The notes: generated by a model from the letters alone, not told the origin. A stretch of DNA of 64,000 nt from an uncultured virus (IMG/VR IMGVR_UViG_3300020182_000026) (IMGVR_UViG_3300020182_000026:1-64000), one strand, 5' to 3'; shown: positions 1-64,000, numbered from the stretch's first letter. Made by a program: numbers and translations.

Positions 1-48
1 TATATCAATGCTTTCGACATGATATGTCACTCTATACGAATCGTTCAT
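1..48 (-). CDS. 5' end of a gene running off the window (MNDSYRVTYHVESIDI...)
   Basis: ATG at 48 preceded by GAGG RBS on the minus strand; open to the window edge; only 16 codons visible. Confidence 0.5.
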   Translation of the reverse strand, partial: MNDSYRVTYHVESIDI

Positions 49-75
49 ATTTACCTCTGTTAGTTATGTATGTAC

Positions 76-783
76 TTATTTATACTCTTTAATACATGCA
101 TCAATATATTGCGCAATTAATTTATGTCCAGTTTCATCTGGGTGTCCCGACCTCTTGAGATTAAAATCACTCAGGTCGTATCTAGAATTCGCATGCCAGT
201 GCCAATCTGATGATGAAATGTCCTTTATTTTTCCGTCGGTTGCAACGTCAAGTAATGTTCTATCAGCAAAAACCATTCGATCAACACTATTATGAACTTT
301 ATTATCATAGAATGCATTAACATTGATGATTGGGATATCTTTAGCTAACCAATGTGCAGTGCATAATTCATTATAAAATGTATCTATAAATTCATCATCT
401 GCCAATGTTTTTGTCACAGACACAAAACGATCATGTGTATTGGTTTCTAACTCCCAATCACAACGCCTGTTGGATGCTCTAAATTGTGAGGTCCATGCTA
501 GAATTATTATATCAATAGTAGTATCCATTGTCAAGCGATCATGTAATATTTCTAATATTTGCCTATTAGACACGCCAGACTGACTTAGATTTTCTACCTG
601 GTATTCACCGCTAAGAGATAGTATAGTTGACCACCGATGAGTGTCTACATACGCATGATTTTTTTCACACTTTACAGTAAAATCCGGACCGTATTTTGTT
701 ATAGCTTCTTCTTCTGTACAAATAGAACGGTCCCATAATTCAGCGCCCCATGTCCAACTATCACCTATACATAATACTTTCAC
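76..783 (-). CDS. SGNH/GDSL hydrolase-like protein
   Basis: N-terminal GDSW motif, NLSQSGVSN block, C-terminal GHP..GH. Confidence 0.75.
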   Translation of the reverse strand: MKVLCIGDSWTWGAELWDRSICTEEEAITKYGPDFTVKCEKNHAYVDTHRWSTILSLSGEYQVENLSQSGVSNRQILEILHDRLTMDTTIDIIILAWTSQFRASNRRCDWELETNTHDRFVSVTKTLADDEFIDTFYNELCTAHWLAKDIPIINVNAFYDNKVHNSVDRMVFADRTLLDVATDGKIKDISSSDWHWHANSRYDLSDFNLKRSGHPDETGHKLIAQYIDACIKEYK

Positions 784-1106
784 TCAACTACTACCTTATC
801 GTTAAATCCTAAGCTAGGTGTTTTAACGCATACGATATGACATTCTTCTAACAACTCTACAATCGTTACTTCCTTAGGATCAAATATGAATATGTCACCT
901 GGTCCTAATGTTTCTCCGTTTGCAATTAAACTGCCAACAAGCAACAGATTGTACTCAGTAGATAACTCCTGATAATGTTTCTCTGGTGTATCTTCTTTCT
1001 TGTGAATTTGAAATCCAACTTCAAATTCTTCAGTTTTTAAAATTGCAGGTTCAAAGTTTCCTATGAACCACCCTCTTGTAAAGTTTTCAATACGTTCTCG
1101 TTTCAT
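780..1106 (-). CDS. small cupin-fold protein
   Basis: 108 aa; GWFIGNFEP, EYNLLLVGSL and LGPGDIFIFDP cupin-like pattern; 4-nt overlap with next gene. Confidence 0.6.
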   Translation of the reverse strand: MKRERIENFTRGWFIGNFEPAILKTEEFEVGFQIHKKEDTPEKHYQELSTEYNLLLVGSLIANGETLGPGDIFIFDPKEVTIVELLEECHIVCVKTPSLGFNDKVVVE

Positions 1107-1124
1107 TTGACAAATCCTTTGGTA

Positions 1125-1164
1125 GATAAATAACTATGTATATAACTATATGTGTATATTTATC
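1125..1164. promoter_or_regulatory. face-to-face pair of T4-late-like promoters (GATAAATA + at 1125-1132, - at 1157-1164)
   Basis: both octamers lie in the short spacer between divergent genes. Confidence 0.5.
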
Positions 1165-1178
1165 AAGAGGTGAAATGA

Positions 1179-2117
1179 ATGAAAATTGGCGTATTATTAA
1201 TGGGACAGGTTAGAAATTTTGACGTAACGACAGAATTTCTAAAAAAAGAATTTGACTTGCCGGGAGTAGATGTAGACTATTTCTGCCATACGTGGGACTC
1301 AGTTGTTAATTTTTCACCATGGAATAATATGAAAACAACTGACGAAAGATTTTCTGATTTGCAGATGCATGATCAAGGCAAACTCATGGACACTATTAGC
1401 CTTATTAATCCAAAAAAATCCATTATAGAAAGTTATGACAAATTAGAAGAAATTTTTGATACAATTTATCACCCAGAATACAAAAATGAGACAACCAATG
1501 TTGTACATGACAAATTTTTAGGATGTGGTTGGGCGGCTTTTGACAGTGATAGCACTCTCAAGTTCTCTGATTGGAATTACTATTTCAGTCTATTAGGTCA
1601 ATTTTATAGTACTAGCCGGGCATTAGATTTGCTTTGTGAGTATGAAAGAGAAGTTGGAATAAAATATGATGTCATTGTGCGTTGGCGTTATGATTTGGTA
1701 TCGAACACTCATTACCGAGATACTGATGCCCGTGTTAACCAATGGTGTGTTAACCCAATGAAACATGAACACGGAGATACTATATTCTTTAATTCTTTAA
1801 GTATCTGGCGGGGCATGCAATGCGCTACTGATCATATGTGGTTTGGGGCGGCTGGTGCATTTAAGAGTTATACCGCAAACTTTGATCAAAAATATATTAG
1901 TTTGGTTCGTGCAAAAATAATGAACAACAAGACAGTACTCAATGAAAACGCAGTACAAGATATTATTATTAATCAGAAGATGTCTTCTAAAGAATCCAGT
2001 ATGGGATTAGCGGTCGTAAGACCTGGCGCAACTAAAGAAATGTCGTTTGACGAATTATATGATTTGGAAATCGCACATGAAGCGCAAAAACGATCATTAG
2101 CATTGAGGAGTCAATAA
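1179..2117 (+). CDS. hypothetical protein, possibly glycosyltransferase-related (KIGVLLMGQVR family)
   Basis: GQVR...DYFCHTWD...YDVIVRWRYD pattern shared with the next ORF. Confidence 0.55.
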   Translation: MKIGVLLMGQVRNFDVTTEFLKKEFDLPGVDVDYFCHTWDSVVNFSPWNNMKTTDERFSDLQMHDQGKLMDTISLINPKKSIIESYDKLEEIFDTIYHPEYKNETTNVVHDKFLGCGWAAFDSDSTLKFSDWNYYFSLLGQFYSTSRALDLLCEYEREVGIKYDVIVRWRYDLVSNTHYRDTDARVNQWCVNPMKHEHGDTIFFNSLSIWRGMQCATDHMWFGAAGAFKSYTANFDQKYISLVRAKIMNNKTVLNENAVQDIIINQKMSSKESSMGLAVVRPGATKEMSFDELYDLEIAHEAQKRSLALRSQ

Positions 2118-2950
2118 TGAAGATAGCATTAGCATTTTTTGGACAGCCGAGAGGCATAGACAATGATATGATTATCGAACAATGGTTAAGGATACTAAGA
2201 GATTCTTCGGAAACTTGCACTTTTGACGTGTATGCTCATTTTTGGGATAACCAAAGTAATACTAAAATTTCAGATACATATGAAGAATTTGTTAAAGAAA
2301 CCCAAGTTGATGCTAACACACATTTTGACAAATTTATAAAGGCATTTAGACCGAAACAACTACACATTGAGCCTTCAAACGTACTAGATAAATTATCTAG
2401 TTTGTATTTTAGCAATAATGAATATGTAAACGCACGAGTTGATCCGGCTATTCCAAGTACTGGACGAGCGACTATTGGCCAATGGTATAGCACCGAACGG
2501 GTACTGGACCAGGTTATTAATAGCGGAGTAGAATATGATATAGTCATCAGAATCAGACCAGATATAATATTCGAACAGACCGAAAGCCATCATAGATTTT
2601 TTGAATTTTCGCTAATAAACCATTTTAAGGCATGTGCTGTCGGTAACAGATGTATTGGTGTTCCTTCTATAGAAATAAAATCAGGAACTCCGATTCTGAA
2701 TGATTGGTGGACGGTTATGTACGGAGGTTTTGTTGAAGAGTTTAAAACAAACTTAACAAAAAATATATCATCGCAAATCAATGCAATATTTACAACTTTA
2801 GATACACCAAATAGTATACAAGAAAATGCACTACACCGACATTGCATCAAACTTGACATCAACGCAGTTTCAACAAAAGCTGAGGCGAGAATTTATAGAA
2901 AAGAAGAAGGAACTTGGGTATGGCCTAATTACTTAGTAGATAGCAAATAG
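2117..2950 (+). CDS. hypothetical protein, paralogue of the upstream gene
   Basis: KIALAFFGQPR...DVYAHFWD...YDIVIRIRPD; TAATG coupling with upstream gene. Confidence 0.55.
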   Translation: MKIALAFFGQPRGIDNDMIIEQWLRILRDSSETCTFDVYAHFWDNQSNTKISDTYEEFVKETQVDANTHFDKFIKAFRPKQLHIEPSNVLDKLSSLYFSNNEYVNARVDPAIPSTGRATIGQWYSTERVLDQVINSGVEYDIVIRIRPDIIFEQTESHHRFFEFSLINHFKACAVGNRCIGVPSIEIKSGTPILNDWWTVMYGGFVEEFKTNLTKNISSQINAIFTTLDTPNSIQENALHRHCIKLDINAVSTKAEARIYRKEEGTWVWPNYLVDSK

Positions 2951-2955
2951 ATTAT

Positions 2956-4179
2956 CTACGTGTGATACTTAGTCTTAACACTGTCCCACGTACTTTGCAT
3001 TTCTGCATTAGTATCTTTTCCACAGAAAATTGAACAAGTGCGTAAGCGTTTATTTCTTACATTGTTATCGTTAAAGTTTTCGACATATTTTTCTTGGAAC
3101 ATTGGACCATCAATTATATCTTTCAGTGTAACATGGCGAAGAGAAATTTTATCTTTACCATAATCATTGATAAACGATTTTAATTGTGATGTTTCTTCAT
3201 TATCATATGCATAATACTTGCTTGCAGTGAAGCAACAGGGCCATACTAATCCTTCACTACTGACAAAGAAACTATCGGATTTCAAAACTAGACAATCAAT
3301 TTTTGTAGAACCTAAATCTTTTTCCCATTGGGTCAATGGTCTAGTGTTATCCATTTTAAATGGCTTCGGAATATACTTAGGCCTATGTTCCTCTAACTTA
3401 AAAGTTTTTAATGCGTGTTTCGATTCTACATCCTCGCCGTCAACCTTGTTAAACGTTGTCTTACTAATATAATCCTTGATGACATTATTTTGCCAGCGAC
3501 CTTCCATTGGAGGTTCAAGTACATAATCTAACTGTCCAGTTTCATTAAACACATGCATTGCCGGAGTAGCCACTCTATCCGTATCACTATTGACAAATCC
3601 GAGTGCCTTTTTATGAAAGAAGTGATCAAACCCCATTTCTTTAGCTAGTGCCTCTGCTTCAGTAACTTGATGTTGATTGTGCTTGAATACTAAATAATCC
3701 CAACGTGCAGTTCCGCCAGCCCCTATATAATTTTTGGCTGCGGACATAATCTTATGCCAGTGAGTCCCACGACGATAGATATGGTTCGTATCTTCTAACC
3801 CATCGATACTAAAAGTAACATGCCCGTTACTACCGACAAGCCTACCTAAATCCTGCCAGAACTTTTCATTACGTCCACTTGCATTAGTATTCATAGTCAC
3901 TTTGATGTTTGGATTCAATTCCTTTGTGTACTCTAGAATTGAAATCAATTCTGGGTTTGTCATCGCATCGCCATAATTACCACAGAAAGAAATAGAAAAT
4001 AATCTAGAGATTAATTCAACTGGGAACCATTTTTTGTATTGTTCTAACGTAACATACGTTTCTGTAAACATCGGATTCTTTATACCGCCGGATTGTCGTC
4101 TGTTACAAACCGGACATAATGCGTTACACAAGCTGCTCACTTCTAAGTCCAAATGTTGTAGTCTGTCATATGTATACAT
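2956..4179 (-). CDS. radical SAM protein with C-terminal SPASM/twitch-like domain
   Basis: CNALCPVC (CxxxCxxC); C-terminal C...GLVWPCC...CSIFC. Confidence 0.9.
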   Translation of the reverse strand: MYTYDRLQHLDLEVSSLCNALCPVCNRRQSGGIKNPMFTETYVTLEQYKKWFPVELISRLFSISFCGNYGDAMTNPELISILEYTKELNPNIKVTMNTNASGRNEKFWQDLGRLVGSNGHVTFSIDGLEDTNHIYRRGTHWHKIMSAAKNYIGAGGTARWDYLVFKHNQHQVTEAEALAKEMGFDHFFHKKALGFVNSDTDRVATPAMHVFNETGQLDYVLEPPMEGRWQNNVIKDYISKTTFNKVDGEDVESKHALKTFKLEEHRPKYIPKPFKMDNTRPLTQWEKDLGSTKIDCLVLKSDSFFVSSEGLVWPCCFTASKYYAYDNEETSQLKSFINDYGKDKISLRHVTLKDIIDGPMFQEKYVENFNDNNVRNKRLRTCSIFCGKDTNAEMQSTWDSVKTKYHT

Positions 4180-4181
4180 AA

Positions 4182-5372
4182 TTAATGTATCCTCTTAAAT
4201 TCTGGTAAATAATCGCCGATAACTTGGTTACGTATCGTATCTAAGTTACGAGTGTATTCTTTTGCTTGTTCCCATTTCTCTGGTTTATCAGGTCCACCGA
4301 ACATGTTTTTAAATTCTTTTAATTTGTAATCTTCAAATACATTACTAAATCGTTCATGTATGCTATCACGCATAGCTTTAGGTAATGCTGCAGGGGATAG
4401 AATGTCTGGATCATACACATAGTTATGATGAACCCATACTCCATGTTCTCTATGGAAGAAGTTATAAAAGTCTCCTAGAGTAGAGTAGTTCATCCATGAT
4501 ACAGTTTGCGTTACATCAATTTCAAAGTCTTCTTCCTTAATACGTAAGAAGTTCTTCATAACAGTGTCCCATTTAGTTGGGTATCGAATGTAATGATTTC
4601 TATCACCTAGGTCGTCGATGCTACAACTAATCTTCACATGATCGAACTTTCTCCATAACTCTATCACTTCTTCACTCATTAGCGTCATGTTGATATTGTA
4701 CCACAGTTTGATATCTGTTTTACCCATATCAACTAAACGCTCTAAGAACTTAAAGTGTTCTTTGATTAGTGTTGGTTCTCCACCATTAATATAGAATGTC
4801 TTTACTCTGTCGCAATGCTGTAGTAAGTCATTCCAGAACTCTTCACGTTCAGGCCATCTAAAGCCTTCCATCGTGTCATAGCTTGTGAGTTTGAATGTTG
4901 TACTGCTTTGTAGTTTGTCGTAATCGTTACGCCATTTAGATGATGATGCTGGATTACAAGTACGACATGCAACATTGCAAACATTACCTAATCTAAGCTC
5001 AACGAAATCGAGTTGTACATCTTTCATGTAGCCAGTATCGTCAGTGGCGTCCCTAGCGACTCCTACAGTGTACTCAGGATAGTTCTTAATCTCTTCTAAC
5101 CGTTTGCTTTGCATACCTTTTGCTTCTTCCGAGTAACAACGCATACATGCCTTAGGCTTCTTTCCATCAAGTACTTGTACTCTTGCTTTGCGGAATGACT
5201 CGCTATTCATCGTTTCGAATACGGTATCTCTGTTGAGATTATAATAACGTCGATCACCATCTTTCGCACTACTAAGTGCTTGTCTGTGATCCGCAATACA
5301 GCAATGCGTCACACCCCCATGAGGATGTGTCGCTAGGTGTTGAAATAGTAATGGGCAGAATGTATCAGTCAT
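4182..5372 (-). CDS. radical SAM protein with N-terminal twitch-like domain
   Basis: FC...HCC...CMRC at N-terminus; CNVACRTC; GGEP. Confidence 0.9.
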   Translation of the reverse strand: MTDTFCPLLFQHLATHPHGGVTHCCIADHRQALSSAKDGDRRYYNLNRDTVFETMNSESFRKARVQVLDGKKPKACMRCYSEEAKGMQSKRLEEIKNYPEYTVGVARDATDDTGYMKDVQLDFVELRLGNVCNVACRTCNPASSSKWRNDYDKLQSSTTFKLTSYDTMEGFRWPEREEFWNDLLQHCDRVKTFYINGGEPTLIKEHFKFLERLVDMGKTDIKLWYNINMTLMSEEVIELWRKFDHVKISCSIDDLGDRNHYIRYPTKWDTVMKNFLRIKEEDFEIDVTQTVSWMNYSTLGDFYNFFHREHGVWVHHNYVYDPDILSPAALPKAMRDSIHERFSNVFEDYKLKEFKNMFGGPDKPEKWEQAKEYTRNLDTIRNQVIGDYLPEFKRIH

Positions 5373-6648
5373 TATCTATTTGCCCGTGTACATACGCAGA
5401 TAACTCAGGGTATACCGCTCTCCAATCTAAGTTTCTACGTTGATCCATCTTGTCGGAGTATGAAACGAATTCTCGTAACATTTCTAAATCAGGTTCATTA
5501 CTTTCGATTGCTTTATAATATCCCGTTAACATATCAAATTCTTTAGTATCGGGGTTAACCAAATCTATTAGTTTTTGCAAGTCCGGTAACACGTAACTTC
5601 CAAACTTAGTTGGATCTAAAAATGGTGGGTTTTGAATAATGTTCCAGCTTTGTTCAATCTCTTTATCGTAACGTAGTTGATAGTCCAATACTTTTTGTCG
5701 TAATTCCCAATTAGTAGGCGTGGTCAGCGGACAAATTGTACTATGTACTTGAACTGTAATGCCATCTAATTCCATTAGTGTATTGAAGTTCTCTTCCCAT
5801 TGCTCCAAGTCTATCCCGTAACGTGAATATTCTTGTTCAGGTCCCCATGCATCAATACTACATACAACAATCCAATTGTCAATTTTCCCAGTAGCGATCA
5901 TTTTTTGAATCCTTGCAAGTTTCTGTTTGAACAGGCGAGGTTTATGCATCAAATTACTAAACATCTTTATACCGATATTAGAATTATCATTCTCCGATTC
6001 TTCAAAGAATGATAAACATTCCTCGAACTCTTCTTTCTGATACAGTGGTTCGCCACCTAAAATATGAAACATTTTAATTTTGTGTGAATGTTCGTGCATC
6101 CATTCCCAGAACTCACCCTTGCGCTTTTCGTATCTATTTGAACTTGAGAAATTACCATCAAGACTATAGTACTTACTAGCAGGACCATACTTTTTAATCT
6201 CTGCTTCAATTTTACTACTAAATTGCGGTGTGCAATATGTACATGCTAGATTACATGTATTCTTAAAGTATACCTCAACACAGGTAGGAGTCACTTCGTC
6301 TTGTAATTCGTTGTTTTCAGAATACATAATTTCATGCGGATTCCAATTATTCATCGGAGTGAAAACCTGTCTTTCACTCTTGCCGCCGGAATCTTCGACA
6401 CGTTTGCAGTATTGGCAACTGTCCTTAGGCCACTTCCCATCAACCATGCGCTTGCGTTCTTCAACTAATTTCGGATGCTTGTTAAAATCTTTAAAATTAT
6501 CGTCCGGCGATAGATTAAATCCGCCGGTTCGGTGACACATATTGATTTGGTCAAGACTTAGATATAATGTTAACCAACTCCATTTTAACGCACACGCTGC
6601 CTCATTCTGAATAGGGAACATTCTTCCTGATTTATTTTCTTCCATCAA
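5365..6648 (-). CDS. radical SAM protein with N-terminal twitch-like domain
   Basis: AC...MCH...CQYC; CNLACTYC; GGEP. Confidence 0.9.
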   Translation of the reverse strand: MMEENKSGRMFPIQNEAACALKWSWLTLYLSLDQINMCHRTGGFNLSPDDNFKDFNKHPKLVEERKRMVDGKWPKDSCQYCKRVEDSGGKSERQVFTPMNNWNPHEIMYSENNELQDEVTPTCVEVYFKNTCNLACTYCTPQFSSKIEAEIKKYGPASKYYSLDGNFSSSNRYEKRKGEFWEWMHEHSHKIKMFHILGGEPLYQKEEFEECLSFFEESENDNSNIGIKMFSNLMHKPRLFKQKLARIQKMIATGKIDNWIVVCSIDAWGPEQEYSRYGIDLEQWEENFNTLMELDGITVQVHSTICPLTTPTNWELRQKVLDYQLRYDKEIEQSWNIIQNPPFLDPTKFGSYVLPDLQKLIDLVNPDTKEFDMLTGYYKAIESNEPDLEMLREFVSYSDKMDQRRNLDWRAVYPELSAYVHGQIDND

Positions 6649-8032
6649 ATCGTCTCCACCAAAGATACAGTTCTGTATCTAATTTGTAAATATCTTCTAG
6701 CCGATATTGTTCTTGTCTAATCTGGTCAAGTCTATCTTGATATCCTTTACCATTCTTAAACTCTTGTTCGTGTGTATCTGGCCATTGTTCTGCAAATGTC
6801 GGACGTTTCTTCATTTCATGTAGAGTGTTAATAAGTGTCTCTTGCTTTTGTGTACCACGTGGTTCCATATATGCTAATAACTCATCAATTTTTCTGTCAA
6901 GAATATGACGTGGCCACGCAAACGGTGACATAACAATATCAGCATGAAATGCAAACATGATTTTTGTTTCCATGCGCACATCTAATTCTAGTGATAAGTC
7001 AAACAAATCTTTTAATGAGAACATGCCTGGACCTGTGATAGTCAAGTCAAATAGCATTTTATGCTTACCACCAGGTGCTGCCAGTCCTTGCTTGAAGTTA
7101 TCTAGCCATTCTTCCCATACGATACCCTTACGAATAAACTCTACAATATCACCAGTACCATCGATAGATGCGCACATTAACCAGTCTTTAAACTGTGGTA
7201 GATAATCAAATAGATTTTTACCTTTGAAGTCTACACGTGATAGATTAGAATTATAACGCAAATAACAGTTCTTTGCAGAACCGTTGTTTACCATTTCTTC
7301 TAATGCCCACCAATGCATATCATACATAAGAGGTTCGCCGCCGACCCAATAGATTTCTTCTACTATGCCGTCACTAATTGCTTTCTTGAACTCAGGTTCA
7401 GCAACGTCTTTCTGAAACTTTTGCATTTTCTGTTTAACAGTAGGTTGCATAAAGGGCTGATTTTCAATACTCCACATGTCGTGTTTCTTCTTTTCAGCTT
7501 CCCATGCACTTGATAATTGCTCACCGCACATACGACACTTGAAGTTGCACAAGTTTGAATAACGATAGTCAAAGGAAATTACTGGCATTTCTGTACGCCC
7601 ATCATCATCTGTCTTATCAAATGCTTCTTGTATCTTATCTTTGAATAGTACACCTGTGAACCATTTGCGATACGAACTTAGTGATAGAGTGTCATCATTA
7701 CACACATCACATTGTGGAATGCGCTCTCCTGCCATTAGCTTCTTACGAATGTCACGCATGTAAGGAGAGTTCCAATGTTCTTCTAGCGTTGTTGGATTAA
7801 AGTCATCAACGTCAGTTTTAGAATCTGTTACTTCCCCATACTTTGAATCATTTGATGCATCGATATACTGCTTTTGAAAAGAGTGTTCTTCACGTGATGC
7901 ACAACACATTCTACGTTCACCTTGTGGCGAGATATAAGTATGTGACCACGGTGCCATACAGAAAGTTTTGTTTTCACTTTCTTCAGCACAACTTGCATCA
8001 TCTTTCCAGATTGGTACGATTCGTTTAGTCAA
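6632..8032 (-). CDS. radical SAM protein with N-terminal twitch-like domain
   Basis: FC...MCC...CDVC; CNFKCRMC; GGEP. Confidence 0.9.
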   Translation of the reverse strand: MTKRIVPIWKDDASCAEESENKTFCMAPWSHTYISPQGERRMCCASREEHSFQKQYIDASNDSKYGEVTDSKTDVDDFNPTTLEEHWNSPYMRDIRKKLMAGERIPQCDVCNDDTLSLSSYRKWFTGVLFKDKIQEAFDKTDDDGRTEMPVISFDYRYSNLCNFKCRMCGEQLSSAWEAEKKKHDMWSIENQPFMQPTVKQKMQKFQKDVAEPEFKKAISDGIVEEIYWVGGEPLMYDMHWWALEEMVNNGSAKNCYLRYNSNLSRVDFKGKNLFDYLPQFKDWLMCASIDGTGDIVEFIRKGIVWEEWLDNFKQGLAAPGGKHKMLFDLTITGPGMFSLKDLFDLSLELDVRMETKIMFAFHADIVMSPFAWPRHILDRKIDELLAYMEPRGTQKQETLINTLHEMKKRPTFAEQWPDTHEQEFKNGKGYQDRLDQIRQEQYRLEDIYKLDTELYLWWRRFDGRK

Positions 8033-9575
8033 CTATAATTCCTCCGAGGGCATCAGTCTCCGTATCCCACCCACCTACTTTTATTTTCTGTTCGTGTGCG
8101 TCATCTCCGCTACCATACTCTTCAGTCGTAGCAGGATCAAGCCCACGTGGTGCATTTTCAAGAATAAATGTCTTAGACTTTATTTGTTCAGCGGTGGGGA
8201 CTTCTGCCTCAAGTGTGTTATACCAATCAGCCATCGGACCTTTAAAGGTTTCAGCGAAACTCTTATTACGTCTTACATCAAACTGTGAAAAGAATGCCTT
8301 AAAGTCGTTGTACAATTTACCTTGATCTGCTGTGTTCTTATGTGGTGTTTTAACAATATCAAGATAGTCGATCAGTCTGCGTACACTTGCGCGTTCATGT
8401 TCGAATATTTTTTTACTATTAAGAAAAAGCCATGAAGTCAATTTGTCTTTGTAGTATTTTTTAAGATGTTCTGGTAAAATCGCGGCACTCTGAAAACTTG
8501 GGAATCGTAGAATGTTCAATGTAAGCGAAGGAGCACGTGGTCCGTATTCTTCACGTAGTTCAACTATTTCATCCATAAATTCAGTGATGCTATTTAAGCA
8601 CAACGAATTGATTGTCATCATCATATGTAGTTTCTGTACATTAGATTCTTTAAGAACACGATGGATACTATTCATCCATTTGTCATAATCCAAACCGTCA
8701 CGTATATACTCAGCTTGATCTTTTGTTGCTTCCATAGAAGTGTAGATTTCAAAGTTAGGAACATACCAAGACTTTTCAATCAACTTGTCTAGTACTTTAG
8801 GAGTTTCTGGTGACAAGTTACTATTAATAGCAAATCGCATATTACGACCACGATCTGGGTTCTTTTCAAACCAATCAAACAACTTCCAAGTACCCGTATG
8901 CATGATGGGTTCGCCACCAGTAATACGAATTTCTTCTAGACTGTCTGCTAAATCACTTTCCCACCATGTATGAAACGCTTGAATGAATGGATTGTCTTCT
9001 GCTTTCTTTGTTGTAGGTTCTGCCCACGGAGCAGTGTCCATAAAGTGGCCGCGCCCATCAGACTGAATATTTTGATATGCGCCATAATCATTGATGTCTT
9101 TAACCCATGCAGTTGAGAATGCTGGATTACAGTAAGTACACTTTAGATTACATGCTCTATCAAATGAGATTTCAAGTGTACGCAACGGTACATTGGAATC
9201 CCATGGCATTTCCATACTCTTGTCAAGGTCTTCATTGCTGAAGATTTCAGTTTTGAATACGCGGTCAGAGATATGGTCTTTGCCCATATCTTCTACTTTC
9301 CAACAGTATTCGCATTCACTAGGACGTTCGCCCTCTTGCATCATCTTACGCATCTTCTTCTTATGCATAGTATTATGAATTGCAGAAGGATTGTCTTTTA
9401 GTTCTTCGACTGGAATCCAGTGTCCAGGTGGGTGATGACAACTTGTAGTTTGCCCATGACCCAACCAAATAGTTGCATTATACCATTTTGCACCACAATA
9501 GCTTGCGCTCTTGGTATCAATTATACGTTCTTTATACTGATGAAGGGTTTCCCCATTCTTGTTGTCACGCGCCAT
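8025..9575 (-). CDS. radical SAM protein with N-terminal twitch-like domain
   Basis: YC...SCH...CEYC; CNLKCTYC; GGEP. Confidence 0.9.
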   Translation of the reverse strand: MARDNKNGETLHQYKERIIDTKSASYCGAKWYNATIWLGHGQTTSCHHPPGHWIPVEELKDNPSAIHNTMHKKKMRKMMQEGERPSECEYCWKVEDMGKDHISDRVFKTEIFSNEDLDKSMEMPWDSNVPLRTLEISFDRACNLKCTYCNPAFSTAWVKDINDYGAYQNIQSDGRGHFMDTAPWAEPTTKKAEDNPFIQAFHTWWESDLADSLEEIRITGGEPIMHTGTWKLFDWFEKNPDRGRNMRFAINSNLSPETPKVLDKLIEKSWYVPNFEIYTSMEATKDQAEYIRDGLDYDKWMNSIHRVLKESNVQKLHMMMTINSLCLNSITEFMDEIVELREEYGPRAPSLTLNILRFPSFQSAAILPEHLKKYYKDKLTSWLFLNSKKIFEHERASVRRLIDYLDIVKTPHKNTADQGKLYNDFKAFFSQFDVRRNKSFAETFKGPMADWYNTLEAEVPTAEQIKSKTFILENAPRGLDPATTEEYGSGDDAHEQKIKVGGWDTETDALGGIIVD

Positions 9576-11133
9576 ATTTTACCTCGTATTCTTCTTTAGC
9601 TTCATTCCAAAAGTCTGTCATTTCAGGGAATGTTTCTAAGAAATTTAGTCCCCTACGCTTATCATACTGTGTAAAGTATTCGTAGAAACGAATTAACTTA
9701 TCACTTAATTCTGCGTCACTCATATTTAGTCCTTCTTTTGCCCAAGCCAAATCACGCTCAAGTTTTAAGACTTCATAGTTCTTAAATCCAGTATACTTAC
9801 GTCCATACAAATCATTTGGTAGAACATTTGCTTTCATGTAATCGATATTGCTTTGAATAGTATCAAGCATGATTGGATCTGCTAGTTGAATTGTCATCCA
9901 GTCTGGATAACGTAAGTAAGGAATATCAAACCAAACACGTTGACGTTTCTTGCGCACAAATTTTGGATGCTTAAATCCATTTCGGTCGGGAGGCTGAATA
10001 ACTTTGTCTTCTTGATTTTCATACCCAAATTCTTCGCGCAACTTTAGAATCATATCTAAGAACCCACGTAAATTTGGTATACTAAGGAGAGTAAAAGTGT
10101 TAATAAACGAAATCTCTGTACCATCTGTTTCAGACAATACTCGACGGCAATTTTCATACATCGTATCAAAATCAAGGCCATCACGAAGATATTCAGCCTG
10201 CTTCCCGACACTATCAACACTAACATATAAACTAAAATGCTTACATGCTGGTGCGACATACCAATGATTTCCGCTATCTGGGTTGAAACGTTCTGGATCT
10301 TCCCAAACGCGGACTTCTTCTAATTTCTGTATTTTCTCAATGAACTTATCCATTAACGCTGGTTGAGGAGGCGCCATGTTTGACGTAATACTCAAGTCTA
10401 AGAATGCGTTTGGATTTTCATTGACATAATCTAATACTTTGAATGTATTCTTATCCATAAGAGGTTCACCACCTGTCATTCGGAATACTTTCAATTCGTT
10501 GTACACTTCTGGAAACCATTTCCAAAATGCTTCAATATAAGGATTATCTTTACGTGCTACTTCAAGTGGCATCATACCAGTCTTACGTAGATAATCAATA
10601 TCATTATGCCCAGTACCGTTAGCAAATCTAAAGCCACCATGTTTCTTAACATCATCTTCCCATGCAGTAGATAGATGCGGAGAACAATAAGAACACTTTA
10701 GATTACATGCTTGATTGAAATTTACTTCAACGTATCGCGGTGTTATCTTGTGATCCCAAGGATTGTTTACTACTTCGTCCCATGCTTCTTTGACCCACCA
10801 CTCACTACTGCGATAGTGTCTATCACTTAGACGACCACCTTCCGGGGCATTCGGTGCATCTTCTACATTCCAACAATACTGACAACCTTCAGGACGTTCA
10901 CCCTGCAACATTTGCTTACGCTCTTGCATCTTAAATGTTGTATTGTGTAATGCACCTACATCTTTTTTCAGTTCATCTAACGGAATAGCATGTGTAGGTG
11001 GATGATAACAACTATGTGTACGGCCTTGCGGCAGATGCAAACTTACTTGCAACCACTTTGCCATACACATAGATGGTGAAATAGAATTTAGCTTTTGACG
11101 TGTGCTTACTGCATCGTCATCATAATTTGACAT
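9565..11133 (-). CDS. radical SAM protein with N-terminal twitch-like domain
   Basis: MC...SCYH...CQYC; CNLKCSYC; GGEP. Confidence 0.9.
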   Translation of the reverse strand: MSNYDDDAVSTRQKLNSISPSMCMAKWLQVSLHLPQGRTHSCYHPPTHAIPLDELKKDVGALHNTTFKMQERKQMLQGERPEGCQYCWNVEDAPNAPEGGRLSDRHYRSSEWWVKEAWDEVVNNPWDHKITPRYVEVNFNQACNLKCSYCSPHLSTAWEDDVKKHGGFRFANGTGHNDIDYLRKTGMMPLEVARKDNPYIEAFWKWFPEVYNELKVFRMTGGEPLMDKNTFKVLDYVNENPNAFLDLSITSNMAPPQPALMDKFIEKIQKLEEVRVWEDPERFNPDSGNHWYVAPACKHFSLYVSVDSVGKQAEYLRDGLDFDTMYENCRRVLSETDGTEISFINTFTLLSIPNLRGFLDMILKLREEFGYENQEDKVIQPPDRNGFKHPKFVRKKRQRVWFDIPYLRYPDWMTIQLADPIMLDTIQSNIDYMKANVLPNDLYGRKYTGFKNYEVLKLERDLAWAKEGLNMSDAELSDKLIRFYEYFTQYDKRRGLNFLETFPEMTDFWNEAKEEYEVKYGA

Positions 11134-12111
11134 TTAATGTCCGCTCCAACCAGTGGTTTTTTCTGTTGCTAATGGATTCTTTACTCTTGGGGGATTTGAG
11201 TATACTCGCTTGAAAAATGCTGCTACTTCTGGAGTTGGATCACATAGTTCCATACCAATCTTATCAACTAAGATATCACCGATACGCAAACATTCATCAA
11301 ACAACTTATCATAGTCCCATTCTACTTTTGTGTTTTCGCATTTCATTTCACCGCCTTTAAATGGTGGGAAGACTTCGTTTTCGAAATACTCTTTGAACCA
11401 ATCATAGCTAGAAATGTTTTCTAGTACGAAATCAGGGTTAAGATTGATATCATAGCAACCAAGACGTGCGCCGAATAATGCCCAGATGCCGTTCTCTACA
11501 TCAGAACCAATGTTACACCATGTAATTAAACGCTCATAGTTCTTAGGCCAGATACGTTTCTTAAAGTCTTCTACAGGAACTTTCTTACCTTCATCAAGTG
11601 ACATTTTAGCACCTTCACGATAACCAGCACGGAATGCTTGGAACGGTGATCCTGCATTATATACGAGTGAGTACACATTGTTCATCTGAATATAGTTCAA
11701 GTCCCAACAGAAGTCAACCTTTTTTGTTTCATCTTCTGCATTTTCATGTGTCTTCATATCAAGTACAAGTTGTACTGGCCAGCATTTAATTCCGCCGTTG
11801 CCATAAACAAGTCCGTTCACAACGTTCTTCGCTGACCATGAGATAACCGAGTTAGCTAAGTCAGTGTCTTCTGGGAACGTAAGTTCAATATCAAAGAACT
11901 TTTCATCTACGATGTTATCACCGTCGATAGTAATAAATCTGTCTGTATCACTTTGTCTCGCACATTCCTTGTGCGCATTATCAAAACCTTTAACGCCATC
12001 TACACGTTTTGCAAATGGAAACTTCTGTAGCAAGTCTGCCCAGTGTTTCTCTTTATTTGGTTCATCGTAACTTAGATAAAAGATATCTAGTTCACCAATT
12101 TCTAGTTTCAT
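11134..12111 (-). CDS. GT-A fold glycosyltransferase-like protein
   Basis: DIFYLSYDE start; RFITIDGDN (DxD after hydrophobic strand). Confidence 0.6.
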   Translation of the reverse strand: MKLEIGELDIFYLSYDEPNKEKHWADLLQKFPFAKRVDGVKGFDNAHKECARQSDTDRFITIDGDNIVDEKFFDIELTFPEDTDLANSVISWSAKNVVNGLVYGNGGIKCWPVQLVLDMKTHENAEDETKKVDFCWDLNYIQMNNVYSLVYNAGSPFQAFRAGYREGAKMSLDEGKKVPVEDFKKRIWPKNYERLITWCNIGSDVENGIWALFGARLGCYDINLNPDFVLENISSYDWFKEYFENEVFPPFKGGEMKCENTKVEWDYDKLFDECLRIGDILVDKIGMELCDPTPEVAAFFKRVYSNPPRVKNPLATEKTTGWSGH

Positions 12112-12113
12112 TC

Positions 12114-12689
12114 TTATGCTCTCCTTAACGAATAACTATCAAAATACTTACGAGTGTAAATACTTATATCGTATTTATAGTCGTAGTTAATTGTTACTTT
12201 TTCACCACTCAGCAAATCACTAAACTTAATCATTTGCATACTAATCAGGAACTCTGGTTTATCTTTGTGTGTAATAAAGAAAGGATGTGAATCAGTTCCA
12301 GCAACTACAACTGATTGGTTCTTGTCTACGTTTGAACGTGCTACTAGGTCATCACTTGCACTGATAACAACAGCATCATCTGTCATTTCTATATTGATAT
12401 CAGCACCATCAATTTCTACAATCTTTGATATTTGGTTCTCTGCACTACGTTGCTTAATATTAACTTTACGCTTTACAATATCATATATCAATGGATTGTC
12501 ACTACGCTTTACAGTATAATCTGAAAACTTATATGTACCATCGATAAACGGAAGAATATCATCTAGTTCAAATATCGCATACATGTTATCAGTGTCATCT
12601 GTTCTTCCACTGATACTTGTTATGGTACCAGTGTCATCAAAGTATACATATCTGTTTGTTCTATTTTCTTCTAATGTACTTGTAATCAT
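12114..12689 (-). CDS. hypothetical protein
   Basis: likely start ATG 12689 overlapping upstream stop (ATGA); no motif recognised. Confidence 0.65.
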   Translation of the reverse strand: MITSTLEENRTNRYVYFDDTGTITSISGRTDDTDNMYAIFELDDILPFIDGTYKFSDYTVKRSDNPLIYDIVKRKVNIKQRSAENQISKIVEIDGADINIEMTDDAVVISASDDLVARSNVDKNQSVVVAGTDSHPFFITHKDKPEFLISMQMIKFSDLLSGEKVTINYDYKYDISIYTRKYFDSYSLRRA

Positions 12690-13543
12690 AACACTGCCTT
12701 TTCGTAAGTCGCAATCTTTTCTTGTGTCATCCATTCTTTCTGTACATAGTGTACTGGAAGGTTCTGAACAAAGTTACCGATACGAACTTCAAGATTGTCT
12801 GCTAATTCACTTGGGATACTCTTTGTCCAGATGTTATCAATCTTTGCTCTTTCAATATTCTGAACATGTGATTTCATATGAACGAATGTAGGAACATCCT
12901 TAATATCATAATCGCACACAACTTCTTCAATGTCAAGTAGTTTAATCGCAAGAGCATATGCCATATCAGCACTCATCCAATTCTGACCGATACCTTTAAG
13001 AAACTTATCGTAGTAAACATTCCAATGTGTCATAATAAGTTCAATCATACGGAAAAACTCATATGCAGGTTGTGTCTTTTTAAAATACGAAAAGTTGCTG
13101 TATACGTCTGGCAGTTCTAGTTCTGTAAACTTCTTACGGTAGAAGTCATCTACTACATCTTCGCCGCGAAATGTTTTTACGTTTGTACAACACCATACGT
13201 CTTTAGTAGCTAGATAATCCCACCAATGATCCACGCTGTGTGTAAACACCATATCACTATCCAAGATAATCGTTTCATCAAACGGAGACATGTGAATGTA
13301 CTTCCACTTATTATGAATCTTCCAATTATCTGTACCAGCATCATCATTCCAAGGAATATCTACAATATGGTCAAAGACTTTACGGTGTTTATCTTGTACT
13401 AAACTCTTAGTGTGTTCATCTACGCATACACAAATTGCGTTCTCTTGCTGTGTGGCTTTTAAACTAAGTGCTAGAGCATATGTCATTTCTAGGTAGTCAA
13501 ACTCATTATTATTCTGAGCAATTACAATGTAACCTTTACTCAT
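12686..13543 (-). CDS. GT-A fold (GT8-like) glycosyltransferase-like protein
   Basis: SPFDETIILDSDM (DxD), DMAYA, FVHMK. Confidence 0.65.
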   Translation of the reverse strand: MSKGYIVIAQNNNEFDYLEMTYALALSLKATQQENAICVCVDEHTKSLVQDKHRKVFDHIVDIPWNDDAGTDNWKIHNKWKYIHMSPFDETIILDSDMVFTHSVDHWWDYLATKDVWCCTNVKTFRGEDVVDDFYRKKFTELELPDVYSNFSYFKKTQPAYEFFRMIELIMTHWNVYYDKFLKGIGQNWMSADMAYALAIKLLDIEEVVCDYDIKDVPTFVHMKSHVQNIERAKIDNIWTKSIPSELADNLEVRIGNFVQNLPVHYVQKEWMTQEKIATYEKAVL

Positions 13544-14406
13544 AGTGTTTCTCCTAGTTCTAACATCATATCAACATTACGTTCAATCGCACGTTTATTC
13601 ATAATATGTAAATCTGTATTAGTGAAGCGGGACAACAAGTGTTCTTCGATTGTTTCTGCTTTAGCACAATACATGATAACATCATTCGCACTATTTACCC
13701 TAAAGATATCATCTAAGTCAAACGAGTTGTTAAGATAGTCTATAGGAAGTGACGGCGCACTAAATGCTACATTTCCGTTTAACATGTGCAATGCAATTGC
13801 AAATGCAAAATCGTTTCTAAACAGATTACCAGAGCAATTGTATAGAGCATAATAGTATTTGTAGTTGTACTTGATATGTGTGATTAGATTGAACAAGTTT
13901 TCTGCGAACTCGCTCTTTCTAAAGAAGAACACAGTCGCCCAACACATTGGAATAGTAAAATCATCAATATAGGAAACATTACCGCCATGTCTACCAGCAA
14001 TGTCCCTATATTGATAATTAATCATGAAGTCATTCTCGCTTCCCCATACCTGGTCAAGTGTGTCACTCATTATAAAGTAATCACAGTCAATGACCAATGT
14101 TTCTTCATATGGTGAAAGTTCATATACTTCACTGCGTCCCATATTTTTAAAGGATGCATACTCAGGACTGTTCGCAGTATCTTTGAACAGTCTAGTATTC
14201 TCTGGTTGAAAGTTATCTGAAATAATAGTTCTATCAAAATATTGCTTGATTAGTTCCGGATGTTCATCTGCCGAGGCGCTATCTGTAACGAGACAAATTT
14301 CGTCAAATTCACTAAGATTTTTCCTAGCATAACCAGCACTTGCACATGCAATCTTCACATAATCAACGTAACCATTATTTCTTGCAAAAAGAATAATACC
14401 GCGCAT
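13540..14406 (-). CDS. GT-A fold (GT8-like) glycosyltransferase-like protein
   Basis: SPYEETLVIDCDY (DxD), RNDFAFA, LHIMNK; paralogous to neighbour. Confidence 0.65.
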   Translation of the reverse strand: MRGIILFARNNGYVDYVKIACASAGYARKNLSEFDEICLVTDSASADEHPELIKQYFDRTIISDNFQPENTRLFKDTANSPEYASFKNMGRSEVYELSPYEETLVIDCDYFIMSDTLDQVWGSENDFMINYQYRDIAGRHGGNVSYIDDFTIPMCWATVFFFRKSEFAENLFNLITHIKYNYKYYYALYNCSGNLFRNDFAFAIALHMLNGNVAFSAPSLPIDYLNNSFDLDDIFRVNSANDVIMYCAKAETIEEHLLSRFTNTDLHIMNKRAIERNVDMMLELGETL

Positions 14407-14786
14407 TAGATTTCAAGTACCTTTTCAATCTTGCGTGAACTACGCAATTTTTGATAGTCATTGTAGTACTCATTGATTACTTCGAAGTAAAGACTGCTAA
14501 TATCTTCTAAAAACTTTTCAGTGTCATCAATTTGGATTGGAATATCATTCTTGTCCAATAAAATTAGACTTGTCTTACCAGATACAACAGCCATATTTAC
14601 AAAAGCAATAAGCTCCTGTGATACGCGGAATGTACCGCCATTAGTGCTGTGTGACAATAGGTTTTGTGTCTTGACTTTAAGATTATTCTTAGCCAAGTTA
14701 AATGTTTGCATTGTGTTTGAAAAGTCCAGTGCTTTAGCAAGACGTTCTTGTTCAGCACTAGAGGAATTGATAGTTTCGTTTGACAT
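14406..14786 (-). CDS. hypothetical protein, first gene of the GT/radical SAM operon
   Basis: AGGAGA RBS; TAATG coupling to next gene. Confidence 0.75.
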   Translation of the reverse strand: MSNETINSSSAEQERLAKALDFSNTMQTFNLAKNNLKVKTQNLLSHSTNGGTFRVSQELIAFVNMAVVSGKTSLILLDKNDIPIQIDDTEKFLEDISSLYFEVINEYYNDYQKLRSSRKIEKVLEI

Positions 14787-14810
14787 GGTTATTCTCCTAA
14801 TATTACTTCT

Positions 14811-14839
14811 ATTATATAGAAATATTAGAGAAATGTCAA
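14811..14839 (-). promoter_or_regulatory. sigma70-type promoter TTGACA-N17-TATAAT
   Basis: perfect consensus on minus strand, preceded by TTAACAC. Confidence 0.85.
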
Positions 14840-14842
14840 GTG

Positions 14843-15817
14843 TTAAAGTTCAGAAATATGAGAATATGTCGGAGTTGGAGTAACAACACCTAATCCAGAT
14901 ACATCATTATCATCTGCACGTTGTTGATCAATCGTTACAGTAAGTGTGCCTTCTGTATAGTCAGTGCCTGTCCAAGTGCCACCACCGTCATTTGTCCATG
15001 TACCTGTATCAGATACGTGACCATCATTGTATTCAATCTTAACATCAATCGCAGAACCATTTGTTTTCGCATACACATTAAGTTGGTTTTGTACATAATC
15101 ACCAATGCCACCTTTTGTATACACAAGCGCATATGTTGCAGTTAGACCAGTAAATCCTACACCCGGAGTACCAACACTTGCTGAACTTTCTGTAGAATTA
15201 TTTGATAATTTAACAGTTGCAATATCTGTTAATAAATCCGCCCATGCATCACTTTGTGCATGTGATATATCATAACCTGTTAATTCAGTTGATATACGAA
15301 TTTCACCACCTGAGTTAAAGAAGTTACGCATTGCATCTGTATCTGAGAATGTAGTTTTGAATTCGTAATTTTGTGGGTTATTTGAATTATCCCAATGATT
15401 ACCTGTTGATCCAGGATCTACGAATGTCTTTGATGACGAAATTTTGTTTGTCTCAAGCGTCATCAAAGAGATGTCGTAGTTTAGTTTATTAGCACGAACA
15501 CTAGTAATATCATTTTCTAGGTCTGGAATTAACTGAATGATTTTGTTTGGTGCTGGGAAATCTGAGTCACTAGTACTAGCCGGAATATTAATAGCTGTTG
15601 ATTGGTGTTGAGCGGCGAACTTAATAGATGTTAATAGTTCATCCCAATTCGCCGCCCGTACTTTTGAACCAGCGGTCACAAGAGTTACCAGTAGCTGTGA
15701 TTGGCCATAACCCGAATCACCTGCCCCTAATCCAACAATCTCATTAATATCATTTGCGAAACCGTTGAAATCAGATGCCCTGATTTTGCCTCCCAGATAG
15801 TAACTTTGTGGTGCCAT
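14843..15817 (-). CDS. putative virion structural protein
   Basis: Ser/Thr/Gly-rich; SGYGQ and FFNSGGEIRIS shared with neighbour; lies downstream of baseplate genes. Confidence 0.6.
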   Translation of the reverse strand: MAPQSYYLGGKIRASDFNGFANDINEIVGLGAGDSGYGQSQLLVTLVTAGSKVRAANWDELLTSIKFAAQHQSTAINIPASTSDSDFPAPNKIIQLIPDLENDITSVRANKLNYDISLMTLETNKISSSKTFVDPGSTGNHWDNSNNPQNYEFKTTFSDTDAMRNFFNSGGEIRISTELTGYDISHAQSDAWADLLTDIATVKLSNNSTESSASVGTPGVGFTGLTATYALVYTKGGIGDYVQNQLNVYAKTNGSAIDVKIEYNDGHVSDTGTWTNDGGGTWTGTDYTEGTLTVTIDQQRADDNDVSGLGVVTPTPTYSHISEL

Positions 15818-15841
15818 TTAATTTGTCCTCAGTGTATTATT

Positions 15842-16759
15842 TTATAATGTATTTGTTACTGTACATGTTGGGTTAGTCAATACCACCGAACCACTTGCAT
15901 TCGATAATTTTAGTGAAGAAACATTTACAGTTGATGTACCTGCCACGCTATCTGCACCAGTCCAAGACCAAGCACCGCCATAACCAGAGCCTGAACCAGT
16001 ACGTGCAACGTGTGCGTCTACTAGACGTACTGTGATGTAAAGGTCTGAACCAGAAATGTAAGCTGAAATGTCTGCATAGTTTGATGAATAATCACCGTCG
16101 TCTGCATACTCACGTTTTACATAAGCGTTTGATGATGTTAAGTCTGAGTACTTCTTACGTGTTGATGTATCAATGTTAGTTGAATCTGTCGCACGAACCG
16201 AGAAACGATATGTTCCCATTTCACCTGTAAGTTGTTCCCATGAAGTGCCTTGTTGGTTACCTGTTGGATCATCGTGTGACATTGAAACGCGAATTTCACC
16301 GCCAGCAGCGAACCAGGCATGCATATTAGTTGTTGAACCGAAAGCTACTTTCGTTACTGTATCACGTGTGCCGTTCCAGTTTGAAACAGTTTGCGTTGTT
16401 TCTGTTGCAGTTGTTGTGTCCCAACCTGATGAATAGCTCCATGGTGAGTTGAAACGTGTGTTAATATCGCTTTCAAATGTTGCCGCGGCGCCCGCATAGT
16501 GTGACCATGCAACGACTGTGCCTGCATTTACTGCTGTAAATGGGTTTGTAATATTATAATAGTTTGAAATTTTTGCTGCTGCCGAGTAAAGTGAATCGAA
16601 GTATGCATCATCGATTAAATCACCTGTACTTGGGTTAGCAGCAATTGTGTGACCTTGGTTGTAACCACCTGCTACACCGGTTCCGTTAAGAATAGTGTTC
16701 ATTTTGGTACGTAGGCTTGCAAATGGGTCATTTGCATTAATTGTATCTCCTACAGCCAT
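15842..16759 (-). CDS. putative virion structural protein, paralogue of neighbour
   Basis: GGYNQ, WFAAGGEIRVS; AGGAG RBS; codon usage resembles the capsid gene. Confidence 0.6.
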   Translation of the reverse strand: MAVGDTINANDPFASLRTKMNTILNGTGVAGGYNQGHTIAANPSTGDLIDDAYFDSLYSAAAKISNYYNITNPFTAVNAGTVVAWSHYAGAAATFESDINTRFNSPWSYSSGWDTTTATETTQTVSNWNGTRDTVTKVAFGSTTNMHAWFAAGGEIRVSMSHDDPTGNQQGTSWEQLTGEMGTYRFSVRATDSTNIDTSTRKKYSDLTSSNAYVKREYADDGDYSSNYADISAYISGSDLYITVRLVDAHVARTGSGSGYGGAWSWTGADSVAGTSTVNVSSLKLSNASGSVVLTNPTCTVTNTL

Positions 16760-16804
16760 ATTTTTGCTCCTAAGTTGACTAGTCGTTTAGTTGGCTTACG
16801 CCTT

Positions 16805-16838
16805 TAAAAACCAAGAAAGATTTTCCGGATTCTTTCTT
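16805..16838 (-). terminator. possible intrinsic terminator
   Basis: AAGAAAGA/TCTTTCTT inverted repeat followed by GGTTTTT on minus strand; AT-rich stem. Confidence 0.4.
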
Positions 16839-17499
16839 AATTAATTTGTATTGTAACCGTATAATCGATTACGATTGTTCTATTCGCCGATAGTAACACT
16901 GGATGGAAAGTCACATGTGTTAGCATCAATGTTTTATCCTCGTCCAAATCCGACCAATCGTTTGTATCAGTAATCAAATTGCCAGATAGTAGTGCAATTT
17001 CATCAAACGTGAAAGTCTTTGATACTGTTGAATCGTTTTCTGGAACTGTTTCGTTATTCATATCAGCATATTGCTGATGATCCATTTCTACTCTAAAATT
17101 AATCTTTGATGTATTATCAGGAACAATTTCGCCCTCTCCCATGTCTTGACCTGGGAAGTAGACTGTGTTCTCTGTTCTTTGTTGATACTTTTTAGCGTAT
17201 AATGTTGAATTACTTGAAGTGATAGGTAGTTGGTCGTAAATACCAAATACTCTAGGAGAGCGATATGAAAGTGTTGTAGTTGAACTACTACCACCGTTAC
17301 CGAATGCCATCCAATTTACAAAAGGTGCAGTGCCGCCAGTATTCACATCAACTGCGGATCCCGCTAATGCACTTGCAAGTACATATGCCATATTACCTGG
17401 GTGAATGGCATTTCTCTTTTGTACAAGAATGTCACCACTATCTTTATCAAAGATTTTAAGTGTGCCGATAACTTGTGATTTAATATCTTCGTTAAACAT
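16837..17499 (-). CDS. putative baseplate/tail-fibre attachment protein
   Basis: MAFGNGG, FDEIAL, THVTFHPV..SANRTIVIDYTV; follows giant baseplate gene; GATAAATA at 17528-17535. Confidence 0.55.
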   Translation of the reverse strand: MFNEDIKSQVIGTLKIFDKDSGDILVQKRNAIHPGNMAYVLASALAGSAVDVNTGGTAPFVNWMAFGNGGSSSTTTLSYRSPRVFGIYDQLPITSSNSTLYAKKYQQRTENTVYFPGQDMGEGEIVPDNTSKINFRVEMDHQQYADMNNETVPENDSTVSKTFTFDEIALLSGNLITDTNDWSDLDEDKTLMLTHVTFHPVLLSANRTIVIDYTVTIQIN

Positions 17500-17557
17500 T
17501 CGTATCTCTCTTTTCAAATTCTAAGTATATTTATCATTTTAACTGATATGTCTTTTC

Positions 17558-20500
17558 TTATGTGTCCTCATGAGAATAAATCTGATCAGGTGCGCCCAAT
17601 ACATAAATTGTATTGCCATTATCTACACTTGTAGCAACGCCATTGTACACCCCACGCTCTGAAATTCTCAGATTATTTGTAGATTTGCTATCATACACCA
17701 TAAACTCTACGTTTCCATTTGCATCCTCGACGGCAACTAAACGTATAGTTTTAGATTTTGCCGCTTTGAATTTAGATGCTTGGTTAACAACTAGAGTTTC
17801 GCCATCGAATGATGAAATTGTACCACTGTCTGTTACAGGAATATGATATCCTCTTCCAAATTTATCATACACGTAAAACTCTTTTCTGTCAAGTGTCGTC
17901 CTTGTCTCATCTGTAAATGTATCTACTGTTACGATTGAAGCGTCTCTCGCTGATGCACTAAATTCACCAGTATCAAATCCATCTGCACTGTATGTATATC
18001 CAATATCATTGCGTAGGAACTTACCACCCAGATACTCGCCGTCTACCAGTGGTTCAAATAAACTTGTATCTGTTACTTCTTCATCGCCGCCATCGATCCC
18101 ATTAAGTTCAAATCTACTATGTTCACCAAAGTATTTTGTAATATGCATGTGATGCAATGCATCAACTGTCAGGTCTGCTGTTTCATCTGTAGGATAGATA
18201 CGTTCTGTTGTTCTAATCTTTGTGTGATATGGTTTTGTTTCCATAACATAATCGATTGTATCCTGATATGTATCACGCTGATAGATAGCATATTGACGTA
18301 ATGGTTTATTAAACATTGTCAAGTCGATATAACTAGTCTTGAATATCCATTCCGGATGTGTTCTTTCTGTGTACATATATTCAATCATATCAAAGAATAT
18401 TGTTTTAATTTCAGAAACTTCTGCATACTTATAAATCATATTCATTAGTTCATGCAATTGTACACTAAGCTGATTAGCAGTTAGACGCACAGTTTCTGGA
18501 ACTGTTAACTCTGTAATACTGAAATCTAAATCAAGAACTGAATTAGTTTTGTGTACTAATCTAATCTCGCCGTTGACTGGGAAATAGTACTCATCGCCAT
18601 CTGGTAGTTCAACTTTGAATGATGATACTCCGCTGTTATGTAACGCAATCATGTCGATGTTACGAGTACGTGATAGATATTCAAATGTATCTATAGTTTC
18701 GTATTCTTCTGCATGATACCAATTAGTTGTTGCAAATACGCCGTGATTTAATGCAATGTAGTCGTTGTACATTGGGAAGTCAGTTGCAATCATTCTCTTG
18801 GACAGTGTAGAAAGAACAGTACTTGCAAAGTTATCTCTAGCGTCTGTGATATTTGCAAACCAACTATCGTATTCAGAAACATGATACACACGTACCACGT
18901 CATCTTCTAGTATATCTACTGCTGAAAGTATTGTCACTTCATCAACGTTAATAACGAAATCATTATTTGATACGATTACATTATTGACGGTGACTACGAT
19001 ATCATTATGTGTCAGTGAATTGTCACCAATCCAATCATATGAGAATGCCACACCAGTAGAAGTTATATCTGTCGCAGATACTTCAAACTGTTCATAGTGA
19101 GAAATTTCACTATTCGCAATAGAATTCTTAAAGTCTTGTAAGAATATATCTTCTAATGGTGCGCTTGATTTACGAGAAACTAGTTCCCAATCAGTGTGAT
19201 GTGTTTCTCTATTATCATCTACATTATACTCAATTGAATATGTAATCGTATCTGATGTTAATATATTCGCATTATTAGAAACGATAACAGTGTCACCATC
19301 TACTGGGAAGAATTTGTTTACAGTTGTTGGCGAAGCAATCATCATTGAAATTTCTTCAACTGAGAACTCTTTTGCATATCTTGCTTCATCGCCAGTTGCA
19401 ATCCAGTAGTAATACTTCGTTACAGTTTTATTTTTGATGCTATCAAAATATGTTTCTGTATTGAATTGTGAAACTCCGTCTGGGAGTTTTTCACTTGTTA
19501 CCCACTGCTTCACTACTACTTCTGATCCTGGCACAATCTTGCCCCAGAAACGTTTTGCATAATCAATATCGATGTTGCCATTTGCATCACCATAATCGTC
19601 ATATCTATAATAACGTGTTAGATTAGTATCCCACCAGATTTTACCCAACGATTGTGATAACCATAAATCACTATTCAGTGTAACATCATATTTTGCAGGG
19701 TCATTCCAGTCTACATAGTCAATATCTTTAGCAATTGACCCTGCAATCTTAAAGTTGATTGGATCAAACAATTGATAATCATAGAACTCGTCACCAGATT
19801 TTGCAACTATGCGATTTACGTAGTCTGTATTTACTGGCTTAGCACGTCTATTTAAAATATGAAGTGTACCATATTCATTACGGTTTAGAACTGCCCAACC
19901 AGAATTTAAATATTCGTCTGCCCAAATTAAACTTGTATAGTTTAGTCCAAGTTCTGCATAGAACTCATCGAAATCATCACCATTGTATCTAGGAGTAAAG
20001 CGAACAGACTTCCAGCGCATAACTTTGAAGTCTGCGTTACTGGTAACACTTGTATATTCATTTGATAATCCAATCTTATCAAGCATCGCTTGCGTTGTAC
20101 CAGAGAATGTCATTGTGTTATTTTCACTTGTGAAAATCATTCTACCGTCACTTGAAATATTAACTGTAACATTATCAGACGCATCGTTGATTTGTTCTTG
20201 GAACTCTGCTGCGCTAGAACTTAATGTATTTGTATTGCTATAAGTTCCTACTGCTATTCCTAAATCATTCCACGCATTACCAGTGATATCACTTAGAACG
20301 ATACTACTCTCATCACTTGCGATTAGAACACGTCTGTCAAATTCTTGTGCTGATGTTCCCAACAAGTCACTTAGTGCTGAATTCAAGTCTGTAATAATAC
20401 TATCAATAGAATTAACTTCTACTGATGTTTGTGAAAATCCAATACGCAACATCGATCCTGGCGTAGACACATTTTCTTCAATAATTATGTTAGCTGAATT

Positions 20501-23500
20501 TGAAGATATTTTTAATCTACCAACTGATACTGACGCACTAATGTTAGGAATGTTAAGTGAATTTATCTGCTGTGCAACACTAGACGCCGTTGGGTTAGAA
20601 TTAGTCTCAAATGTATTTGATGGGAATCCCAAGTCATTAAACGCTGAACCAGATAACGTAAGTTCATCTTCGTCTGTTTCAATAATTAATATATCACCCG
20701 ATATGTATGAATCTAAGTATGTTAATGAATTTAAGTCATCGGCTAAATTTGCAAGTTTACTCTCAATGATAGAACTAGAACCAAAGCCAATGTCAAGTAA
20801 TGCATTACCTGTCATCGTAAGCTGTGCTGTAGAACTAATAAGCATAACAAAATTAGAAACGTCAATTGAAGCAGTTACTGGTGCGCCGGTTGAATTTATT
20901 TCATCAATGATATCCTGGGTACTTAAAAACTGTGCTACTGGTTGTGCTACAAGTTCAACTGTTATATCCACAAGACCATCTTGGTCTACATCAGGAGTTA
21001 ACGGATCACCGTCATCATCTACTTGTCCATCTGCGATGGGAGTATTGAATGTAATTACATCGTTTGCGTATGTGTATGCACTAGTGGTTAATACGTATGG
21101 CGTATCTACTCCGTTGTCTACTGTAATATCACCCGGTAAAAAGTTAGTCATATCAGTTGTAAGGGTTATACTACTAACATCGGTTGCGACCCCTGTTTGT
21201 ATTTCCTCACTATCCGAACCAGTTACTGGTCCAGGTACAGTAAAAGTAACTGTTACACCATTAATTCTAATAGATTTCGTTTCCGTAATTGTAGGATATT
21301 CAATAGAACCAACAACTTCGATATCTCTAATCGTAACATTATCATTATTTCCATTAGAATCTATAACTAAAGTCTCACCAGTGGTTAAATCTGTTGTTAC
21401 CGTTGCAGTACTTTCTGCACGTATACTTTGAGTAGCACTGTAGTCGATGGTAATTGTTTCGCCATTAATATCAATCTTATCACCTGCTAAACTCGTTACA
21501 GTCTGTGTTGCTGTTGCATTAGTTCCGCTAAATGTCACAAGTGTATTTGTATTTGCAATTAGACCATCATCTCCGTACACAACGATACGAACTTGTTCGC
21601 CTTCACTTACAATTGGGTCTGCTGTAGCAGTACTACCACCAATAGATATACCTGTACTTGTTCCACCTGTTCCTGGCACATATGTAAATATTTCGCCGTC
21701 GATAACAAGAGTATCACCAGAAAGAATAGTAGGGTTAGAAACATAACTGATCGCTTCAACTCCGATTGTCCCGGATGTTGGAATATAAACTGAGTTATCT
21801 GTTGTTGTGTCAATCTCAACAACAAGCGGTTCATATGTCTGGTCGAACACTAAGTATTCGTAAACATTAACACCGTTTGATATACGTGTTCCATCACTCA
21901 CAAGATAATAGTTACCTTGGATTTCTGGGTCTACGTTGCCATTAATGATTTTAAGATAAACTGTTTCACTTGTACTAACTTCATTTGTTAGCGCAACTTT
22001 CAATTGACCATCAGATGTTTCGCTAATAAAGTTAATTTCAGCAACTTCACTAAGTCTCTTAACATCCCAATCACGTTCTTCATCAAATCTTACCCATGCA
22101 AGGTCACCTTCATAGTATGGAAGTGTAGAAGTTTCCAGTGTATCTGAATCTTGCACAACATAATTTACGTCTGATGGGTCAACATAACCAGCAGTTTTGA
22201 TTGCTACTCGTTTACCAAACTCAACTGTTGGCATTTTATTATCCATATTAAAGTGGACAACATGTGGGTCGCTTACGATATCAATTGTATTGACAGTAGA
22301 AGAAACTGATAGATTATTATCAAGTTTACCATAGTCAGCAATCTTAATAGCCCATATATCACGGTGCTTCAAGTCTTCAAAGTTGGAATTGAAGTTAATA
22401 ATTCTATTGATACTTGAAACTGTAGATTTACCAGCTAAGAACCCTTTGTAGAATTCTAACTGAGACTCACGCTCTACACCATGATTAGTAAGATATGTTC
22501 TTGGCGAATATCCAATTTGATTTGATTTTAGGTTGTTGATGTTCTTTAGACTTTGGTCTACGATTGTATCTCTGTAGTAACGTGTCTCACCTACCATTGT
22601 TTCTAAGTTAGGAACAAGTTCATTCTCATACACAATGTAACCATCTGCTGCAAGTGTGCCGTCCCAATCTGTTGTTCTGTTACAATCTACAATCATACGT
22701 AGGTTTCTGTTATGTGAGAATGGATCGTAAATTACATCACCGTAACTGTCTACTCTATCAACAACAAATGCTTGTTCAATATCTGCTACATCAAGTTTAA
22801 TACCGTAAACTGGTGTCGTACTTTCCCAAGTAATCTTTGAACCATCTGAATTAAATTTAATGTCTGTGTCTGGAAGTTGTCTACCATTTTCATCTACTAC
22901 ACGATAGTAGTTCTTATTTGTTTCTCTACCTACAGTTGCAACACCGTAAGGAGCTTCAAATGAACCGCTTAATAATATCGGAGTTAGCGTAATGAAATCG
23001 CCTGGTTGATGTACTTCTGCACTCCAGTCTAAGAATTTTTCTAACAGTCTTTCAAAGTCAACAACACGATTGTCTTCATCTACATCCGTAAAGTCCCAAC
23101 CGATTGCTTTAAGATACGCTTGATATCCTACCATTAAATGTGCTACTTCATCACGTGTACTAAGAATGTCACCGTAGTTATAAGTTTTAATTTGGTCAAG
23201 TAAAGTTTCACGATAGCCATTAGCTTCTACTTTGTTTACTCTAGGCCATTCTGGAAGTAGCTTCCAGTTTTTAATATCATTGTCGAATAGTGAACTAGCT
23301 GTGTGATTTAATAATGAAACATACGGCTTATTATTGTAAACTGTATAACTATCTTGTCTGTAGTACTCGCCACTCGTCCAAACATTAATATTAGCTTGAT
23401 CTCCATCTGTTGACCATACTTTTCTCTTGCTGGTCTTATCCCAATCTAAAGTAAAGAACATCGGATTGTAATCATCATAACCGTGAATACGATAGCCAAA

Positions 23501-26500
23501 TTCACGTGTCTTAGGCTGTGATATCAACGTCCACATCGCATAATCAAACTTTATTGAGTTTGCAGTTTCTTTTGCACTCTCACCAGTTGTTTTACGTTTA
23601 TAATATTTGTGGTCGTATGGGTTTAGGACAACGTCTCCTGCATTGTATGTTGCAGTAGAATTCATATCGTATGTTGGGTATGCTACATCTGTAGAAACTT
23701 TTTCGATAACAATTGCAGAAAAACTTTCTGAACGATTAGGCTCACCAGCATGTACAAATAAGTCGTAATTGTCACTAGGAATGTCGGTATAGTGACTATT
23801 AGACAGTCCCGAATTTTCTGATAGTAGTTTGAAGTTATTAACAAACCCACCTAGCTTTGAACCTAATTTAAATTCATATTGCTCACGCTGTGCTGTGATA
23901 GAAGACGTACTGAATCCTTCACGTGCATGATAGTATGAAATGATATTATCTACTTGTGTCGCATAGTTATCTAGCACTTCAAACGGCTTAGTCAAAATCA
24001 TTAGTAAGAATTCTGCAAATGCATATTCACTACTGCGTCTCCATGCCATCTCAACAGGTGATCCGTCTCCGAATTCCCAATCTTGATCCATAGTTGAAAT
24101 TTCTGCGGCTGTGATTGCTCCGCTGAAAAACAAATCATTCATAGTAGCAATCTGACCGTAACTATCTACTGGTACTGGCCAGTCTTTCTGACGAGCCGAT
24201 TTTAGATTTTCCCAAAATGAAATCTGAGTGTAGTCGCTACCATACAATGCATCAAAGTTATCTGGCTTTTGTGATAGACCAACTGCTACCCACGGCTCAA
24301 CTACTGGGTTATCGGTACCATATACATATTGCATGATGCCGCGCCAATGCCCAGGTGATTGTTCGTTAATAGAACGATAGTTCCATGTCTTCCAGTTGTC
24401 TGGATCGAATGTATCATTGTATAGATTATCGATATTGTTTCTAATCATCCACTTCTTAAAGAATGGATACTGTATATATTTTTTCTCTGCGATTGAATAT
24501 TCGACTGTTGCATCACGGTATATACCGTAATCAAAATGATTGATAGTGTTATCTGATACAGATGGGGCAAGTCTATTGTATATGAGAGTTTCGAATTCTA
24601 ATAGAATGTCATCTGTTCTATCGCCCCATGCTGGAGTAACAGAACCATCGTGTCCTACAATCATTTCAGTTGTAGGTGTGTATTCAATATCAGTTACACG
24701 TCTCGGAACATACAAAGCATTGATATCTAACTTAGTTGAACTGGGTGGGATGAATGTGTCAGCAAGTTTTTCAAAATATCGTATCTGTATGATGTCAGTT
24801 GCTTGCGCTGTGTATTCAGTAAATACTACTTCGCTACCTTGAAGTTCATAATCTGTAATATTCTTTTGTAGAACACCGTTAAGATACACAGAAAGTTTTT
24901 CTGTATCAATAACGTCTGCAATCATGTTATCCGGGATCGGTTGAAAACGAGAACCAACAGCAATATCAATTTCGCCTAATGTATAGTGACTTAGATTGTT
25001 ACCGAAATTAACCATACCAGTTCCGTCAAATACACTAATACTTGAACGTTTTGCTAGAGATATTTCTGCAATTGCTTGTTCTAAAATTTCGGTTGTCGTT
25101 TTCGTATCACTGCTAGTATCTTCTAGTATATCTCTTACAACGGTTACTAATTTATTTTTATAATTGCTATAAGCTGATGCTAAGAATTCAACAGACTTAA
25201 CTGGATCATAGTCATCACGTGTTACTGCAAAATATGCTTTCTTAATATCGATAGAATTACGAACTAACACACTGCCCAAATTATTGAAGCGTGTCTTATC
25301 TGTGTTATCACCAATCTGTCTATAATTGTTTACACCATTCGCTTCGCCAGTTAGTCCATCTGTCGTTTCAATCAATCTAATCATATGTTCATAGACTGTT
25401 GAGTACGTCATTTCTTTAAGATTGTGATATTCGTTATCTGTATTGTATTCGATTGCTGGATCAATACGCTGCCATACAAAATCGCCATCTACTACAACAT
25501 TATCTGCGGTAGCATAGTCAATGTATACATAACCTTCTACTGTGCTATCAAATTCGACTGCACTGTTTGAATATGTATAGTTACCGATTTGTTTGATACC
25601 ATCTACATATACATCAATGTCATTTGCACTTAGTGCTGGTTGTGTAAGTTCTACACGATCCACTTCACCAGTGCCAACTTCATGGCGTAAGTTTCTGTAA
25701 TTGAAATCACATTCAGTATACAAGTCAACAAATGAACTGTCAAGCTCAAACTTTATTCCTTGTGGCAAATCTATTCTGAATACATATTCACTATGATAAT
25801 CTCCAGCTTTAACTTTAGGAGCAAATCCCAATTCAATGTCAAGTGGGAAGTTATCATTTACAACATACTCAAAAATACTGTAAGTATTATCGCCGTCGTC
25901 TGATACGAATTTAGGGACTTCCCATTCTGTTACACTAGCATTTGCAATTGTTAGTCTTGCATCAAATTCAATAATAGGACGAGTAGCTTGTTCGATATAT
26001 TGTTTGTTGTCGCTCGTAATGAACTCACGAATGTCATCATAGTGGTACCATGCGTTGTTTTCGCCCCACCAGTTACCAGTAGAGTTTTCAACAGTAACGT
26101 AATGTTTATTATCGCTACCTTGTAATCCGTTTACAAAGAACCCGGGACGTACCCAATAATATAAACTCCAGTTCGCAAACTTGTCCGCATCAATCGGTAG
26201 ACTAACTGTAAAAGATGTTGACTTAAACAATCTTCTGTGGTCATTTGTCAACATACCTTTATTGAACATTGCATTTAGCAAATCATCATAGTATATGTTA
26301 TCGTTTATTTGAGTATTTGAAAATACAGGTTCTAGTCCGTAATTGTCACGCTGAAACAAATGTTCAGGGAAAGACATATAAACATCTTTGTCACTGTAAA
26401 TACCTTTCTCTTTTCTACCAAGGAATGCTTTTTCTTTTTGCATTGATCCTTTAGAGAACGCACGTTCTAGTGTAGCATCAAAGATACTTTCTAGTTCACT

Positions 26501-26545
26501 ATTGCGTAAGTGTGCTGGGAGAAAGTTATATATTTTATTCGCCAT
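17558..26545 (-). CDS. giant (2995 aa) virion structural protein, probable baseplate wedge component
   Basis: directly follows gp6-like gene; N-terminal NFLP motif; C-terminal KPYHTK motif; beta-rich internal modules. Confidence 0.65.
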   Translation of the reverse strand: MANKIYNFLPAHLRNSELESIFDATLERAFSKGSMQKEKAFLGRKEKGIYSDKDVYMSFPEHLFQRDNYGLEPVFSNTQINDNIYYDDLLNAMFNKGMLTNDHRRLFKSTSFTVSLPIDADKFANWSLYYWVRPGFFVNGLQGSDNKHYVTVENSTGNWWGENNAWYHYDDIREFITSDNKQYIEQATRPIIEFDARLTIANASVTEWEVPKFVSDDGDNTYSIFEYVVNDNFPLDIELGFAPKVKAGDYHSEYVFRIDLPQGIKFELDSSFVDLYTECDFNYRNLRHEVGTGEVDRVELTQPALSANDIDVYVDGIKQIGNYTYSNSAVEFDSTVEGYVYIDYATADNVVVDGDFVWQRIDPAIEYNTDNEYHNLKEMTYSTVYEHMIRLIETTDGLTGEANGVNNYRQIGDNTDKTRFNNLGSVLVRNSIDIKKAYFAVTRDDYDPVKSVEFLASAYSNYKNKLVTVVRDILEDTSSDTKTTTEILEQAIAEISLAKRSSISVFDGTGMVNFGNNLSHYTLGEIDIAVGSRFQPIPDNMIADVIDTEKLSVYLNGVLQKNITDYELQGSEVVFTEYTAQATDIIQIRYFEKLADTFIPPSSTKLDINALYVPRRVTDIEYTPTTEMIVGHDGSVTPAWGDRTDDILLEFETLIYNRLAPSVSDNTINHFDYGIYRDATVEYSIAEKKYIQYPFFKKWMIRNNIDNLYNDTFDPDNWKTWNYRSINEQSPGHWRGIMQYVYGTDNPVVEPWVAVGLSQKPDNFDALYGSDYTQISFWENLKSARQKDWPVPVDSYGQIATMNDLFFSGAITAAEISTMDQDWEFGDGSPVEMAWRRSSEYAFAEFLLMILTKPFEVLDNYATQVDNIISYYHAREGFSTSSITAQREQYEFKLGSKLGGFVNNFKLLSENSGLSNSHYTDIPSDNYDLFVHAGEPNRSESFSAIVIEKVSTDVAYPTYDMNSTATYNAGDVVLNPYDHKYYKRKTTGESAKETANSIKFDYAMWTLISQPKTREFGYRIHGYDDYNPMFFTLDWDKTSKRKVWSTDGDQANINVWTSGEYYRQDSYTVYNNKPYVSLLNHTASSLFDNDIKNWKLLPEWPRVNKVEANGYRETLLDQIKTYNYGDILSTRDEVAHLMVGYQAYLKAIGWDFTDVDEDNRVVDFERLLEKFLDWSAEVHQPGDFITLTPILLSGSFEAPYGVATVGRETNKNYYRVVDENGRQLPDTDIKFNSDGSKITWESTTPVYGIKLDVADIEQAFVVDRVDSYGDVIYDPFSHNRNLRMIVDCNRTTDWDGTLAADGYIVYENELVPNLETMVGETRYYRDTIVDQSLKNINNLKSNQIGYSPRTYLTNHGVERESQLEFYKGFLAGKSTVSSINRIINFNSNFEDLKHRDIWAIKIADYGKLDNNLSVSSTVNTIDIVSDPHVVHFNMDNKMPTVEFGKRVAIKTAGYVDPSDVNYVVQDSDTLETSTLPYYEGDLAWVRFDEERDWDVKRLSEVAEINFISETSDGQLKVALTNEVSTSETVYLKIINGNVDPEIQGNYYLVSDGTRISNGVNVYEYLVFDQTYEPLVVEIDTTTDNSVYIPTSGTIGVEAISYVSNPTILSGDTLVIDGEIFTYVPGTGGTSTGISIGGSTATADPIVSEGEQVRIVVYGDDGLIANTNTLVTFSGTNATATQTVTSLAGDKIDINGETITIDYSATQSIRAESTATVTTDLTTGETLVIDSNGNNDNVTIRDIEVVGSIEYPTITETKSIRINGVTVTFTVPGPVTGSDSEEIQTGVATDVSSITLTTDMTNFLPGDITVDNGVDTPYVLTTSAYTYANDVITFNTPIADGQVDDDGDPLTPDVDQDGLVDITVELVAQPVAQFLSTQDIIDEINSTGAPVTASIDVSNFVMLISSTAQLTMTGNALLDIGFGSSSIIESKLANLADDLNSLTYLDSYISGDILIIETDEDELTLSGSAFNDLGFPSNTFETNSNPTASSVAQQINSLNIPNISASVSVGRLKISSNSANIIIEENVSTPGSMLRIGFSQTSVEVNSIDSIITDLNSALSDLLGTSAQEFDRRVLIASDESSIVLSDITGNAWNDLGIAVGTYSNTNTLSSSAAEFQEQINDASDNVTVNISSDGRMIFTSENNTMTFSGTTQAMLDKIGLSNEYTSVTSNADFKVMRWKSVRFTPRYNGDDFDEFYAELGLNYTSLIWADEYLNSGWAVLNRNEYGTLHILNRRAKPVNTDYVNRIVAKSGDEFYDYQLFDPINFKIAGSIAKDIDYVDWNDPAKYDVTLNSDLWLSQSLGKIWWDTNLTRYYRYDDYGDANGNIDIDYAKRFWGKIVPGSEVVVKQWVTSEKLPDGVSQFNTETYFDSIKNKTVTKYYYWIATGDEARYAKEFSVEEISMMIASPTTVNKFFPVDGDTVIVSNNANILTSDTITYSIEYNVDDNRETHHTDWELVSRKSSAPLEDIFLQDFKNSIANSEISHYEQFEVSATDITSTGVAFSYDWIGDNSLTHNDIVVTVNNVIVSNNDFVINVDEVTILSAVDILEDDVVRVYHVSEYDSWFANITDARDNFASTVLSTLSKRMIATDFPMYNDYIALNHGVFATTNWYHAEEYETIDTFEYLSRTRNIDMIALHNSGVSSFKVELPDGDEYYFPVNGEIRLVHKTNSVLDLDFSITELTVPETVRLTANQLSVQLHELMNMIYKYAEVSEIKTIFFDMIEYMYTERTHPEWIFKTSYIDLTMFNKPLRQYAIYQRDTYQDTIDYVMETKPYHTKIRTTERIYPTDETADLTVDALHHMHITKYFGEHSRFELNGIDGGDEEVTDTSLFEPLVDGEYLGGKFLRNDIGYTYSADGFDTGEFSASARDASIVTVDTFTDETRTTLDRKEFYVYDKFGRGYHIPVTDSGTISSFDGETLVVNQASKFKAAKSKTIRLVAVEDANGNVEFMVYDSKSTNNLRISERGVYNGVATSVDNGNTIYVLGAPDQIYSHEDT

Positions 26546-26547
26546 TC

Positions 26548-29500
26548 TTATTCACCTGTTAATTCATTGTCTGCAATTGATGAAATTATTTTTACATCTT
26601 TTGATGTTACTACGCTCAAGAAAATCTCATGCGGTTCACAATTAATACTTAGCAAGTTCTTAAAATCATTTCCTGAATATTTTGGAGTAATCACAACACT
26701 TGAAATATAATCTGAAAGTTCTTGGTGTAGATATGCTGCTAGTTCAGAGAAGTAGAATTGATCCCCAAAATCCCAGTTATCTAAATTAAAATATTCATTA
26801 ACTTTTTTAGCAACTACACTTTTAATTTCACTGTTAGTGTATGCTGTGCCACGTTTAGCAATAACTTTAAATACTGCTTGATTTTCTGCATCTGCATAAT
26901 CACCAAATAACATTTTAAACTTTACCGGGATATAACTTACGTGATCGCCGATAGCTGCCTTGTCTTCAATAGATTCCATAATCTTGCGAAGTTCAAAATT
27001 GTTAGGAGATGCTGGGATAACATCACTGAACCCATTAGCAATCCACTCGTTGATGTTTCTAACGTAGTCTGACGTAAGAACATACATATCAATGATGTTG
27101 CTTGTACTCGGGTCAATTCTCTTATCTACATCGGCATAATGATCCCATCGGAAACTCATAAACGTATCTTCAACGTAACTACGTCCCATAACAACACGAT
27201 AATGAACGTTGTTATAATCAATTTCAGTGCCATCTTCATTTACCAAACCATACTCAAAACTAGGTGTCCAGATTCCTGAAATCTTACGTTTCCAAACATT
27301 TGTCTCTGGGTTATACCAAATAATAGCAGTAGACGGTAGTGCTTCTGTATCCGTTGCTGCAATTGCACGACTTGATACTTTTTCGTAAGTAACGTCATCA
27401 TAAGTGTAATCTTCAAGTATGATATATGATACAACTTCACCATTGAATACATTAAGAATTCCGTGAGGATCCTTCTCTGAATCCATATGCAACACTTTAA
27501 CTTTTGAATAATCTGTATAACCTGCATCGGTAATAAATTTACCATACACGTAACTTTGTACATCTTTATATGATTGTACTTTTACATTAGTTCTATATGT
27601 AACATCTACTACTGCTTCAACTTTAACTGAGAACGTTGATAAATCTGCGATACCTACGCCTGCAATACTTACGTCAAGTAATGATCCTTCACCAGGATCA
27701 TATGTCCAGAATGTAATCGTATATGTTGATGCATCTACTTCCATATCCCAATGTTCATTAGAAATGAATGTGCCGTTTGGCATCTGAACTAAGATACCTT
27801 CTTCTGATAAAACTGTTGTAGAATTAAAAACGATTTTACCATATGCTAACTGCTTCCATTTAACATCGTTATCATTTAAGTCAATTCCCCAACCATCGTT
27901 TCTTGGAAATTCAAACTCATACATGTTGCCGTTCACTGTAGTGAAATACTCGGTCTGTACTCCACGCATTGGGTCTTCTGCCGTATCAATTGTTTCACCT
28001 TCTGGAAGTTCGTTTTGGTCTACCCAAATAAAGTTCGCACTATCACTTGCGTCTGAGAAATATGATGCACTCGGTGTTCCCTTGAATCCTGTATCAAGTA
28101 AATCTGCTGAACTCAACGTCACTGTAGAAGATGTAGATGCAACGTTTGCGGCGTCTACTGTTTCGACATTAACTGCTAGAGCAGGATAAATGAACTCATT
28201 ACTGTCTTCAACATCTACGTCACTTTCTACTATACTAGATTCACCAATAAACCCAGAAGTATCTGCGATATCAAATGAGATTATATATTGAGGTTCTTCT
28301 CCGATAATTGGAACATCGCCGTTTACGTCTAGTTCAGGAGTAATTGGATATTCTATACCTAGCGGAGATACCAAGTAATGTTGTGTACTTCTGTGTACAA
28401 TTTGACCTGGGTGACCATTGATAAATTCTAATGTTTCCTTTGCACCAGTATATTGATATACCGCATCAAACGTTGCTCCATTGCCGTCTGGTATGTAATT
28501 AGAAATTGGAGTGTAACCAATTGCAACTGAATCTGATTGTAAGTTGTCTATTGCAACTGAATCAGCTTGTACATCGTAGTAGTTAATTAAAAGCTGGTCG
28601 CGCTCTGCTAAATTAGTTTCATTGTCAACAACCATTTCATTATTGCCATAATAAAATTTAACTTGATCATTACTTTCAAATACAATTTTCTTACCAGTGA
28701 AACTTACTGAATATTCTGCTTCATTATCTCTGATGCCAGGGTTATATGATAGTTCTAAGAATACATCTGTTCCAGGAACAAGTTCAGTAGTCTCATCATG
28801 AATTTCCCATCCCCACTTCACTCCATCAAATACATATTTGATAATAAATGATGACACTGAAAGGTCTTCAATCTTTTGAGATTTAATATCTGTGATTTCA
28901 GTGTCTTCAAAACGTGTTCTATAACCTCTAACAATAGCTTCTATCTGTCCTGATAATTCTGGAATAATATCTGTAACTTCAAAGTTATTGAGGTTAGATA
29001 CTGGTGAACTCGAACTATAATTCATTCTTGTCCAATACTCTGTTTCGCTATCACCAACAAGTTTAACAAAGTCACCAGAGCGTATACCATTAATCATAGT
29101 AATACGAGGAACAATAACTTTAGGGTCTGTTGGGTCGATATCAAACATCTCTGGTGCTAGAGTTAAATCAATAACCGCGTCAGTGTTTGTTTTGTTTGCG
29201 GAATAGAAAAGATTTACTAAACTTGGGTGTCTAATTGCTTTTGCAATTTCGTTTCTGATAAAATCAGTAGCGTTACCATTCTGTCTGTTGAAACGTAAGT
29301 TCATGGTAACAGCATCATCGTCCATATACACAGAACCATCTGTGCCAGTAATACTGATATTAGAATGATGTCCTGTAACATCGTCCATTTCAAAGTAACG
29401 TGAATTACCTGCGTATGTTGTGTTTACTGCTTTTACTTTTGATACGATATTTGAACCAAGTGATAGCGGAAGAACGTTATAATCTTGTGCGTTCACCATT

Positions 29501-30786
29501 CTATCTTGTGCATAGTATGAGCGCGGCGCAATGCGTCTTACACTTGTGTATGATTCTGCTGCAAAGTTTTCAGAGAAGTCACGGGTAGACGAAAGAGTAA
29601 GAACTAAGCGATAGTTCTTTTTGTCTGCGCCAGTGTATGGAATAGAAATTGTTTTTTCTTTAACGTCATTTCTGTCTACTCTATAGTTTTCATTATCTGT
29701 TACACGATACCAAACACGATAGTTACCACTTGCAGCATTACCAAATACACCATCGCCATAATGCAATTCAATTGCATTGTTATTGATTGTGTTAACGCTT
29801 ACGATATCACCGTTACCGTTACGAAGTGAATTATAGACTGCTGTTTCTCTTGTATCGTTGTCTACTTTTGTTACACTAGATGAATATGTGTTAGTATTAT
29901 CTACACGTTGTACCCAAACATCGGTGTTTGAAATATTATTAGTCGCAACTGTTTCGATAAGATTTGAGATTTTTGTACTGTATGAAAAGTTTTCAAACTG
30001 TAGTGTACCAGTCTTTGCATAAACAAAGAAGCCTGTTCTATCACTTGCTGGGCCTAGATTGTCATTTCTGTTTACGATTGTAAACTTCTTTGTTTCAATT
30101 GGCTCTGCTTCAAGAATTTTATCATCTGTGAATGCAGTACGCACTGCTTCAAATCTTCTATTCTTACCAGAGACTGGAGCTTCAAAAGAAAATGATACTG
30201 CACGTGACGCATCTGTTTCATTAAGTTCATAAAGATAATTCTCAACACCAGCAACTACCATACTTGCCATTGGGTCTTGAATTTTTGAAGATGATGCAAG
30301 CGCGGCATTGATAACGTCAATAAAGTTTTCATACCAGTCAGTATTGTTAGAGTCATTCCAATTGATTGTGCGATTGGCTAGAGAGTTACCTTCGTTATCT
30401 GCAATTGGTTGATCTGTTGTAATACTTGTAATTTTTAAGAAGCCACGTGCGTTTGTCGGACGCGTCTTATTATATCCCAACGTCTTAGCCATACGTAGAA
30501 CACTTTCACGGCGTTCTGCTGTATCTAAGAAGTTTTCGCGTGTGTTCATATCAAGTCTAAATGACAATGAATGTCCTAGATATGCAACCAAATCTAAAAT
30601 TGCAATAAATTCTGAACTTGCGATAAAGTCATTAAACTTATCTGGGTATGTTGTCGCAACATAATCAACTAGTGCGGCTCTGATAGTATCAAAGTCGTAT
30701 GCTTTTAAACTTACATTTGTAAACGCTGTATAAACTGCTGTCCAGCTTTCACTTGCAAATAAATTGTCAACTCTTTCTTGACTCAT
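26548..30786 (-). CDS. gp6: baseplate wedge subunit (T4 gp6-like), extended
   Basis: YDFDTIR...DFIASSE...LAKTLGY-type N-terminus, YGDGVFG, QDRMVNAQDY. Confidence 0.8.
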   Translation of the reverse strand: MSQERVDNLFASESWTAVYTAFTNVSLKAYDFDTIRAALVDYVATTYPDKFNDFIASSEFIAILDLVAYLGHSLSFRLDMNTRENFLDTAERRESVLRMAKTLGYNKTRPTNARGFLKITSITTDQPIADNEGNSLANRTINWNDSNNTDWYENFIDVINAALASSSKIQDPMASMVVAGVENYLYELNETDASRAVSFSFEAPVSGKNRRFEAVRTAFTDDKILEAEPIETKKFTIVNRNDNLGPASDRTGFFVYAKTGTLQFENFSYSTKISNLIETVATNNISNTDVWVQRVDNTNTYSSSVTKVDNDTRETAVYNSLRNGNGDIVSVNTINNNAIELHYGDGVFGNAASGNYRVWYRVTDNENYRVDRNDVKEKTISIPYTGADKKNYRLVLTLSSTRDFSENFAAESYTSVRRIAPRSYYAQDRMVNAQDYNVLPLSLGSNIVSKVKAVNTTYAGNSRYFEMDDVTGHHSNISITGTDGSVYMDDDAVTMNLRFNRQNGNATDFIRNEIAKAIRHPSLVNLFYSANKTNTDAVIDLTLAPEMFDIDPTDPKVIVPRITMINGIRSGDFVKLVGDSETEYWTRMNYSSSSPVSNLNNFEVTDIIPELSGQIEAIVRGYRTRFEDTEITDIKSQKIEDLSVSSFIIKYVFDGVKWGWEIHDETTELVPGTDVFLELSYNPGIRDNEAEYSVSFTGKKIVFESNDQVKFYYGNNEMVVDNETNLAERDQLLINYYDVQADSVAIDNLQSDSVAIGYTPISNYIPDGNGATFDAVYQYTGAKETLEFINGHPGQIVHRSTQHYLVSPLGIEYPITPELDVNGDVPIIGEEPQYIISFDIADTSGFIGESSIVESDVDVEDSNEFIYPALAVNVETVDAANVASTSSTVTLSSADLLDTGFKGTPSASYFSDASDSANFIWVDQNELPEGETIDTAEDPMRGVQTEYFTTVNGNMYEFEFPRNDGWGIDLNDNDVKWKQLAYGKIVFNSTTVLSEEGILVQMPNGTFISNEHWDMEVDASTYTITFWTYDPGEGSLLDVSIAGVGIADLSTFSVKVEAVVDVTYRTNVKVQSYKDVQSYVYGKFITDAGYTDYSKVKVLHMDSEKDPHGILNVFNGEVVSYIILEDYTYDDVTYEKVSSRAIAATDTEALPSTAIIWYNPETNVWKRKISGIWTPSFEYGLVNEDGTEIDYNNVHYRVVMGRSYVEDTFMSFRWDHYADVDKRIDPSTSNIIDMYVLTSDYVRNINEWIANGFSDVIPASPNNFELRKIMESIEDKAAIGDHVSYIPVKFKMLFGDYADAENQAVFKVIAKRGTAYTNSEIKSVVAKKVNEYFNLDNWDFGDQFYFSELAAYLHQELSDYISSVVITPKYSGNDFKNLLSINCEPHEIFLSVVTSKDVKIISSIADNELTGE

Positions 30787-30787
30787 G

Positions 30788-31150
30788 TTATTCTCTCTCT
30801 AAATCTATTTGTAGGATCACAGGTTCATCTTCGTTTACGATTGATACTGTAAGTTCTACGTTTATGGTATGGTCTGTATCTGATACATCAATATTATCTA
30901 AGTTGACTCTAGGGTCTTCGTCAATAATTGCTGTGATATCTTCTTCAATAATATCTTTGATTGCAGGAGTTAACGGTTCAAATATTAGTTCATGAATAAT
31001 GCTACCATATGTAGGCATCATTACACGCTCACCTTTGCGAGTCATAATATGGTTCATCAAGTCTTCAATAACAAGGTCTTTGCCTGTTAAGACATGATTA
31101 ATAGCACTTTTATTCTTTGTGCTAAAACCTGAAAATCTAATATTGTTCAT
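30788..31150 (-). CDS. gp25: baseplate wedge subunit (T4 gp25-like)
   Basis: TRKGERVMMPTYGS...LIFEP...EDPRV; likely start MNNIRF at 31150. Confidence 0.85.
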   Translation of the reverse strand: MNNIRFSGFSTKNKSAINHVLTGKDLVIEDLMNHIMTRKGERVMMPTYGSIIHELIFEPLTPAIKDIIEEDITAIIDEDPRVNLDNIDVSDTDHTINVELTVSIVNEDEPVILQIDLERE

Positions 31151-31182
31151 GTTATTCTCTCTGTAGTTTATTCGATTAAGAG

Positions 31183-31215
31183 TATTTATCAACGTATAAA
31201 CTACGAACATAAATA
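31183..31215. promoter_or_regulatory. back-to-back late-like promoters (GATAAATA -, CATAAATA +) flanking TATAAACTACGAA
   Basis: octamers at 31183-31190 (-) and 31208-31215 (+). Confidence 0.5.
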
Positions 31216-31220
31216 TATAC

Positions 31221-31925
31221 ATGAATATAGGGATATTAGGATCAAGTTTTTCAGTAGGATGTCACCATAACTCAGAGACAGGTGAAAACAATCTTGCTGC
31301 TCCATTTGAGTCATGGTTAGTGAAATATCTACCAGAATACTCATATCATAATAGCGCATGTTCTGGTAAGGGAACTGAATTATACCTTGACAAAATCGTG
31401 TACTTGAAAGAAAAACATGATGTAGATTTCATTTTGATGGAACTCGTAAATAATCGTTCTATGCTTAATGTAAAATCACAAGATTACGACTTGACAAATG
31501 TATCAAGCGATGTATATAAAGATAGTGCATCTATCTGGGAACATGTCCGAGGCATCACACAACCAATCAACTATGATACGTTTGGATCAAAACGAGAATT
31601 TGATATTTGGAAACGTGTGCAAGAACAAATAGCATATAATGAAAATGCGTTTGAGTTTTGGGGTATTTTAGATTGTCAACAAGCAATAAAACTGTGTAAG
31701 ATGTTGAACATAGGTGTTATTACTTGGCAAAAATCATTTGATTTTAGAGAACACGTAGACACTGATGTTAAGTTCGACAAATACCCAAATGCACACGAAT
31801 ATTACATAAGTAGATACAGTGAAGAAGAAATTCTATGCGACCATGTACACTTCAATGACTCTATCAATGAAGAAATGATACGTGACTTTATATTACCGGC
31901 GATAAAAAGTAAAATTAACGCTTGA
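31221..31925 (+). CDS. SGNH/GDSL hydrolase-like protein
   Basis: ILGSSFSVG, NSACSGKG, C-terminal DHVH (DxxH). Confidence 0.65.
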   Translation: MNIGILGSSFSVGCHHNSETGENNLAAPFESWLVKYLPEYSYHNSACSGKGTELYLDKIVYLKEKHDVDFILMELVNNRSMLNVKSQDYDLTNVSSDVYKDSASIWEHVRGITQPINYDTFGSKREFDIWKRVQEQIAYNENAFEFWGILDCQQAIKLCKMLNIGVITWQKSFDFREHVDTDVKFDKYPNAHEYYISRYSEEEILCDHVHFNDSINEEMIRDFILPAIKSKINA

Positions 31926-31950
31926 CAACAGAATAAATTACTACTATACT
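31922..31950 (+). promoter_or_regulatory. sigma70-type promoter TTGACA-N17-TATACT
   Basis: near-consensus; preceded by TTAACGC. Confidence 0.75.
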
Positions 31951-31977
31951 ATTAACATAATGATTAGGAGACTCGAA

Positions 31978-32400
31978 ATGGGTAAAATGAAAGAGATTGT
32001 AATGCAAGAAGAACAAATGGAACTGTTCGCGCTGGATGGGCTAGACTACTCAGAATATGATGTGAACGTAGATTTTGAATTTGTGGAAACAGAGTACGAT
32101 GGGTTCAAAGTTGACTCGATGATTTCATTCGATGAGTTTAATACAGAAGTTTCACCAATTGATGTAACATATAATTACTCAGATACGTATTCACGTGATT
32201 GGATCATGTGGGAAGAAACAAAGCCTTTGGTATCATCAAGCGAAGCTGATATGTTACGCATTGAGATCGCTGACCTAACAAAGTCACTTTACGCACAATA
32301 TGAACGTGTGAAAGAACTTCTGGAAGAGAACGATTCTCTTAAAGCACAAATCGAAAATATGTCAACTACAAAAGTTTACACTAACACAAGGAAGTTTTAA
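31978..32400 (+). CDS. hypothetical acidic protein with C-terminal coiled coil
   Basis: AGGAG RBS before ATG 31978; TAATG coupling to clpP. Confidence 0.65.
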
Positions 32401-33026
32401 TGCCAAATCTAGTCCCAATGGTCGTTGACCAGTCAGCTAATGGTGAACGAAGTTATGATATCTTTTCACGTCTTCTCAAAGAACGTGTAATTTTCTTAAC
32501 TGGCGAAGTTAACGATTACCAAGCAGACTTGCTTTGCGCACAATTGCTATTCTTGGAAGCAGAAAACCCAGATAAAGATATTCACTTTTATATCAATTCG
32601 CCGGGAGGTGCTGTAACCTCGGGTCTTGCTATCTACGACACAATGCAGTTCATCAAGCCGGATGTATCTACAACTGTTATTGGACAAGCATGTTCTATGG
32701 GTTCATTTCTAGCACAAGCTGGTGCGTCAGGTAAACGTTATGTTCTACCGAATTCTCGTACAATGGTACACCGTGTTAGCTCAGGTACTCGAGGCACTGG
32801 TGGGTCTGTTTATGTACAGGAACTTGAAATGGAAGATAATATTCGTCACTTCGAGGAATCAAAGAATATCAATAAACGATTGACTGAATTATATGTGAAG
32901 CACAATACTGCTGGAAAAACATTCGAAGACCTATCAGCGACTATGAAGTTTGATACATTCCTATCTGCTGAACAAGCAGTAGAATATGGTCTAGCAGATA
33001 TGATGATTGAGGAGCGCCCAGCTTAA
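32400..33026 (+). CDS. clpP: ATP-dependent Clp protease proteolytic subunit
   Basis: [32 protein letters not shown] (Ser), MVH (His), [14 protein letters not shown] (Asp). Confidence 0.95.
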
Positions 33027-33655
33027 AAGCCAGGAACATAACTCCATATTTTAGCACTTCTAATTTTTATGGCGGCAAGGTATTCATCTACTTTGCCGCT
33101 ATTTCTTTTTATATTAGTTTGCATTTCATCTGTAATATCATACCAACGTTTCATGTTAATTAGTTCAATGACTGAACTAGTTTCAATTTTGTCAACTCCG
33201 ATATAGTAAAAATAATGCAATAGTGCATCGAACTGTGTTTGTGATAATGGTTCTCTAACAAATTGTTCTAGAACATTACCGATGTTTCTTAGCTGTCTCT
33301 CTAATATAAGTCTTGCAGACGCAGGTGAAATAGTACCTTGTGTTATGTCGATACGTTTCGATGCAACAGTTATATAACCGTACTTTATTTCTACATCACT
33401 AATCTGATACCCGTAGCCTATTTTACCATCTGTTATTTTTAACAATGGTTCACTGTTATTGATAATAACATCTTTGCTCATTTTAGAAAAAATCAAATCT
33501 GTGACCGGGTAAGTTACTACACGTACATGCGATAATATATACTTTGGTATATCAAAATCGTAACCAATACCCAAGTACGTTCCATTAGGTGTTACAACAT
33601 GTAGTGGTAGTTGAATATAATTTAGCAGTGAGCCTTTTTTCTTATCATATATCAT
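33023..33655 (-). CDS. divergent phage lysozyme (GH24)-like protein
   Basis: [19 protein letters not shown], terminal IR...W; likely start ATG 33655 (ATGA overlap). Confidence 0.55.
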
Positions 33656-35415
33656 GCCATAATAGTCCTTAACCAACTCGGAGCGCCAGCAGCCCTACTG
33701 CCTGTCCCCCAATATCTTGCAGAAGCTACTGGTATTGTAGCACCAGGAGATATATCAACGTGCATGCCTACTCCGTCCATATAGCCAGCTCCAGCTCCAA
33801 TAGATAGTGCACCTGCACTTCTTGCTGCTTGAGCAAACTGTGCCGCTATTGTAGTGTCACGTGTCATACTTATTCTTCTTCCGCCCCTACCTTCATACAA
33901 CCAAACATCTGCCGCATACCCGTGGTCATGTCTATTTGATCCAACTGTACCTGTAGTATGATCTTGTCCTCCAGAGAAAATAACAACATGTAAGTTTGTT
34001 GCGTTTGCTGCTGATAGTAGAATTCTTTCAAGTGCTGGTACAACTTTAAGTCTACGAGTCGCACCTTGGTTTCTATATTCAAGTGAGCCACCTTCTCCAT
34101 CATCGATAACATCTTCGATATCGGCTACGTCAAGTTGTTCTTCTGCACTATTCGGGTTAGGAGCAATTTCTGATGCTGTACTTCCTGGTTGTGCACCTGC
34201 GCTAGGTGGGACATTATTACGTGTCATTGGTTCATGAGATGGCAGGGATGATACAATACTGTCATCTAATTGTGTGCTTTCTAAATTCTGAATATCAGCA
34301 TGTGATATTGTAGTCATACCTGGTGATTGTGCTGCTTGTGGTCCGTTAAGATGTAATATCCCACCTGTAGAAACATACATGTTACTTCTTACTTTAGTAT
34401 GATTTGATCCAGCACTATCGTAGAATTGTGACCCCCCACTCTTTAAATGTATTTGATCGGCAGTGTTTAGATGATAATCATTGCCTGCTTTTATGTGTAC
34501 ATTCTCTCCAGCTTCCATATTGATGTTCTTATCAGCTCGGATATTAAAGTCTTTTTCTGCTCTCATTGAGATAGAACCTTGAGCGTACGCCATTATCTCA
34601 CCAGTTGCACCAATTTCTACCCAGCCGGATCCACTTGAATTAATCATATAAATTGTATCATTAGTACCGTCTAGAATAATACTTGCACCTGAACCTGTTT
34701 GTAATCTAATTTGATTTGGGTGAACTGTGCCATCTGGCGCAACAGATCCATCATCCATTGTTAGTGCGTTATTACCGGGCGTTTTCATTCCGAATACTTT
34801 AGAGTGTTGTGGATTTTCGTAACTTGCATCACGTTGTGGCGATGCAGTACTTTGTCCTCTAACACTATCAGCGTATATACCTTGCTGTGCTACGTTGACA
34901 TTTCTATCACTATTTTCTATTTCATCTTCTGCGTTTTCATTTCTATCGCTAACAGATGCAGGAGTTGATTTTGCTGATGGCACATCCTTGTGTACCCCTT
35001 CGCCTTGTCCTGTTCCATCTGGTTTCGCTTGTCCGGAAGCACCACCTGCAACAACATCAGGAACTTCCTGTGCTACTGCAAACCAGTAACCTCTAGATAA
35101 TTCACCATTGTCTGCAAAGAAAACCATAATAGAGACGCCAGCATCTGATGGTGCGGCGAACATCCCATAAGACCCTCCAGCATTACTACCGCCGAACGGT
35201 GCGGCATATTGAAAGTACATTGGTTCTTCAGGCGTTCCGCCCAATTTGGGAACATATGCACTAACTCTGCCTCTACCTTCTGGGTCTGGTTCACCAGTAG
35301 TAATAGCGATAAAAATACCACTTTCAATATTCGATAGTATGGGAGATTGTCCGTGCTTACGTTCACGTCTTAAAGCTCCCGCTAAACTATTTGCATTTTG
35401 GTTACTTATTGACAT
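33652..35415 (-). CDS. baseplate hub/spike (gp5/VgrG-like) with C-terminal M15-like Zn peptidase domain
   Basis: DPEGRGRVSAYVP OB-fold, SYGMF..P, beta-helix repeats, HLNGP; C-terminal SNRHDHGYAAD and MHVD. Confidence 0.75.
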   Translation of the reverse strand: MSISNQNANSLAGALRRERKHGQSPILSNIESGIFIAITTGEPDPEGRGRVSAYVPKLGGTPEEPMYFQYAAPFGGSNAGGSYGMFAAPSDAGVSIMVFFADNGELSRGYWFAVAQEVPDVVAGGASGQAKPDGTGQGEGVHKDVPSAKSTPASVSDRNENAEDEIENSDRNVNVAQQGIYADSVRGQSTASPQRDASYENPQHSKVFGMKTPGNNALTMDDGSVAPDGTVHPNQIRLQTGSGASIILDGTNDTIYMINSSGSGWVEIGATGEIMAYAQGSISMRAEKDFNIRADKNINMEAGENVHIKAGNDYHLNTADQIHLKSGGSQFYDSAGSNHTKVRSNMYVSTGGILHLNGPQAAQSPGMTTISHADIQNLESTQLDDSIVSSLPSHEPMTRNNVPPSAGAQPGSTASEIAPNPNSAEEQLDVADIEDVIDDGEGGSLEYRNQGATRRLKVVPALERILLSAANATNLHVVIFSGGQDHTTGTVGSNRHDHGYAADVWLYEGRGGRRISMTRDTTIAAQFAQAARSAGALSIGAGAGYMDGVGMHVDISPGATIPVASARYWGTGSRAAGAPSWLRTIMA

Positions 35416-35417
35416 TA

Positions 35418-38400
35418 TTAATATTCCTCATTACGCTTTTCTTCTAGTTGTTTCTGTACTTCTGCTAATTTTTCTTCATCTTCTTTACGTGCCGCAGATG
35501 TCCAATACCAACTATCTAGGTCACCTTGAATTTCAGCTTCTTGTTCTTCCAATTCAACAATTTGTCTATCACGTCTTTGTTCTTTGAACTGTACATTCTG
35601 TTCACCACGTTCTCCAGTGGTCGCTGCTTCGACCATACCATTGACACCGCGTTCTAACTCTTTGACTTCTCGGTATTCTTGTTCTGTCATTTTACTTAGT
35701 GGTGTAGCTTGTAGCTTTTGTTTAAGTTCACTCTGTATACGTTGTGCTTTTTCATATTCAATAGGAGTCAGTGTATCTTTTGGTATTTCTGAATTCACGC
35801 TTCTAAACCCAGTACTAGTGCTATCAGACGTAACACGCAATCTTGAACCTCTAGACGTATACGGATTGTTGTCTCCTGATATATCAATCATATCAGCCGA
35901 GACAGTACCATCTGATGGGTTCTCTACAATTCCATTCGTACCAACATAAAACGATGCCGCATCATCATCTACTTTTTGGGTGTACGCATCTACCTCAGCT
36001 TGTGTTATACCATCAATATCATCTGCATTAAATGTTTCATGTCCATTGGCTTTCATACTTTCCTGTATGATAGAAATACCTTCTGGTGTTACTTCTATGC
36101 CACTTTCATTTATGTCGTTAACTATTTGCGCATTATCGTATGGAGGTTCGCCTGCAATATTCTGAACAATCATTTTATCTATAGTATTATTAACAGATTG
36201 CAATTCAATACACGAAGACTCATTTCCCTGCGCACAATAATATTCAACTTGACTTTTTGTTTTATTAAATTGTTCTGCTTGTTCTGCTGTTGGTATACCG
36301 TCATTTTCAAGTAAATTATTAGTAAGAGAACGTAGTGAAGAATTTGCATTTGGTGCACCATCAGGGTCTAATAACAAACCTACATTACCGTCGGGATCTA
36401 TCACTGCGGTCGAACCTGCACCTATAGGTAACTCGTTAGGGTTGGGTAGTTCTGCTCTTGGAACAACGACTGGCGCAGTAACTGGCGATGGCGTTTGCTC
36501 TCTGCCTCTAGGATCAGCAGCATCCGGATCGTATACTATTTGTCCCATGACAGTTTCTTCATCTAAATCAACAGATGATGTACTAAAGAATGGGTTGACT
36601 GGTAGGAAACTATCTGGAACAGGTATTCTAATCATATCAAGCTGCTGAACAAACTGTCCATTACTAAACGAACTTGTTACATTTCTAACTGCATATAACA
36701 TTGTTACTAGATTTGCTATCTTTGTGTTGTCATTTTCATCTACGCCTGCCGCTTTGTTACTTACAATAGTAACATAGTTCGCTCCATTAATAGATGTTGG
36801 ATGACTACGATATGTATCGATAGCATTACTGTTACCAAATAATTCTTTTGCAGTCTTAGGTGTCAAGTATGTATCAATCCAATACGGGTCACCTTTGATA
36901 GTTAACTTTAGCTGTTCCATACTGATGTCCATATTTACAGCCTCGTAAAACTTTTCTTTTGCTAGGTCAACTTCTTTCTCATTAGACGAAGTATAAATTC
37001 TTATATTATTCTTTTCTGTCAGATAAGGCAAAACGCCACGTTTGAATATCACTGGGTTAACCAATAATGCTTCTACAATATCTTCTAACTGTTGAGTAGT
37101 TAAAGTTGATATTAAATCATCATCTAATTCTTCCATAATAATTTGATTACTATTACTTAACTGTCCGGCGATACCAGAGAAGTTTTCAGATATATCACTC
37201 ACTTGTGAATTCGTGTATGCTGAAAAATTAGCACCAAGTGCTTGCATCGTAACTTCGTCAACTTGTCTTTCAATATTACGCAGTGAAGTATCTACTCTGT
37301 TAACTCCAGTTTCCGCAGAGTTATAGCGTTCCAATAACTTATTATATTTTTCACGTTCTTCGCTTGTTGTATTCAGAACGTCAGGGTCATACTGTTGCGC
37401 CGCTTGTAATTGTGCTTGCAACGGTTTATCACGTAATGCGGCAGCAGTTTGTCTAGCAATTTCTGGAGGGACTCCTTGTGCAAGTAATGCATCTCTCTGA
37501 CCAATAACTATTGCGTTAGTTAATTCTTCGCTAGAATTTTCTACTTGTGAACGAATAGAATCTAAATTCTCATTTGCTGATGTTCGGTCGCCCTCTAGTA
37601 CAGACAATTGCGATTGTAGTTCTTCTAATTTTGCTCTTGCACGAGGATTTAAATCTTGTATAATTTGTTCGTTACCTTCAATGAAGCGTTGTGCAAATGC
37701 GTCATCTTTTGGTAAGTTATATGCTTTAATCAGTTGTCGATTTAAACTAATATTCAAATCTAAGATTTGGTCATTAAGTCCAGTATACTGGTAATAATAT
37801 ATCTTCTTACATTGTTGTCTATCAAAAATCTCTTTTACCATTTTAGCAGCGTTTGTTATCTTGTTTGCATTATCATAATTGTTCTGTACTACAATTTGAT
37901 TCTTAGTTGTAATGAAATATTTTACATTATGTCCAGCTTCCCCACTTAGTGGATTCAATCCGTTTGGTTTAGGAGAAGCATCTGGTAAAATTGAAACTGT
38001 TTTAGTAAACGTATCTTTTTCAGTAGTAAGTTCAGTTCTGATATCAATAGATTGAATGCATATGTCGTATAACACATCTATAACACTTAATCCGGGAGTT
38101 ATAACTCCAGTTTGTTGTGATATATTAACAGAACCAGTTCTAGTAGCAACTTGATTTCTTGCTGCGCCGCCGACATTAGGGTCGTCTCCATTCATTTTAG
38201 ACTCGCCAAATTCAGTCATAAAGTCATTATCAAATTCAAATTCGTATGTGTGAATATACTGATTCTCGGCGGCATTGTCTGTACTGAAATCATTCTTTTG
38301 TATATTTTCATTTAACTTTGAAAAGAATTCTTCTATCGTTTCTTTTAGTGTTTCTTTAATATCAAACTCAAAATTATGTTGAATAAGGTTAACACTACGA

Positions 38401-39539
38401 CTAACTGCATAGTCTGGCGTAATAGTACCGTCGATTGTAGTAATAGTTCCTCTAGCATCTGTACTAGATGGAACATCGCCTACATTTGAAATAACGAATG
38501 GGAAAACTTTAGTTAGATTTTGATTTTCACTTCTGATAGTGACACCATCATCACTGTAACCTTTAAAGTTTACCTTTAAGAAATACTTTGCCTCTGCGAT
38601 ACTTGCGTAACCTGAAAGTAGTGCGGCATTCATAAGATTATCATTTAAACTTGTGTTACCAACTTGAACAATAGAGAATGATAATTTTGTTGCAGTACCA
38701 GCTAGTCTAGACACACTACTCGAACCTGCACCCAAAGATTGTATTTCTAAATCTTGAATATTAAATTCTGTTGTTACACCTGTTTCTGCAATAGTAATAT
38801 ACTGAATATCACTACCTGGCCAACTGTTTGAAATAATAGAATCCAAATCTTGCGCTTCATTCATTAAAAACTCAACTGCATCCTGTTGCTTAACAACAAA
38901 CAATTCTAAGTGATAGGTATAGTTTTGATATTCATCAAGTGCGTTTTCCCACCACTCTCCTGCATTTTCCATTTGAGTTACAATATCACTTAGACTTCCT
39001 GCTACGTTAAAATTTGTCCCTGGTTCTGCATTTGGCAAAGGAGCATCACTTCCACCAGTACCAGACGTTGATCCTGGGCCACTGTATTGTGGTGGGGGAG
39101 CAGTAGGGGTCGCTGGAGCTTCACCGCCAGTGAATATCGCATATTCTGCGTTTCGTCTGTCTACTAGACCTGGAACAGTCTGTCCACTAGCTTTGTTATA
39201 TAATAACATAGCTTGAGCGACTTCTTCTTTTGATCTAGTGCCATTTGCTGTTACTTGGGCAAGACTACCGATGTTATATGCAAAACTAGTCATTGCTTGA
39301 CGTTCAGCTGGTGTCCAATTATAAGTACTGTCGTACTTGTCAACACTCGCTTCATATTTACCAAGTTGTTGCTGTAACTTAGTTCTTGCTTCACTACGTG
39401 ATACTGTGATATTAGGTGGGTTATTTCTATCTCTACTGCCAGCATATGACCCATAACCAATAGACCATTGTCCGTGGTCCCAGTATGGGGTAGCACTGTA
39501 TCCTTCATATTGTGCAATTAAATCAACAGTGTTTGTCAT
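35418..39539 (-). CDS. large tail/baseplate hub protein with N-terminal GH24 lysozyme domain
   Basis: IAQYEGY..TPYWD..WSIGYG, SFAYNIG, GLVDRRNAE; later YQYTGLNDQILD and LTIKGDPYW hub-like motifs. Confidence 0.75.
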   Translation of the reverse strand: MTNTVDLIAQYEGYSATPYWDHGQWSIGYGSYAGSRDRNNPPNITVSRSEARTKLQQQLGKYEASVDKYDSTYNWTPAERQAMTSFAYNIGSLAQVTANGTRSKEEVAQAMLLYNKASGQTVPGLVDRRNAEYAIFTGGEAPATPTAPPPQYSGPGSTSGTGGSDAPLPNAEPGTNFNVAGSLSDIVTQMENAGEWWENALDEYQNYTYHLELFVVKQQDAVEFLMNEAQDLDSIISNSWPGSDIQYITIAETGVTTEFNIQDLEIQSLGAGSSSVSRLAGTATKLSFSIVQVGNTSLNDNLMNAALLSGYASIAEAKYFLKVNFKGYSDDGVTIRSENQNLTKVFPFVISNVGDVPSSTDARGTITTIDGTITPDYAVSRSVNLIQHNFEFDIKETLKETIEEFFSKLNENIQKNDFSTDNAAENQYIHTYEFEFDNDFMTEFGESKMNGDDPNVGGAARNQVATRTGSVNISQQTGVITPGLSVIDVLYDICIQSIDIRTELTTEKDTFTKTVSILPDASPKPNGLNPLSGEAGHNVKYFITTKNQIVVQNNYDNANKITNAAKMVKEIFDRQQCKKIYYYQYTGLNDQILDLNISLNRQLIKAYNLPKDDAFAQRFIEGNEQIIQDLNPRARAKLEELQSQLSVLEGDRTSANENLDSIRSQVENSSEELTNAIVIGQRDALLAQGVPPEIARQTAAALRDKPLQAQLQAAQQYDPDVLNTTSEEREKYNKLLERYNSAETGVNRVDTSLRNIERQVDEVTMQALGANFSAYTNSQVSDISENFSGIAGQLSNSNQIIMEELDDDLISTLTTQQLEDIVEALLVNPVIFKRGVLPYLTEKNNIRIYTSSNEKEVDLAKEKFYEAVNMDISMEQLKLTIKGDPYWIDTYLTPKTAKELFGNSNAIDTYRSHPTSINGANYVTIVSNKAAGVDENDNTKIANLVTMLYAVRNVTSSFSNGQFVQQLDMIRIPVPDSFLPVNPFFSTSSVDLDEETVMGQIVYDPDAADPRGREQTPSPVTAPVVVPRAELPNPNELPIGAGSTAVIDPDGNVGLLLDPDGAPNANSSLRSLTNNLLENDGIPTAEQAEQFNKTKSQVEYYCAQGNESSCIELQSVNNTIDKMIVQNIAGEPPYDNAQIVNDINESGIEVTPEGISIIQESMKANGHETFNADDIDGITQAEVDAYTQKVDDDAASFYVGTNGIVENPSDGTVSADMIDISGDNNPYTSRGSRLRVTSDSTSTGFRSVNSEIPKDTLTPIEYEKAQRIQSELKQKLQATPLSKMTEQEYREVKELERGVNGMVEAATTGERGEQNVQFKEQRRDRQIVELEEQEAEIQGDLDSWYWTSAARKEDEEKLAEVQKQLEEKRNEEY

Positions 39540-39540
39540 T

Positions 39541-39831
39541 TTATCTCATCTTATCTATGTTTGTTCTACTTGGAACATATATCTTTTTTCCAGCAGTAAA
39601 GTCATCAATAGGATCAATGATATCATCTGGGTTACGTTGTGCAAATATCCACCAATACTTAGCAGTGCCATACTTTTCAAAACTGAATAAGTCAGGACGT
39701 TTATCAAACTGTTGTGGAATAGAAACGTATTCGTCAAGAGGATCTCTAAACAAGTTACGCTTTGTCTGAATATCAAGTACTTTACCATATAGTATACTTG
39801 TCTTGCTCCAAGGCGAATGTGACTTATACAT
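39541..39831 (-). CDS. baseplate wedge subunit (gp53/LysM-like)
   Basis: RPDLFSFEKYGTAKYWWIFAQRN...DF..GKKIYVP. Confidence 0.75.
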   Translation of the reverse strand: MYKSHSPWSKTSILYGKVLDIQTKRNLFRDPLDEYVSIPQQFDKRPDLFSFEKYGTAKYWWIFAQRNPDDIIDPIDDFTAGKKIYVPSRTNIDKMR

Positions 39832-40393
39832 AACCGCTGCTCCTTAATCCACCACTCAAATAACTTCCAATTGTAAAGTTTTCTCTTACGTTCTTCGGAG
39901 AGTATGTAGTTGTCATACTCAAAACAAAAGTACTTGTTACTGGTAGTCTAAAATCGTCTACTTCAATGTAATCAACATCTGCATCTAGGTTGTATGTAAA
40001 ATCTCTGATAAGTACTGGTACATTCTTGTAAACACCGTGCGCTGTAAATCGCAGAACAGGCGGCGGGAGTCCTTTATCAGGATCGTTTTTACCAAAGTTC
40101 ATTTTCATTGCACCACGAAAGTATTGCATCCCAGCTAGTATATGTCGTGCCTGTTCTTCATTCTCAATTACAATCGGTGCCGCAAGTGTAAGTTCTGTAT
40201 TAGCAGACATTTCAAACGCACGTTGCTGAAAGTTCGAATGTGCAGGATCGTAAGAACTATAGTTAGCACTTGAAATACTTGTTACAGTCGGAGTGTATGG
40301 GAAGTTAAAGGTAGTCATACCTGAGCTACCAAGTCTCCCACTCGGATCTGTGATAAAAACATTCTGTGTAGATGCATATGGATTAGACATCAT
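39824..40393 (-). CDS. tail tube initiator / baseplate-tube junction protein (gp48/gp54-like)
   Basis: FPYTP, GLPPPVLRF...NVPVLI; position in baseplate module. Confidence 0.6.
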   Translation of the reverse strand: MMSNPYASTQNVFITDPSGRLGSSGMTTFNFPYTPTVTSISSANYSSYDPAHSNFQQRAFEMSANTELTLAAPIVIENEEQARHILAGMQYFRGAMKMNFGKNDPDKGLPPPVLRFTAHGVYKNVPVLIRDFTYNLDADVDYIEVDDFRLPVTSTFVLSMTTTYSPKNVRENFTIGSYLSGGLRSSGYV

Positions 40394-40449
40394 AATCTCC
40401 TAGATATTGTTATCAGTATTTATCGTTGAATAATATACGCACTTAACAC

Positions 40450-40478
40450 TTGACAATGCATCACTTAGGATGTATAAT
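40450..40478 (+). promoter_or_regulatory. sigma70-type promoter TTGACA-N17-TATAAT for late sigma gene
   Basis: perfect consensus preceded by TTAACAC; divergent GATAAATA (-) at 40417-40424. Confidence 0.85.
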
Positions 40479-40505
40479 ATTAATAATATTTAGGAGAATA
40501 CCATA

Positions 40506-41402
40506 ATGGCTCGTAGAGTACAAAAATATTTAAACAATAAAGATATGCTGAAACAGATCCATATCTCTAAATCAAATTTCTCGTGGTTTGAAGACCGTGA
40601 TAAACATCATCAGTTTGATGTTATCATTGATAACGTTGCAGGTGAATTGGATGTTGCCGCTGAAATCCGTGAACTGGAAGCAGTAGCACGTGAAAATCGT
40701 GCAAATCGCATTCAAAAAGAAGCATGGGATTTAAATACAGACACGAAGATGAAGCAAGCTAACTTCGCTGTAGACCATGATTCATTTGCACAAGACGAAC
40801 TTGTATTTCGTGTTATGACGTTTGAACATATTCCAGATGAACCTGGACGTAAAGCAAACCCAAAGACAGTAGCAGATCATAAAGTAAAACTTCCGTTCCC
40901 ACCATTCAAACATTATGTAATTGATGGCAATGATATTCGTGAAGTTGGCATCTCACACTTTAATAAAAAAACTAAAGAGTTTGATATCATTACTGGTCGT
41001 GTAACAGCAACACTTGCTAACATGTACATCAAACTAGTAGAACGTTATTCACAACGTGCCAACTGGCGTGGTTACACATACATTGATGAAATGCGTGGAC
41101 AAGCATTGCTACAGTTGACACAGATTGGTCTACAGTTTAATGAAGCTAAGTCAGATAATCCGTTTGCATATTATACTGCGGCAGTTAATAACTCATTTAC
41201 TAGAGTACTAAACATTGAAAAGAAAAATCAAGGTATCCGTGATGACTTGTTAGAAAATAGCGGACAAGCTCCATCGTGGACACGTCAACTTGAACATGAA
41301 ATGAAATCGAGTGAGCGTTGGCAGAGAGTCATTAAGACTAAAATTACAGACGCTTCTATCCCAACTGAAACAATCAAAGAGATTTATGCAGACGATGACT
41401 AA
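40506..41402 (+). CDS. gp55: sigma factor for late transcription (T4 gp55-like)
   Basis: YLNNKDML; NWRGYTYIDEM; FNEAKSDNPFAYYT; immediately upstream of gp47/gp46. Confidence 0.85.
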   Translation: MARRVQKYLNNKDMLKQIHISKSNFSWFEDRDKHHQFDVIIDNVAGELDVAAEIRELEAVARENRANRIQKEAWDLNTDTKMKQANFAVDHDSFAQDELVFRVMTFEHIPDEPGRKANPKTVADHKVKLPFPPFKHYVIDGNDIREVGISHFNKKTKEFDIITGRVTATLANMYIKLVERYSQRANWRGYTYIDEMRGQALLQLTQIGLQFNEAKSDNPFAYYTAAVNNSFTRVLNIEKKNQGIRDDLLENSGQAPSWTRQLEHEMKSSERWQRVIKTKITDASIPTETIKEIYADDD

Positions 41403-42405
41403 TCTATTCAACAAACTTGCGTTCTTTACAGACATACATTACGGTATGAGAAACAATGCACGACTTCACAATGAAGACTGTAGTGCATTTGTGGACTGGT
41501 TCATCGAACAAGCTAAAGCTAAAGGATGCGAAACATGTATCTTTGGCGGTGATTGGCACCATAATCGTGCAAGTTTGAATATTTCTACTATGAAATATAG
41601 TCTTGAAGGTCTACGTAAACTAAGCAAAGCATTTGACAAAGTGTACATGATTAAGGGAAATCACGATTTGTTTTATCGTGAAAGCCGAGAAATCAGTAGT
41701 ATAGAATTTGCTAAAGAATTTGACAACATCATACTTGTAGAAGATACAATGATTGAAGGTGATGTTGCACTTGTCAGTTGGCTAGTAGGCGATGAATGGA
41801 AGAAGGTTCCAAAGATTAAATCAAAATACATGTTTGGTCATTATGAACTTCCAACATTTAAGCTGAATGCTATGGTGGAAATGCCAGACCACGGTGGACT
41901 TAAAATGAATATGTTTAAGAACCAAGACTATGTGTTCACTGGACACTTTCATACTAGACAAGTTAAAGGAAACGTTATCTACACAGGTAACGCATTCCCA
42001 CACAACTTTTCAGATGCGTGGGACGATGAACGAGGCTGGATGTATCTAGAGTGGGACAAAGAACCTGAATTCTTTGCTTGGCCAGATGCTCCTAAATATA
42101 AAACTATCCGTCTATCTCAGTTGCTAGATGATCCAGCCAAGTTCTTACTTCCAAAAACAACAGCGAAGATTTCACTAGATATTGATATCTCATATGAAGA
42201 AGCAAACTTCATAAAAGATACATTCATTGAAACATATGATTTACGAGATTTAACTCTCGTTCCTGTTAAGAATGATGAACATACCGAAGACGTTGGTGCT
42301 GAAATTCACTTTGAAACAATAGATCAAATTGTTGTTGCACAGTTATCAGCACTAGACGGAACGTATGATAGAAACGTATTGATTGAAATATACAACAACC
42401 TTTAA
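41395..42405 (+). CDS. gp47: recombination endonuclease subunit (gp47/Mre11/SbcD-like)
   Basis: TDIHYG, GGDWHH, GNHD, GHFH phosphoesterase motifs; likely start ATG 41395. Confidence 0.9.
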   Translation: MTNLFNKLAFFTDIHYGMRNNARLHNEDCSAFVDWFIEQAKAKGCETCIFGGDWHHNRASLNISTMKYSLEGLRKLSKAFDKVYMIKGNHDLFYRESREISSIEFAKEFDNIILVEDTMIEGDVALVSWLVGDEWKKVPKIKSKYMFGHYELPTFKLNAMVEMPDHGGLKMNMFKNQDYVFTGHFHTRQVKGNVIYTGNAFPHNFSDAWDDERGWMYLEWDKEPEFFAWPDAPKYKTIRLSQLLDDPAKFLLPKTTAKISLDIDISYEEANFIKDTFIETYDLRDLTLVPVKNDEHTEDVGAEIHFETIDQIVVAQLSALDGTYDRNVLIEIYNNL

Positions 42406-42416
42406 AAGAGATTATT

Positions 42417-43010
42417 ATGAAGAAAATTTTGATTACCGGTAACAGAGATTACGGTCTTTGTCAAGCCATATGCAACATGTTTGATGACAATGGTTATGTG
42501 TACGAATGTGCAAGTCGCGCAACAGGGTGGAGTTTAGATAAGAATGAAGATCAGGTACGACTTGCAAATCACTACGTAATGAATAATTTTAATGTATTCA
42601 TTAATAACTCTGCTATGTGGAAATTTCACCAAATCATGATTGCTGAACAAATGTACAATGCTGCAAATTTAGCACAAGTTAAATCACAGTTCATTCATAT
42701 GGGATCAACTGCTGATACAGGTGTACGTGGTAGGACTTGGAGATACCCAACCGAAAAGAAAGCGTTACGTGATTACAACCGCGATTTGACTTATATGACA
42801 ATGGGCGGATCTAATATAAAAACTACACTGTTATCGCCGGGTAGTTTAACAACGCCGAGTGTGATGAAAAAGCACCCGGACCGGGCTTTAATCGATGTTG
42901 AATACATCGCAGAGATAATTTTATGGTTGCTTAATCAACCAGAATATGTTAATATTAATGAAATTAGTTTAGATCCAGTACAGTCTGGAGCTTATGCAAG
43001 AGAGAGGTAA
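42417..43010 (+). CDS. short-chain dehydrogenase/reductase-like protein
   Basis: ILITGNRDYGLC, FINNS, HMGS, YPTEK (YxxxK), LSPG. Confidence 0.8.
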   Translation: MKKILITGNRDYGLCQAICNMFDDNGYVYECASRATGWSLDKNEDQVRLANHYVMNNFNVFINNSAMWKFHQIMIAEQMYNAANLAQVKSQFIHMGSTADTGVRGRTWRYPTEKKALRDYNRDLTYMTMGGSNIKTTLLSPGSLTTPSVMKKHPDRALIDVEYIAEIILWLLNQPEYVNINEISLDPVQSGAYARER

Positions 43011-43015
43011 GTTGG

Positions 43016-44812
43016 TTGCTAAAACTAAAGAATATAACAATCCGAAACTTCATGAGTGTCGGCAACGTCACTCAAGCCATCGATTTAGAAAGAGATTCAC
43101 TATCACTAGTATTAGGTAATAACCTAGACTTGGGTGGTGATGGTTCCCGTAATGGCACTGGTAAGACTACTCTTATCAATGCTCTATCGTATGCTCTATA
43201 CGGTAATGCACTTACAAATATCAAAAAGAATAACCTAATCAATAAGACTAACGGTAAAGGAATGTTAGTCACTTCTGATTTCGAATATAATGGTAATGAG
43301 TATCGCATTGAACGTGGTCGCTCTCCTAACGTTTTTAGATTGATGCGTGATGGCATTGATATTAATGAAACACAAGATGAAGCGCAAGGTGAAATGCGAC
43401 AAACGCAAATTGAAGTTGATTCAATTATTGGCATTTCACATAATATGTTTAAGCACATTGTTGCACTAAACACATATACTGACCCATTCTTGTCAATGAG
43501 GCCTAATGATCAACGTGAGATTATCGAAGAACTCCTTGGTATCACTGAACTTTCTAGAAAAGCAGATAACTTAAAAGATGAAGTTAAAGCTACTAAGGAA
43601 CAAATCAAAGACGAAGAATATCGTTTGAAAGCTATCGAAGATGCTAACTCACGTATTCTAAAATCTATCAAAGATATTGAACGTAGACAACGTATCTGGA
43701 CTGAAAAGCATGATAGTGAGGTTAAAACCTTATCTTCTGCACTTGATTCGCTTTCTCATATAAATATTGATGAAGAGATTAAGAACCAAGCTCTACTATT
43801 AGAGTATAATGAAAAGAAAACTCGTTTAGATGAAGCGGTACGTTGGATTAACAGTATTGAAGCAGACGATACAAAACAAGAAAAAGTTATCTCTAAACTT
43901 GAAAACGAAATCAAGTTACTAAAAGAACACACTTGCTATGCTTGCGGTCAAGAAATGCACGATGATAAACAAGAAAGTATCCTCTCTGCAAAAGAAGAAC
44001 AAAAGCAAGAAGCATCAATGCAGATTACTGCTAATAGTACACAACTAGAAGAACACATGAAAATAGTTTCTTCTATTGGTGAACTTGGTGATAAGCCTGT
44101 AGTGTTCTACGATTCAGTTAACGATGCATATGAGCATCAAAACTCAGTTCGTCTATTAGAAGAACAAATTGAACAAAAGAAAAAAGCAGAAGACCCTTAT
44201 GAGGATCAGATTAAAGAAATGCGTGAAAGTTCACTTGAAGAACTTGATTACTCACACATGAATACCCTTATATCTTTCCGTGAACATCAGGACTTCTTAA
44301 TGAAACTACTAACCAACAAAGATAGTTTCATTCGTAAAAAGATTATTGACCAGAACTTGTCATTCTTGAACAAGAGACTAGAACGTTATCTAGATAAACT
44401 TGGTCTACCACATGAAGTCAAGTTCCAAAGTGACTTGACTGTAGAAATCACAGAACTAGGCAGAGACCTAGACTTTGATAACTTATCACGAGGCGAACGT
44501 AACAGATTGATCTTAGGGCTGTCTTGGGCGTTCCGTGATATATTCGAATCACTCTATTCAACAATCAACTGTATGTTTGTTGACGAATTGATTGATTCAG
44601 GTATGGACACTAATGGTGTCGAAGCATCACTTGCAATTCTAAAGAAAATGGTACGAGACAGTGGACGTTCAGTCTTCTTAGTTTCACACCGTGATGAACT
44701 TCAAGGACGTGTTAGTGATGTATTGAATGTAGTAAAAGAAAATGGGTTCACTACATTCGCACAAGAAACAGAGACACTAGAACCCGGTGTTGAATTAGAT
44801 TTAGTCATTTAG
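43016..44812 (+). CDS. gp46: recombination endonuclease ATPase subunit (gp46/Rad50/SbcC-like)
   Basis: NGTGKT Walker A, CYAC zinc hook, LSRGE signature, FVDE Walker B, VSH. Confidence 0.92.
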   Translation: MLKLKNITIRNFMSVGNVTQAIDLERDSLSLVLGNNLDLGGDGSRNGTGKTTLINALSYALYGNALTNIKKNNLINKTNGKGMLVTSDFEYNGNEYRIERGRSPNVFRLMRDGIDINETQDEAQGEMRQTQIEVDSIIGISHNMFKHIVALNTYTDPFLSMRPNDQREIIEELLGITELSRKADNLKDEVKATKEQIKDEEYRLKAIEDANSRILKSIKDIERRQRIWTEKHDSEVKTLSSALDSLSHINIDEEIKNQALLLEYNEKKTRLDEAVRWINSIEADDTKQEKVISKLENEIKLLKEHTCYACGQEMHDDKQESILSAKEEQKQEASMQITANSTQLEEHMKIVSSIGELGDKPVVFYDSVNDAYEHQNSVRLLEEQIEQKKKAEDPYEDQIKEMRESSLEELDYSHMNTLISFREHQDFLMKLLTNKDSFIRKKIIDQNLSFLNKRLERYLDKLGLPHEVKFQSDLTVEITELGRDLDFDNLSRGERNRLILGLSWAFRDIFESLYSTINCMFVDELIDSGMDTNGVEASLAILKKMVRDSGRSVFLVSHRDELQGRVSDVLNVVKENGFTTFAQETETLEPGVELDLVI

Positions 44813-44822
44813 GAGAAATAAT

Positions 44823-44999
44823 ATGACAGTAAGCGAACAAATTGAAGAACAAATGGCTGTATACTTGAAAGAGTCAGAAGCATTTGAAACTAAGGGCGTA
44901 AAGGCTGCCGCAGCCCGTGCTAGAAAAGCATTGGGTGAACTTGGTAAACTTACAAAGGCGCGCCGAGCAGAAATTCAAGAAAAAAAGAACAATATGTAA
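44823..44999 (+). CDS. 58-aa small basic protein, Hc1/histone-H1-like (not in ORF track)
   Basis: AGGAGA RBS; MTVSEQIEEQMAVYLKESEAFETKGVKAAAARARKALGELGKLTKARRAEIQEKKNNM. Confidence 0.75.
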   Translation: MTVSEQIEEQMAVYLKESEAFETKGVKAAAARARKALGELGKLTKARRAEIQEKKNNM

Positions 45000-45007
45000 T
45001 TTAACAC

Positions 45008-45036
45008 TTGACATGTGGTGTTGAAACTGCTATATT
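45008..45036 (+). promoter_or_regulatory. sigma70-type promoter TTGACA-N17-TATATT
   Basis: near-consensus, preceded by TTAACAC. Confidence 0.75.
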
Positions 45037-45042
45037 AGTATT

Positions 45043-45154
45043 AATAAAGAAGTGAAGTGTCTCCTCTCAACCTCTCTCAACTATCGGATCTTCTTTATTG
45101 TTTCAACACAGAGCATGAAACAACCCGGTGCATCTCTGATGCATCGGGTTTTTT
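45043..45154 (+). ncRNA. candidate small RNA, three hairpins, CU-rich loop
   Basis: bounded by promoter and terminator; stems AATAAAGAAG/CTTCTTTATT and TGTTTCA/TGAAACA. Confidence 0.6.
45122..45154 (+). terminator. intrinsic terminator
   Basis: ACCCGGTGCATC-tct-GATGCATCGGGT followed by T run. Confidence 0.8.
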
Positions 45155-45173
45155 AATAGAAGGGATAAAGATT

Positions 45174-45362
45174 ATGAGTGTAACTGGAAATCTACCAAGA
45201 AAGACCGACGAAGAAACTGATGAAATGAAAAAAGAAATTGAAAAGTTTCTTAAAAAAGGCGGCAAGATTAAAAAGATCGAAGAAGGTGAATTCACCGAAG
45301 CAAAGGATATGAAATACAAATTTCGTAAGCCAGCTTTTCCGAAAAAGAAAAAAGAAGACTAG
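45174..45362 (+). CDS. small Lys-rich hypothetical protein
   Basis: MSVTGNLPRK...IEKFLKKGGKIKKI; start after terminator with AAGGGA RBS-like. Confidence 0.65.
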   Translation: MSVTGNLPRKTDEETDEMKKEIEKFLKKGGKIKKIEEGEFTEAKDMKYKFRKPAFPKKKKED

Positions 45363-45374
45363 CTAAATACTCGT

Positions 45375-45614
45375 ATGGTAAGTACGAGTAAATTTCTAGA
45401 ATGGGCACAAATGGTTACCGGTTGTACGGCGGCTTTGATAGTGTCATTAAACATTGGGGACACATGGGTCTTTTGGGCTATGTGTCTTTTTTTCGTTAAA
45501 GATAGTATGATGGGGATGTTTGCGTATATAAACAAATACCCAGGTATTATTATGAGTAGCGTAATATACGTACCGATTGATGTTATTGGTATTTACAGAT
45601 GGTGGTTATTTTGA
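45375..45614 (+). CDS. small membrane protein
   Basis: 79 aa, about three hydrophobic segments, ends GIYRWWLF. Confidence 0.65.
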   Translation: MVSTSKFLEWAQMVTGCTAALIVSLNIGDTWVFWAMCLFFVKDSMMGMFAYINKYPGIIMSSVIYVPIDVIGIYRWWLF

Positions 45615-45874
45615 ACTGGATTCAAATAGATAAGCAGATTATAAGCATGATGCGTGTAATCGATGACAAAGATAAACTTTATGAAGACGTAAAGCAAGTA
45701 TTCAAGTGGAATGAATCACAAGTTGAAGCCGCTGTAGGTCCATTAATCAAACGATGGAACTGGTATGATATGCACACAGATCAAAAGCCAGCGAAAAAGA
45801 AACGTGTTACCAAAGCTAAAACCACAAAAAAAGCCCCTGCTAAAAAAGCAAGAGCCACTAAGAAGAAATCATAA
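45599..45874 (+). CDS. hypothetical protein with Lys/Ala-rich basic tail
   Basis: C-terminal KPAKKKRVTKAKTTKKAPAKKARATKKKS; start uncertain. Confidence 0.6.
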   Translation: MVVILNWIQIDKQIISMMRVIDDKDKLYEDVKQVFKWNESQVEAAVGPLIKRWNWYDMHTDQKPAKKKRVTKAKTTKKAPAKKARATKKKS

Positions 45875-46306
45875 CTTCTTTCTATAATTTTCCAAATATT
45901 CAGTAAGAACTTTCGAACTGCCTATTCGAACATTGATGATACCGTTATAGTATTCATCAGTTTCTAATACACGGCGTTCAAATTGTTCCCGTGCCTCCAT
46001 ATAACTTAAAGCACCACGACTCGGACAATAGTGAAGTATCTCTCTGGAAAACTTGTCTTCTCCTAGTTCTGCTACATCTGCATTAAGATGGTCAGAAGAA
46101 CCCCAATATGTACGCCAATCGCTTTCTTTAAATCCACGCCGTTTGTTCTTACGCCCCTTTAGAGGTGGCTTTGTGGTTTTAAACTTCGCTAATTTCTTAC
46201 CTACATATTTCCTGTTATTTGTAAGATTTGTAATCAGATACACAAATCCCTCAACATCATCCGGTAATTCATTAACTATTTCGTTATTATATGTCCATTC
46301 ACTCAT
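45869..46306 (-). CDS. GIY-YIG endonuclease (T4 endonuclease II/DenA-like size)
   Basis: GFVYLITN...KYVGKK, YMEAREQF, YYNGIIN; likely start MSEWTY at 46306. Confidence 0.8.
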   Translation of the reverse strand: MSEWTYNNEIVNELPDDVEGFVYLITNLTNNRKYVGKKLAKFKTTKPPLKGRKNKRRGFKESDWRTYWGSSDHLNADVAELGEDKFSREILHYCPSRGALSYMEAREQFERRVLETDEYYNGIINVRIGSSKVLTEYLENYRKKL

Positions 46307-46443
46307 TATGTATTGTTTGTATCCTTTAAGGTCTAAAGACCTAATACTTTCATAAATCTCATTTCGCTTTCGCTCAACCGATTTAATCAGTATTTCTATT
46401 AATAGATTATAATATAATATCATTATGGTTATATTATTAATCT

Positions 46444-46451
46444 TATTTATA
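46444..46451 (-). promoter_or_regulatory. T4 late promoter consensus TATAAATA
   Basis: exact octamer upstream of GIY-YIG gene, in AT-rich context. Confidence 0.5.
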
Positions 46452-46870
46452 TATGCCTGCGGCTGAGCCACAATTGCCCTGTTGCCAGGACAATTGCAAA
46501 AAATTATGGATACATGCCATAGCTTCATCGCCTCTGTTTATGAGCTAGTAGCCAGAAACTACGGGGTCGGTTGGCGATTCCCCCTTCACTCAGTACTGCG
46601 TCTTTCGACCCAACGGCACCTCACAATGTCTAAACAGACAGAACATTATGTAAGTCGATAGTGCTATAGTAGCCTATCATCGGTTATATTATTAAACTGG
46701 TCAACCACGCACCTTTAGAGCCGTGGCTGTTGTAATTAGAATACTTGTATGTGTGGTTAACGAGAAGATTGCAGGAATTCATCCCTACTAGTCCAACGGC
46801 AACAGTATCTTTAAATACTGGCAGATTCAATCCCGAGTTGGCAACCCAACTAACAGTTCCACTATGTCTG
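46450..46870 (-). ncRNA. candidate large structured non-coding RNA (~420 nt), family unassigned
   Basis: no credible ORF, raised GC, many stems with G-U pairs on minus strand, GAAA and GCAA tetraloops, long-range pairing. Confidence 0.65.
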
Positions 46871-46873
46871 ATA

Positions 46874-46973
46874 TATTAGCATTTGTCATTGTGTATTAGC
46901 CTTGTGTGCTATGTGTTAGTTTTATATTAGCTTTGTAATAGTTTTCAATAGAGCCTGAGTTATTTATATTAGC
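46874..46973. repeat. four TATTAGC direct repeats plus one variant
   Basis: copies at 46874, 46894, 46925, 46967; TGTTAGT at 46914. Confidence 0.6.
46961..46968 (-). promoter_or_regulatory. T4 late promoter consensus TATAAATA
   Basis: exact octamer pointing into the structured non-coding region. Confidence 0.55.
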
Positions 46974-46974
46974 A

Positions 46975-47208
46975 TTAGAGTATTGGCACACCGGCCTGTT
47001 TACTCATTTCATAGTTGTCTTTTATAATATCATTAATGTGAGCAATGTGCCCAACTGGCATATCATGGAGTTCAGAAATACTTACCCCACCTCTCATATA
47101 CCAAGTTAACTTTAACATATTTTTGTGTATGCTGTCAAGCTCTTTTTTGTATTTTTCTGTTTTTTCTTGGATCTGCGCTGGCGTTGCTGTAATTAACCAG
47201 CTGTGAAA
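46975..47208 (-). CDS. -1 frame extension / small ORF downstream of hub gene (gp51-like or tail-chaperone GT-like; not in ORF track)
   Basis: 77 open codons FHSWLITATPAQ...LTWYMRGGVSISELHDMP...QAGVPIL; first ATG only at 47118 with no RBS. Confidence 0.65.
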   Translation of the reverse strand, partial: FHSWLITATPAQIQEKTEKYKKELDSIHKNMLKLTWYMRGGVSISELHDMPVGHIAHINDIIKDNYEMSKQAGVPIL

Positions 47209-48044
47209 AAATTTACAGGGTTGACCTCCAGAGCAACCTCGCCTTTATGTTCACATTCTGGACAAACAAACTCAAATGTTGTTGCATCCTTGGGCTTTTT
47301 AGATAGTTCCTTGACTTTAGTATCAATTTCGTCTACAACCGTTGTTGGAATGTTACTGAGGAACTCCATAATCGAATCATAATCGTTTACATTTCCTTCT
47401 GGAGTTTCAATGTAACTTATTGTATTTGCTAACAAATCTACATTATGTTCAGCGATCTTCCTAAAACTGCCATAGAATCGTCTTGCTAGTTCTGCCTCAT
47501 CAGTTTCCTCATCGTCTTCATTCGCTACGCTATTCTGAATGTGTTGAACGATTCGTTTTTGTTCAACATCAATTAGTGCTAGGCGCGTAATCGCTTCTAC
47601 GCTTGGTGGACGAATATGAATTTTAACTTCATCAAATTCAACTGGCGTAACATGTTCAATATCTGGGAACTTGTTCAAGATATAATTTATATCAATATTG
47701 AAGTCACTAACTTCTTCACAATTTGTACATTTGTGTGCATGTGTTAGTTCACGTCCATACGTTGCATATTGAATAGCAAGATACAATGCTTCCATATCAA
47801 TATTGCACATTGTTCTGGGATTTGGAATATCCGGACAACAACTTTTTGCTATATTGATTAGTGCTTCACCATTAAGAAGCTCATCTGGGTTTTTCATAGT
47901 AATTTCATCTACTGCGGTCATTGGCAATACACCAACTTCTTCTAATAGTGTGGTGCCCCATTCTGGATTAAATTTGCCACCTGTCGGCAGTTTTATATAA
48001 ATCCCTGGTTTTCTGAAATACTTTGCTAGTGGGTTTGTGTTCAT
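47193..48044 (-). CDS. baseplate hub assembly protein / tail chaperone (T4 gp26-like)
   Basis: NPLAKYFRKP.IYIKLP, PMTAVDEI, two CxxC pairs, ends NFF; likely start ATG 48044. Confidence 0.7.
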   Translation of the reverse strand: MNTNPLAKYFRKPGIYIKLPTGGKFNPEWGTTLLEEVGVLPMTAVDEITMKNPDELLNGEALINIAKSCCPDIPNPRTMCNIDMEALYLAIQYATYGRELTHAHKCTNCEEVSDFNIDINYILNKFPDIEHVTPVEFDEVKIHIRPPSVEAITRLALIDVEQKRIVQHIQNSVANEDDEETDEAELARRFYGSFRKIAEHNVDLLANTISYIETPEGNVNDYDSIMEFLSNIPTTVVDEIDTKVKELSKKPKDATTFEFVCPECEHKGEVALEVNPVNFFTAG

Positions 48045-48057
48045 TTTTTCGCCTCTT

Positions 48058-48119
48058 GATAAATACAACGATACATTCTATTTATGTTCATAGTTATTTA
48101 CTCTATTATAAACTACGAA
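48058..48119. promoter_or_regulatory. face-to-face late-like promoters plus TATAAACTACGAA motif
   Basis: GATAAATA + 48058-48065, CATAAATA - 48079-48086, motif 48107-48119. Confidence 0.5.
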
Positions 48120-48144
48120 TATAACTGAAAAGAGAGAGATTGAT

Positions 48145-50661
48145 ATGGCAGAAGACGTAATTATTCAGGGTTTTGGTAATGACCGAAGTTTTCCAGACTT
48201 TGCTACCGAAGCAACGCAAAAAGGAATTATGCAAGAAGCAGGCAAGCATAGTAATGCTTTCGCTCAGATGGTACGACTACTGAGTGCGCAAGCTGCTGGA
48301 CAAAAAATCTCTCAAAGTGAATACAAAGAAATACAGCGAGAGTTACGCAATAATAGAAAAGCTACAGACGCACTTAAAAAGCAAAATGATAATAACGATA
48401 AGAAAAATAGAAAGCAAGATGACACCGCATTAGAAGAAGACAAGAAGCAAACAAGCCTTTTCAAGAAACTTCTAATCGCTTCTGTTGAACGTACTCAACT
48501 TTCTGCAAAGCAATTTCGTGAAGAAATGAAGAACGATAGGAGAATGCAAGAGTTGATGAAAGAAGGAATGTCTTCTGATTCTTCTGGCATTATGGCAAAG
48601 TTGGAAGGCTTTGGTGTAGCACTTAAAGGTGTAGGTAAATTTGCTGGGCCACTTGCTAAAGCTGTTACCGGTGTTGCCTCCGCAGTAACTGGAATCAATG
48701 CATATATGAAAGCGCAAGCACAAGATAGATTTAACTTTGCACAAGAGCTACGACAAAGTGGACTTGCTGCAGGATTATCATCTTCACAAGCAAGTTTAAC
48801 TTCATTTGCCGCAACAGTAAGAGAAAATAACTTTACTCTTGGTGAAGCCGCAGAGTTTACACAGCGTTTCGCAAATTCAGTTGGTGTACTTGGTGTAAAA
48901 AGTTCTCTTGAATTTGTAAACTCACTTGCATATGCAGGTGAAGGTGGCGCTGATATGATGCGTAAATTTGGTATGGAGTTTGGTGAAGTAGCGAATGTGG
49001 CAGGTACATATCTTGATAGTGTTCGCAACCTTGGTATGCTTGACAGAATGAACGGTCAACAGTTACGTACTAACATGGACGACTTCATGAGTACTGTAGT
49101 ATCTACATCTAATGTTATGAAAATTAATATGGAAGATGCGGCAAAGATGATTGCTGATACACTTGGAAGAACAGACATTGCTTCATTACTTGCTACTATG
49201 GATCCGCAGAGAGCGGCACAAGTACAAGAAGTCGTTGGTATGGCAGGTGGTATGGATAGTCCAATAGGCGAAGCACTTGCTATGAGACTTGCTGCAGGAT
49301 CACAGGGCGAATTCCAAATGACATCACAGTTCGCAGATTTAATGTCAAGTCCGATTACTGCATCTATTATGCCATTAGTTGAGCAACTTGCAACATCAAC
49401 TGAACAAGGTGGGGTAAGTGGGTTCCAAAGTGCTTTAGCAGGATCACGTGGAGATTTTCAGGCAGCAATAGATAGTACTAGTAGAGAATTGTTACTAAGT
49501 GGTGACCAAGCAGGACAGGCAATGATTGCATCACTTGCTAGGTTACTAGGTACGGTAGAGGATGCAAATGCAGGCTTCACTGCATTATCCGGCGATGATA
49601 AAGCAGTTCTTGGATCAATAGAAGCAAGTAGACAATTTGAGTTAGCACTCCAAGGAGTGAATAATGCATTTATTGAGAATGCGGACTTAGAACAGAATTT
49701 AGGTAGACTCAATACTGCTAATATACAACTTGCAGGAGAAATAGAAGGTGCTGGCACAGCAATCGCACAACATGCAGATATATTGACAAATGCAACTACC
49801 GGATTACAAGCACTTGTGACTGATCTAGCATCTGGTGTTGTAGGCTTAGCTGGTGACGGTTTAGGATCTCTAAGTAAAGACAGTGCAGACTCATTAGCGA
49901 ATGTTAAGCGAATGAGACAAGTTGTTGAACAAACATTTGGCGCAACAAGTTTAGAAGCTATTTCTGCACCTATATTAAAACAATTAGATAATGTAGAAGA
50001 AGCACAATCACGTTTCGAAGCAGACCCGTCTCAAAATAATGAATTTAGATTAAAAATGTCACAACGTGCTTTATTTGATGAAATAGACAAACTTAGTGAA
50101 ACTAATCCAGAACAAGCACAGTCACTACTCAGAGGGTCAGGACTAGAAAACTTTGTAAGAGAAGGCGAAATAATTAATTACGATCCTGCTATTTTAGAAC
50201 AGCAAGGAAGCCAGGATGTGTTTGGCGACCAGATGCGAAATCGTGAAGGCTTTGAACTGCTTGGTGGCGGAACAATGCTCACTAAAGATGATACCGCAGA
50301 TGCATTACTATCAAACATACTGCAAAATGGAAACAATACGTTGGGTACTGATTTTACAAGAAATGCGTTTAATCAATTGTTGAATGGAAATGGTGCAGGG
50401 TTGTTAGATACTATTGGTTTTGAACGTGAAGGTGATTCATTTACTGCCGAAGAAAGACAAATGATTGTATCACTTACTACACAGATGAGTGAGAACAAAC
50501 TAATAAATGACGAAACATTAAATAAACTTATTACTTCAATAGGTGAGGATTCTGGTAGAAGTGCATTTGATTGGGTAGGAGCATCCGAAGAAGACAGAGT
50601 ACAACAGAGAGCATTACAAGCTACTATGAATCAACTACTACAAGCGTTAATTAGTAATTAA
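48145..50661 (+). CDS. putative tail tape-measure-like protein
   Basis: 838 aa, Ala/Gly/Gln-rich, helical-looking; adjacent to hub/chaperone gene. Confidence 0.55.
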   Translation: MAEDVIIQGFGNDRSFPDFATEATQKGIMQEAGKHSNAFAQMVRLLSAQAAGQKISQSEYKEIQRELRNNRKATDALKKQNDNNDKKNRKQDDTALEEDKKQTSLFKKLLIASVERTQLSAKQFREEMKNDRRMQELMKEGMSSDSSGIMAKLEGFGVALKGVGKFAGPLAKAVTGVASAVTGINAYMKAQAQDRFNFAQELRQSGLAAGLSSSQASLTSFAATVRENNFTLGEAAEFTQRFANSVGVLGVKSSLEFVNSLAYAGEGGADMMRKFGMEFGEVANVAGTYLDSVRNLGMLDRMNGQQLRTNMDDFMSTVVSTSNVMKINMEDAAKMIADTLGRTDIASLLATMDPQRAAQVQEVVGMAGGMDSPIGEALAMRLAAGSQGEFQMTSQFADLMSSPITASIMPLVEQLATSTEQGGVSGFQSALAGSRGDFQAAIDSTSRELLLSGDQAGQAMIASLARLLGTVEDANAGFTALSGDDKAVLGSIEASRQFELALQGVNNAFIENADLEQNLGRLNTANIQLAGEIEGAGTAIAQHADILTNATTGLQALVTDLASGVVGLAGDGLGSLSKDSADSLANVKRMRQVVEQTFGATSLEAISAPILKQLDNVEEAQSRFEADPSQNNEFRLKMSQRALFDEIDKLSETNPEQAQSLLRGSGLENFVREGEIINYDPAILEQQGSQDVFGDQMRNREGFELLGGGTMLTKDDTADALLSNILQNGNNTLGTDFTRNAFNQLLNGNGAGLLDTIGFEREGDSFTAEERQMIVSLTTQMSENKLINDETLNKLITSIGEDSGRSAFDWVGASEEDRVQQRALQATMNQLLQALISN

Positions 50662-50666
50662 AAGAG

Positions 50667-50695
50667 TTGACATGTACTCAAAAACATGTTAATAT
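50667..50695 (+). promoter_or_regulatory. sigma70-like promoter TTGACA-N17-TAATAT upstream of portal
   Basis: perfect -35, weaker -10. Confidence 0.55.
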
Positions 50696-50715
50696 AAAAA
50701 ATACAGGATATAAAA

Positions 50716-52407
50716 ATGGCAACTTGGAAAAAATACTTTAAAACATACGATGGTCTCCCACAACGAGACTCGTCATCGTCTAATCAAGGATCGGAAGCAT
50801 CCAATAAGCGTTATAGCAGTTGGTTACCTGAAGTTTATCAGGGACAACCAAACCGTGTGCAACGTTATGGGCAGTACGACCAAATGGACTTAGATAGTGA
50901 AGTGAATGCGGCATTGGATATTATTGCTGAATTTTCAACACTACAAGATGAAAACTCTAGGTTGCCATTTAAGTTTGACTTCCCAGAAGATCCAACTGAA
51001 TCTGAGAATGATGTTCTACAGCGTACACTACGACAGTGGTGTTCAGTTAACGAAATGAACAAACGTGTTTTCCGTATCTTCCGAAATGCCATTAAGTACG
51101 GTGACCAAATCTTTGTTCGTGATCCAGAAACATATAAACTATTTTGGGTCGATCCTGCTAAAGTAGATAAAGTAGTTGTCAACGAAGGCAAAGGCAAGAA
51201 AGTAGAAGCATATTATATCAAAGATATTGATATCAATATGGAAAGTATGAATATCACTGCCGATGCAAACAAACTTACACAAACAGGTGCAGGTGCATCA
51301 GGTATGCCTAACTTGAATAGTAATACTACTCAAGGTTATACTGGTGGTTCGGCAGGCGGCTCACGTTTCGCAAACGACCAATCATCTACGCCAGTAGATG
51401 CGGCACACGTTATTCACATTTCATTGAATGAAGGTATCGATGGCTTCTGGCCTTTTGGTACTTCTATTCTTGAACCAATCTTTAAAGTATATAAACAAAA
51501 AGAACTACTAGAAGACGCTATTCTAATATATCGTGTACAACGTGCGCCAGAACGTAGAGTGTTCTATATTGATGTTGGTAACATGCCAACACACAAAGCA
51601 CGTGCGCACCTAGAGCGTATTAAGAATGAAATTCATCAAAGACGTATTCCAAGTAAGACTGGTGGCGGACAAACTGTTACTGATAGTGCTTACAATCCAC
51701 TATCAATTATGGAAGATTACTTCTTTGCACAAACAGCAGAAGGTCGTGGTTCTAAAGTTGAAACACTACCAGGCGGTGAGAACTTAGGACAAATCGATGA
51801 TTTGAAATACTTCAATGACAAGTTATTACGTGGTTTGCGTGTTCCAGCTTCATACTTAGGTGGTATGGATGACGGCGGAGCAACAGTTAATGATGGTCGT
51901 GTAGGTACAGCAATGATTGCTGAATTTAGATTTACAAAGTTTTGTGAGCGTTTACAAGCACTTATTGTTGAACAACTAGACAACGAGTTTAAGATGTTCT
52001 GTAAAAATCGCGGCGTACAAGTAGAAAGTTCGCGTTTCTCATTACAATTTAATACTCCTCAGAACTTCGGCAAGTTCCGTCAAGCAGAAGTAGACCAAGT
52101 TGCTATGAATGTATTCTCAAGTATCGAAGGTGCGGACTATATTAGTAAACGTTTTGCACTACAGCGTTTCTTAGGACTAACAGAAGATGAGATCCTAGAA
52201 AATGAAAAGCTATGGCGCCAAGAAAACGGCGACACCGATGAACTTGCAGGAGCAAGTGACAATCTTAAAGGTGTCGGGGCAGCTCCTTCTCCTGATGACT
52301 TAGGTGGGGGCGATGATTTTGACTTCGATGAAACTGATCAAGATGATACAGATGACGGTTCACCGATATCTGGTGCAGAAAACGCAGAAACAGACGAAGA
52401 AGTATAA
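50716..52407 (+). CDS. gp20: portal vertex protein (T4 gp20-like)
   Basis: EDAILIYRVQRAPERRVFYIDVGNMP, MEDYFF, VETLPGGENLG, LRVPASYL. Confidence 0.95.
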   Translation: MATWKKYFKTYDGLPQRDSSSSNQGSEASNKRYSSWLPEVYQGQPNRVQRYGQYDQMDLDSEVNAALDIIAEFSTLQDENSRLPFKFDFPEDPTESENDVLQRTLRQWCSVNEMNKRVFRIFRNAIKYGDQIFVRDPETYKLFWVDPAKVDKVVVNEGKGKKVEAYYIKDIDINMESMNITADANKLTQTGAGASGMPNLNSNTTQGYTGGSAGGSRFANDQSSTPVDAAHVIHISLNEGIDGFWPFGTSILEPIFKVYKQKELLEDAILIYRVQRAPERRVFYIDVGNMPTHKARAHLERIKNEIHQRRIPSKTGGGQTVTDSAYNPLSIMEDYFFAQTAEGRGSKVETLPGGENLGQIDDLKYFNDKLLRGLRVPASYLGGMDDGGATVNDGRVGTAMIAEFRFTKFCERLQALIVEQLDNEFKMFCKNRGVQVESSRFSLQFNTPQNFGKFRQAEVDQVAMNVFSSIEGADYISKRFALQRFLGLTEDEILENEKLWRQENGDTDELAGASDNLKGVGAAPSPDDLGGGDDFDFDETDQDDTDDGSPISGAENAETDEEV

Positions 52408-52410
52408 ATA
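52403..52410 (+). promoter_or_regulatory. T4 late promoter TATAAATA
   Basis: exact octamer overlapping portal stop. Confidence 0.65.
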
Positions 52411-52415
52411 CTACT

Positions 52416-52637
52416 ATGAGATATTCAGACCTAACAGAAAACTATTCTCCTGACGAGGATAATCATAATAGTAGAGAGATAGATGATACACGTAAGGATC
52501 GTCTAACTCTTATCCACCTAGCAAAGTTGCGTAAAATACGTGAGTATCGTAAGTACCAAGAAGGTATTAAATCACAGCAGGTACAACGCCAATACAAAGG
52601 CTCAGGTGACGATGGCGGCGGGGATATGGAGCTTTAA
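52416..52637 (+). CDS. small head-module protein
   Basis: 73 aa; DDTRKDRLTL..L.KLRK; between portal and core genes. Confidence 0.7.
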   Translation: MRYSDLTENYSPDEDNHNSREIDDTRKDRLTLIHLAKLRKIREYRKYQEGIKSQQVQRQYKGSGDDGGGDMEL

Positions 52638-52697
52638 TTCATATTAAGTAGTAAGTTTTACTATATACGTCACATACTAAATATCTCTACGACAATG

Positions 52698-52724
52698 AAA
52701 CGGCTCAAAAGTAGCCGTTTTTTT
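52698..52724 (+). terminator. intrinsic terminator
   Basis: AAACGGCT-caaaagt-AGCCGTTT plus T run. Confidence 0.75.
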
Positions 52725-52753
52725 GCATTTCCCTATTATACACTATCTTTGCC

Positions 52754-52761
52754 TATAAATA
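52754..52761 (+). promoter_or_regulatory. T4 late promoter TATAAATA for head operon
   Basis: exact octamer about 70 nt upstream of the acidic core gene. Confidence 0.75.
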
Positions 52762-52831
52762 CTTTTGAAACAAAGAGTGTTTCTACAACCGCCACAGAAA
52801 GCAGTGGCTTTTTAGATAAGGAGACATTAAT

Positions 52832-53674
52832 ATGTCAAGCAAGCTAGAACAAGTACTAGAACTTCTTATCAACGAGGAGCGTGAAGCAGCGGAAGAGCTA
52901 CTGCACGATTTTATCGTAGAAAATGCTCGTCAGATCCACGAGGAACTACTGAACGAAAGTGATGAAGTAGTAGAAGAAGAACTTGAGGAACTAGACGAGT
53001 CAGACGATATCGTTGAGCTAGAAGACGAAGCATCAGAACTAGAAGATGATGCATCAGAAATCGAAAACGAAGAATTCTATGACGAAGACGAAATGGAAGA
53101 TGAAGAAGCAATCGATGATCTAGAAATGGATGACGATGCTGAAGCAGAAGACGAAGGCGTTGAAGCACGTGTAGATGACCTAGAGTCAGCACTTGCAGAA
53201 CTAGAAGCAGAATTCGAAAAAATTATGTCAGGTGAAGACGATGACATGGAAGACGAAGCAGACGATATGGATGCGGAAGACGAAATGGAAGAGTCATTTG
53301 AACTAGAACTAGACGAGTCAGAAGACGAAGACCTAGAAGAAGGTGAAGAACTTGACCTAGAAGAATCAGAAGATGACGCAGAAGAAGATGAAGACCTAAA
53401 TGAGTACGTAACTCCAGTGTCAGCATCAGCAGGCGACAACGGTGATAACACATCATCAACAGTTAATGCAAATCCAAAGCGCCCAGGCGATGATTCAAAT
53501 GCAGCACCAGTAAAAGCGAATGATGGTAACACATCAGGCGGCAAAGGTGACGCACCAAAAGATATGAATACAAAGAATGTAAACGTATCAGGTAACTCAA
53601 AATCACCAGCAATGTCAAATCAAGCGGCAAAGCCAGGTGATAACGGCGTGAATAACAAGTCAATCACATCGTAA
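52832..53674 (+). CDS. highly acidic prohead core/scaffold-like protein
   Basis: extreme Asp/Glu content; between portal and protease; AGGAGA RBS. Confidence 0.7.
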   Translation: MSSKLEQVLELLINEEREAAEELLHDFIVENARQIHEELLNESDEVVEEELEELDESDDIVELEDEASELEDDASEIENEEFYDEDEMEDEEAIDDLEMDDDAEAEDEGVEARVDDLESALAELEAEFEKIMSGEDDDMEDEADDMDAEDEMEESFELELDESEDEDLEEGEELDLEESEDDAEEDEDLNEYVTPVSASAGDNGDNTSSTVNANPKRPGDDSNAAPVKANDGNTSGGKGDAPKDMNTKNVNVSGNSKSPAMSNQAAKPGDNGVNNKSITS

Positions 53675-53698
53675 ACTAAATTCTATTTGGAGAAACCA

Positions 53699-54328
53699 AT
53701 GACCGTTCTTATTGAAAGATTTTCACACAGTCAAGCAGGCGTTAAAACCCGCATTGTCGAAGGTGAAGACGGTGGAAAAAACATGTTTATGGAAGGCATT
53801 TTCGTCCAAGGTGGCGTTAAGAATGCTAACCAGCGTGTTTACCCGGTTTCAGAAATCTCAAGAGCAGTAGAAAGCGTTCAGAAAAAAATCTCTGAAGGCT
53901 TCCCTGTTCTAGGTGAATGTGATCATCCACCAGAATTAACAGTTAACGTTGACCGTGTGTCCCATATTATTGAAAATATGTGGATGGACGGACCGAACGG
54001 CTATGGTAAACTTAAAATTGTTCCTACACCAATGGGCAACATCATCAGAACACTAATCGAATCAGGCGCTACATTGGGTGTCTCGTCTCGTGGTTCAGGT
54101 GAAGTTGGCAATGATGGTAACGTGAGTAACTTTGAGATTGTAACTGTAGATATCGTAGCTCAGCCTAGTGCTCCAGAAGCATATCCAAAGGCTATCTACG
54201 AAGGATTAATGAACATGAAGGGCGGCTATCAAACTTGGCAGCTTGCACAGAGTGTTCAACACGACAAGGCGGCACAGAAGTACTTGTCAGAAGAAATAGT
54301 AAAGTTCATTCGTGAACTTAAACTGTAA
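53699..54328 (+). CDS. gp21: prohead core protease (T4 gp21-like)
   Basis: NANQRVYP, LGECDHP, RVSH, TPMG, LGVSSRGSG, DIVAQPSAPEAY. Confidence 0.93.
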   Translation: MTVLIERFSHSQAGVKTRIVEGEDGGKNMFMEGIFVQGGVKNANQRVYPVSEISRAVESVQKKISEGFPVLGECDHPPELTVNVDRVSHIIENMWMDGPNGYGKLKIVPTPMGNIIRTLIESGATLGVSSRGSGEVGNDGNVSNFEIVTVDIVAQPSAPEAYPKAIYEGLMNMKGGYQTWQLAQSVQHDKAAQKYLSEEIVKFIRELKL

Positions 54329-54343
54329 ACAGGAGAAGCAACA

Positions 54344-55453
54344 ATGGCAACAGAAATCCTTGCTAACCTTCTAGAGTCCGGCGCACTAAGCGAAGAAGCT
54401 GGTGCGGCTATTAAAGAGGCTATGGAAGCAAAACTAAATGAAGCAAGAGAGGAAATTACAGCCGAGTTGCGTGAAGAATTCGCACAAAAGTTTGAACATG
54501 ACAAAGGTGTTATCGTTGAAGCAATGGATAATATGCTAACTACAGCAATCCAAGCTGAGATGACTGAGTTTAAGTCAGACCGTGAATCTCTAATCGCAGA
54601 ACGAGTTGCGTATAAGAAAGCAATTTCTGAACACGCTAAAATCCTTGAAAAATTCATTACTTCTCAACTTGCAGCAGAAGTTAAGGAACTACAAGCTGAC
54701 CGTGCAAAAGTAGCTGAAAATCTAGAAACGACAAAATCGTTTGTAGTGAAGCAACTTTCACGTGAACTTGCAGAATTCCATAACGACAAGCGTGAATTAG
54801 TAGAAACTAAAGTACGCATGGTAGCAGAAGGCAAACAACTTCTTAACAAAACAAAAGAATCATTTGTCAAGCGTTCAGCAGAGCTAGTAGAGAACACAAT
54901 CTCTAATGCTCTACGTTCAGAAATCGCAATGCTTAAAGAGGACATCACAGCGGCTAAAGAAAACGAATTTGGTCGTAAGTTGTTTGAAGCATTCGCAGGT
55001 GAATTCATGTCATCACAATTAAATGAAGGCACAGAAGTAGCTAAAGTGAACAAAAAGCTAAACGAAACTGCTAACAAAGTTGCAGAATTAGAAGCAGTGA
55101 TTACTGCTAAAGAAGCAGATATTGCTACAGCGCAAAAAGCAAAGCGCGTAATGGAAGATCGTATGAATCGCAAAGCGAAACTAGACGAACTACTATCACC
55201 ACTTGCTGGTCAAAAGCGTGAAGTAATGTCAGACTTACTTGAATCAGTGAAAACAACTAATTTAAAAACAGCTTTTAAGAAATATCTACCAGCTGTTTTA
55301 AATGAATCAGTTTCAGCGCAAGCGGAAACAAAAACCCTAACAGAAAGCAAAGTTACAGAACACACTGGTGACCGCGTTGTAAAAGAAACAACACAGTCAA
55401 CAGGTGACGATGCTGATATAGTCGTGCTAAGAAAACTAGCCGGTCTAAAGTAA
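54344..55453 (+). CDS. gp22: prohead core scaffold protein (T4 gp22-like)
   Basis: coiled-coil, Glu/Ala-rich, FGRKLFEAF; between protease and capsid genes. Confidence 0.8.
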   Translation: MATEILANLLESGALSEEAGAAIKEAMEAKLNEAREEITAELREEFAQKFEHDKGVIVEAMDNMLTTAIQAEMTEFKSDRESLIAERVAYKKAISEHAKILEKFITSQLAAEVKELQADRAKVAENLETTKSFVVKQLSRELAEFHNDKRELVETKVRMVAEGKQLLNKTKESFVKRSAELVENTISNALRSEIAMLKEDITAAKENEFGRKLFEAFAGEFMSSQLNEGTEVAKVNKKLNETANKVAELEAVITAKEADIATAQKAKRVMEDRMNRKAKLDELLSPLAGQKREVMSDLLESVKTTNLKTAFKKYLPAVLNESVSAQAETKTLTESKVTEHTGDRVVKETTQSTGDDADIVVLRKLAGLK

Positions 55454-55481
55454 TTAACCAGAACACAGGAGAATCAAACAG

Positions 55482-56642
55482 ATGGAAAATCTTTTTGAAG
55501 GTAACAACTGGGACAACACACGTGATGCGCTACTAGAAGGTCTAGAAGGCACAAAACGTGACGTAATGTCATCAGTACTAAACAACACAAAAGTAGCTCT
55601 TGCAGAATCAGCAACAGCAGGCGCAACACAAGCAGGTAACATTGCGACACTAAACAAAGTGATCCTACCAGTTATCCGTCGTGTAATGCCAACAGTTATT
55701 GCAAACGAAATCATCGGCGTACAGCCAATGACTGGTCCAGTGGGTCAGATTCACACACTACGTGTACGTTATGCAGACAACGCAGCAGGCGTAACAGCAG
55801 GCCAAGAAGCTCTATCACCATTCGATATTGCTAAGTCATACTCAGGCGCAAACGGCTCGGCACCAGCAGCAACAGCAGCAATGGAAGGTACAGCGGGTAA
55901 CCGTATGTCAATCCAAGTAATGAAGCAAACTGTTGAAGCAAAAACACGTAAGCTATCAGCACGTTGGACATTCGAAGCGGCACAAGACGCTAACGCAATG
56001 CACGGTCTAGACGTAGAAGCAGAAATCATGGCAGCACTTGCTATGGAAATCACAGCAGAAATCGACCAAGAAGTTCTAGGTTCACTAGAAAATCTAGCGA
56101 CAACTGGTGCGACTTTCGACATGACAAACACACAGTTTACTGGTACACCAACATTCGTAGGTGATCGTCATGCAGTTCTAGCAACTCTAATCAACCAACA
56201 AGCTAACCTAGTAGCACAGCGCACACGTCGCGGTGCAGCAAACTGGGCAGTTGTTTCACCAGCAGCACTAACAGTGCTACAGTCAGCAACTACATCAGCT
56301 TTCGCACGTACAACAGAAGGTACATTCGAAGCGCCAACAAACACAAAGTTCGTAGGCACACTAAACGGCACAATGCGCGTATATGTAAACACATATGCAA
56401 ATGACGCAGCACCAGTTCTACTAGGCTATAAAGGCTCAGGCGAAATCGATGCAGCAGCATTCTATTGCCCATACGTACCGCTAATGTCATCAGGCGTTGT
56501 TGTGGATCCACAGTCATTCGAACCAGTAGTGTCATTCATGACTCGTTACGGTTACGTTGAGCTAACAAACACAGCATCATCACTAGGTAACGCAGCAGAT
56601 TACGTTTCAAAAATCGAAGTTGCAAACCTAGCATTCGTATAA
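55482..56642 (+). CDS. gp23: major capsid protein (T4 gp23-like)
   Basis: IRRVMPTVIANEIIGVQPMTGP, AKTRKLSARWTFE, AFYCPYVPL, FMTRYG. Confidence 0.95.
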   Translation: MENLFEGNNWDNTRDALLEGLEGTKRDVMSSVLNNTKVALAESATAGATQAGNIATLNKVILPVIRRVMPTVIANEIIGVQPMTGPVGQIHTLRVRYADNAAGVTAGQEALSPFDIAKSYSGANGSAPAATAAMEGTAGNRMSIQVMKQTVEAKTRKLSARWTFEAAQDANAMHGLDVEAEIMAALAMEITAEIDQEVLGSLENLATTGATFDMTNTQFTGTPTFVGDRHAVLATLINQQANLVAQRTRRGAANWAVVSPAALTVLQSATTSAFARTTEGTFEAPTNTKFVGTLNGTMRVYVNTYANDAAPVLLGYKGSGEIDAAAFYCPYVPLMSSGVVVDPQSFEPVVSFMTRYGYVELTNTASSLGNAADYVSKIEVANLAFV

Positions 56643-56668
56643 GTTTTACTTAAACGATTACTAATATT

Positions 56669-56697
56669 AACCCGGGAGGAAACTCCCGGGTTTTTTT
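56669..56697 (+). terminator. intrinsic terminator after major capsid gene
   Basis: AACCCGGGAG-gaaa-CTCCCGGGTT plus T run. Confidence 0.9.
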
Positions 56698-56755
56698 ATG
56701 TTCTAAGTTAAATCTGATAAATAGACATAACACAATCTAAGTTTGGAAGAATAAC

Positions 56756-58456
56756 ATGGCAGAACAAATAAAATTTGACGACCGATTATTTCTAAGAGGT
56801 GAGAAAGTTCTATTTGATAATGGTACAGAAGATGCTATTATCGAATCAAGAAATGGCACCTTAGTTATTAAAGGCAATCTGATAGTTGATGGTACGACAA
56901 CATCAGTTAATACAATCAATACTGAAATATCAGATCCATTTATGTTACTTAATAGTGAACATACTGGTTCAGCATCAGACGATGTTGGTATTGAAATTCA
57001 GAGAGATGTAGACGGAAATGTCAAGTTCGGTTGGGACGAAACGAATGACAGATGGACAACATTTGGAGAAACATTCTATTCCGGTAATATTGAAGCAGAT
57101 ACAATTCTTGCAAATACAAGTATCACTGGGCCGCTTATTTCTTCTAATGTCAATATAACTGGCGGCAATATCAACGGTACTGTAATTGGTGACACTAATC
57201 CAGTGCAAGCATACTTTACTGACATCTATGGTGACGGTACAAATATCACTAATGTTCTTACAAACTATACAACAACAGACTTAGCTGAAGGCACAAACTT
57301 ATATTACACAGATGAGCGTGTTGATGATAGAATTAGTAATCTATTTGACGCATCGTATGGTATTTCTGCTACATACACTGACCCTGCAAATACTTTTGAA
57401 ATTAGTTTTGATGCTACAAATATAGGCACTGGTGAACAAATTCTTGATACTACTAACACCACACAAGCAGCATTTAGAACACTTTCATCAGGTCCTAACT
57501 TAGACTTAACTGTTTCAACAGACGGCGATAATATTGTTGTAGATACAGCAGTTAAAATTAATAATTTAGAATTCAATACGTTTACTGGCACTGGTTCTGT
57601 TAGTCAGTTTGTACTTCCTTATACTGTATCGCAAGATTGGCAAGTCCTAGTCTACATTGATGGTGTAGTACAAGAACCAACAACATCATACACGATGGCT
57701 GGTAATACATTGACACTATCAGCGCCACTCGCACTAAGTTCTGTTATGAATATAATTAAGATGGCAAGTAACACAGTTGCATCAACTGTTGCAGATGCAG
57801 ATACATTGAATACATTTGCAGGATCTTATTACTTAGATTATGCAAACTTTACTAATACGCCTACTATCCCAACAGTTCCGACAAACGTAAGCGCATTCAC
57901 AAACGATGCAAACTACATTACATCAGCCGCAATACCAACAAACCATATGGTAAATGATGCTAACAACACAGTAGCAGGTTCAATTTCGCCATCACAAGAT
58001 GCGACATACGATTTGGGAACAGCGACAGAACAATGGAATGTAATTTATGGACATACAGTAGAAGCAACATACGCTGACCTTGCAGAGAGATATTCAGCAG
58101 ATGCTCCTTATGAACCAGGTACTGTTCTAGTATTTGGCGGCGAAGCAGAAATTACAACAACTACGATGATAGCAGATACTAAAGTAGTTGGTATCGTTTC
58201 AACTGATCCAGCACTTAAAATGAATTCAGCAGCAGGTAATTCACAGACGCATCCTTATATTGCTCTTAAAGGCAGAGTGCCATGCAAAGTAATCGGCAAA
58301 GTCGAAAAGGGAGACCTGTTGGTAACATCAGATAGACCTGGGTACGCTAAAACATCACTGGGTGTTCCAATGATTGGTACTGTAATTGGCAAAGCAATTG
58401 AAGCAAAGCCGGGAACAGGTGAAGGAATAGTCGAAGTATTTGTGAGTATGATGTAA
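56756..58456 (+). CDS. tail fibre/appendage-like protein with C-terminal chaperone-like domain
   Basis: GNLIVDGTTT, DLAEGTNLYYTD repeat, C-terminal YADLAERY...ALKGRVP...IGKA; GATAAATA at 56716. Confidence 0.7.
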   Translation: MAEQIKFDDRLFLRGEKVLFDNGTEDAIIESRNGTLVIKGNLIVDGTTTSVNTINTEISDPFMLLNSEHTGSASDDVGIEIQRDVDGNVKFGWDETNDRWTTFGETFYSGNIEADTILANTSITGPLISSNVNITGGNINGTVIGDTNPVQAYFTDIYGDGTNITNVLTNYTTTDLAEGTNLYYTDERVDDRISNLFDASYGISATYTDPANTFEISFDATNIGTGEQILDTTNTTQAAFRTLSSGPNLDLTVSTDGDNIVVDTAVKINNLEFNTFTGTGSVSQFVLPYTVSQDWQVLVYIDGVVQEPTTSYTMAGNTLTLSAPLALSSVMNIIKMASNTVASTVADADTLNTFAGSYYLDYANFTNTPTIPTVPTNVSAFTNDANYITSAAIPTNHMVNDANNTVAGSISPSQDATYDLGTATEQWNVIYGHTVEATYADLAERYSADAPYEPGTVLVFGGEAEITTTTMIADTKVVGIVSTDPALKMNSAAGNSQTHPYIALKGRVPCKVIGKVEKGDLLVTSDRPGYAKTSLGVPMIGTVIGKAIEAKPGTGEGIVEVFVSMM

Positions 58457-60396
58457 TGACTACAAATATTAATTCATATATTTTAGGTGCATCTACTGTA
58501 CAGAATACTAATTTGCACAATAGTGTATTCGGAACAACAGCAGGTACGGCAGTAGAAGGTGATACTCAGTTCACACTAAATGTTGGAGGAGATTTAACAG
58601 GCGGTGGAACTATTACGTTAGGTTCTGGTGGAACTCTTAATGTGAGTTATACTGGTCCTGTTATTCCTACGCTTATAAGTTCATTTACAAATGATAGTGG
58701 CTATCTAACATCATTTACTGAAACAGACCCAACAGTTCCAACACATGTAAAATCAATATCTGGATCTAATATAGCTAATTGGAATACAGCTTATGGATGG
58801 GGAGATCATTCACTAGTTGGATATCTAACATCATTCACCGAGACAGACCCAACAGTTCCAACACATGTAAAATCAATATCTGGATCTAATATAGCTAATT
58901 GGGATACAGCATATGGATGGGGAGATCATTCACTAGTTGGATATCTAACATCATTCACCGAGACAGATCCTATATTTCAGGCGCATCCTGTTTATAATAT
59001 TACTAATACAAAAATCACAGAGTGGGATACAGCATATGGATGGGGAGATCATTCGCTAGTTGGCTATCTAACATCATTCACAGAGACAGATCCTACTGTT
59101 CCAGGGTATGTAAAAGCTATTACATCAACTGAAATATCACATTGGAATACAGCTTATGGATGGGGAGATCACTCTACATATGGTTATATCACATCATTTA
59201 CTGATACAAATGATTATGTTAACAGCTTAACATTTTCTACATCAACTGGTCTTCTTACCTTAGGTAGAACTGGAACACTAAATGATTTGACTGTTGATTT
59301 AGATGGGCGCTATCAACTTACAGGCACATTCGCAGAGACCGATACGCTCGACAGTGTAACTACACGCGGTAATTCTACGACTAACGATATTACAGTACAT
59401 GATTTAATAGTCAATGGTAATCTAACAGTTGAAGGTACTACAGTAACAGTTAACGCAACAGAACTTGTAATTGAAGATAATATGATTTATCTAAACGATG
59501 GATCTACTATTACTAATCCTGACTTGGGTTGGGCAGGCAATTATAATGACGGTACATATAGACATGCCGGTATGTTTAGAGATGCAACTGACGGTATATT
59601 TAAAGCATTTGACGGTTACACACCAGAACCTGGGCAATCTATAGATATTGCACATGCAAGTTTTAGTCTTGCACCGCTACAAGCAGAAACATTTCACGGA
59701 CCATTAAATGGTAATGCGTCAACAGCAAGTTCATTGGCGACTGCACGTACTATTACATTATCAGGTGATGTTACTGGCTCGGCATCGTTTGATGGATCAT
59801 CAAATATTACGATTAATACAAGTGGTACATATTTGTCAAGTGCTTCATTTAATACAACAAATGGTGTACTGACTCTTACTAAAAATGATACGAATACAGT
59901 AACGGTTGACTTAGATGGTCGCTACACTGATAACGTAAATGCGGATGCAATGAATCAGGGTGTAGCAACAACTGACTCCCCTAATTTTGTTGATGTAACT
60001 GCTACTAACTTTCACGGCACTGCGACTACAGCAAAATATGCTGACCTTGCAGAAAAATATACAACAGAAATTGAACATCCGGTGGGAACTGTTATGATGG
60101 TTTCGTCATCAGATGACTACGAAACTTGTCCAGTTCAAACATTGGGATATCCGATTGGAGTAATTTCTGAGAATCCAGCATTCTTAATGAACGAAGAATG
60201 TGATGGGCAGGCACTAGCTCTTAAAGGTCGAGTACCAGTTAGAGTTGTAGGTAAAATTAAAAAAGGCGAAGCTGTTTTTGTATATGAGAATGGTACCGCA
60301 GGTAAACAATATAACGGTGCCCACATTGTTGGTATTGCACTAGAAACAAATACGGACGCAGGTGAAAAACTTGTTGAATGTGTATTAAAAACATAA
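58456..60396 (+). CDS. tail fibre/appendage-like protein with 40-aa tandem repeats
   Basis: ETDP...WNTAYGWGDH repeats; LATARTITLSGDV; C-terminal YADLAEKY...ALKGRVP. Confidence 0.7.
   Translation: MTTNINSYILGASTVQNTNLHNSVFGTTAGTAVEGDTQFTLNVGGDLTGGGTITLGSGGTLNVSYTGPVIPTLISSFTNDSGYLTSFTETDPTVPTHVKSISGSNIANWNTAYGWGDHSLVGYLTSFTETDPTVPTHVKSISGSNIANWDTAYGWGDHSLVGYLTSFTETDPIFQAHPVYNITNTKITEWDTAYGWGDHSLVGYLTSFTETDPTVPGYVKAITSTEISHWNTAYGWGDHSTYGYITSFTDTNDYVNSLTFSTSTGLLTLGRTGTLNDLTVDLDGRYQLTGTFAETDTLDSVTTRGNSTTNDITVHDLIVNGNLTVEGTTVTVNATELVIEDNMIYLNDGSTITNPDLGWAGNYNDGTYRHAGMFRDATDGIFKAFDGYTPEPGQSIDIAHASFSLAPLQAETFHGPLNGNASTASSLATARTITLSGDVTGSASFDGSSNITINTSGTYLSSASFNTTNGVLTLTKNDTNTVTVDLDGRYTDNVNADAMNQGVATTDSPNFVDVTATNFHGTATTAKYADLAEKYTTEIEHPVGTVMMVSSSDDYETCPVQTLGYPIGVISENPAFLMNEECDGQALALKGRVPVRVVGKIKKGEAVFVYENGTAGKQYNGAHIVGIALETNTDAGEKLVECVLKT
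58702..59205 (+). repeat. in-frame tandem repeat, four ~120-bp units plus a partial fifth
   Basis: unit starts at 58702, 58822, 58942, 59065, 59185. Confidence 0.9.
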
Positions 60397-60409
60397 AGGT
60401 TGAGAACTA

Positions 60410-63400
60410 ATGAGTATAACAAAGGTAAGCAAGTTTGTACTAGAAGATAACAGTGTTTCGTTATCCAAACTAGATACAACTAGTGCATTTGAAGGGCAAA
60501 TTTTAGCAGTTGGTGCAGGTAACACTCTACAATTTGAAGATAAACTTGTAACAGAGGATGTTGAAGATATTGTAGCGGGTTTAATCCTACGAGGAAATCA
60601 CACTAATATCTCAGTCTCGTATGTAGATGGTACGAACCAACTTAACTTGAATGCAAGCGGAGCGGTTACAAGTGTAAACACTCAGACCGGAGCAGTGGTT
60701 TTAGACACAGATAATATAAATGAAGGTGCAGGAAATCTTTATTATACAGATGCTAGATTTAATACTGCACTTGGACTAAAAACTACAGATAATCTTTCTG
60801 AAGGTACGCTCAACCTGTACTTTACAGATCAAAGAGTACACGATGCAATTAGTGTCACTGATTTAAGTGGAGACGGTTCTCTTACATATTCAAACGGTAT
60901 TATCACATATACCGGCCCATCAGCAAATGAAGTCCGCGCCCATTTCTCAGCCGGAACCGGCGTTTCTATTTCAAATGGGGAAATCTCAATCGGACAGGAT
61001 GTATCTCCTTCAAGTAACGTGGTATTCAATGATATTAATGCAACTAACAATGTTATTATTGACGGCAACTTAACTGTATCTGGTACAACGACTACTGTAT
61101 TCTCCGAAACAACACGTATCAATGAAAACTTATTATACCTTAACGAAGGCGGAGAAACGACAATCACTGGTGCCGTCGGTAATGGCACAACAGTAACATA
61201 TACTGCGGACAATACATATAGTTTAGGTTATACAGTTGATATTACGGGTGTAAATCCAAGTAGCTTTAACATTGAAGATGGTATAGTTACTGCGGCAGAT
61301 GCCACATCATTTACTATTACAAGCTCAGTCACAGATACATATGTATCAGGTGGTGAATCATATGGACATGCGCATGTTAACGCAGACTTAGGTTGGGTAG
61401 GTGCATACGATGACGGAACATACGCACACAGTGGTTTATTCAGAGATGCATCAGACGGTGTATTTAAAATCTTTGATAGTTATACTGTTGAGCCAAGCGA
61501 CAGTTCGAATATTAACATAGCACATGCGTCTTATAATTCAGCATCTATGCTTGTAGATAATTTAACAGCAGAAGGTAACATTTCAGCAACAAATATTTCA
61601 GGTGATGGTACAAACATCACTAACGTTCTTACAAACTATACAACTACAAATCTGGTAGAAGGAACAAATCTATATTTTACAGATGAAAGAGTAGATGACA
61701 GAGTTGCTGCATTGATGACTCCAGGTACAAATATCACTATGCAGTACGATGATATTGCTGGCACGTTTACAATAAATGCAAATGGTTTAACAGGTAATAC
61801 TACAGATGATTTACTTGAAGGCGCAAGTAACCTGTACCATACAAATGAACGTGTCGATGACCGTGTCGCAGACCTACTAGTCGCTGGTAATAATATTACA
61901 TTAACTTATAACGATACTGCTGGAACAATAACAATCGATGGCATCGAAGATGATTTTTCAAATAATACTACTGATAATCTTTCTGAAGGTGCAACAAACT
62001 TATACTTCACTGATGAACGTGCGCAAGATGCAGTTGCATCAGCACTAGTAGCAGGCACCAATACTAATATTGTTTATGATGACAATGCTAATACTATCAC
62101 TATTTCTGCAACACCAACAGGCGGCTTTGATTTATCACAGAACACAACAGATGATTTAACAGAAGGTTCAACGAATCTTTATTATACAGATGCACGTGTT
62201 AGAGAAGCGTTAACTGTAGTAGACACAAGTGAGTTTGATACCTTCTCGTTTGATGAAAATACTGGCGTGATTTCACATCAAGGTGTTTCTACATCAGATA
62301 TTAGACAGACGCTAACTGGCGGAACTGGGGTAATTTATAACAATACGACTGGCGAAATCTCAATTGGACAAGACGTTGGTATAGCTGCTGACGTGCAGTT
62401 TGCGAATATGGTTTTAACTGGTAATCTAACAGTTACTGGCGCATATACAGTTGTAAATACTGAAACAATAAATCTTGCGGATAATATTCTTCTATTAAAC
62501 TCAAATGAAACTGGAGTACCAACACAATCAGGTGGTATTGAAATTGAACGTGGTACTGACTTAAATGTGTCATTCTTGTGGAATGAAGGCAGTGATTATT
62601 GGTCACTGGGTGCTGAGAACTTATTCACTAGTGGTACGTTCTTAGGAGATTTACAAGGTAATGTAATTGGTAATGTTACTGGTCAAATCACAGATATTTC
62701 CAATCATGTGACTGATGACCTATCAGAAGGTTTTAGTAACTTATATTGGACAGATACGCGCTTTAATGATGCATTTGAAGGAAAAGATTCAGATGACCTG
62801 TCTGAAGGTATAACAAATCTTTATTGGACAATCCCGCGCGGTCGAGGCGCAATAAGTGCAACTGGTGACTTGACTTATAATAGTGGCACTGGTGTTGTGC
62901 ATTTTAATTTAACAGAACATACAACCAGTGAGTTGCCTGAAGGTACAAACTTATATTATACCGAAGCGAGAGCGGATACACGTGTTGATGTTTTAAGAAC
63001 AGACTTAGCAACATCTGGTGATGCAAACGTACATTTCGATAATATTTCAAACGTGCCCGCAGTAACAAAAGATGTTCTGACTGGTGACAATACAAATGCT
63101 ACATTCAACCTAAGCGCAACACCAGGAAATGCAGATGCAGTAATCGTAACTATGAACGGTGTCACTCAGATGCCAGGTTCAGATTATTCAGTTACCGGCT
63201 CTACGATTACATTTACAACGACCCCACCTGCAGGACAGATAATTCTGGTTCGACATGTTGGTTACCAAATTGTAGGCTCAGTAGCAGATAACGATTTGTC
63301 ACTGACTGGTGGCACAATGAGCGGTTCAATTCTTGTTAATGCAGATAATCAATATGACTTGGGTAGTACAACTAACCAATGGCGTACTATTTATGGACAT

Positions 63401-63796
63401 GAAATTGAAGCTACGTTTGCTGACCTTGCAGAACGCTATGCGTCCGATGCTCCGTATACAGTCGGCACTGTTGTTATATATGGCGGTGAAGCAGAAATCA
63501 CAACAACAGTAGATGAAATGGATGTTTCTGTAGCTGGTATTATATCTGGTTCACCTGCACTTAAAATGAATTCAGCAGCAGGTAATTCACAAACTCACCC
63601 ATATGTTGCCCTTAAAGGTCGAGTCCCTTGTCAGGTAATTGGACCAGTAACAAAGGGTGATTTGTTAGTGACATCATCAACTCCAGGCTTTGCGAAATCA
63701 GTAGGCAAACGAGATTTAGGTCTAGCTGTACTTGCTAAAGCACTCGAAACTAATTTAGATGACGGTAGAAAAATGGTTGAAGTTGCGGTTGTTTAG
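60410..63796 (+). CDS. long tail fibre/appendage-like protein
   Basis: about nine TTDxLxEGxxNLYxT repeats; C-terminal FADLAERY...ALKGRVP domain. Confidence 0.7.
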   Translation: MSITKVSKFVLEDNSVSLSKLDTTSAFEGQILAVGAGNTLQFEDKLVTEDVEDIVAGLILRGNHTNISVSYVDGTNQLNLNASGAVTSVNTQTGAVVLDTDNINEGAGNLYYTDARFNTALGLKTTDNLSEGTLNLYFTDQRVHDAISVTDLSGDGSLTYSNGIITYTGPSANEVRAHFSAGTGVSISNGEISIGQDVSPSSNVVFNDINATNNVIIDGNLTVSGTTTTVFSETTRINENLLYLNEGGETTITGAVGNGTTVTYTADNTYSLGYTVDITGVNPSSFNIEDGIVTAADATSFTITSSVTDTYVSGGESYGHAHVNADLGWVGAYDDGTYAHSGLFRDASDGVFKIFDSYTVEPSDSSNINIAHASYNSASMLVDNLTAEGNISATNISGDGTNITNVLTNYTTTNLVEGTNLYFTDERVDDRVAALMTPGTNITMQYDDIAGTFTINANGLTGNTTDDLLEGASNLYHTNERVDDRVADLLVAGNNITLTYNDTAGTITIDGIEDDFSNNTTDNLSEGATNLYFTDERAQDAVASALVAGTNTNIVYDDNANTITISATPTGGFDLSQNTTDDLTEGSTNLYYTDARVREALTVVDTSEFDTFSFDENTGVISHQGVSTSDIRQTLTGGTGVIYNNTTGEISIGQDVGIAADVQFANMVLTGNLTVTGAYTVVNTETINLADNILLLNSNETGVPTQSGGIEIERGTDLNVSFLWNEGSDYWSLGAENLFTSGTFLGDLQGNVIGNVTGQITDISNHVTDDLSEGFSNLYWTDTRFNDAFEGKDSDDLSEGITNLYWTIPRGRGAISATGDLTYNSGTGVVHFNLTEHTTSELPEGTNLYYTEARADTRVDVLRTDLATSGDANVHFDNISNVPAVTKDVLTGDNTNATFNLSATPGNADAVIVTMNGVTQMPGSDYSVTGSTITFTTTPPAGQIILVRHVGYQIVGSVADNDLSLTGGTMSGSILVNADNQYDLGSTTNQWRTIYGHEIEATFADLAERYASDAPYTVGTVVIYGGEAEITTTVDEMDVSVAGIISGSPALKMNSAAGNSQTHPYVALKGRVPCQVIGPVTKGDLLVTSSTPGFAKSVGKRDLGLAVLAKALETNLDDGRKMVEVAVV

Positions 63797-63931
63797 TGTT
63801 ATAATACGTTTATAAATTAACTATAAATTAAACTCAAATGGTGTTTACGATAAATACTATTAGATAATGCTGATCCCCTATTCCAGTGTTGTCTATAACA
63901 AATCGATTTATATATAGACGGGAGAAATAAT

Positions 63932-64000
63932 ATGGCTGCATATGCAATCCAATTCCGCCGTGGTAATACTACTCAACATAACTCTTTCACAGGTCTTCTG
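63932..64000 (+). CDS. 5' end of a further fibre-like gene (truncated by window)
   Basis: GGAGA RBS; MAAYAIQFRRGNTTQHNSFTG; GATAAATA at 63849. Confidence 0.65.
   Translation, partial: MAAYAIQFRRGNTTQHNSFTGLL

Follow-up and report, generated by a model that had tools for sequence, protein, structure and literature searches.

The window analysed here, a stretch of 64,000 nt, comes from a 72.9-kb virus record of IMG/VR that is rated 20% complete, and the contigs related to it extend up to 342 kb. Its gp46-like recombination nuclease is closest to that of the jumbo phage PA5oct, with 51% identity. On the minus strand the gene order runs from the baseplate hub gene gp26 through a short conserved ORF and a non-coding stretch to the gene of a GIY-YIG nuclease, beyond which a terminator-like hairpin and then a convergent gene are found. 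The short ORF, which has a conserved stop at 46975, is a probable -1 frameshift extension of gp26, with the shift predicted at 47208-47214. The non-coding stretch (46307-46974, 668 nt) holds no conserved ORF and is the widest gap between ORFs of at least 80 aa in the window, and its GC content is mildly raised (0.41-0.435 versus 0.31-0.38 alongside); the first-pass annotation had correctly remarked on both the size of the gap and its GC enrichment. The features of the locus are listed below.

47193-48068, minus strand: gp26 baseplate hub gene (Pfam T4_baseplate, PHROG baseplate hub)
46975-48068, minus strand: gp26 with the probable frameshift extension (ORF ending at 46975, open -1 frame)
46868-46972, minus strand: flank 5' of the core, with four copies of CUAAUA(Y)A
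46468-46867, minus strand: structured RNA core, about 400 nt (alignment A2, pair counts)
46395-46467, minus strand: AT-rich spacer, variable in length and carrying promoter-like sites
46329-46394, minus strand: two-hairpin 5' UTR of the cargo gene, 66 nt (alignment A4, covariation)
45869-46306, minus strand: SegE-like GIY-YIG nuclease gene, 145 aa (Pfam SegE_GIY-YIG)
45832-45856: terminator-like hairpin 3' of the GIY-YIG gene (terminator scan)

Relatives of the non-coding stretch were collected from the loci of gp26 relatives among viral contigs, which gave 10 loci, and by two motif scans, which yielded 41 and then at least 102 stretches. A motif scan of metagenomes gave at least 119 contigs, the metagenome and viral collections overlapping in some of them. 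DNA identity of the stretch stood at 80% against 64% for the gp26 protein, and at 69% against 57%. Alignment of 59 distinct full-length relatives (A2), with pairs counted over 55 distinct sequences, revealed standard base pairs in 97.7% of 4235 cells, compared with 29-46% when the 3' partners were slid by 1-3 columns. Changes on both sides were found in 29 of 77 pairs (411 cells), a check of relatives for covariation having been advised in the first-pass annotation, and none of 500 shuffles scored as high. Similarly, the 3' core alone (A3, 44 sequences) was 99.4% paired versus 17-46% in the slid controls, with both-side changes in 11 of 25 pairs and again 0 of 500 shuffles as high. The relatives are kin from a single phage lineage with conserved gene order; therefore, the shuffle control overstates the significance and the slid control is the fairer one. 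A naive all-against-all search for covarying columns was swamped by the kinship of a few clades and was discarded, named helices being used instead.

The fold of the single sequence is suggestive only. The minus strand gave z = -1.78, with 4 of 100 shuffles folding equally well, and the plus strand z = +0.12, so that the lone fold of the minus strand is not significant and the evidence beyond chance is comparative. No coding signal was found in the core, as 579 of the 691 indels in A2 are not multiples of 3, the variable columns are spread evenly over the codon positions (96, 92 and 91 of 140), and no frame remains open. Many pairs are G-U in most sequences, such as columns 357-363 (UG in 55 of 55) and columns 92-99 (GU in 52 of 55), indicating that the minus strand is the sense strand, the strand favoured earlier on the same grounds.

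Three regions make up the core: a four-way junction forms the 5' domain, the middle is variable, and two pseudoknots lock the 3' domain. The core comprises about 13 helices in addition to the two pseudoknots, and 15 helices were counted on A2. Its parts, all on the minus strand, are as follows.

CAUA 46863-46866 with UGUG 46469-46472, minus strand: putative closing helix, always pairable in A2, with one-sided changes
46753-46862, minus strand: 5' domain, a four-way junction enclosing H1, H2 and H3
GUGG 46859-46862 with CCAC 46753-46756, minus strand: closing helix of the 5' domain, invariant in A2
46833-46856, minus strand: H1
46795-46826, minus strand: H2
46771-46788, minus strand: H3
46702-46729, minus strand: H4, tip CUCUAAAGG conserved, 95-98% paired, both-side changes in 3 pairs
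46657-46678, minus strand: H5 (GAUAG...CUAUC), 99.1% paired, both-side changes in 3 pairs
46533-46654, minus strand: 3' double-pseudoknot domain
46619-46654, minus strand: hairpin H6, whose stem folds in every PK1 sequence variant
46632-46638 with 46533-46539, minus strand: PK1, H6 loop UCUGUUU with AAACAGA about 95 nt downstream
46541-46614, minus strand: 3' core, with the PK2 strand, H7 and the three-way junction H10/H8/H9
46610-46614 with 46570-46574, minus strand: PK2, GUUGR (GUUGG in the window) with loop YCAAC (CCAAC)
46600-46609, minus strand: H7, a GNRA hairpin
46588-46592 with 46541-46545, minus strand: H10 (UGAGU/GCUCA)
46563-46584, minus strand: H8, whose loop CCAAC is the PK2 partner
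46548-46562, minus strand: H9
46471-46496, minus strand: long terminal hairpin that ends the core

In the 5' domain, the counted helices 3-5 are 88-100% paired with both-side changes in 10 pairs. The joining strands GGGAUUGA and CUUCUCGUWAA of this domain are invariant in A2, and two further joining strands, GUGCCGUUG and AAUCGYCAACCGAC, show little or no variation. The closing helix GUGG/CCAC, invariant within A2, becomes GCAG/CUGC in the divergent relative L261, in which the tip CUCUAAAGG of H4 is lost and which the register of the putative CAUA/UGUG closing helix does not suit. Past the 5' domain lie a variable linker and H4, next an optional hairpin, and then H5 and H6.

The two pseudoknots differ in layout, one joining a hairpin loop to a 3' strand and the second a strand to a junction loop. 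In PK1, at least 7 contiguous complementary bases are found in 56 of the 59 relatives, the three misses belonging to the L061 group, in which the columns are misaligned. At least four sequence variants of PK1 occur, namely UCUGUUU/AAACAGA, UCUAUGU/ACAUAGA, UAAUGUAU/AUACAUUA and UAAUGUGU/ACACAUUA; a control pairing strands across the variant classes was uninformative, as the classes have partly common sequence. In PK2, the R:Y pair (columns 305-341) is GC in 34 sequences and AU in 21, and is unpaired in none. RNAalifold offers a possible competing fold, in which GUUG 301-304 pairs with 317-320 to lengthen H7 at the expense of PK2, and the covarying pair is present in PK2 only.

Comparison with the stems listed in the first-pass annotation shows that six of its seven local stems are conserved helices, with 93-100% of cells paired over the 55 distinct relatives. 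These are AGTTGG/CCAACT, GTAGGGA/TTCCTGC, CAGCCACG/CGTGGTTG, GTC-GAAA-GAC, GGGG/CCCC and CAATTGTCCTG-GCAA-CAGGGCAATTG. The seventh, CAGTAT/ATACTG, turned out to be the variable tip of a helix, of which the base alone was counted (88% paired). Pseudoknots had also been suggested from the repeated TGCCGTTGG and GCCAAC, and one of these is real, being PK2 with its covarying pair. The three long-range helices proposed at the same time (CAGACA..GAAC with GTTCTGTCTG, GTGCCGT/ATGGCAT, and CTGAGT with the 3' GCTCAG) did not hold, as only 59.4% of their cells are paired versus 36-46% in slid controls. The true partners are those of H10, UGAGU at 46588-46592 with GCUCA at 46541-46545, and of PK1, UCUGUUU at 46632-46638 with AAACAGA at 46533-46539.

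A second conserved structure lies between the RNA and the nuclease gene. This 66-nt element comprises two parts:

46343-46394, minus strand: long imperfect stem-loop
46329-46342, minus strand: hairpin AGGUCUUUAGACCU, nearly invariant

In A4 (39 sequences) its pairs are formed in 96.7% of cells versus 32-49% in the slid controls, for a structure that was predicted from A4 itself. Both-side changes occur in 13 of 22 pairs, and 0 of 500 shuffles were as high. The element accompanies the RNA with any cargo gene and is absent from the 30 GIY-YIG loci without the RNA described below, and we read it as the fixed leader of the cargo slot. A small peptide encoded within it was considered and rejected, as judged by eye neither the frame nor the start codon is conserved.

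The 5' flank of the core carries the following repeats.

46965-46972, minus strand: CUAAUA(Y)A repeat, the first of the four, overlapping the site TATAAATA at 46961-46968
46923-46930, minus strand: CUAAUA(Y)A repeat
46892-46899, minus strand: CUAAUA(Y)A repeat
46872-46879, minus strand: CUAAUA(Y)A repeat

The motif has 19 matches in the window versus 8.3 expected, with these four clustered in the flank; the repeats are absent in L261. In relatives, a sigma-70-type promoter-like site (TTGACA-17-TAGTAT or TATACT) lies 5' of the repeats, so that transcription of the RNA probably includes the repeats as an extension at its 5' end. CTAATAYA as a general promoter was rejected, most of the other 15 matches in the window lying inside ORFs. 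Pairing of CUAAUA with UAUUAG of the 5' UTR was also rejected, as UAUUAG pairs locally with AAUAC and this pairing covaries.

The T4-late-like site TATAAATA is present on both sides of the RNA, at 46961-46968 and 46444-46451, as pointed out in the first-pass annotation, and is not enriched in the window (7 versus 7.4 expected). In the window's own subgroup no sigma-70-type promoter was found between gp26 and the RNA, and therefore the RNA could belong to the late mRNA of gp26 as its 3' part. The spacer 3' of the core, in which the second of these TATAAATA sites lies, contains a further promoter-like site in the window:

46406-46411, minus strand: TATAAT, about 11 nt ahead of the 5' UTR element

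At the equivalent position of the spacer, the L012/L013 group has TTGACA-17-TATACT. A promoter of its own for the RNA, sigma-70-type in relatives and the T4-late-like TATAAATA in the window, is thus supported but not proven by these motifs; the same grade applies to a predicted 5' extension with 2-5 CUAAUA repeats and to a 3' end of the RNA just past the terminal hairpin.

All or part of the stretch is contained in six RNA-library runs from four studies, and the contigs of four runs were examined. X17 covers 46468-47106 and X4 the whole stretch; X19 covers 46680-47121 and has further pieces and a contig of a related phage, and X20 has pieces over 46498-46759 and 46932-47086. These contigs are assemblies and not reads, from libraries in which DNA is possible, so they show presence and not ends or strand. 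X17, X19 and X20 have no contig over 46310-46431 or past 47164, and such missing cover is not evidence. The contig of X17 breaks off at 46468, a single base beyond the proposed closing helix, beside eight letters that resemble sequencing adapter; this stop is only a hint of the RNA 3' end. The identical ends of pieces in X19 and X20 (46498-46618, 46589-46702) are read as breaks of the assembly graph and not as RNA ends.

The RNA has no counterpart among the curated families searched. No match to the 4227 families of Rfam 15 was found anywhere in the window at gathering thresholds, and the element remained without a match with the permissive filters of cmscan at E<=10 (45400-47400), as did the element in 12 diverse relatives; weak and unrelated Rfam matches were confined to other parts of the loci. 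These searches had been recommended by the first-pass annotation, and its description of an unassigned large phage RNA was borne out by them and by the strong covariation. ARAGORN detected no tRNA or tmRNA gene in the whole window, and no Rfam tmRNA match was found. The RNaseP_* models had no match at E<=10 in the window stretch and the 12 relatives, nor had the group I intron model RF00028 (45400-47400 and the element in the 12 relatives), and the GOLLD, ROOL, OLE, raiA, HEARO and IMES families had none inside the element. The RNA cannot be an intron because no gene is interrupted: this identity was rejected in view of the missing flanking exons, the conserved stop at 46975, and the separate promoter and 5' UTR downstream.

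The covariance model R1, built from the A3 3' core, found one copy in a 342-kb genome that is 92% complete, and no match in PA5oct, in Phosso or in the more distant viral record L010; a match in Atu_ph07 (E 0.147) was taken as noise. The motif scan of one genome each for 185,579 prokaryote species gave 0 matches, and blastn in distant mode against 50,697 phage records detected no similar DNA. Across the viral, metagenome, phage and prokaryote collections searched, the RNA was found only in contigs of marine T4-like jumbo phages. Literature word searches found no description of the RNA. In the available part of the IMG/VR survey by Fremin et al. 2023, the candidates are 29-151 nt only (PMC10690425). 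The motif is absent from the text of its supplement, and the alignment files, which lay outside the search, may hold fragments of the RNA (PMC10690425). The portion of the 'moraphages' paper available to us makes no mention of non-coding RNA (PMC12619734).

The protein encoded downstream in the window matches SegE_GIY-YIG (PF19835) with an E-value of 2.4e-36 and 125.1 bits against a cut-off of 25, over residues 4-124 of 145, and the catalytic domain alone is detectable in it by Pfam. This gene is not the only one found at the position. In 50 unique viral-contig loci the sequence extends far enough to show the gene 3' of the RNA, which encodes a GIY-YIG nuclease in 31, a PD-(D/E)XK nuclease in 18 (PDDEXK_15, Pfam domain 4-164 of 176 aa) and a radical-SAM-like ORF of 402 aa in one. 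The 57 unique metagenome loci among the matches listed gave 38 GIY-YIG, 16 PD-(D/E)XK and 3 others. In two of these three, L275 and L277, the RNA is followed by unrelated small ORFs, and gp26, a nuclease and the standard UTR hairpin are all absent; the order there is a terminator-like hairpin, TTGACA-17-TAGTAT, five CUAAUA repeats and the core. The two nuclease types alternate between closely related RNAs, for example in L004/L005 versus L068/L020.

Viral contigs in turn contain at least 596 relatives of the GIY-YIG protein. The best 80 of these were examined with R1, which found the RNA beside 47 and no core in 33, three of which were cut too short. In the 30 remaining loci without the RNA, the gene directly follows a homologue of gp46 or gp26; the nuclease there is 77-85% identical, compared with 45-60% for gp46 and 30-37% for gp26. 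Of 31 PD-(D/E)XK loci, 28 have the RNA, 2 lack it and one is too short. The GIY-YIG gene thus shows the patchy, horizontally mobile distribution of a free-standing homing endonuclease. Since the RNA and the nucleases are independently distributed, the RNA is independent of the nuclease genes, which are mobile cargo. The best reading is that the nuclease slot is a swappable cargo site with the promoter and the 5' UTR as its landing pad, behind which GIY-YIG, PD-(D/E)XK or, rarely, radical-SAM-like cargo would be received.

Based on these results, we are highly confident that the locus contains an independent structured RNA gene of a new family. We further consider it somewhat probable that the product is a stand-alone, stable, trans-acting non-coding RNA, present in one copy in a marine lineage of T4-like jumbo myoviruses. 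Our tentative proposal for its mechanism, which we hold to be possible though short of likely, is that the RNA would act as a scaffold or decoy during infection, with one or more host or phage proteins bound to its core and to the repeated single-stranded CUAAUA motifs. In a bolder and rather unlikely version, the RNA would represent a new class of large RNA for host take-over by jumbo phages, acting as a ribozyme or as an RNA-only or RNA-scaffolded assembly that captures a host factor in counter-defence, its locus serving in addition as a landing pad for unrelated nucleases. The CUAAUA arms and the double-pseudoknot core might then capture, for example, a defence or RNA-decay protein.

Several other explanations were weighed against the trans-acting RNA. 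The large ornate phage RNA, with no evident protein partner in the locus, might form an RNA-only self-assembling particle of the ROOL/GOLLD kind, that is, a homo-oligomeric cage; GOLLD, ROOL and OLE have been reported as homo-oligomers (PMC12286853). However, at about 400 nt the RNA is smaller, it has no Rfam ROOL or GOLLD match and no tRNA genes nearby, and a conserved self-complementary loop was not noticed in A2 by eye, so that a particle appears improbable. A ribozyme, either self-processing or with a degenerate group-I-like core beside a homing-endonuclease gene, would agree with the large pseudoknotted fold and its near-invariant joining strands, with the adjoining GIY-YIG or PD-(D/E)XK genes, a setting shared with phage group I introns, and with a conserved 5' boundary at ACAUAGUGG that could be a processing site. 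We consider it decidedly improbable, as the group I, group II, RNase P, GIR1 and small self-cleaver models found nothing at E<=10 in 13 family members, and exons are missing from a locus with a conserved stop upstream and a terminator-like hairpin and convergent gene past the nuclease. In addition, the pseudoknot layout presumably differs from the P3-P7 layout of group I introns. As a cis-acting region, the RNA could serve the gp26 late mRNA as a 3' UTR that stabilises it, or the cargo gene as a long 5' regulatory region. Indeed, gp26 with its extension is the usual upstream neighbour, lying directly upstream in 62 of 64 unique metagenome loci among the matches listed, the RNA-library contigs X17 and X19 join the end of the ORF to the RNA, and the window's subgroup has no obvious sigma-70-type promoter in between. 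Against this, L275 and L277 keep the RNA and a promoter-like site without gp26 or cargo, in many relatives a canonical promoter-like site separates gp26 from the RNA and a further one separates the RNA from the 5' UTR, and a 400-nt double-pseudoknot fold would exceed the needs of a stabiliser; a cis-acting role is therefore very doubtful.

The position of the RNA next to a nuclease gene had led the first-pass annotation to suggest an RNP partner or guide for the nuclease, comparable to the omega RNA of IscB or TnpB. A small nuclease consisting of the catalytic domain only does lie about 160-230 nt downstream in 49 of the 50 viral-contig loci, and neither nuclease shows a separate DNA-binding domain, the catalytic domains taking up residues 4-124 of 145 and 4-164 of 176. 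However, the two nucleases have unrelated folds, the RNA is absent from the 30 GIY-YIG loci (among the best 80 of at least 596) and the 2 PD-(D/E)XK loci noted above, and three RNA loci have no nuclease. Such independent distribution is what the annotation itself had named as speaking against the idea. Moreover, a promoter and a separate 5' UTR stand between the RNA and the nuclease, no HEARO match was found, and inspection of A2 by eye revealed no hypervariable guide-like segment, the variable parts being hairpin tips and AT-rich flanks. A guide function is therefore nearly refuted. Hardly tenable, finally, is a DNA-level element without RNA function, for instance an origin of replication or a target of homing, despite the repeated CTAATA motifs, the AT-rich flanks and the adjoining hotspot of nuclease genes: the pairs kept as G-U would be A-C on the opposite strand, GNRA loops are present, the two pseudoknots covary, and contigs from RNA libraries cover the stretch.

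To our knowledge, phage and bacterial RNAs of more than about 300 nt with complex, conserved folds are few, and nearly all of those understood are ribozymes or parts of key RNPs. We rate the present RNA as a new family among the large ornate phage RNAs. GOLLD and ROOL, which are roughly 580-800 nt long, are likewise large, intricate, pseudoknotted phage RNAs with no obligatory adjacent protein gene, whereas the RNA described here has no Rfam match, measures about 400 nt, does not lie beside tRNA genes and was found only in marine jumbo T4-like phages. Similar to the HEARO RNA of IscB and the omega RNA of TnpB, it is a structured RNA of a few hundred nucleotides located just 5' of a nuclease gene; unlike the omega RNAs, its neighbours are GIY-YIG or PD-(D/E)XK and not RuvC/HNH nucleases, its distribution is independent of them, a promoter and 5' UTR intervene, and there is neither a guide-like variable end, as judged by eye, nor a HEARO match.

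Closer parallels are found within the T4-type phages. The group I intron of T4 td carries the GIY-YIG gene of I-TevI, which has its own promoter and a structured leader. Phage introns of this type resemble the present locus in combining a pseudoknotted RNA of catalytic size with a GIY-YIG gene, and differ in that here there are no exons, the nuclease gene lies outside the RNA, and no Intron_gpI match is found at E<=10. The free-standing GIY-YIG gene segB of T4 lies within a cluster of tRNA and stable-RNA genes, so that in both cases a GIY-YIG gene adjoins a conserved stable RNA in a T4-type phage. A conserved RNA locus probably offers constant DNA alongside which mobile genes can insert. In contrast to segB, the RNA here is a single 400-nt molecule of a new family, and the gene behind the one conserved 5' UTR alternates between two unrelated nuclease families and a radical-SAM-like type.

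The RNA is widespread in marine metagenomes, as it occurs in at least 102 contigs of the viral collection and at least 119 of the metagenome collection. Given its covariation, the lack of a curated family, this wide spread and the contigs from RNA libraries, it is a well-defined target for studies of structure and function in uncultured jumbo phages. The exchange of cargo behind one 5' UTR is relevant to the choice and sharing of insertion sites by free-standing homing endonucleases. If the host take-over reading were true, the RNA would be a new kind of RNA-based counter-defence.

The 5' UTR of the cargo gene, the swappable gene 3' of the structured RNA, consists of two hairpins and covaries independently of that RNA in an alignment of this element from 39 sequences (A4).

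46329-46394, upstream of the cargo gene: two-hairpin 5' UTR

The two-hairpin element is kept with all three types of cargo, namely GIY-YIG, PD-(D/E)XK and radical-SAM-like genes. The last type was found in the cargo slots of L098 (from position 2271 onward) and L329, two loci from related contigs, where the same 5' UTR stands in front of a 402-aa ORF; judged from its CxxxCxxC motif, this ORF would encode a radical-SAM-like protein. In L277, a locus carrying the RNA with neither gp26 nor a nuclease, GGAAAC-UUUA-GUUUCC seems by eye to be substituted for the second 5' UTR hairpin, with an identical loop.

Upstream of the RNA, the baseplate hub gene gp26 appears to contain a programmed -1 frameshift on the minus strand of the window (47177-47214 and 46975-47207), as predicted from the following elements.

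47208-47214, minus strand: slippery heptamer A_AAU_UUU, 6 nt 5' of the hairpin
47177-47201, minus strand: hairpin GCUGG-N15-CCAGC, with the gp26 stop codon inside its span

By eye, L004, L007, L013, L061 and L068 conserve both the heptamer and the hairpin, with compensating changes. From the predicted slip site, the -1 frame of gp26 runs without a stop down to 46975 on the minus strand, and the short ORF ending there, orf47, would thus extend the hub protein at its C-terminus.

Elsewhere in the window, the second-largest gap among ORFs of at least 80 aa spans 425 nt (52408-52831), with TATAAATA at either end (52403-52410 and 52754-52761); an Rfam search of this gap at the gathering score gave no match. 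A 101-aa ORF (45057-45362, plus strand) matches the SutA RNA-polymerase-binding domain at 27.7 bits, which is below the cut-off of 29.3. On the minus strand, at 17558-30786 and 35418-39539 within the structural region, three ORFs stand out by their great length (2995, 1412 and 1373 aa).

The same GIY-YIG gene, 77-85% identical, was also found in more distant T4-like phages (30 loci without the RNA, L210-L239), directly 3' of either gp26 or gp46, the T4-like recombination nuclease gene. Therefore, the gp46-gp26 interval looks like a cross-lineage hotspot for this mobile GIY-YIG gene.
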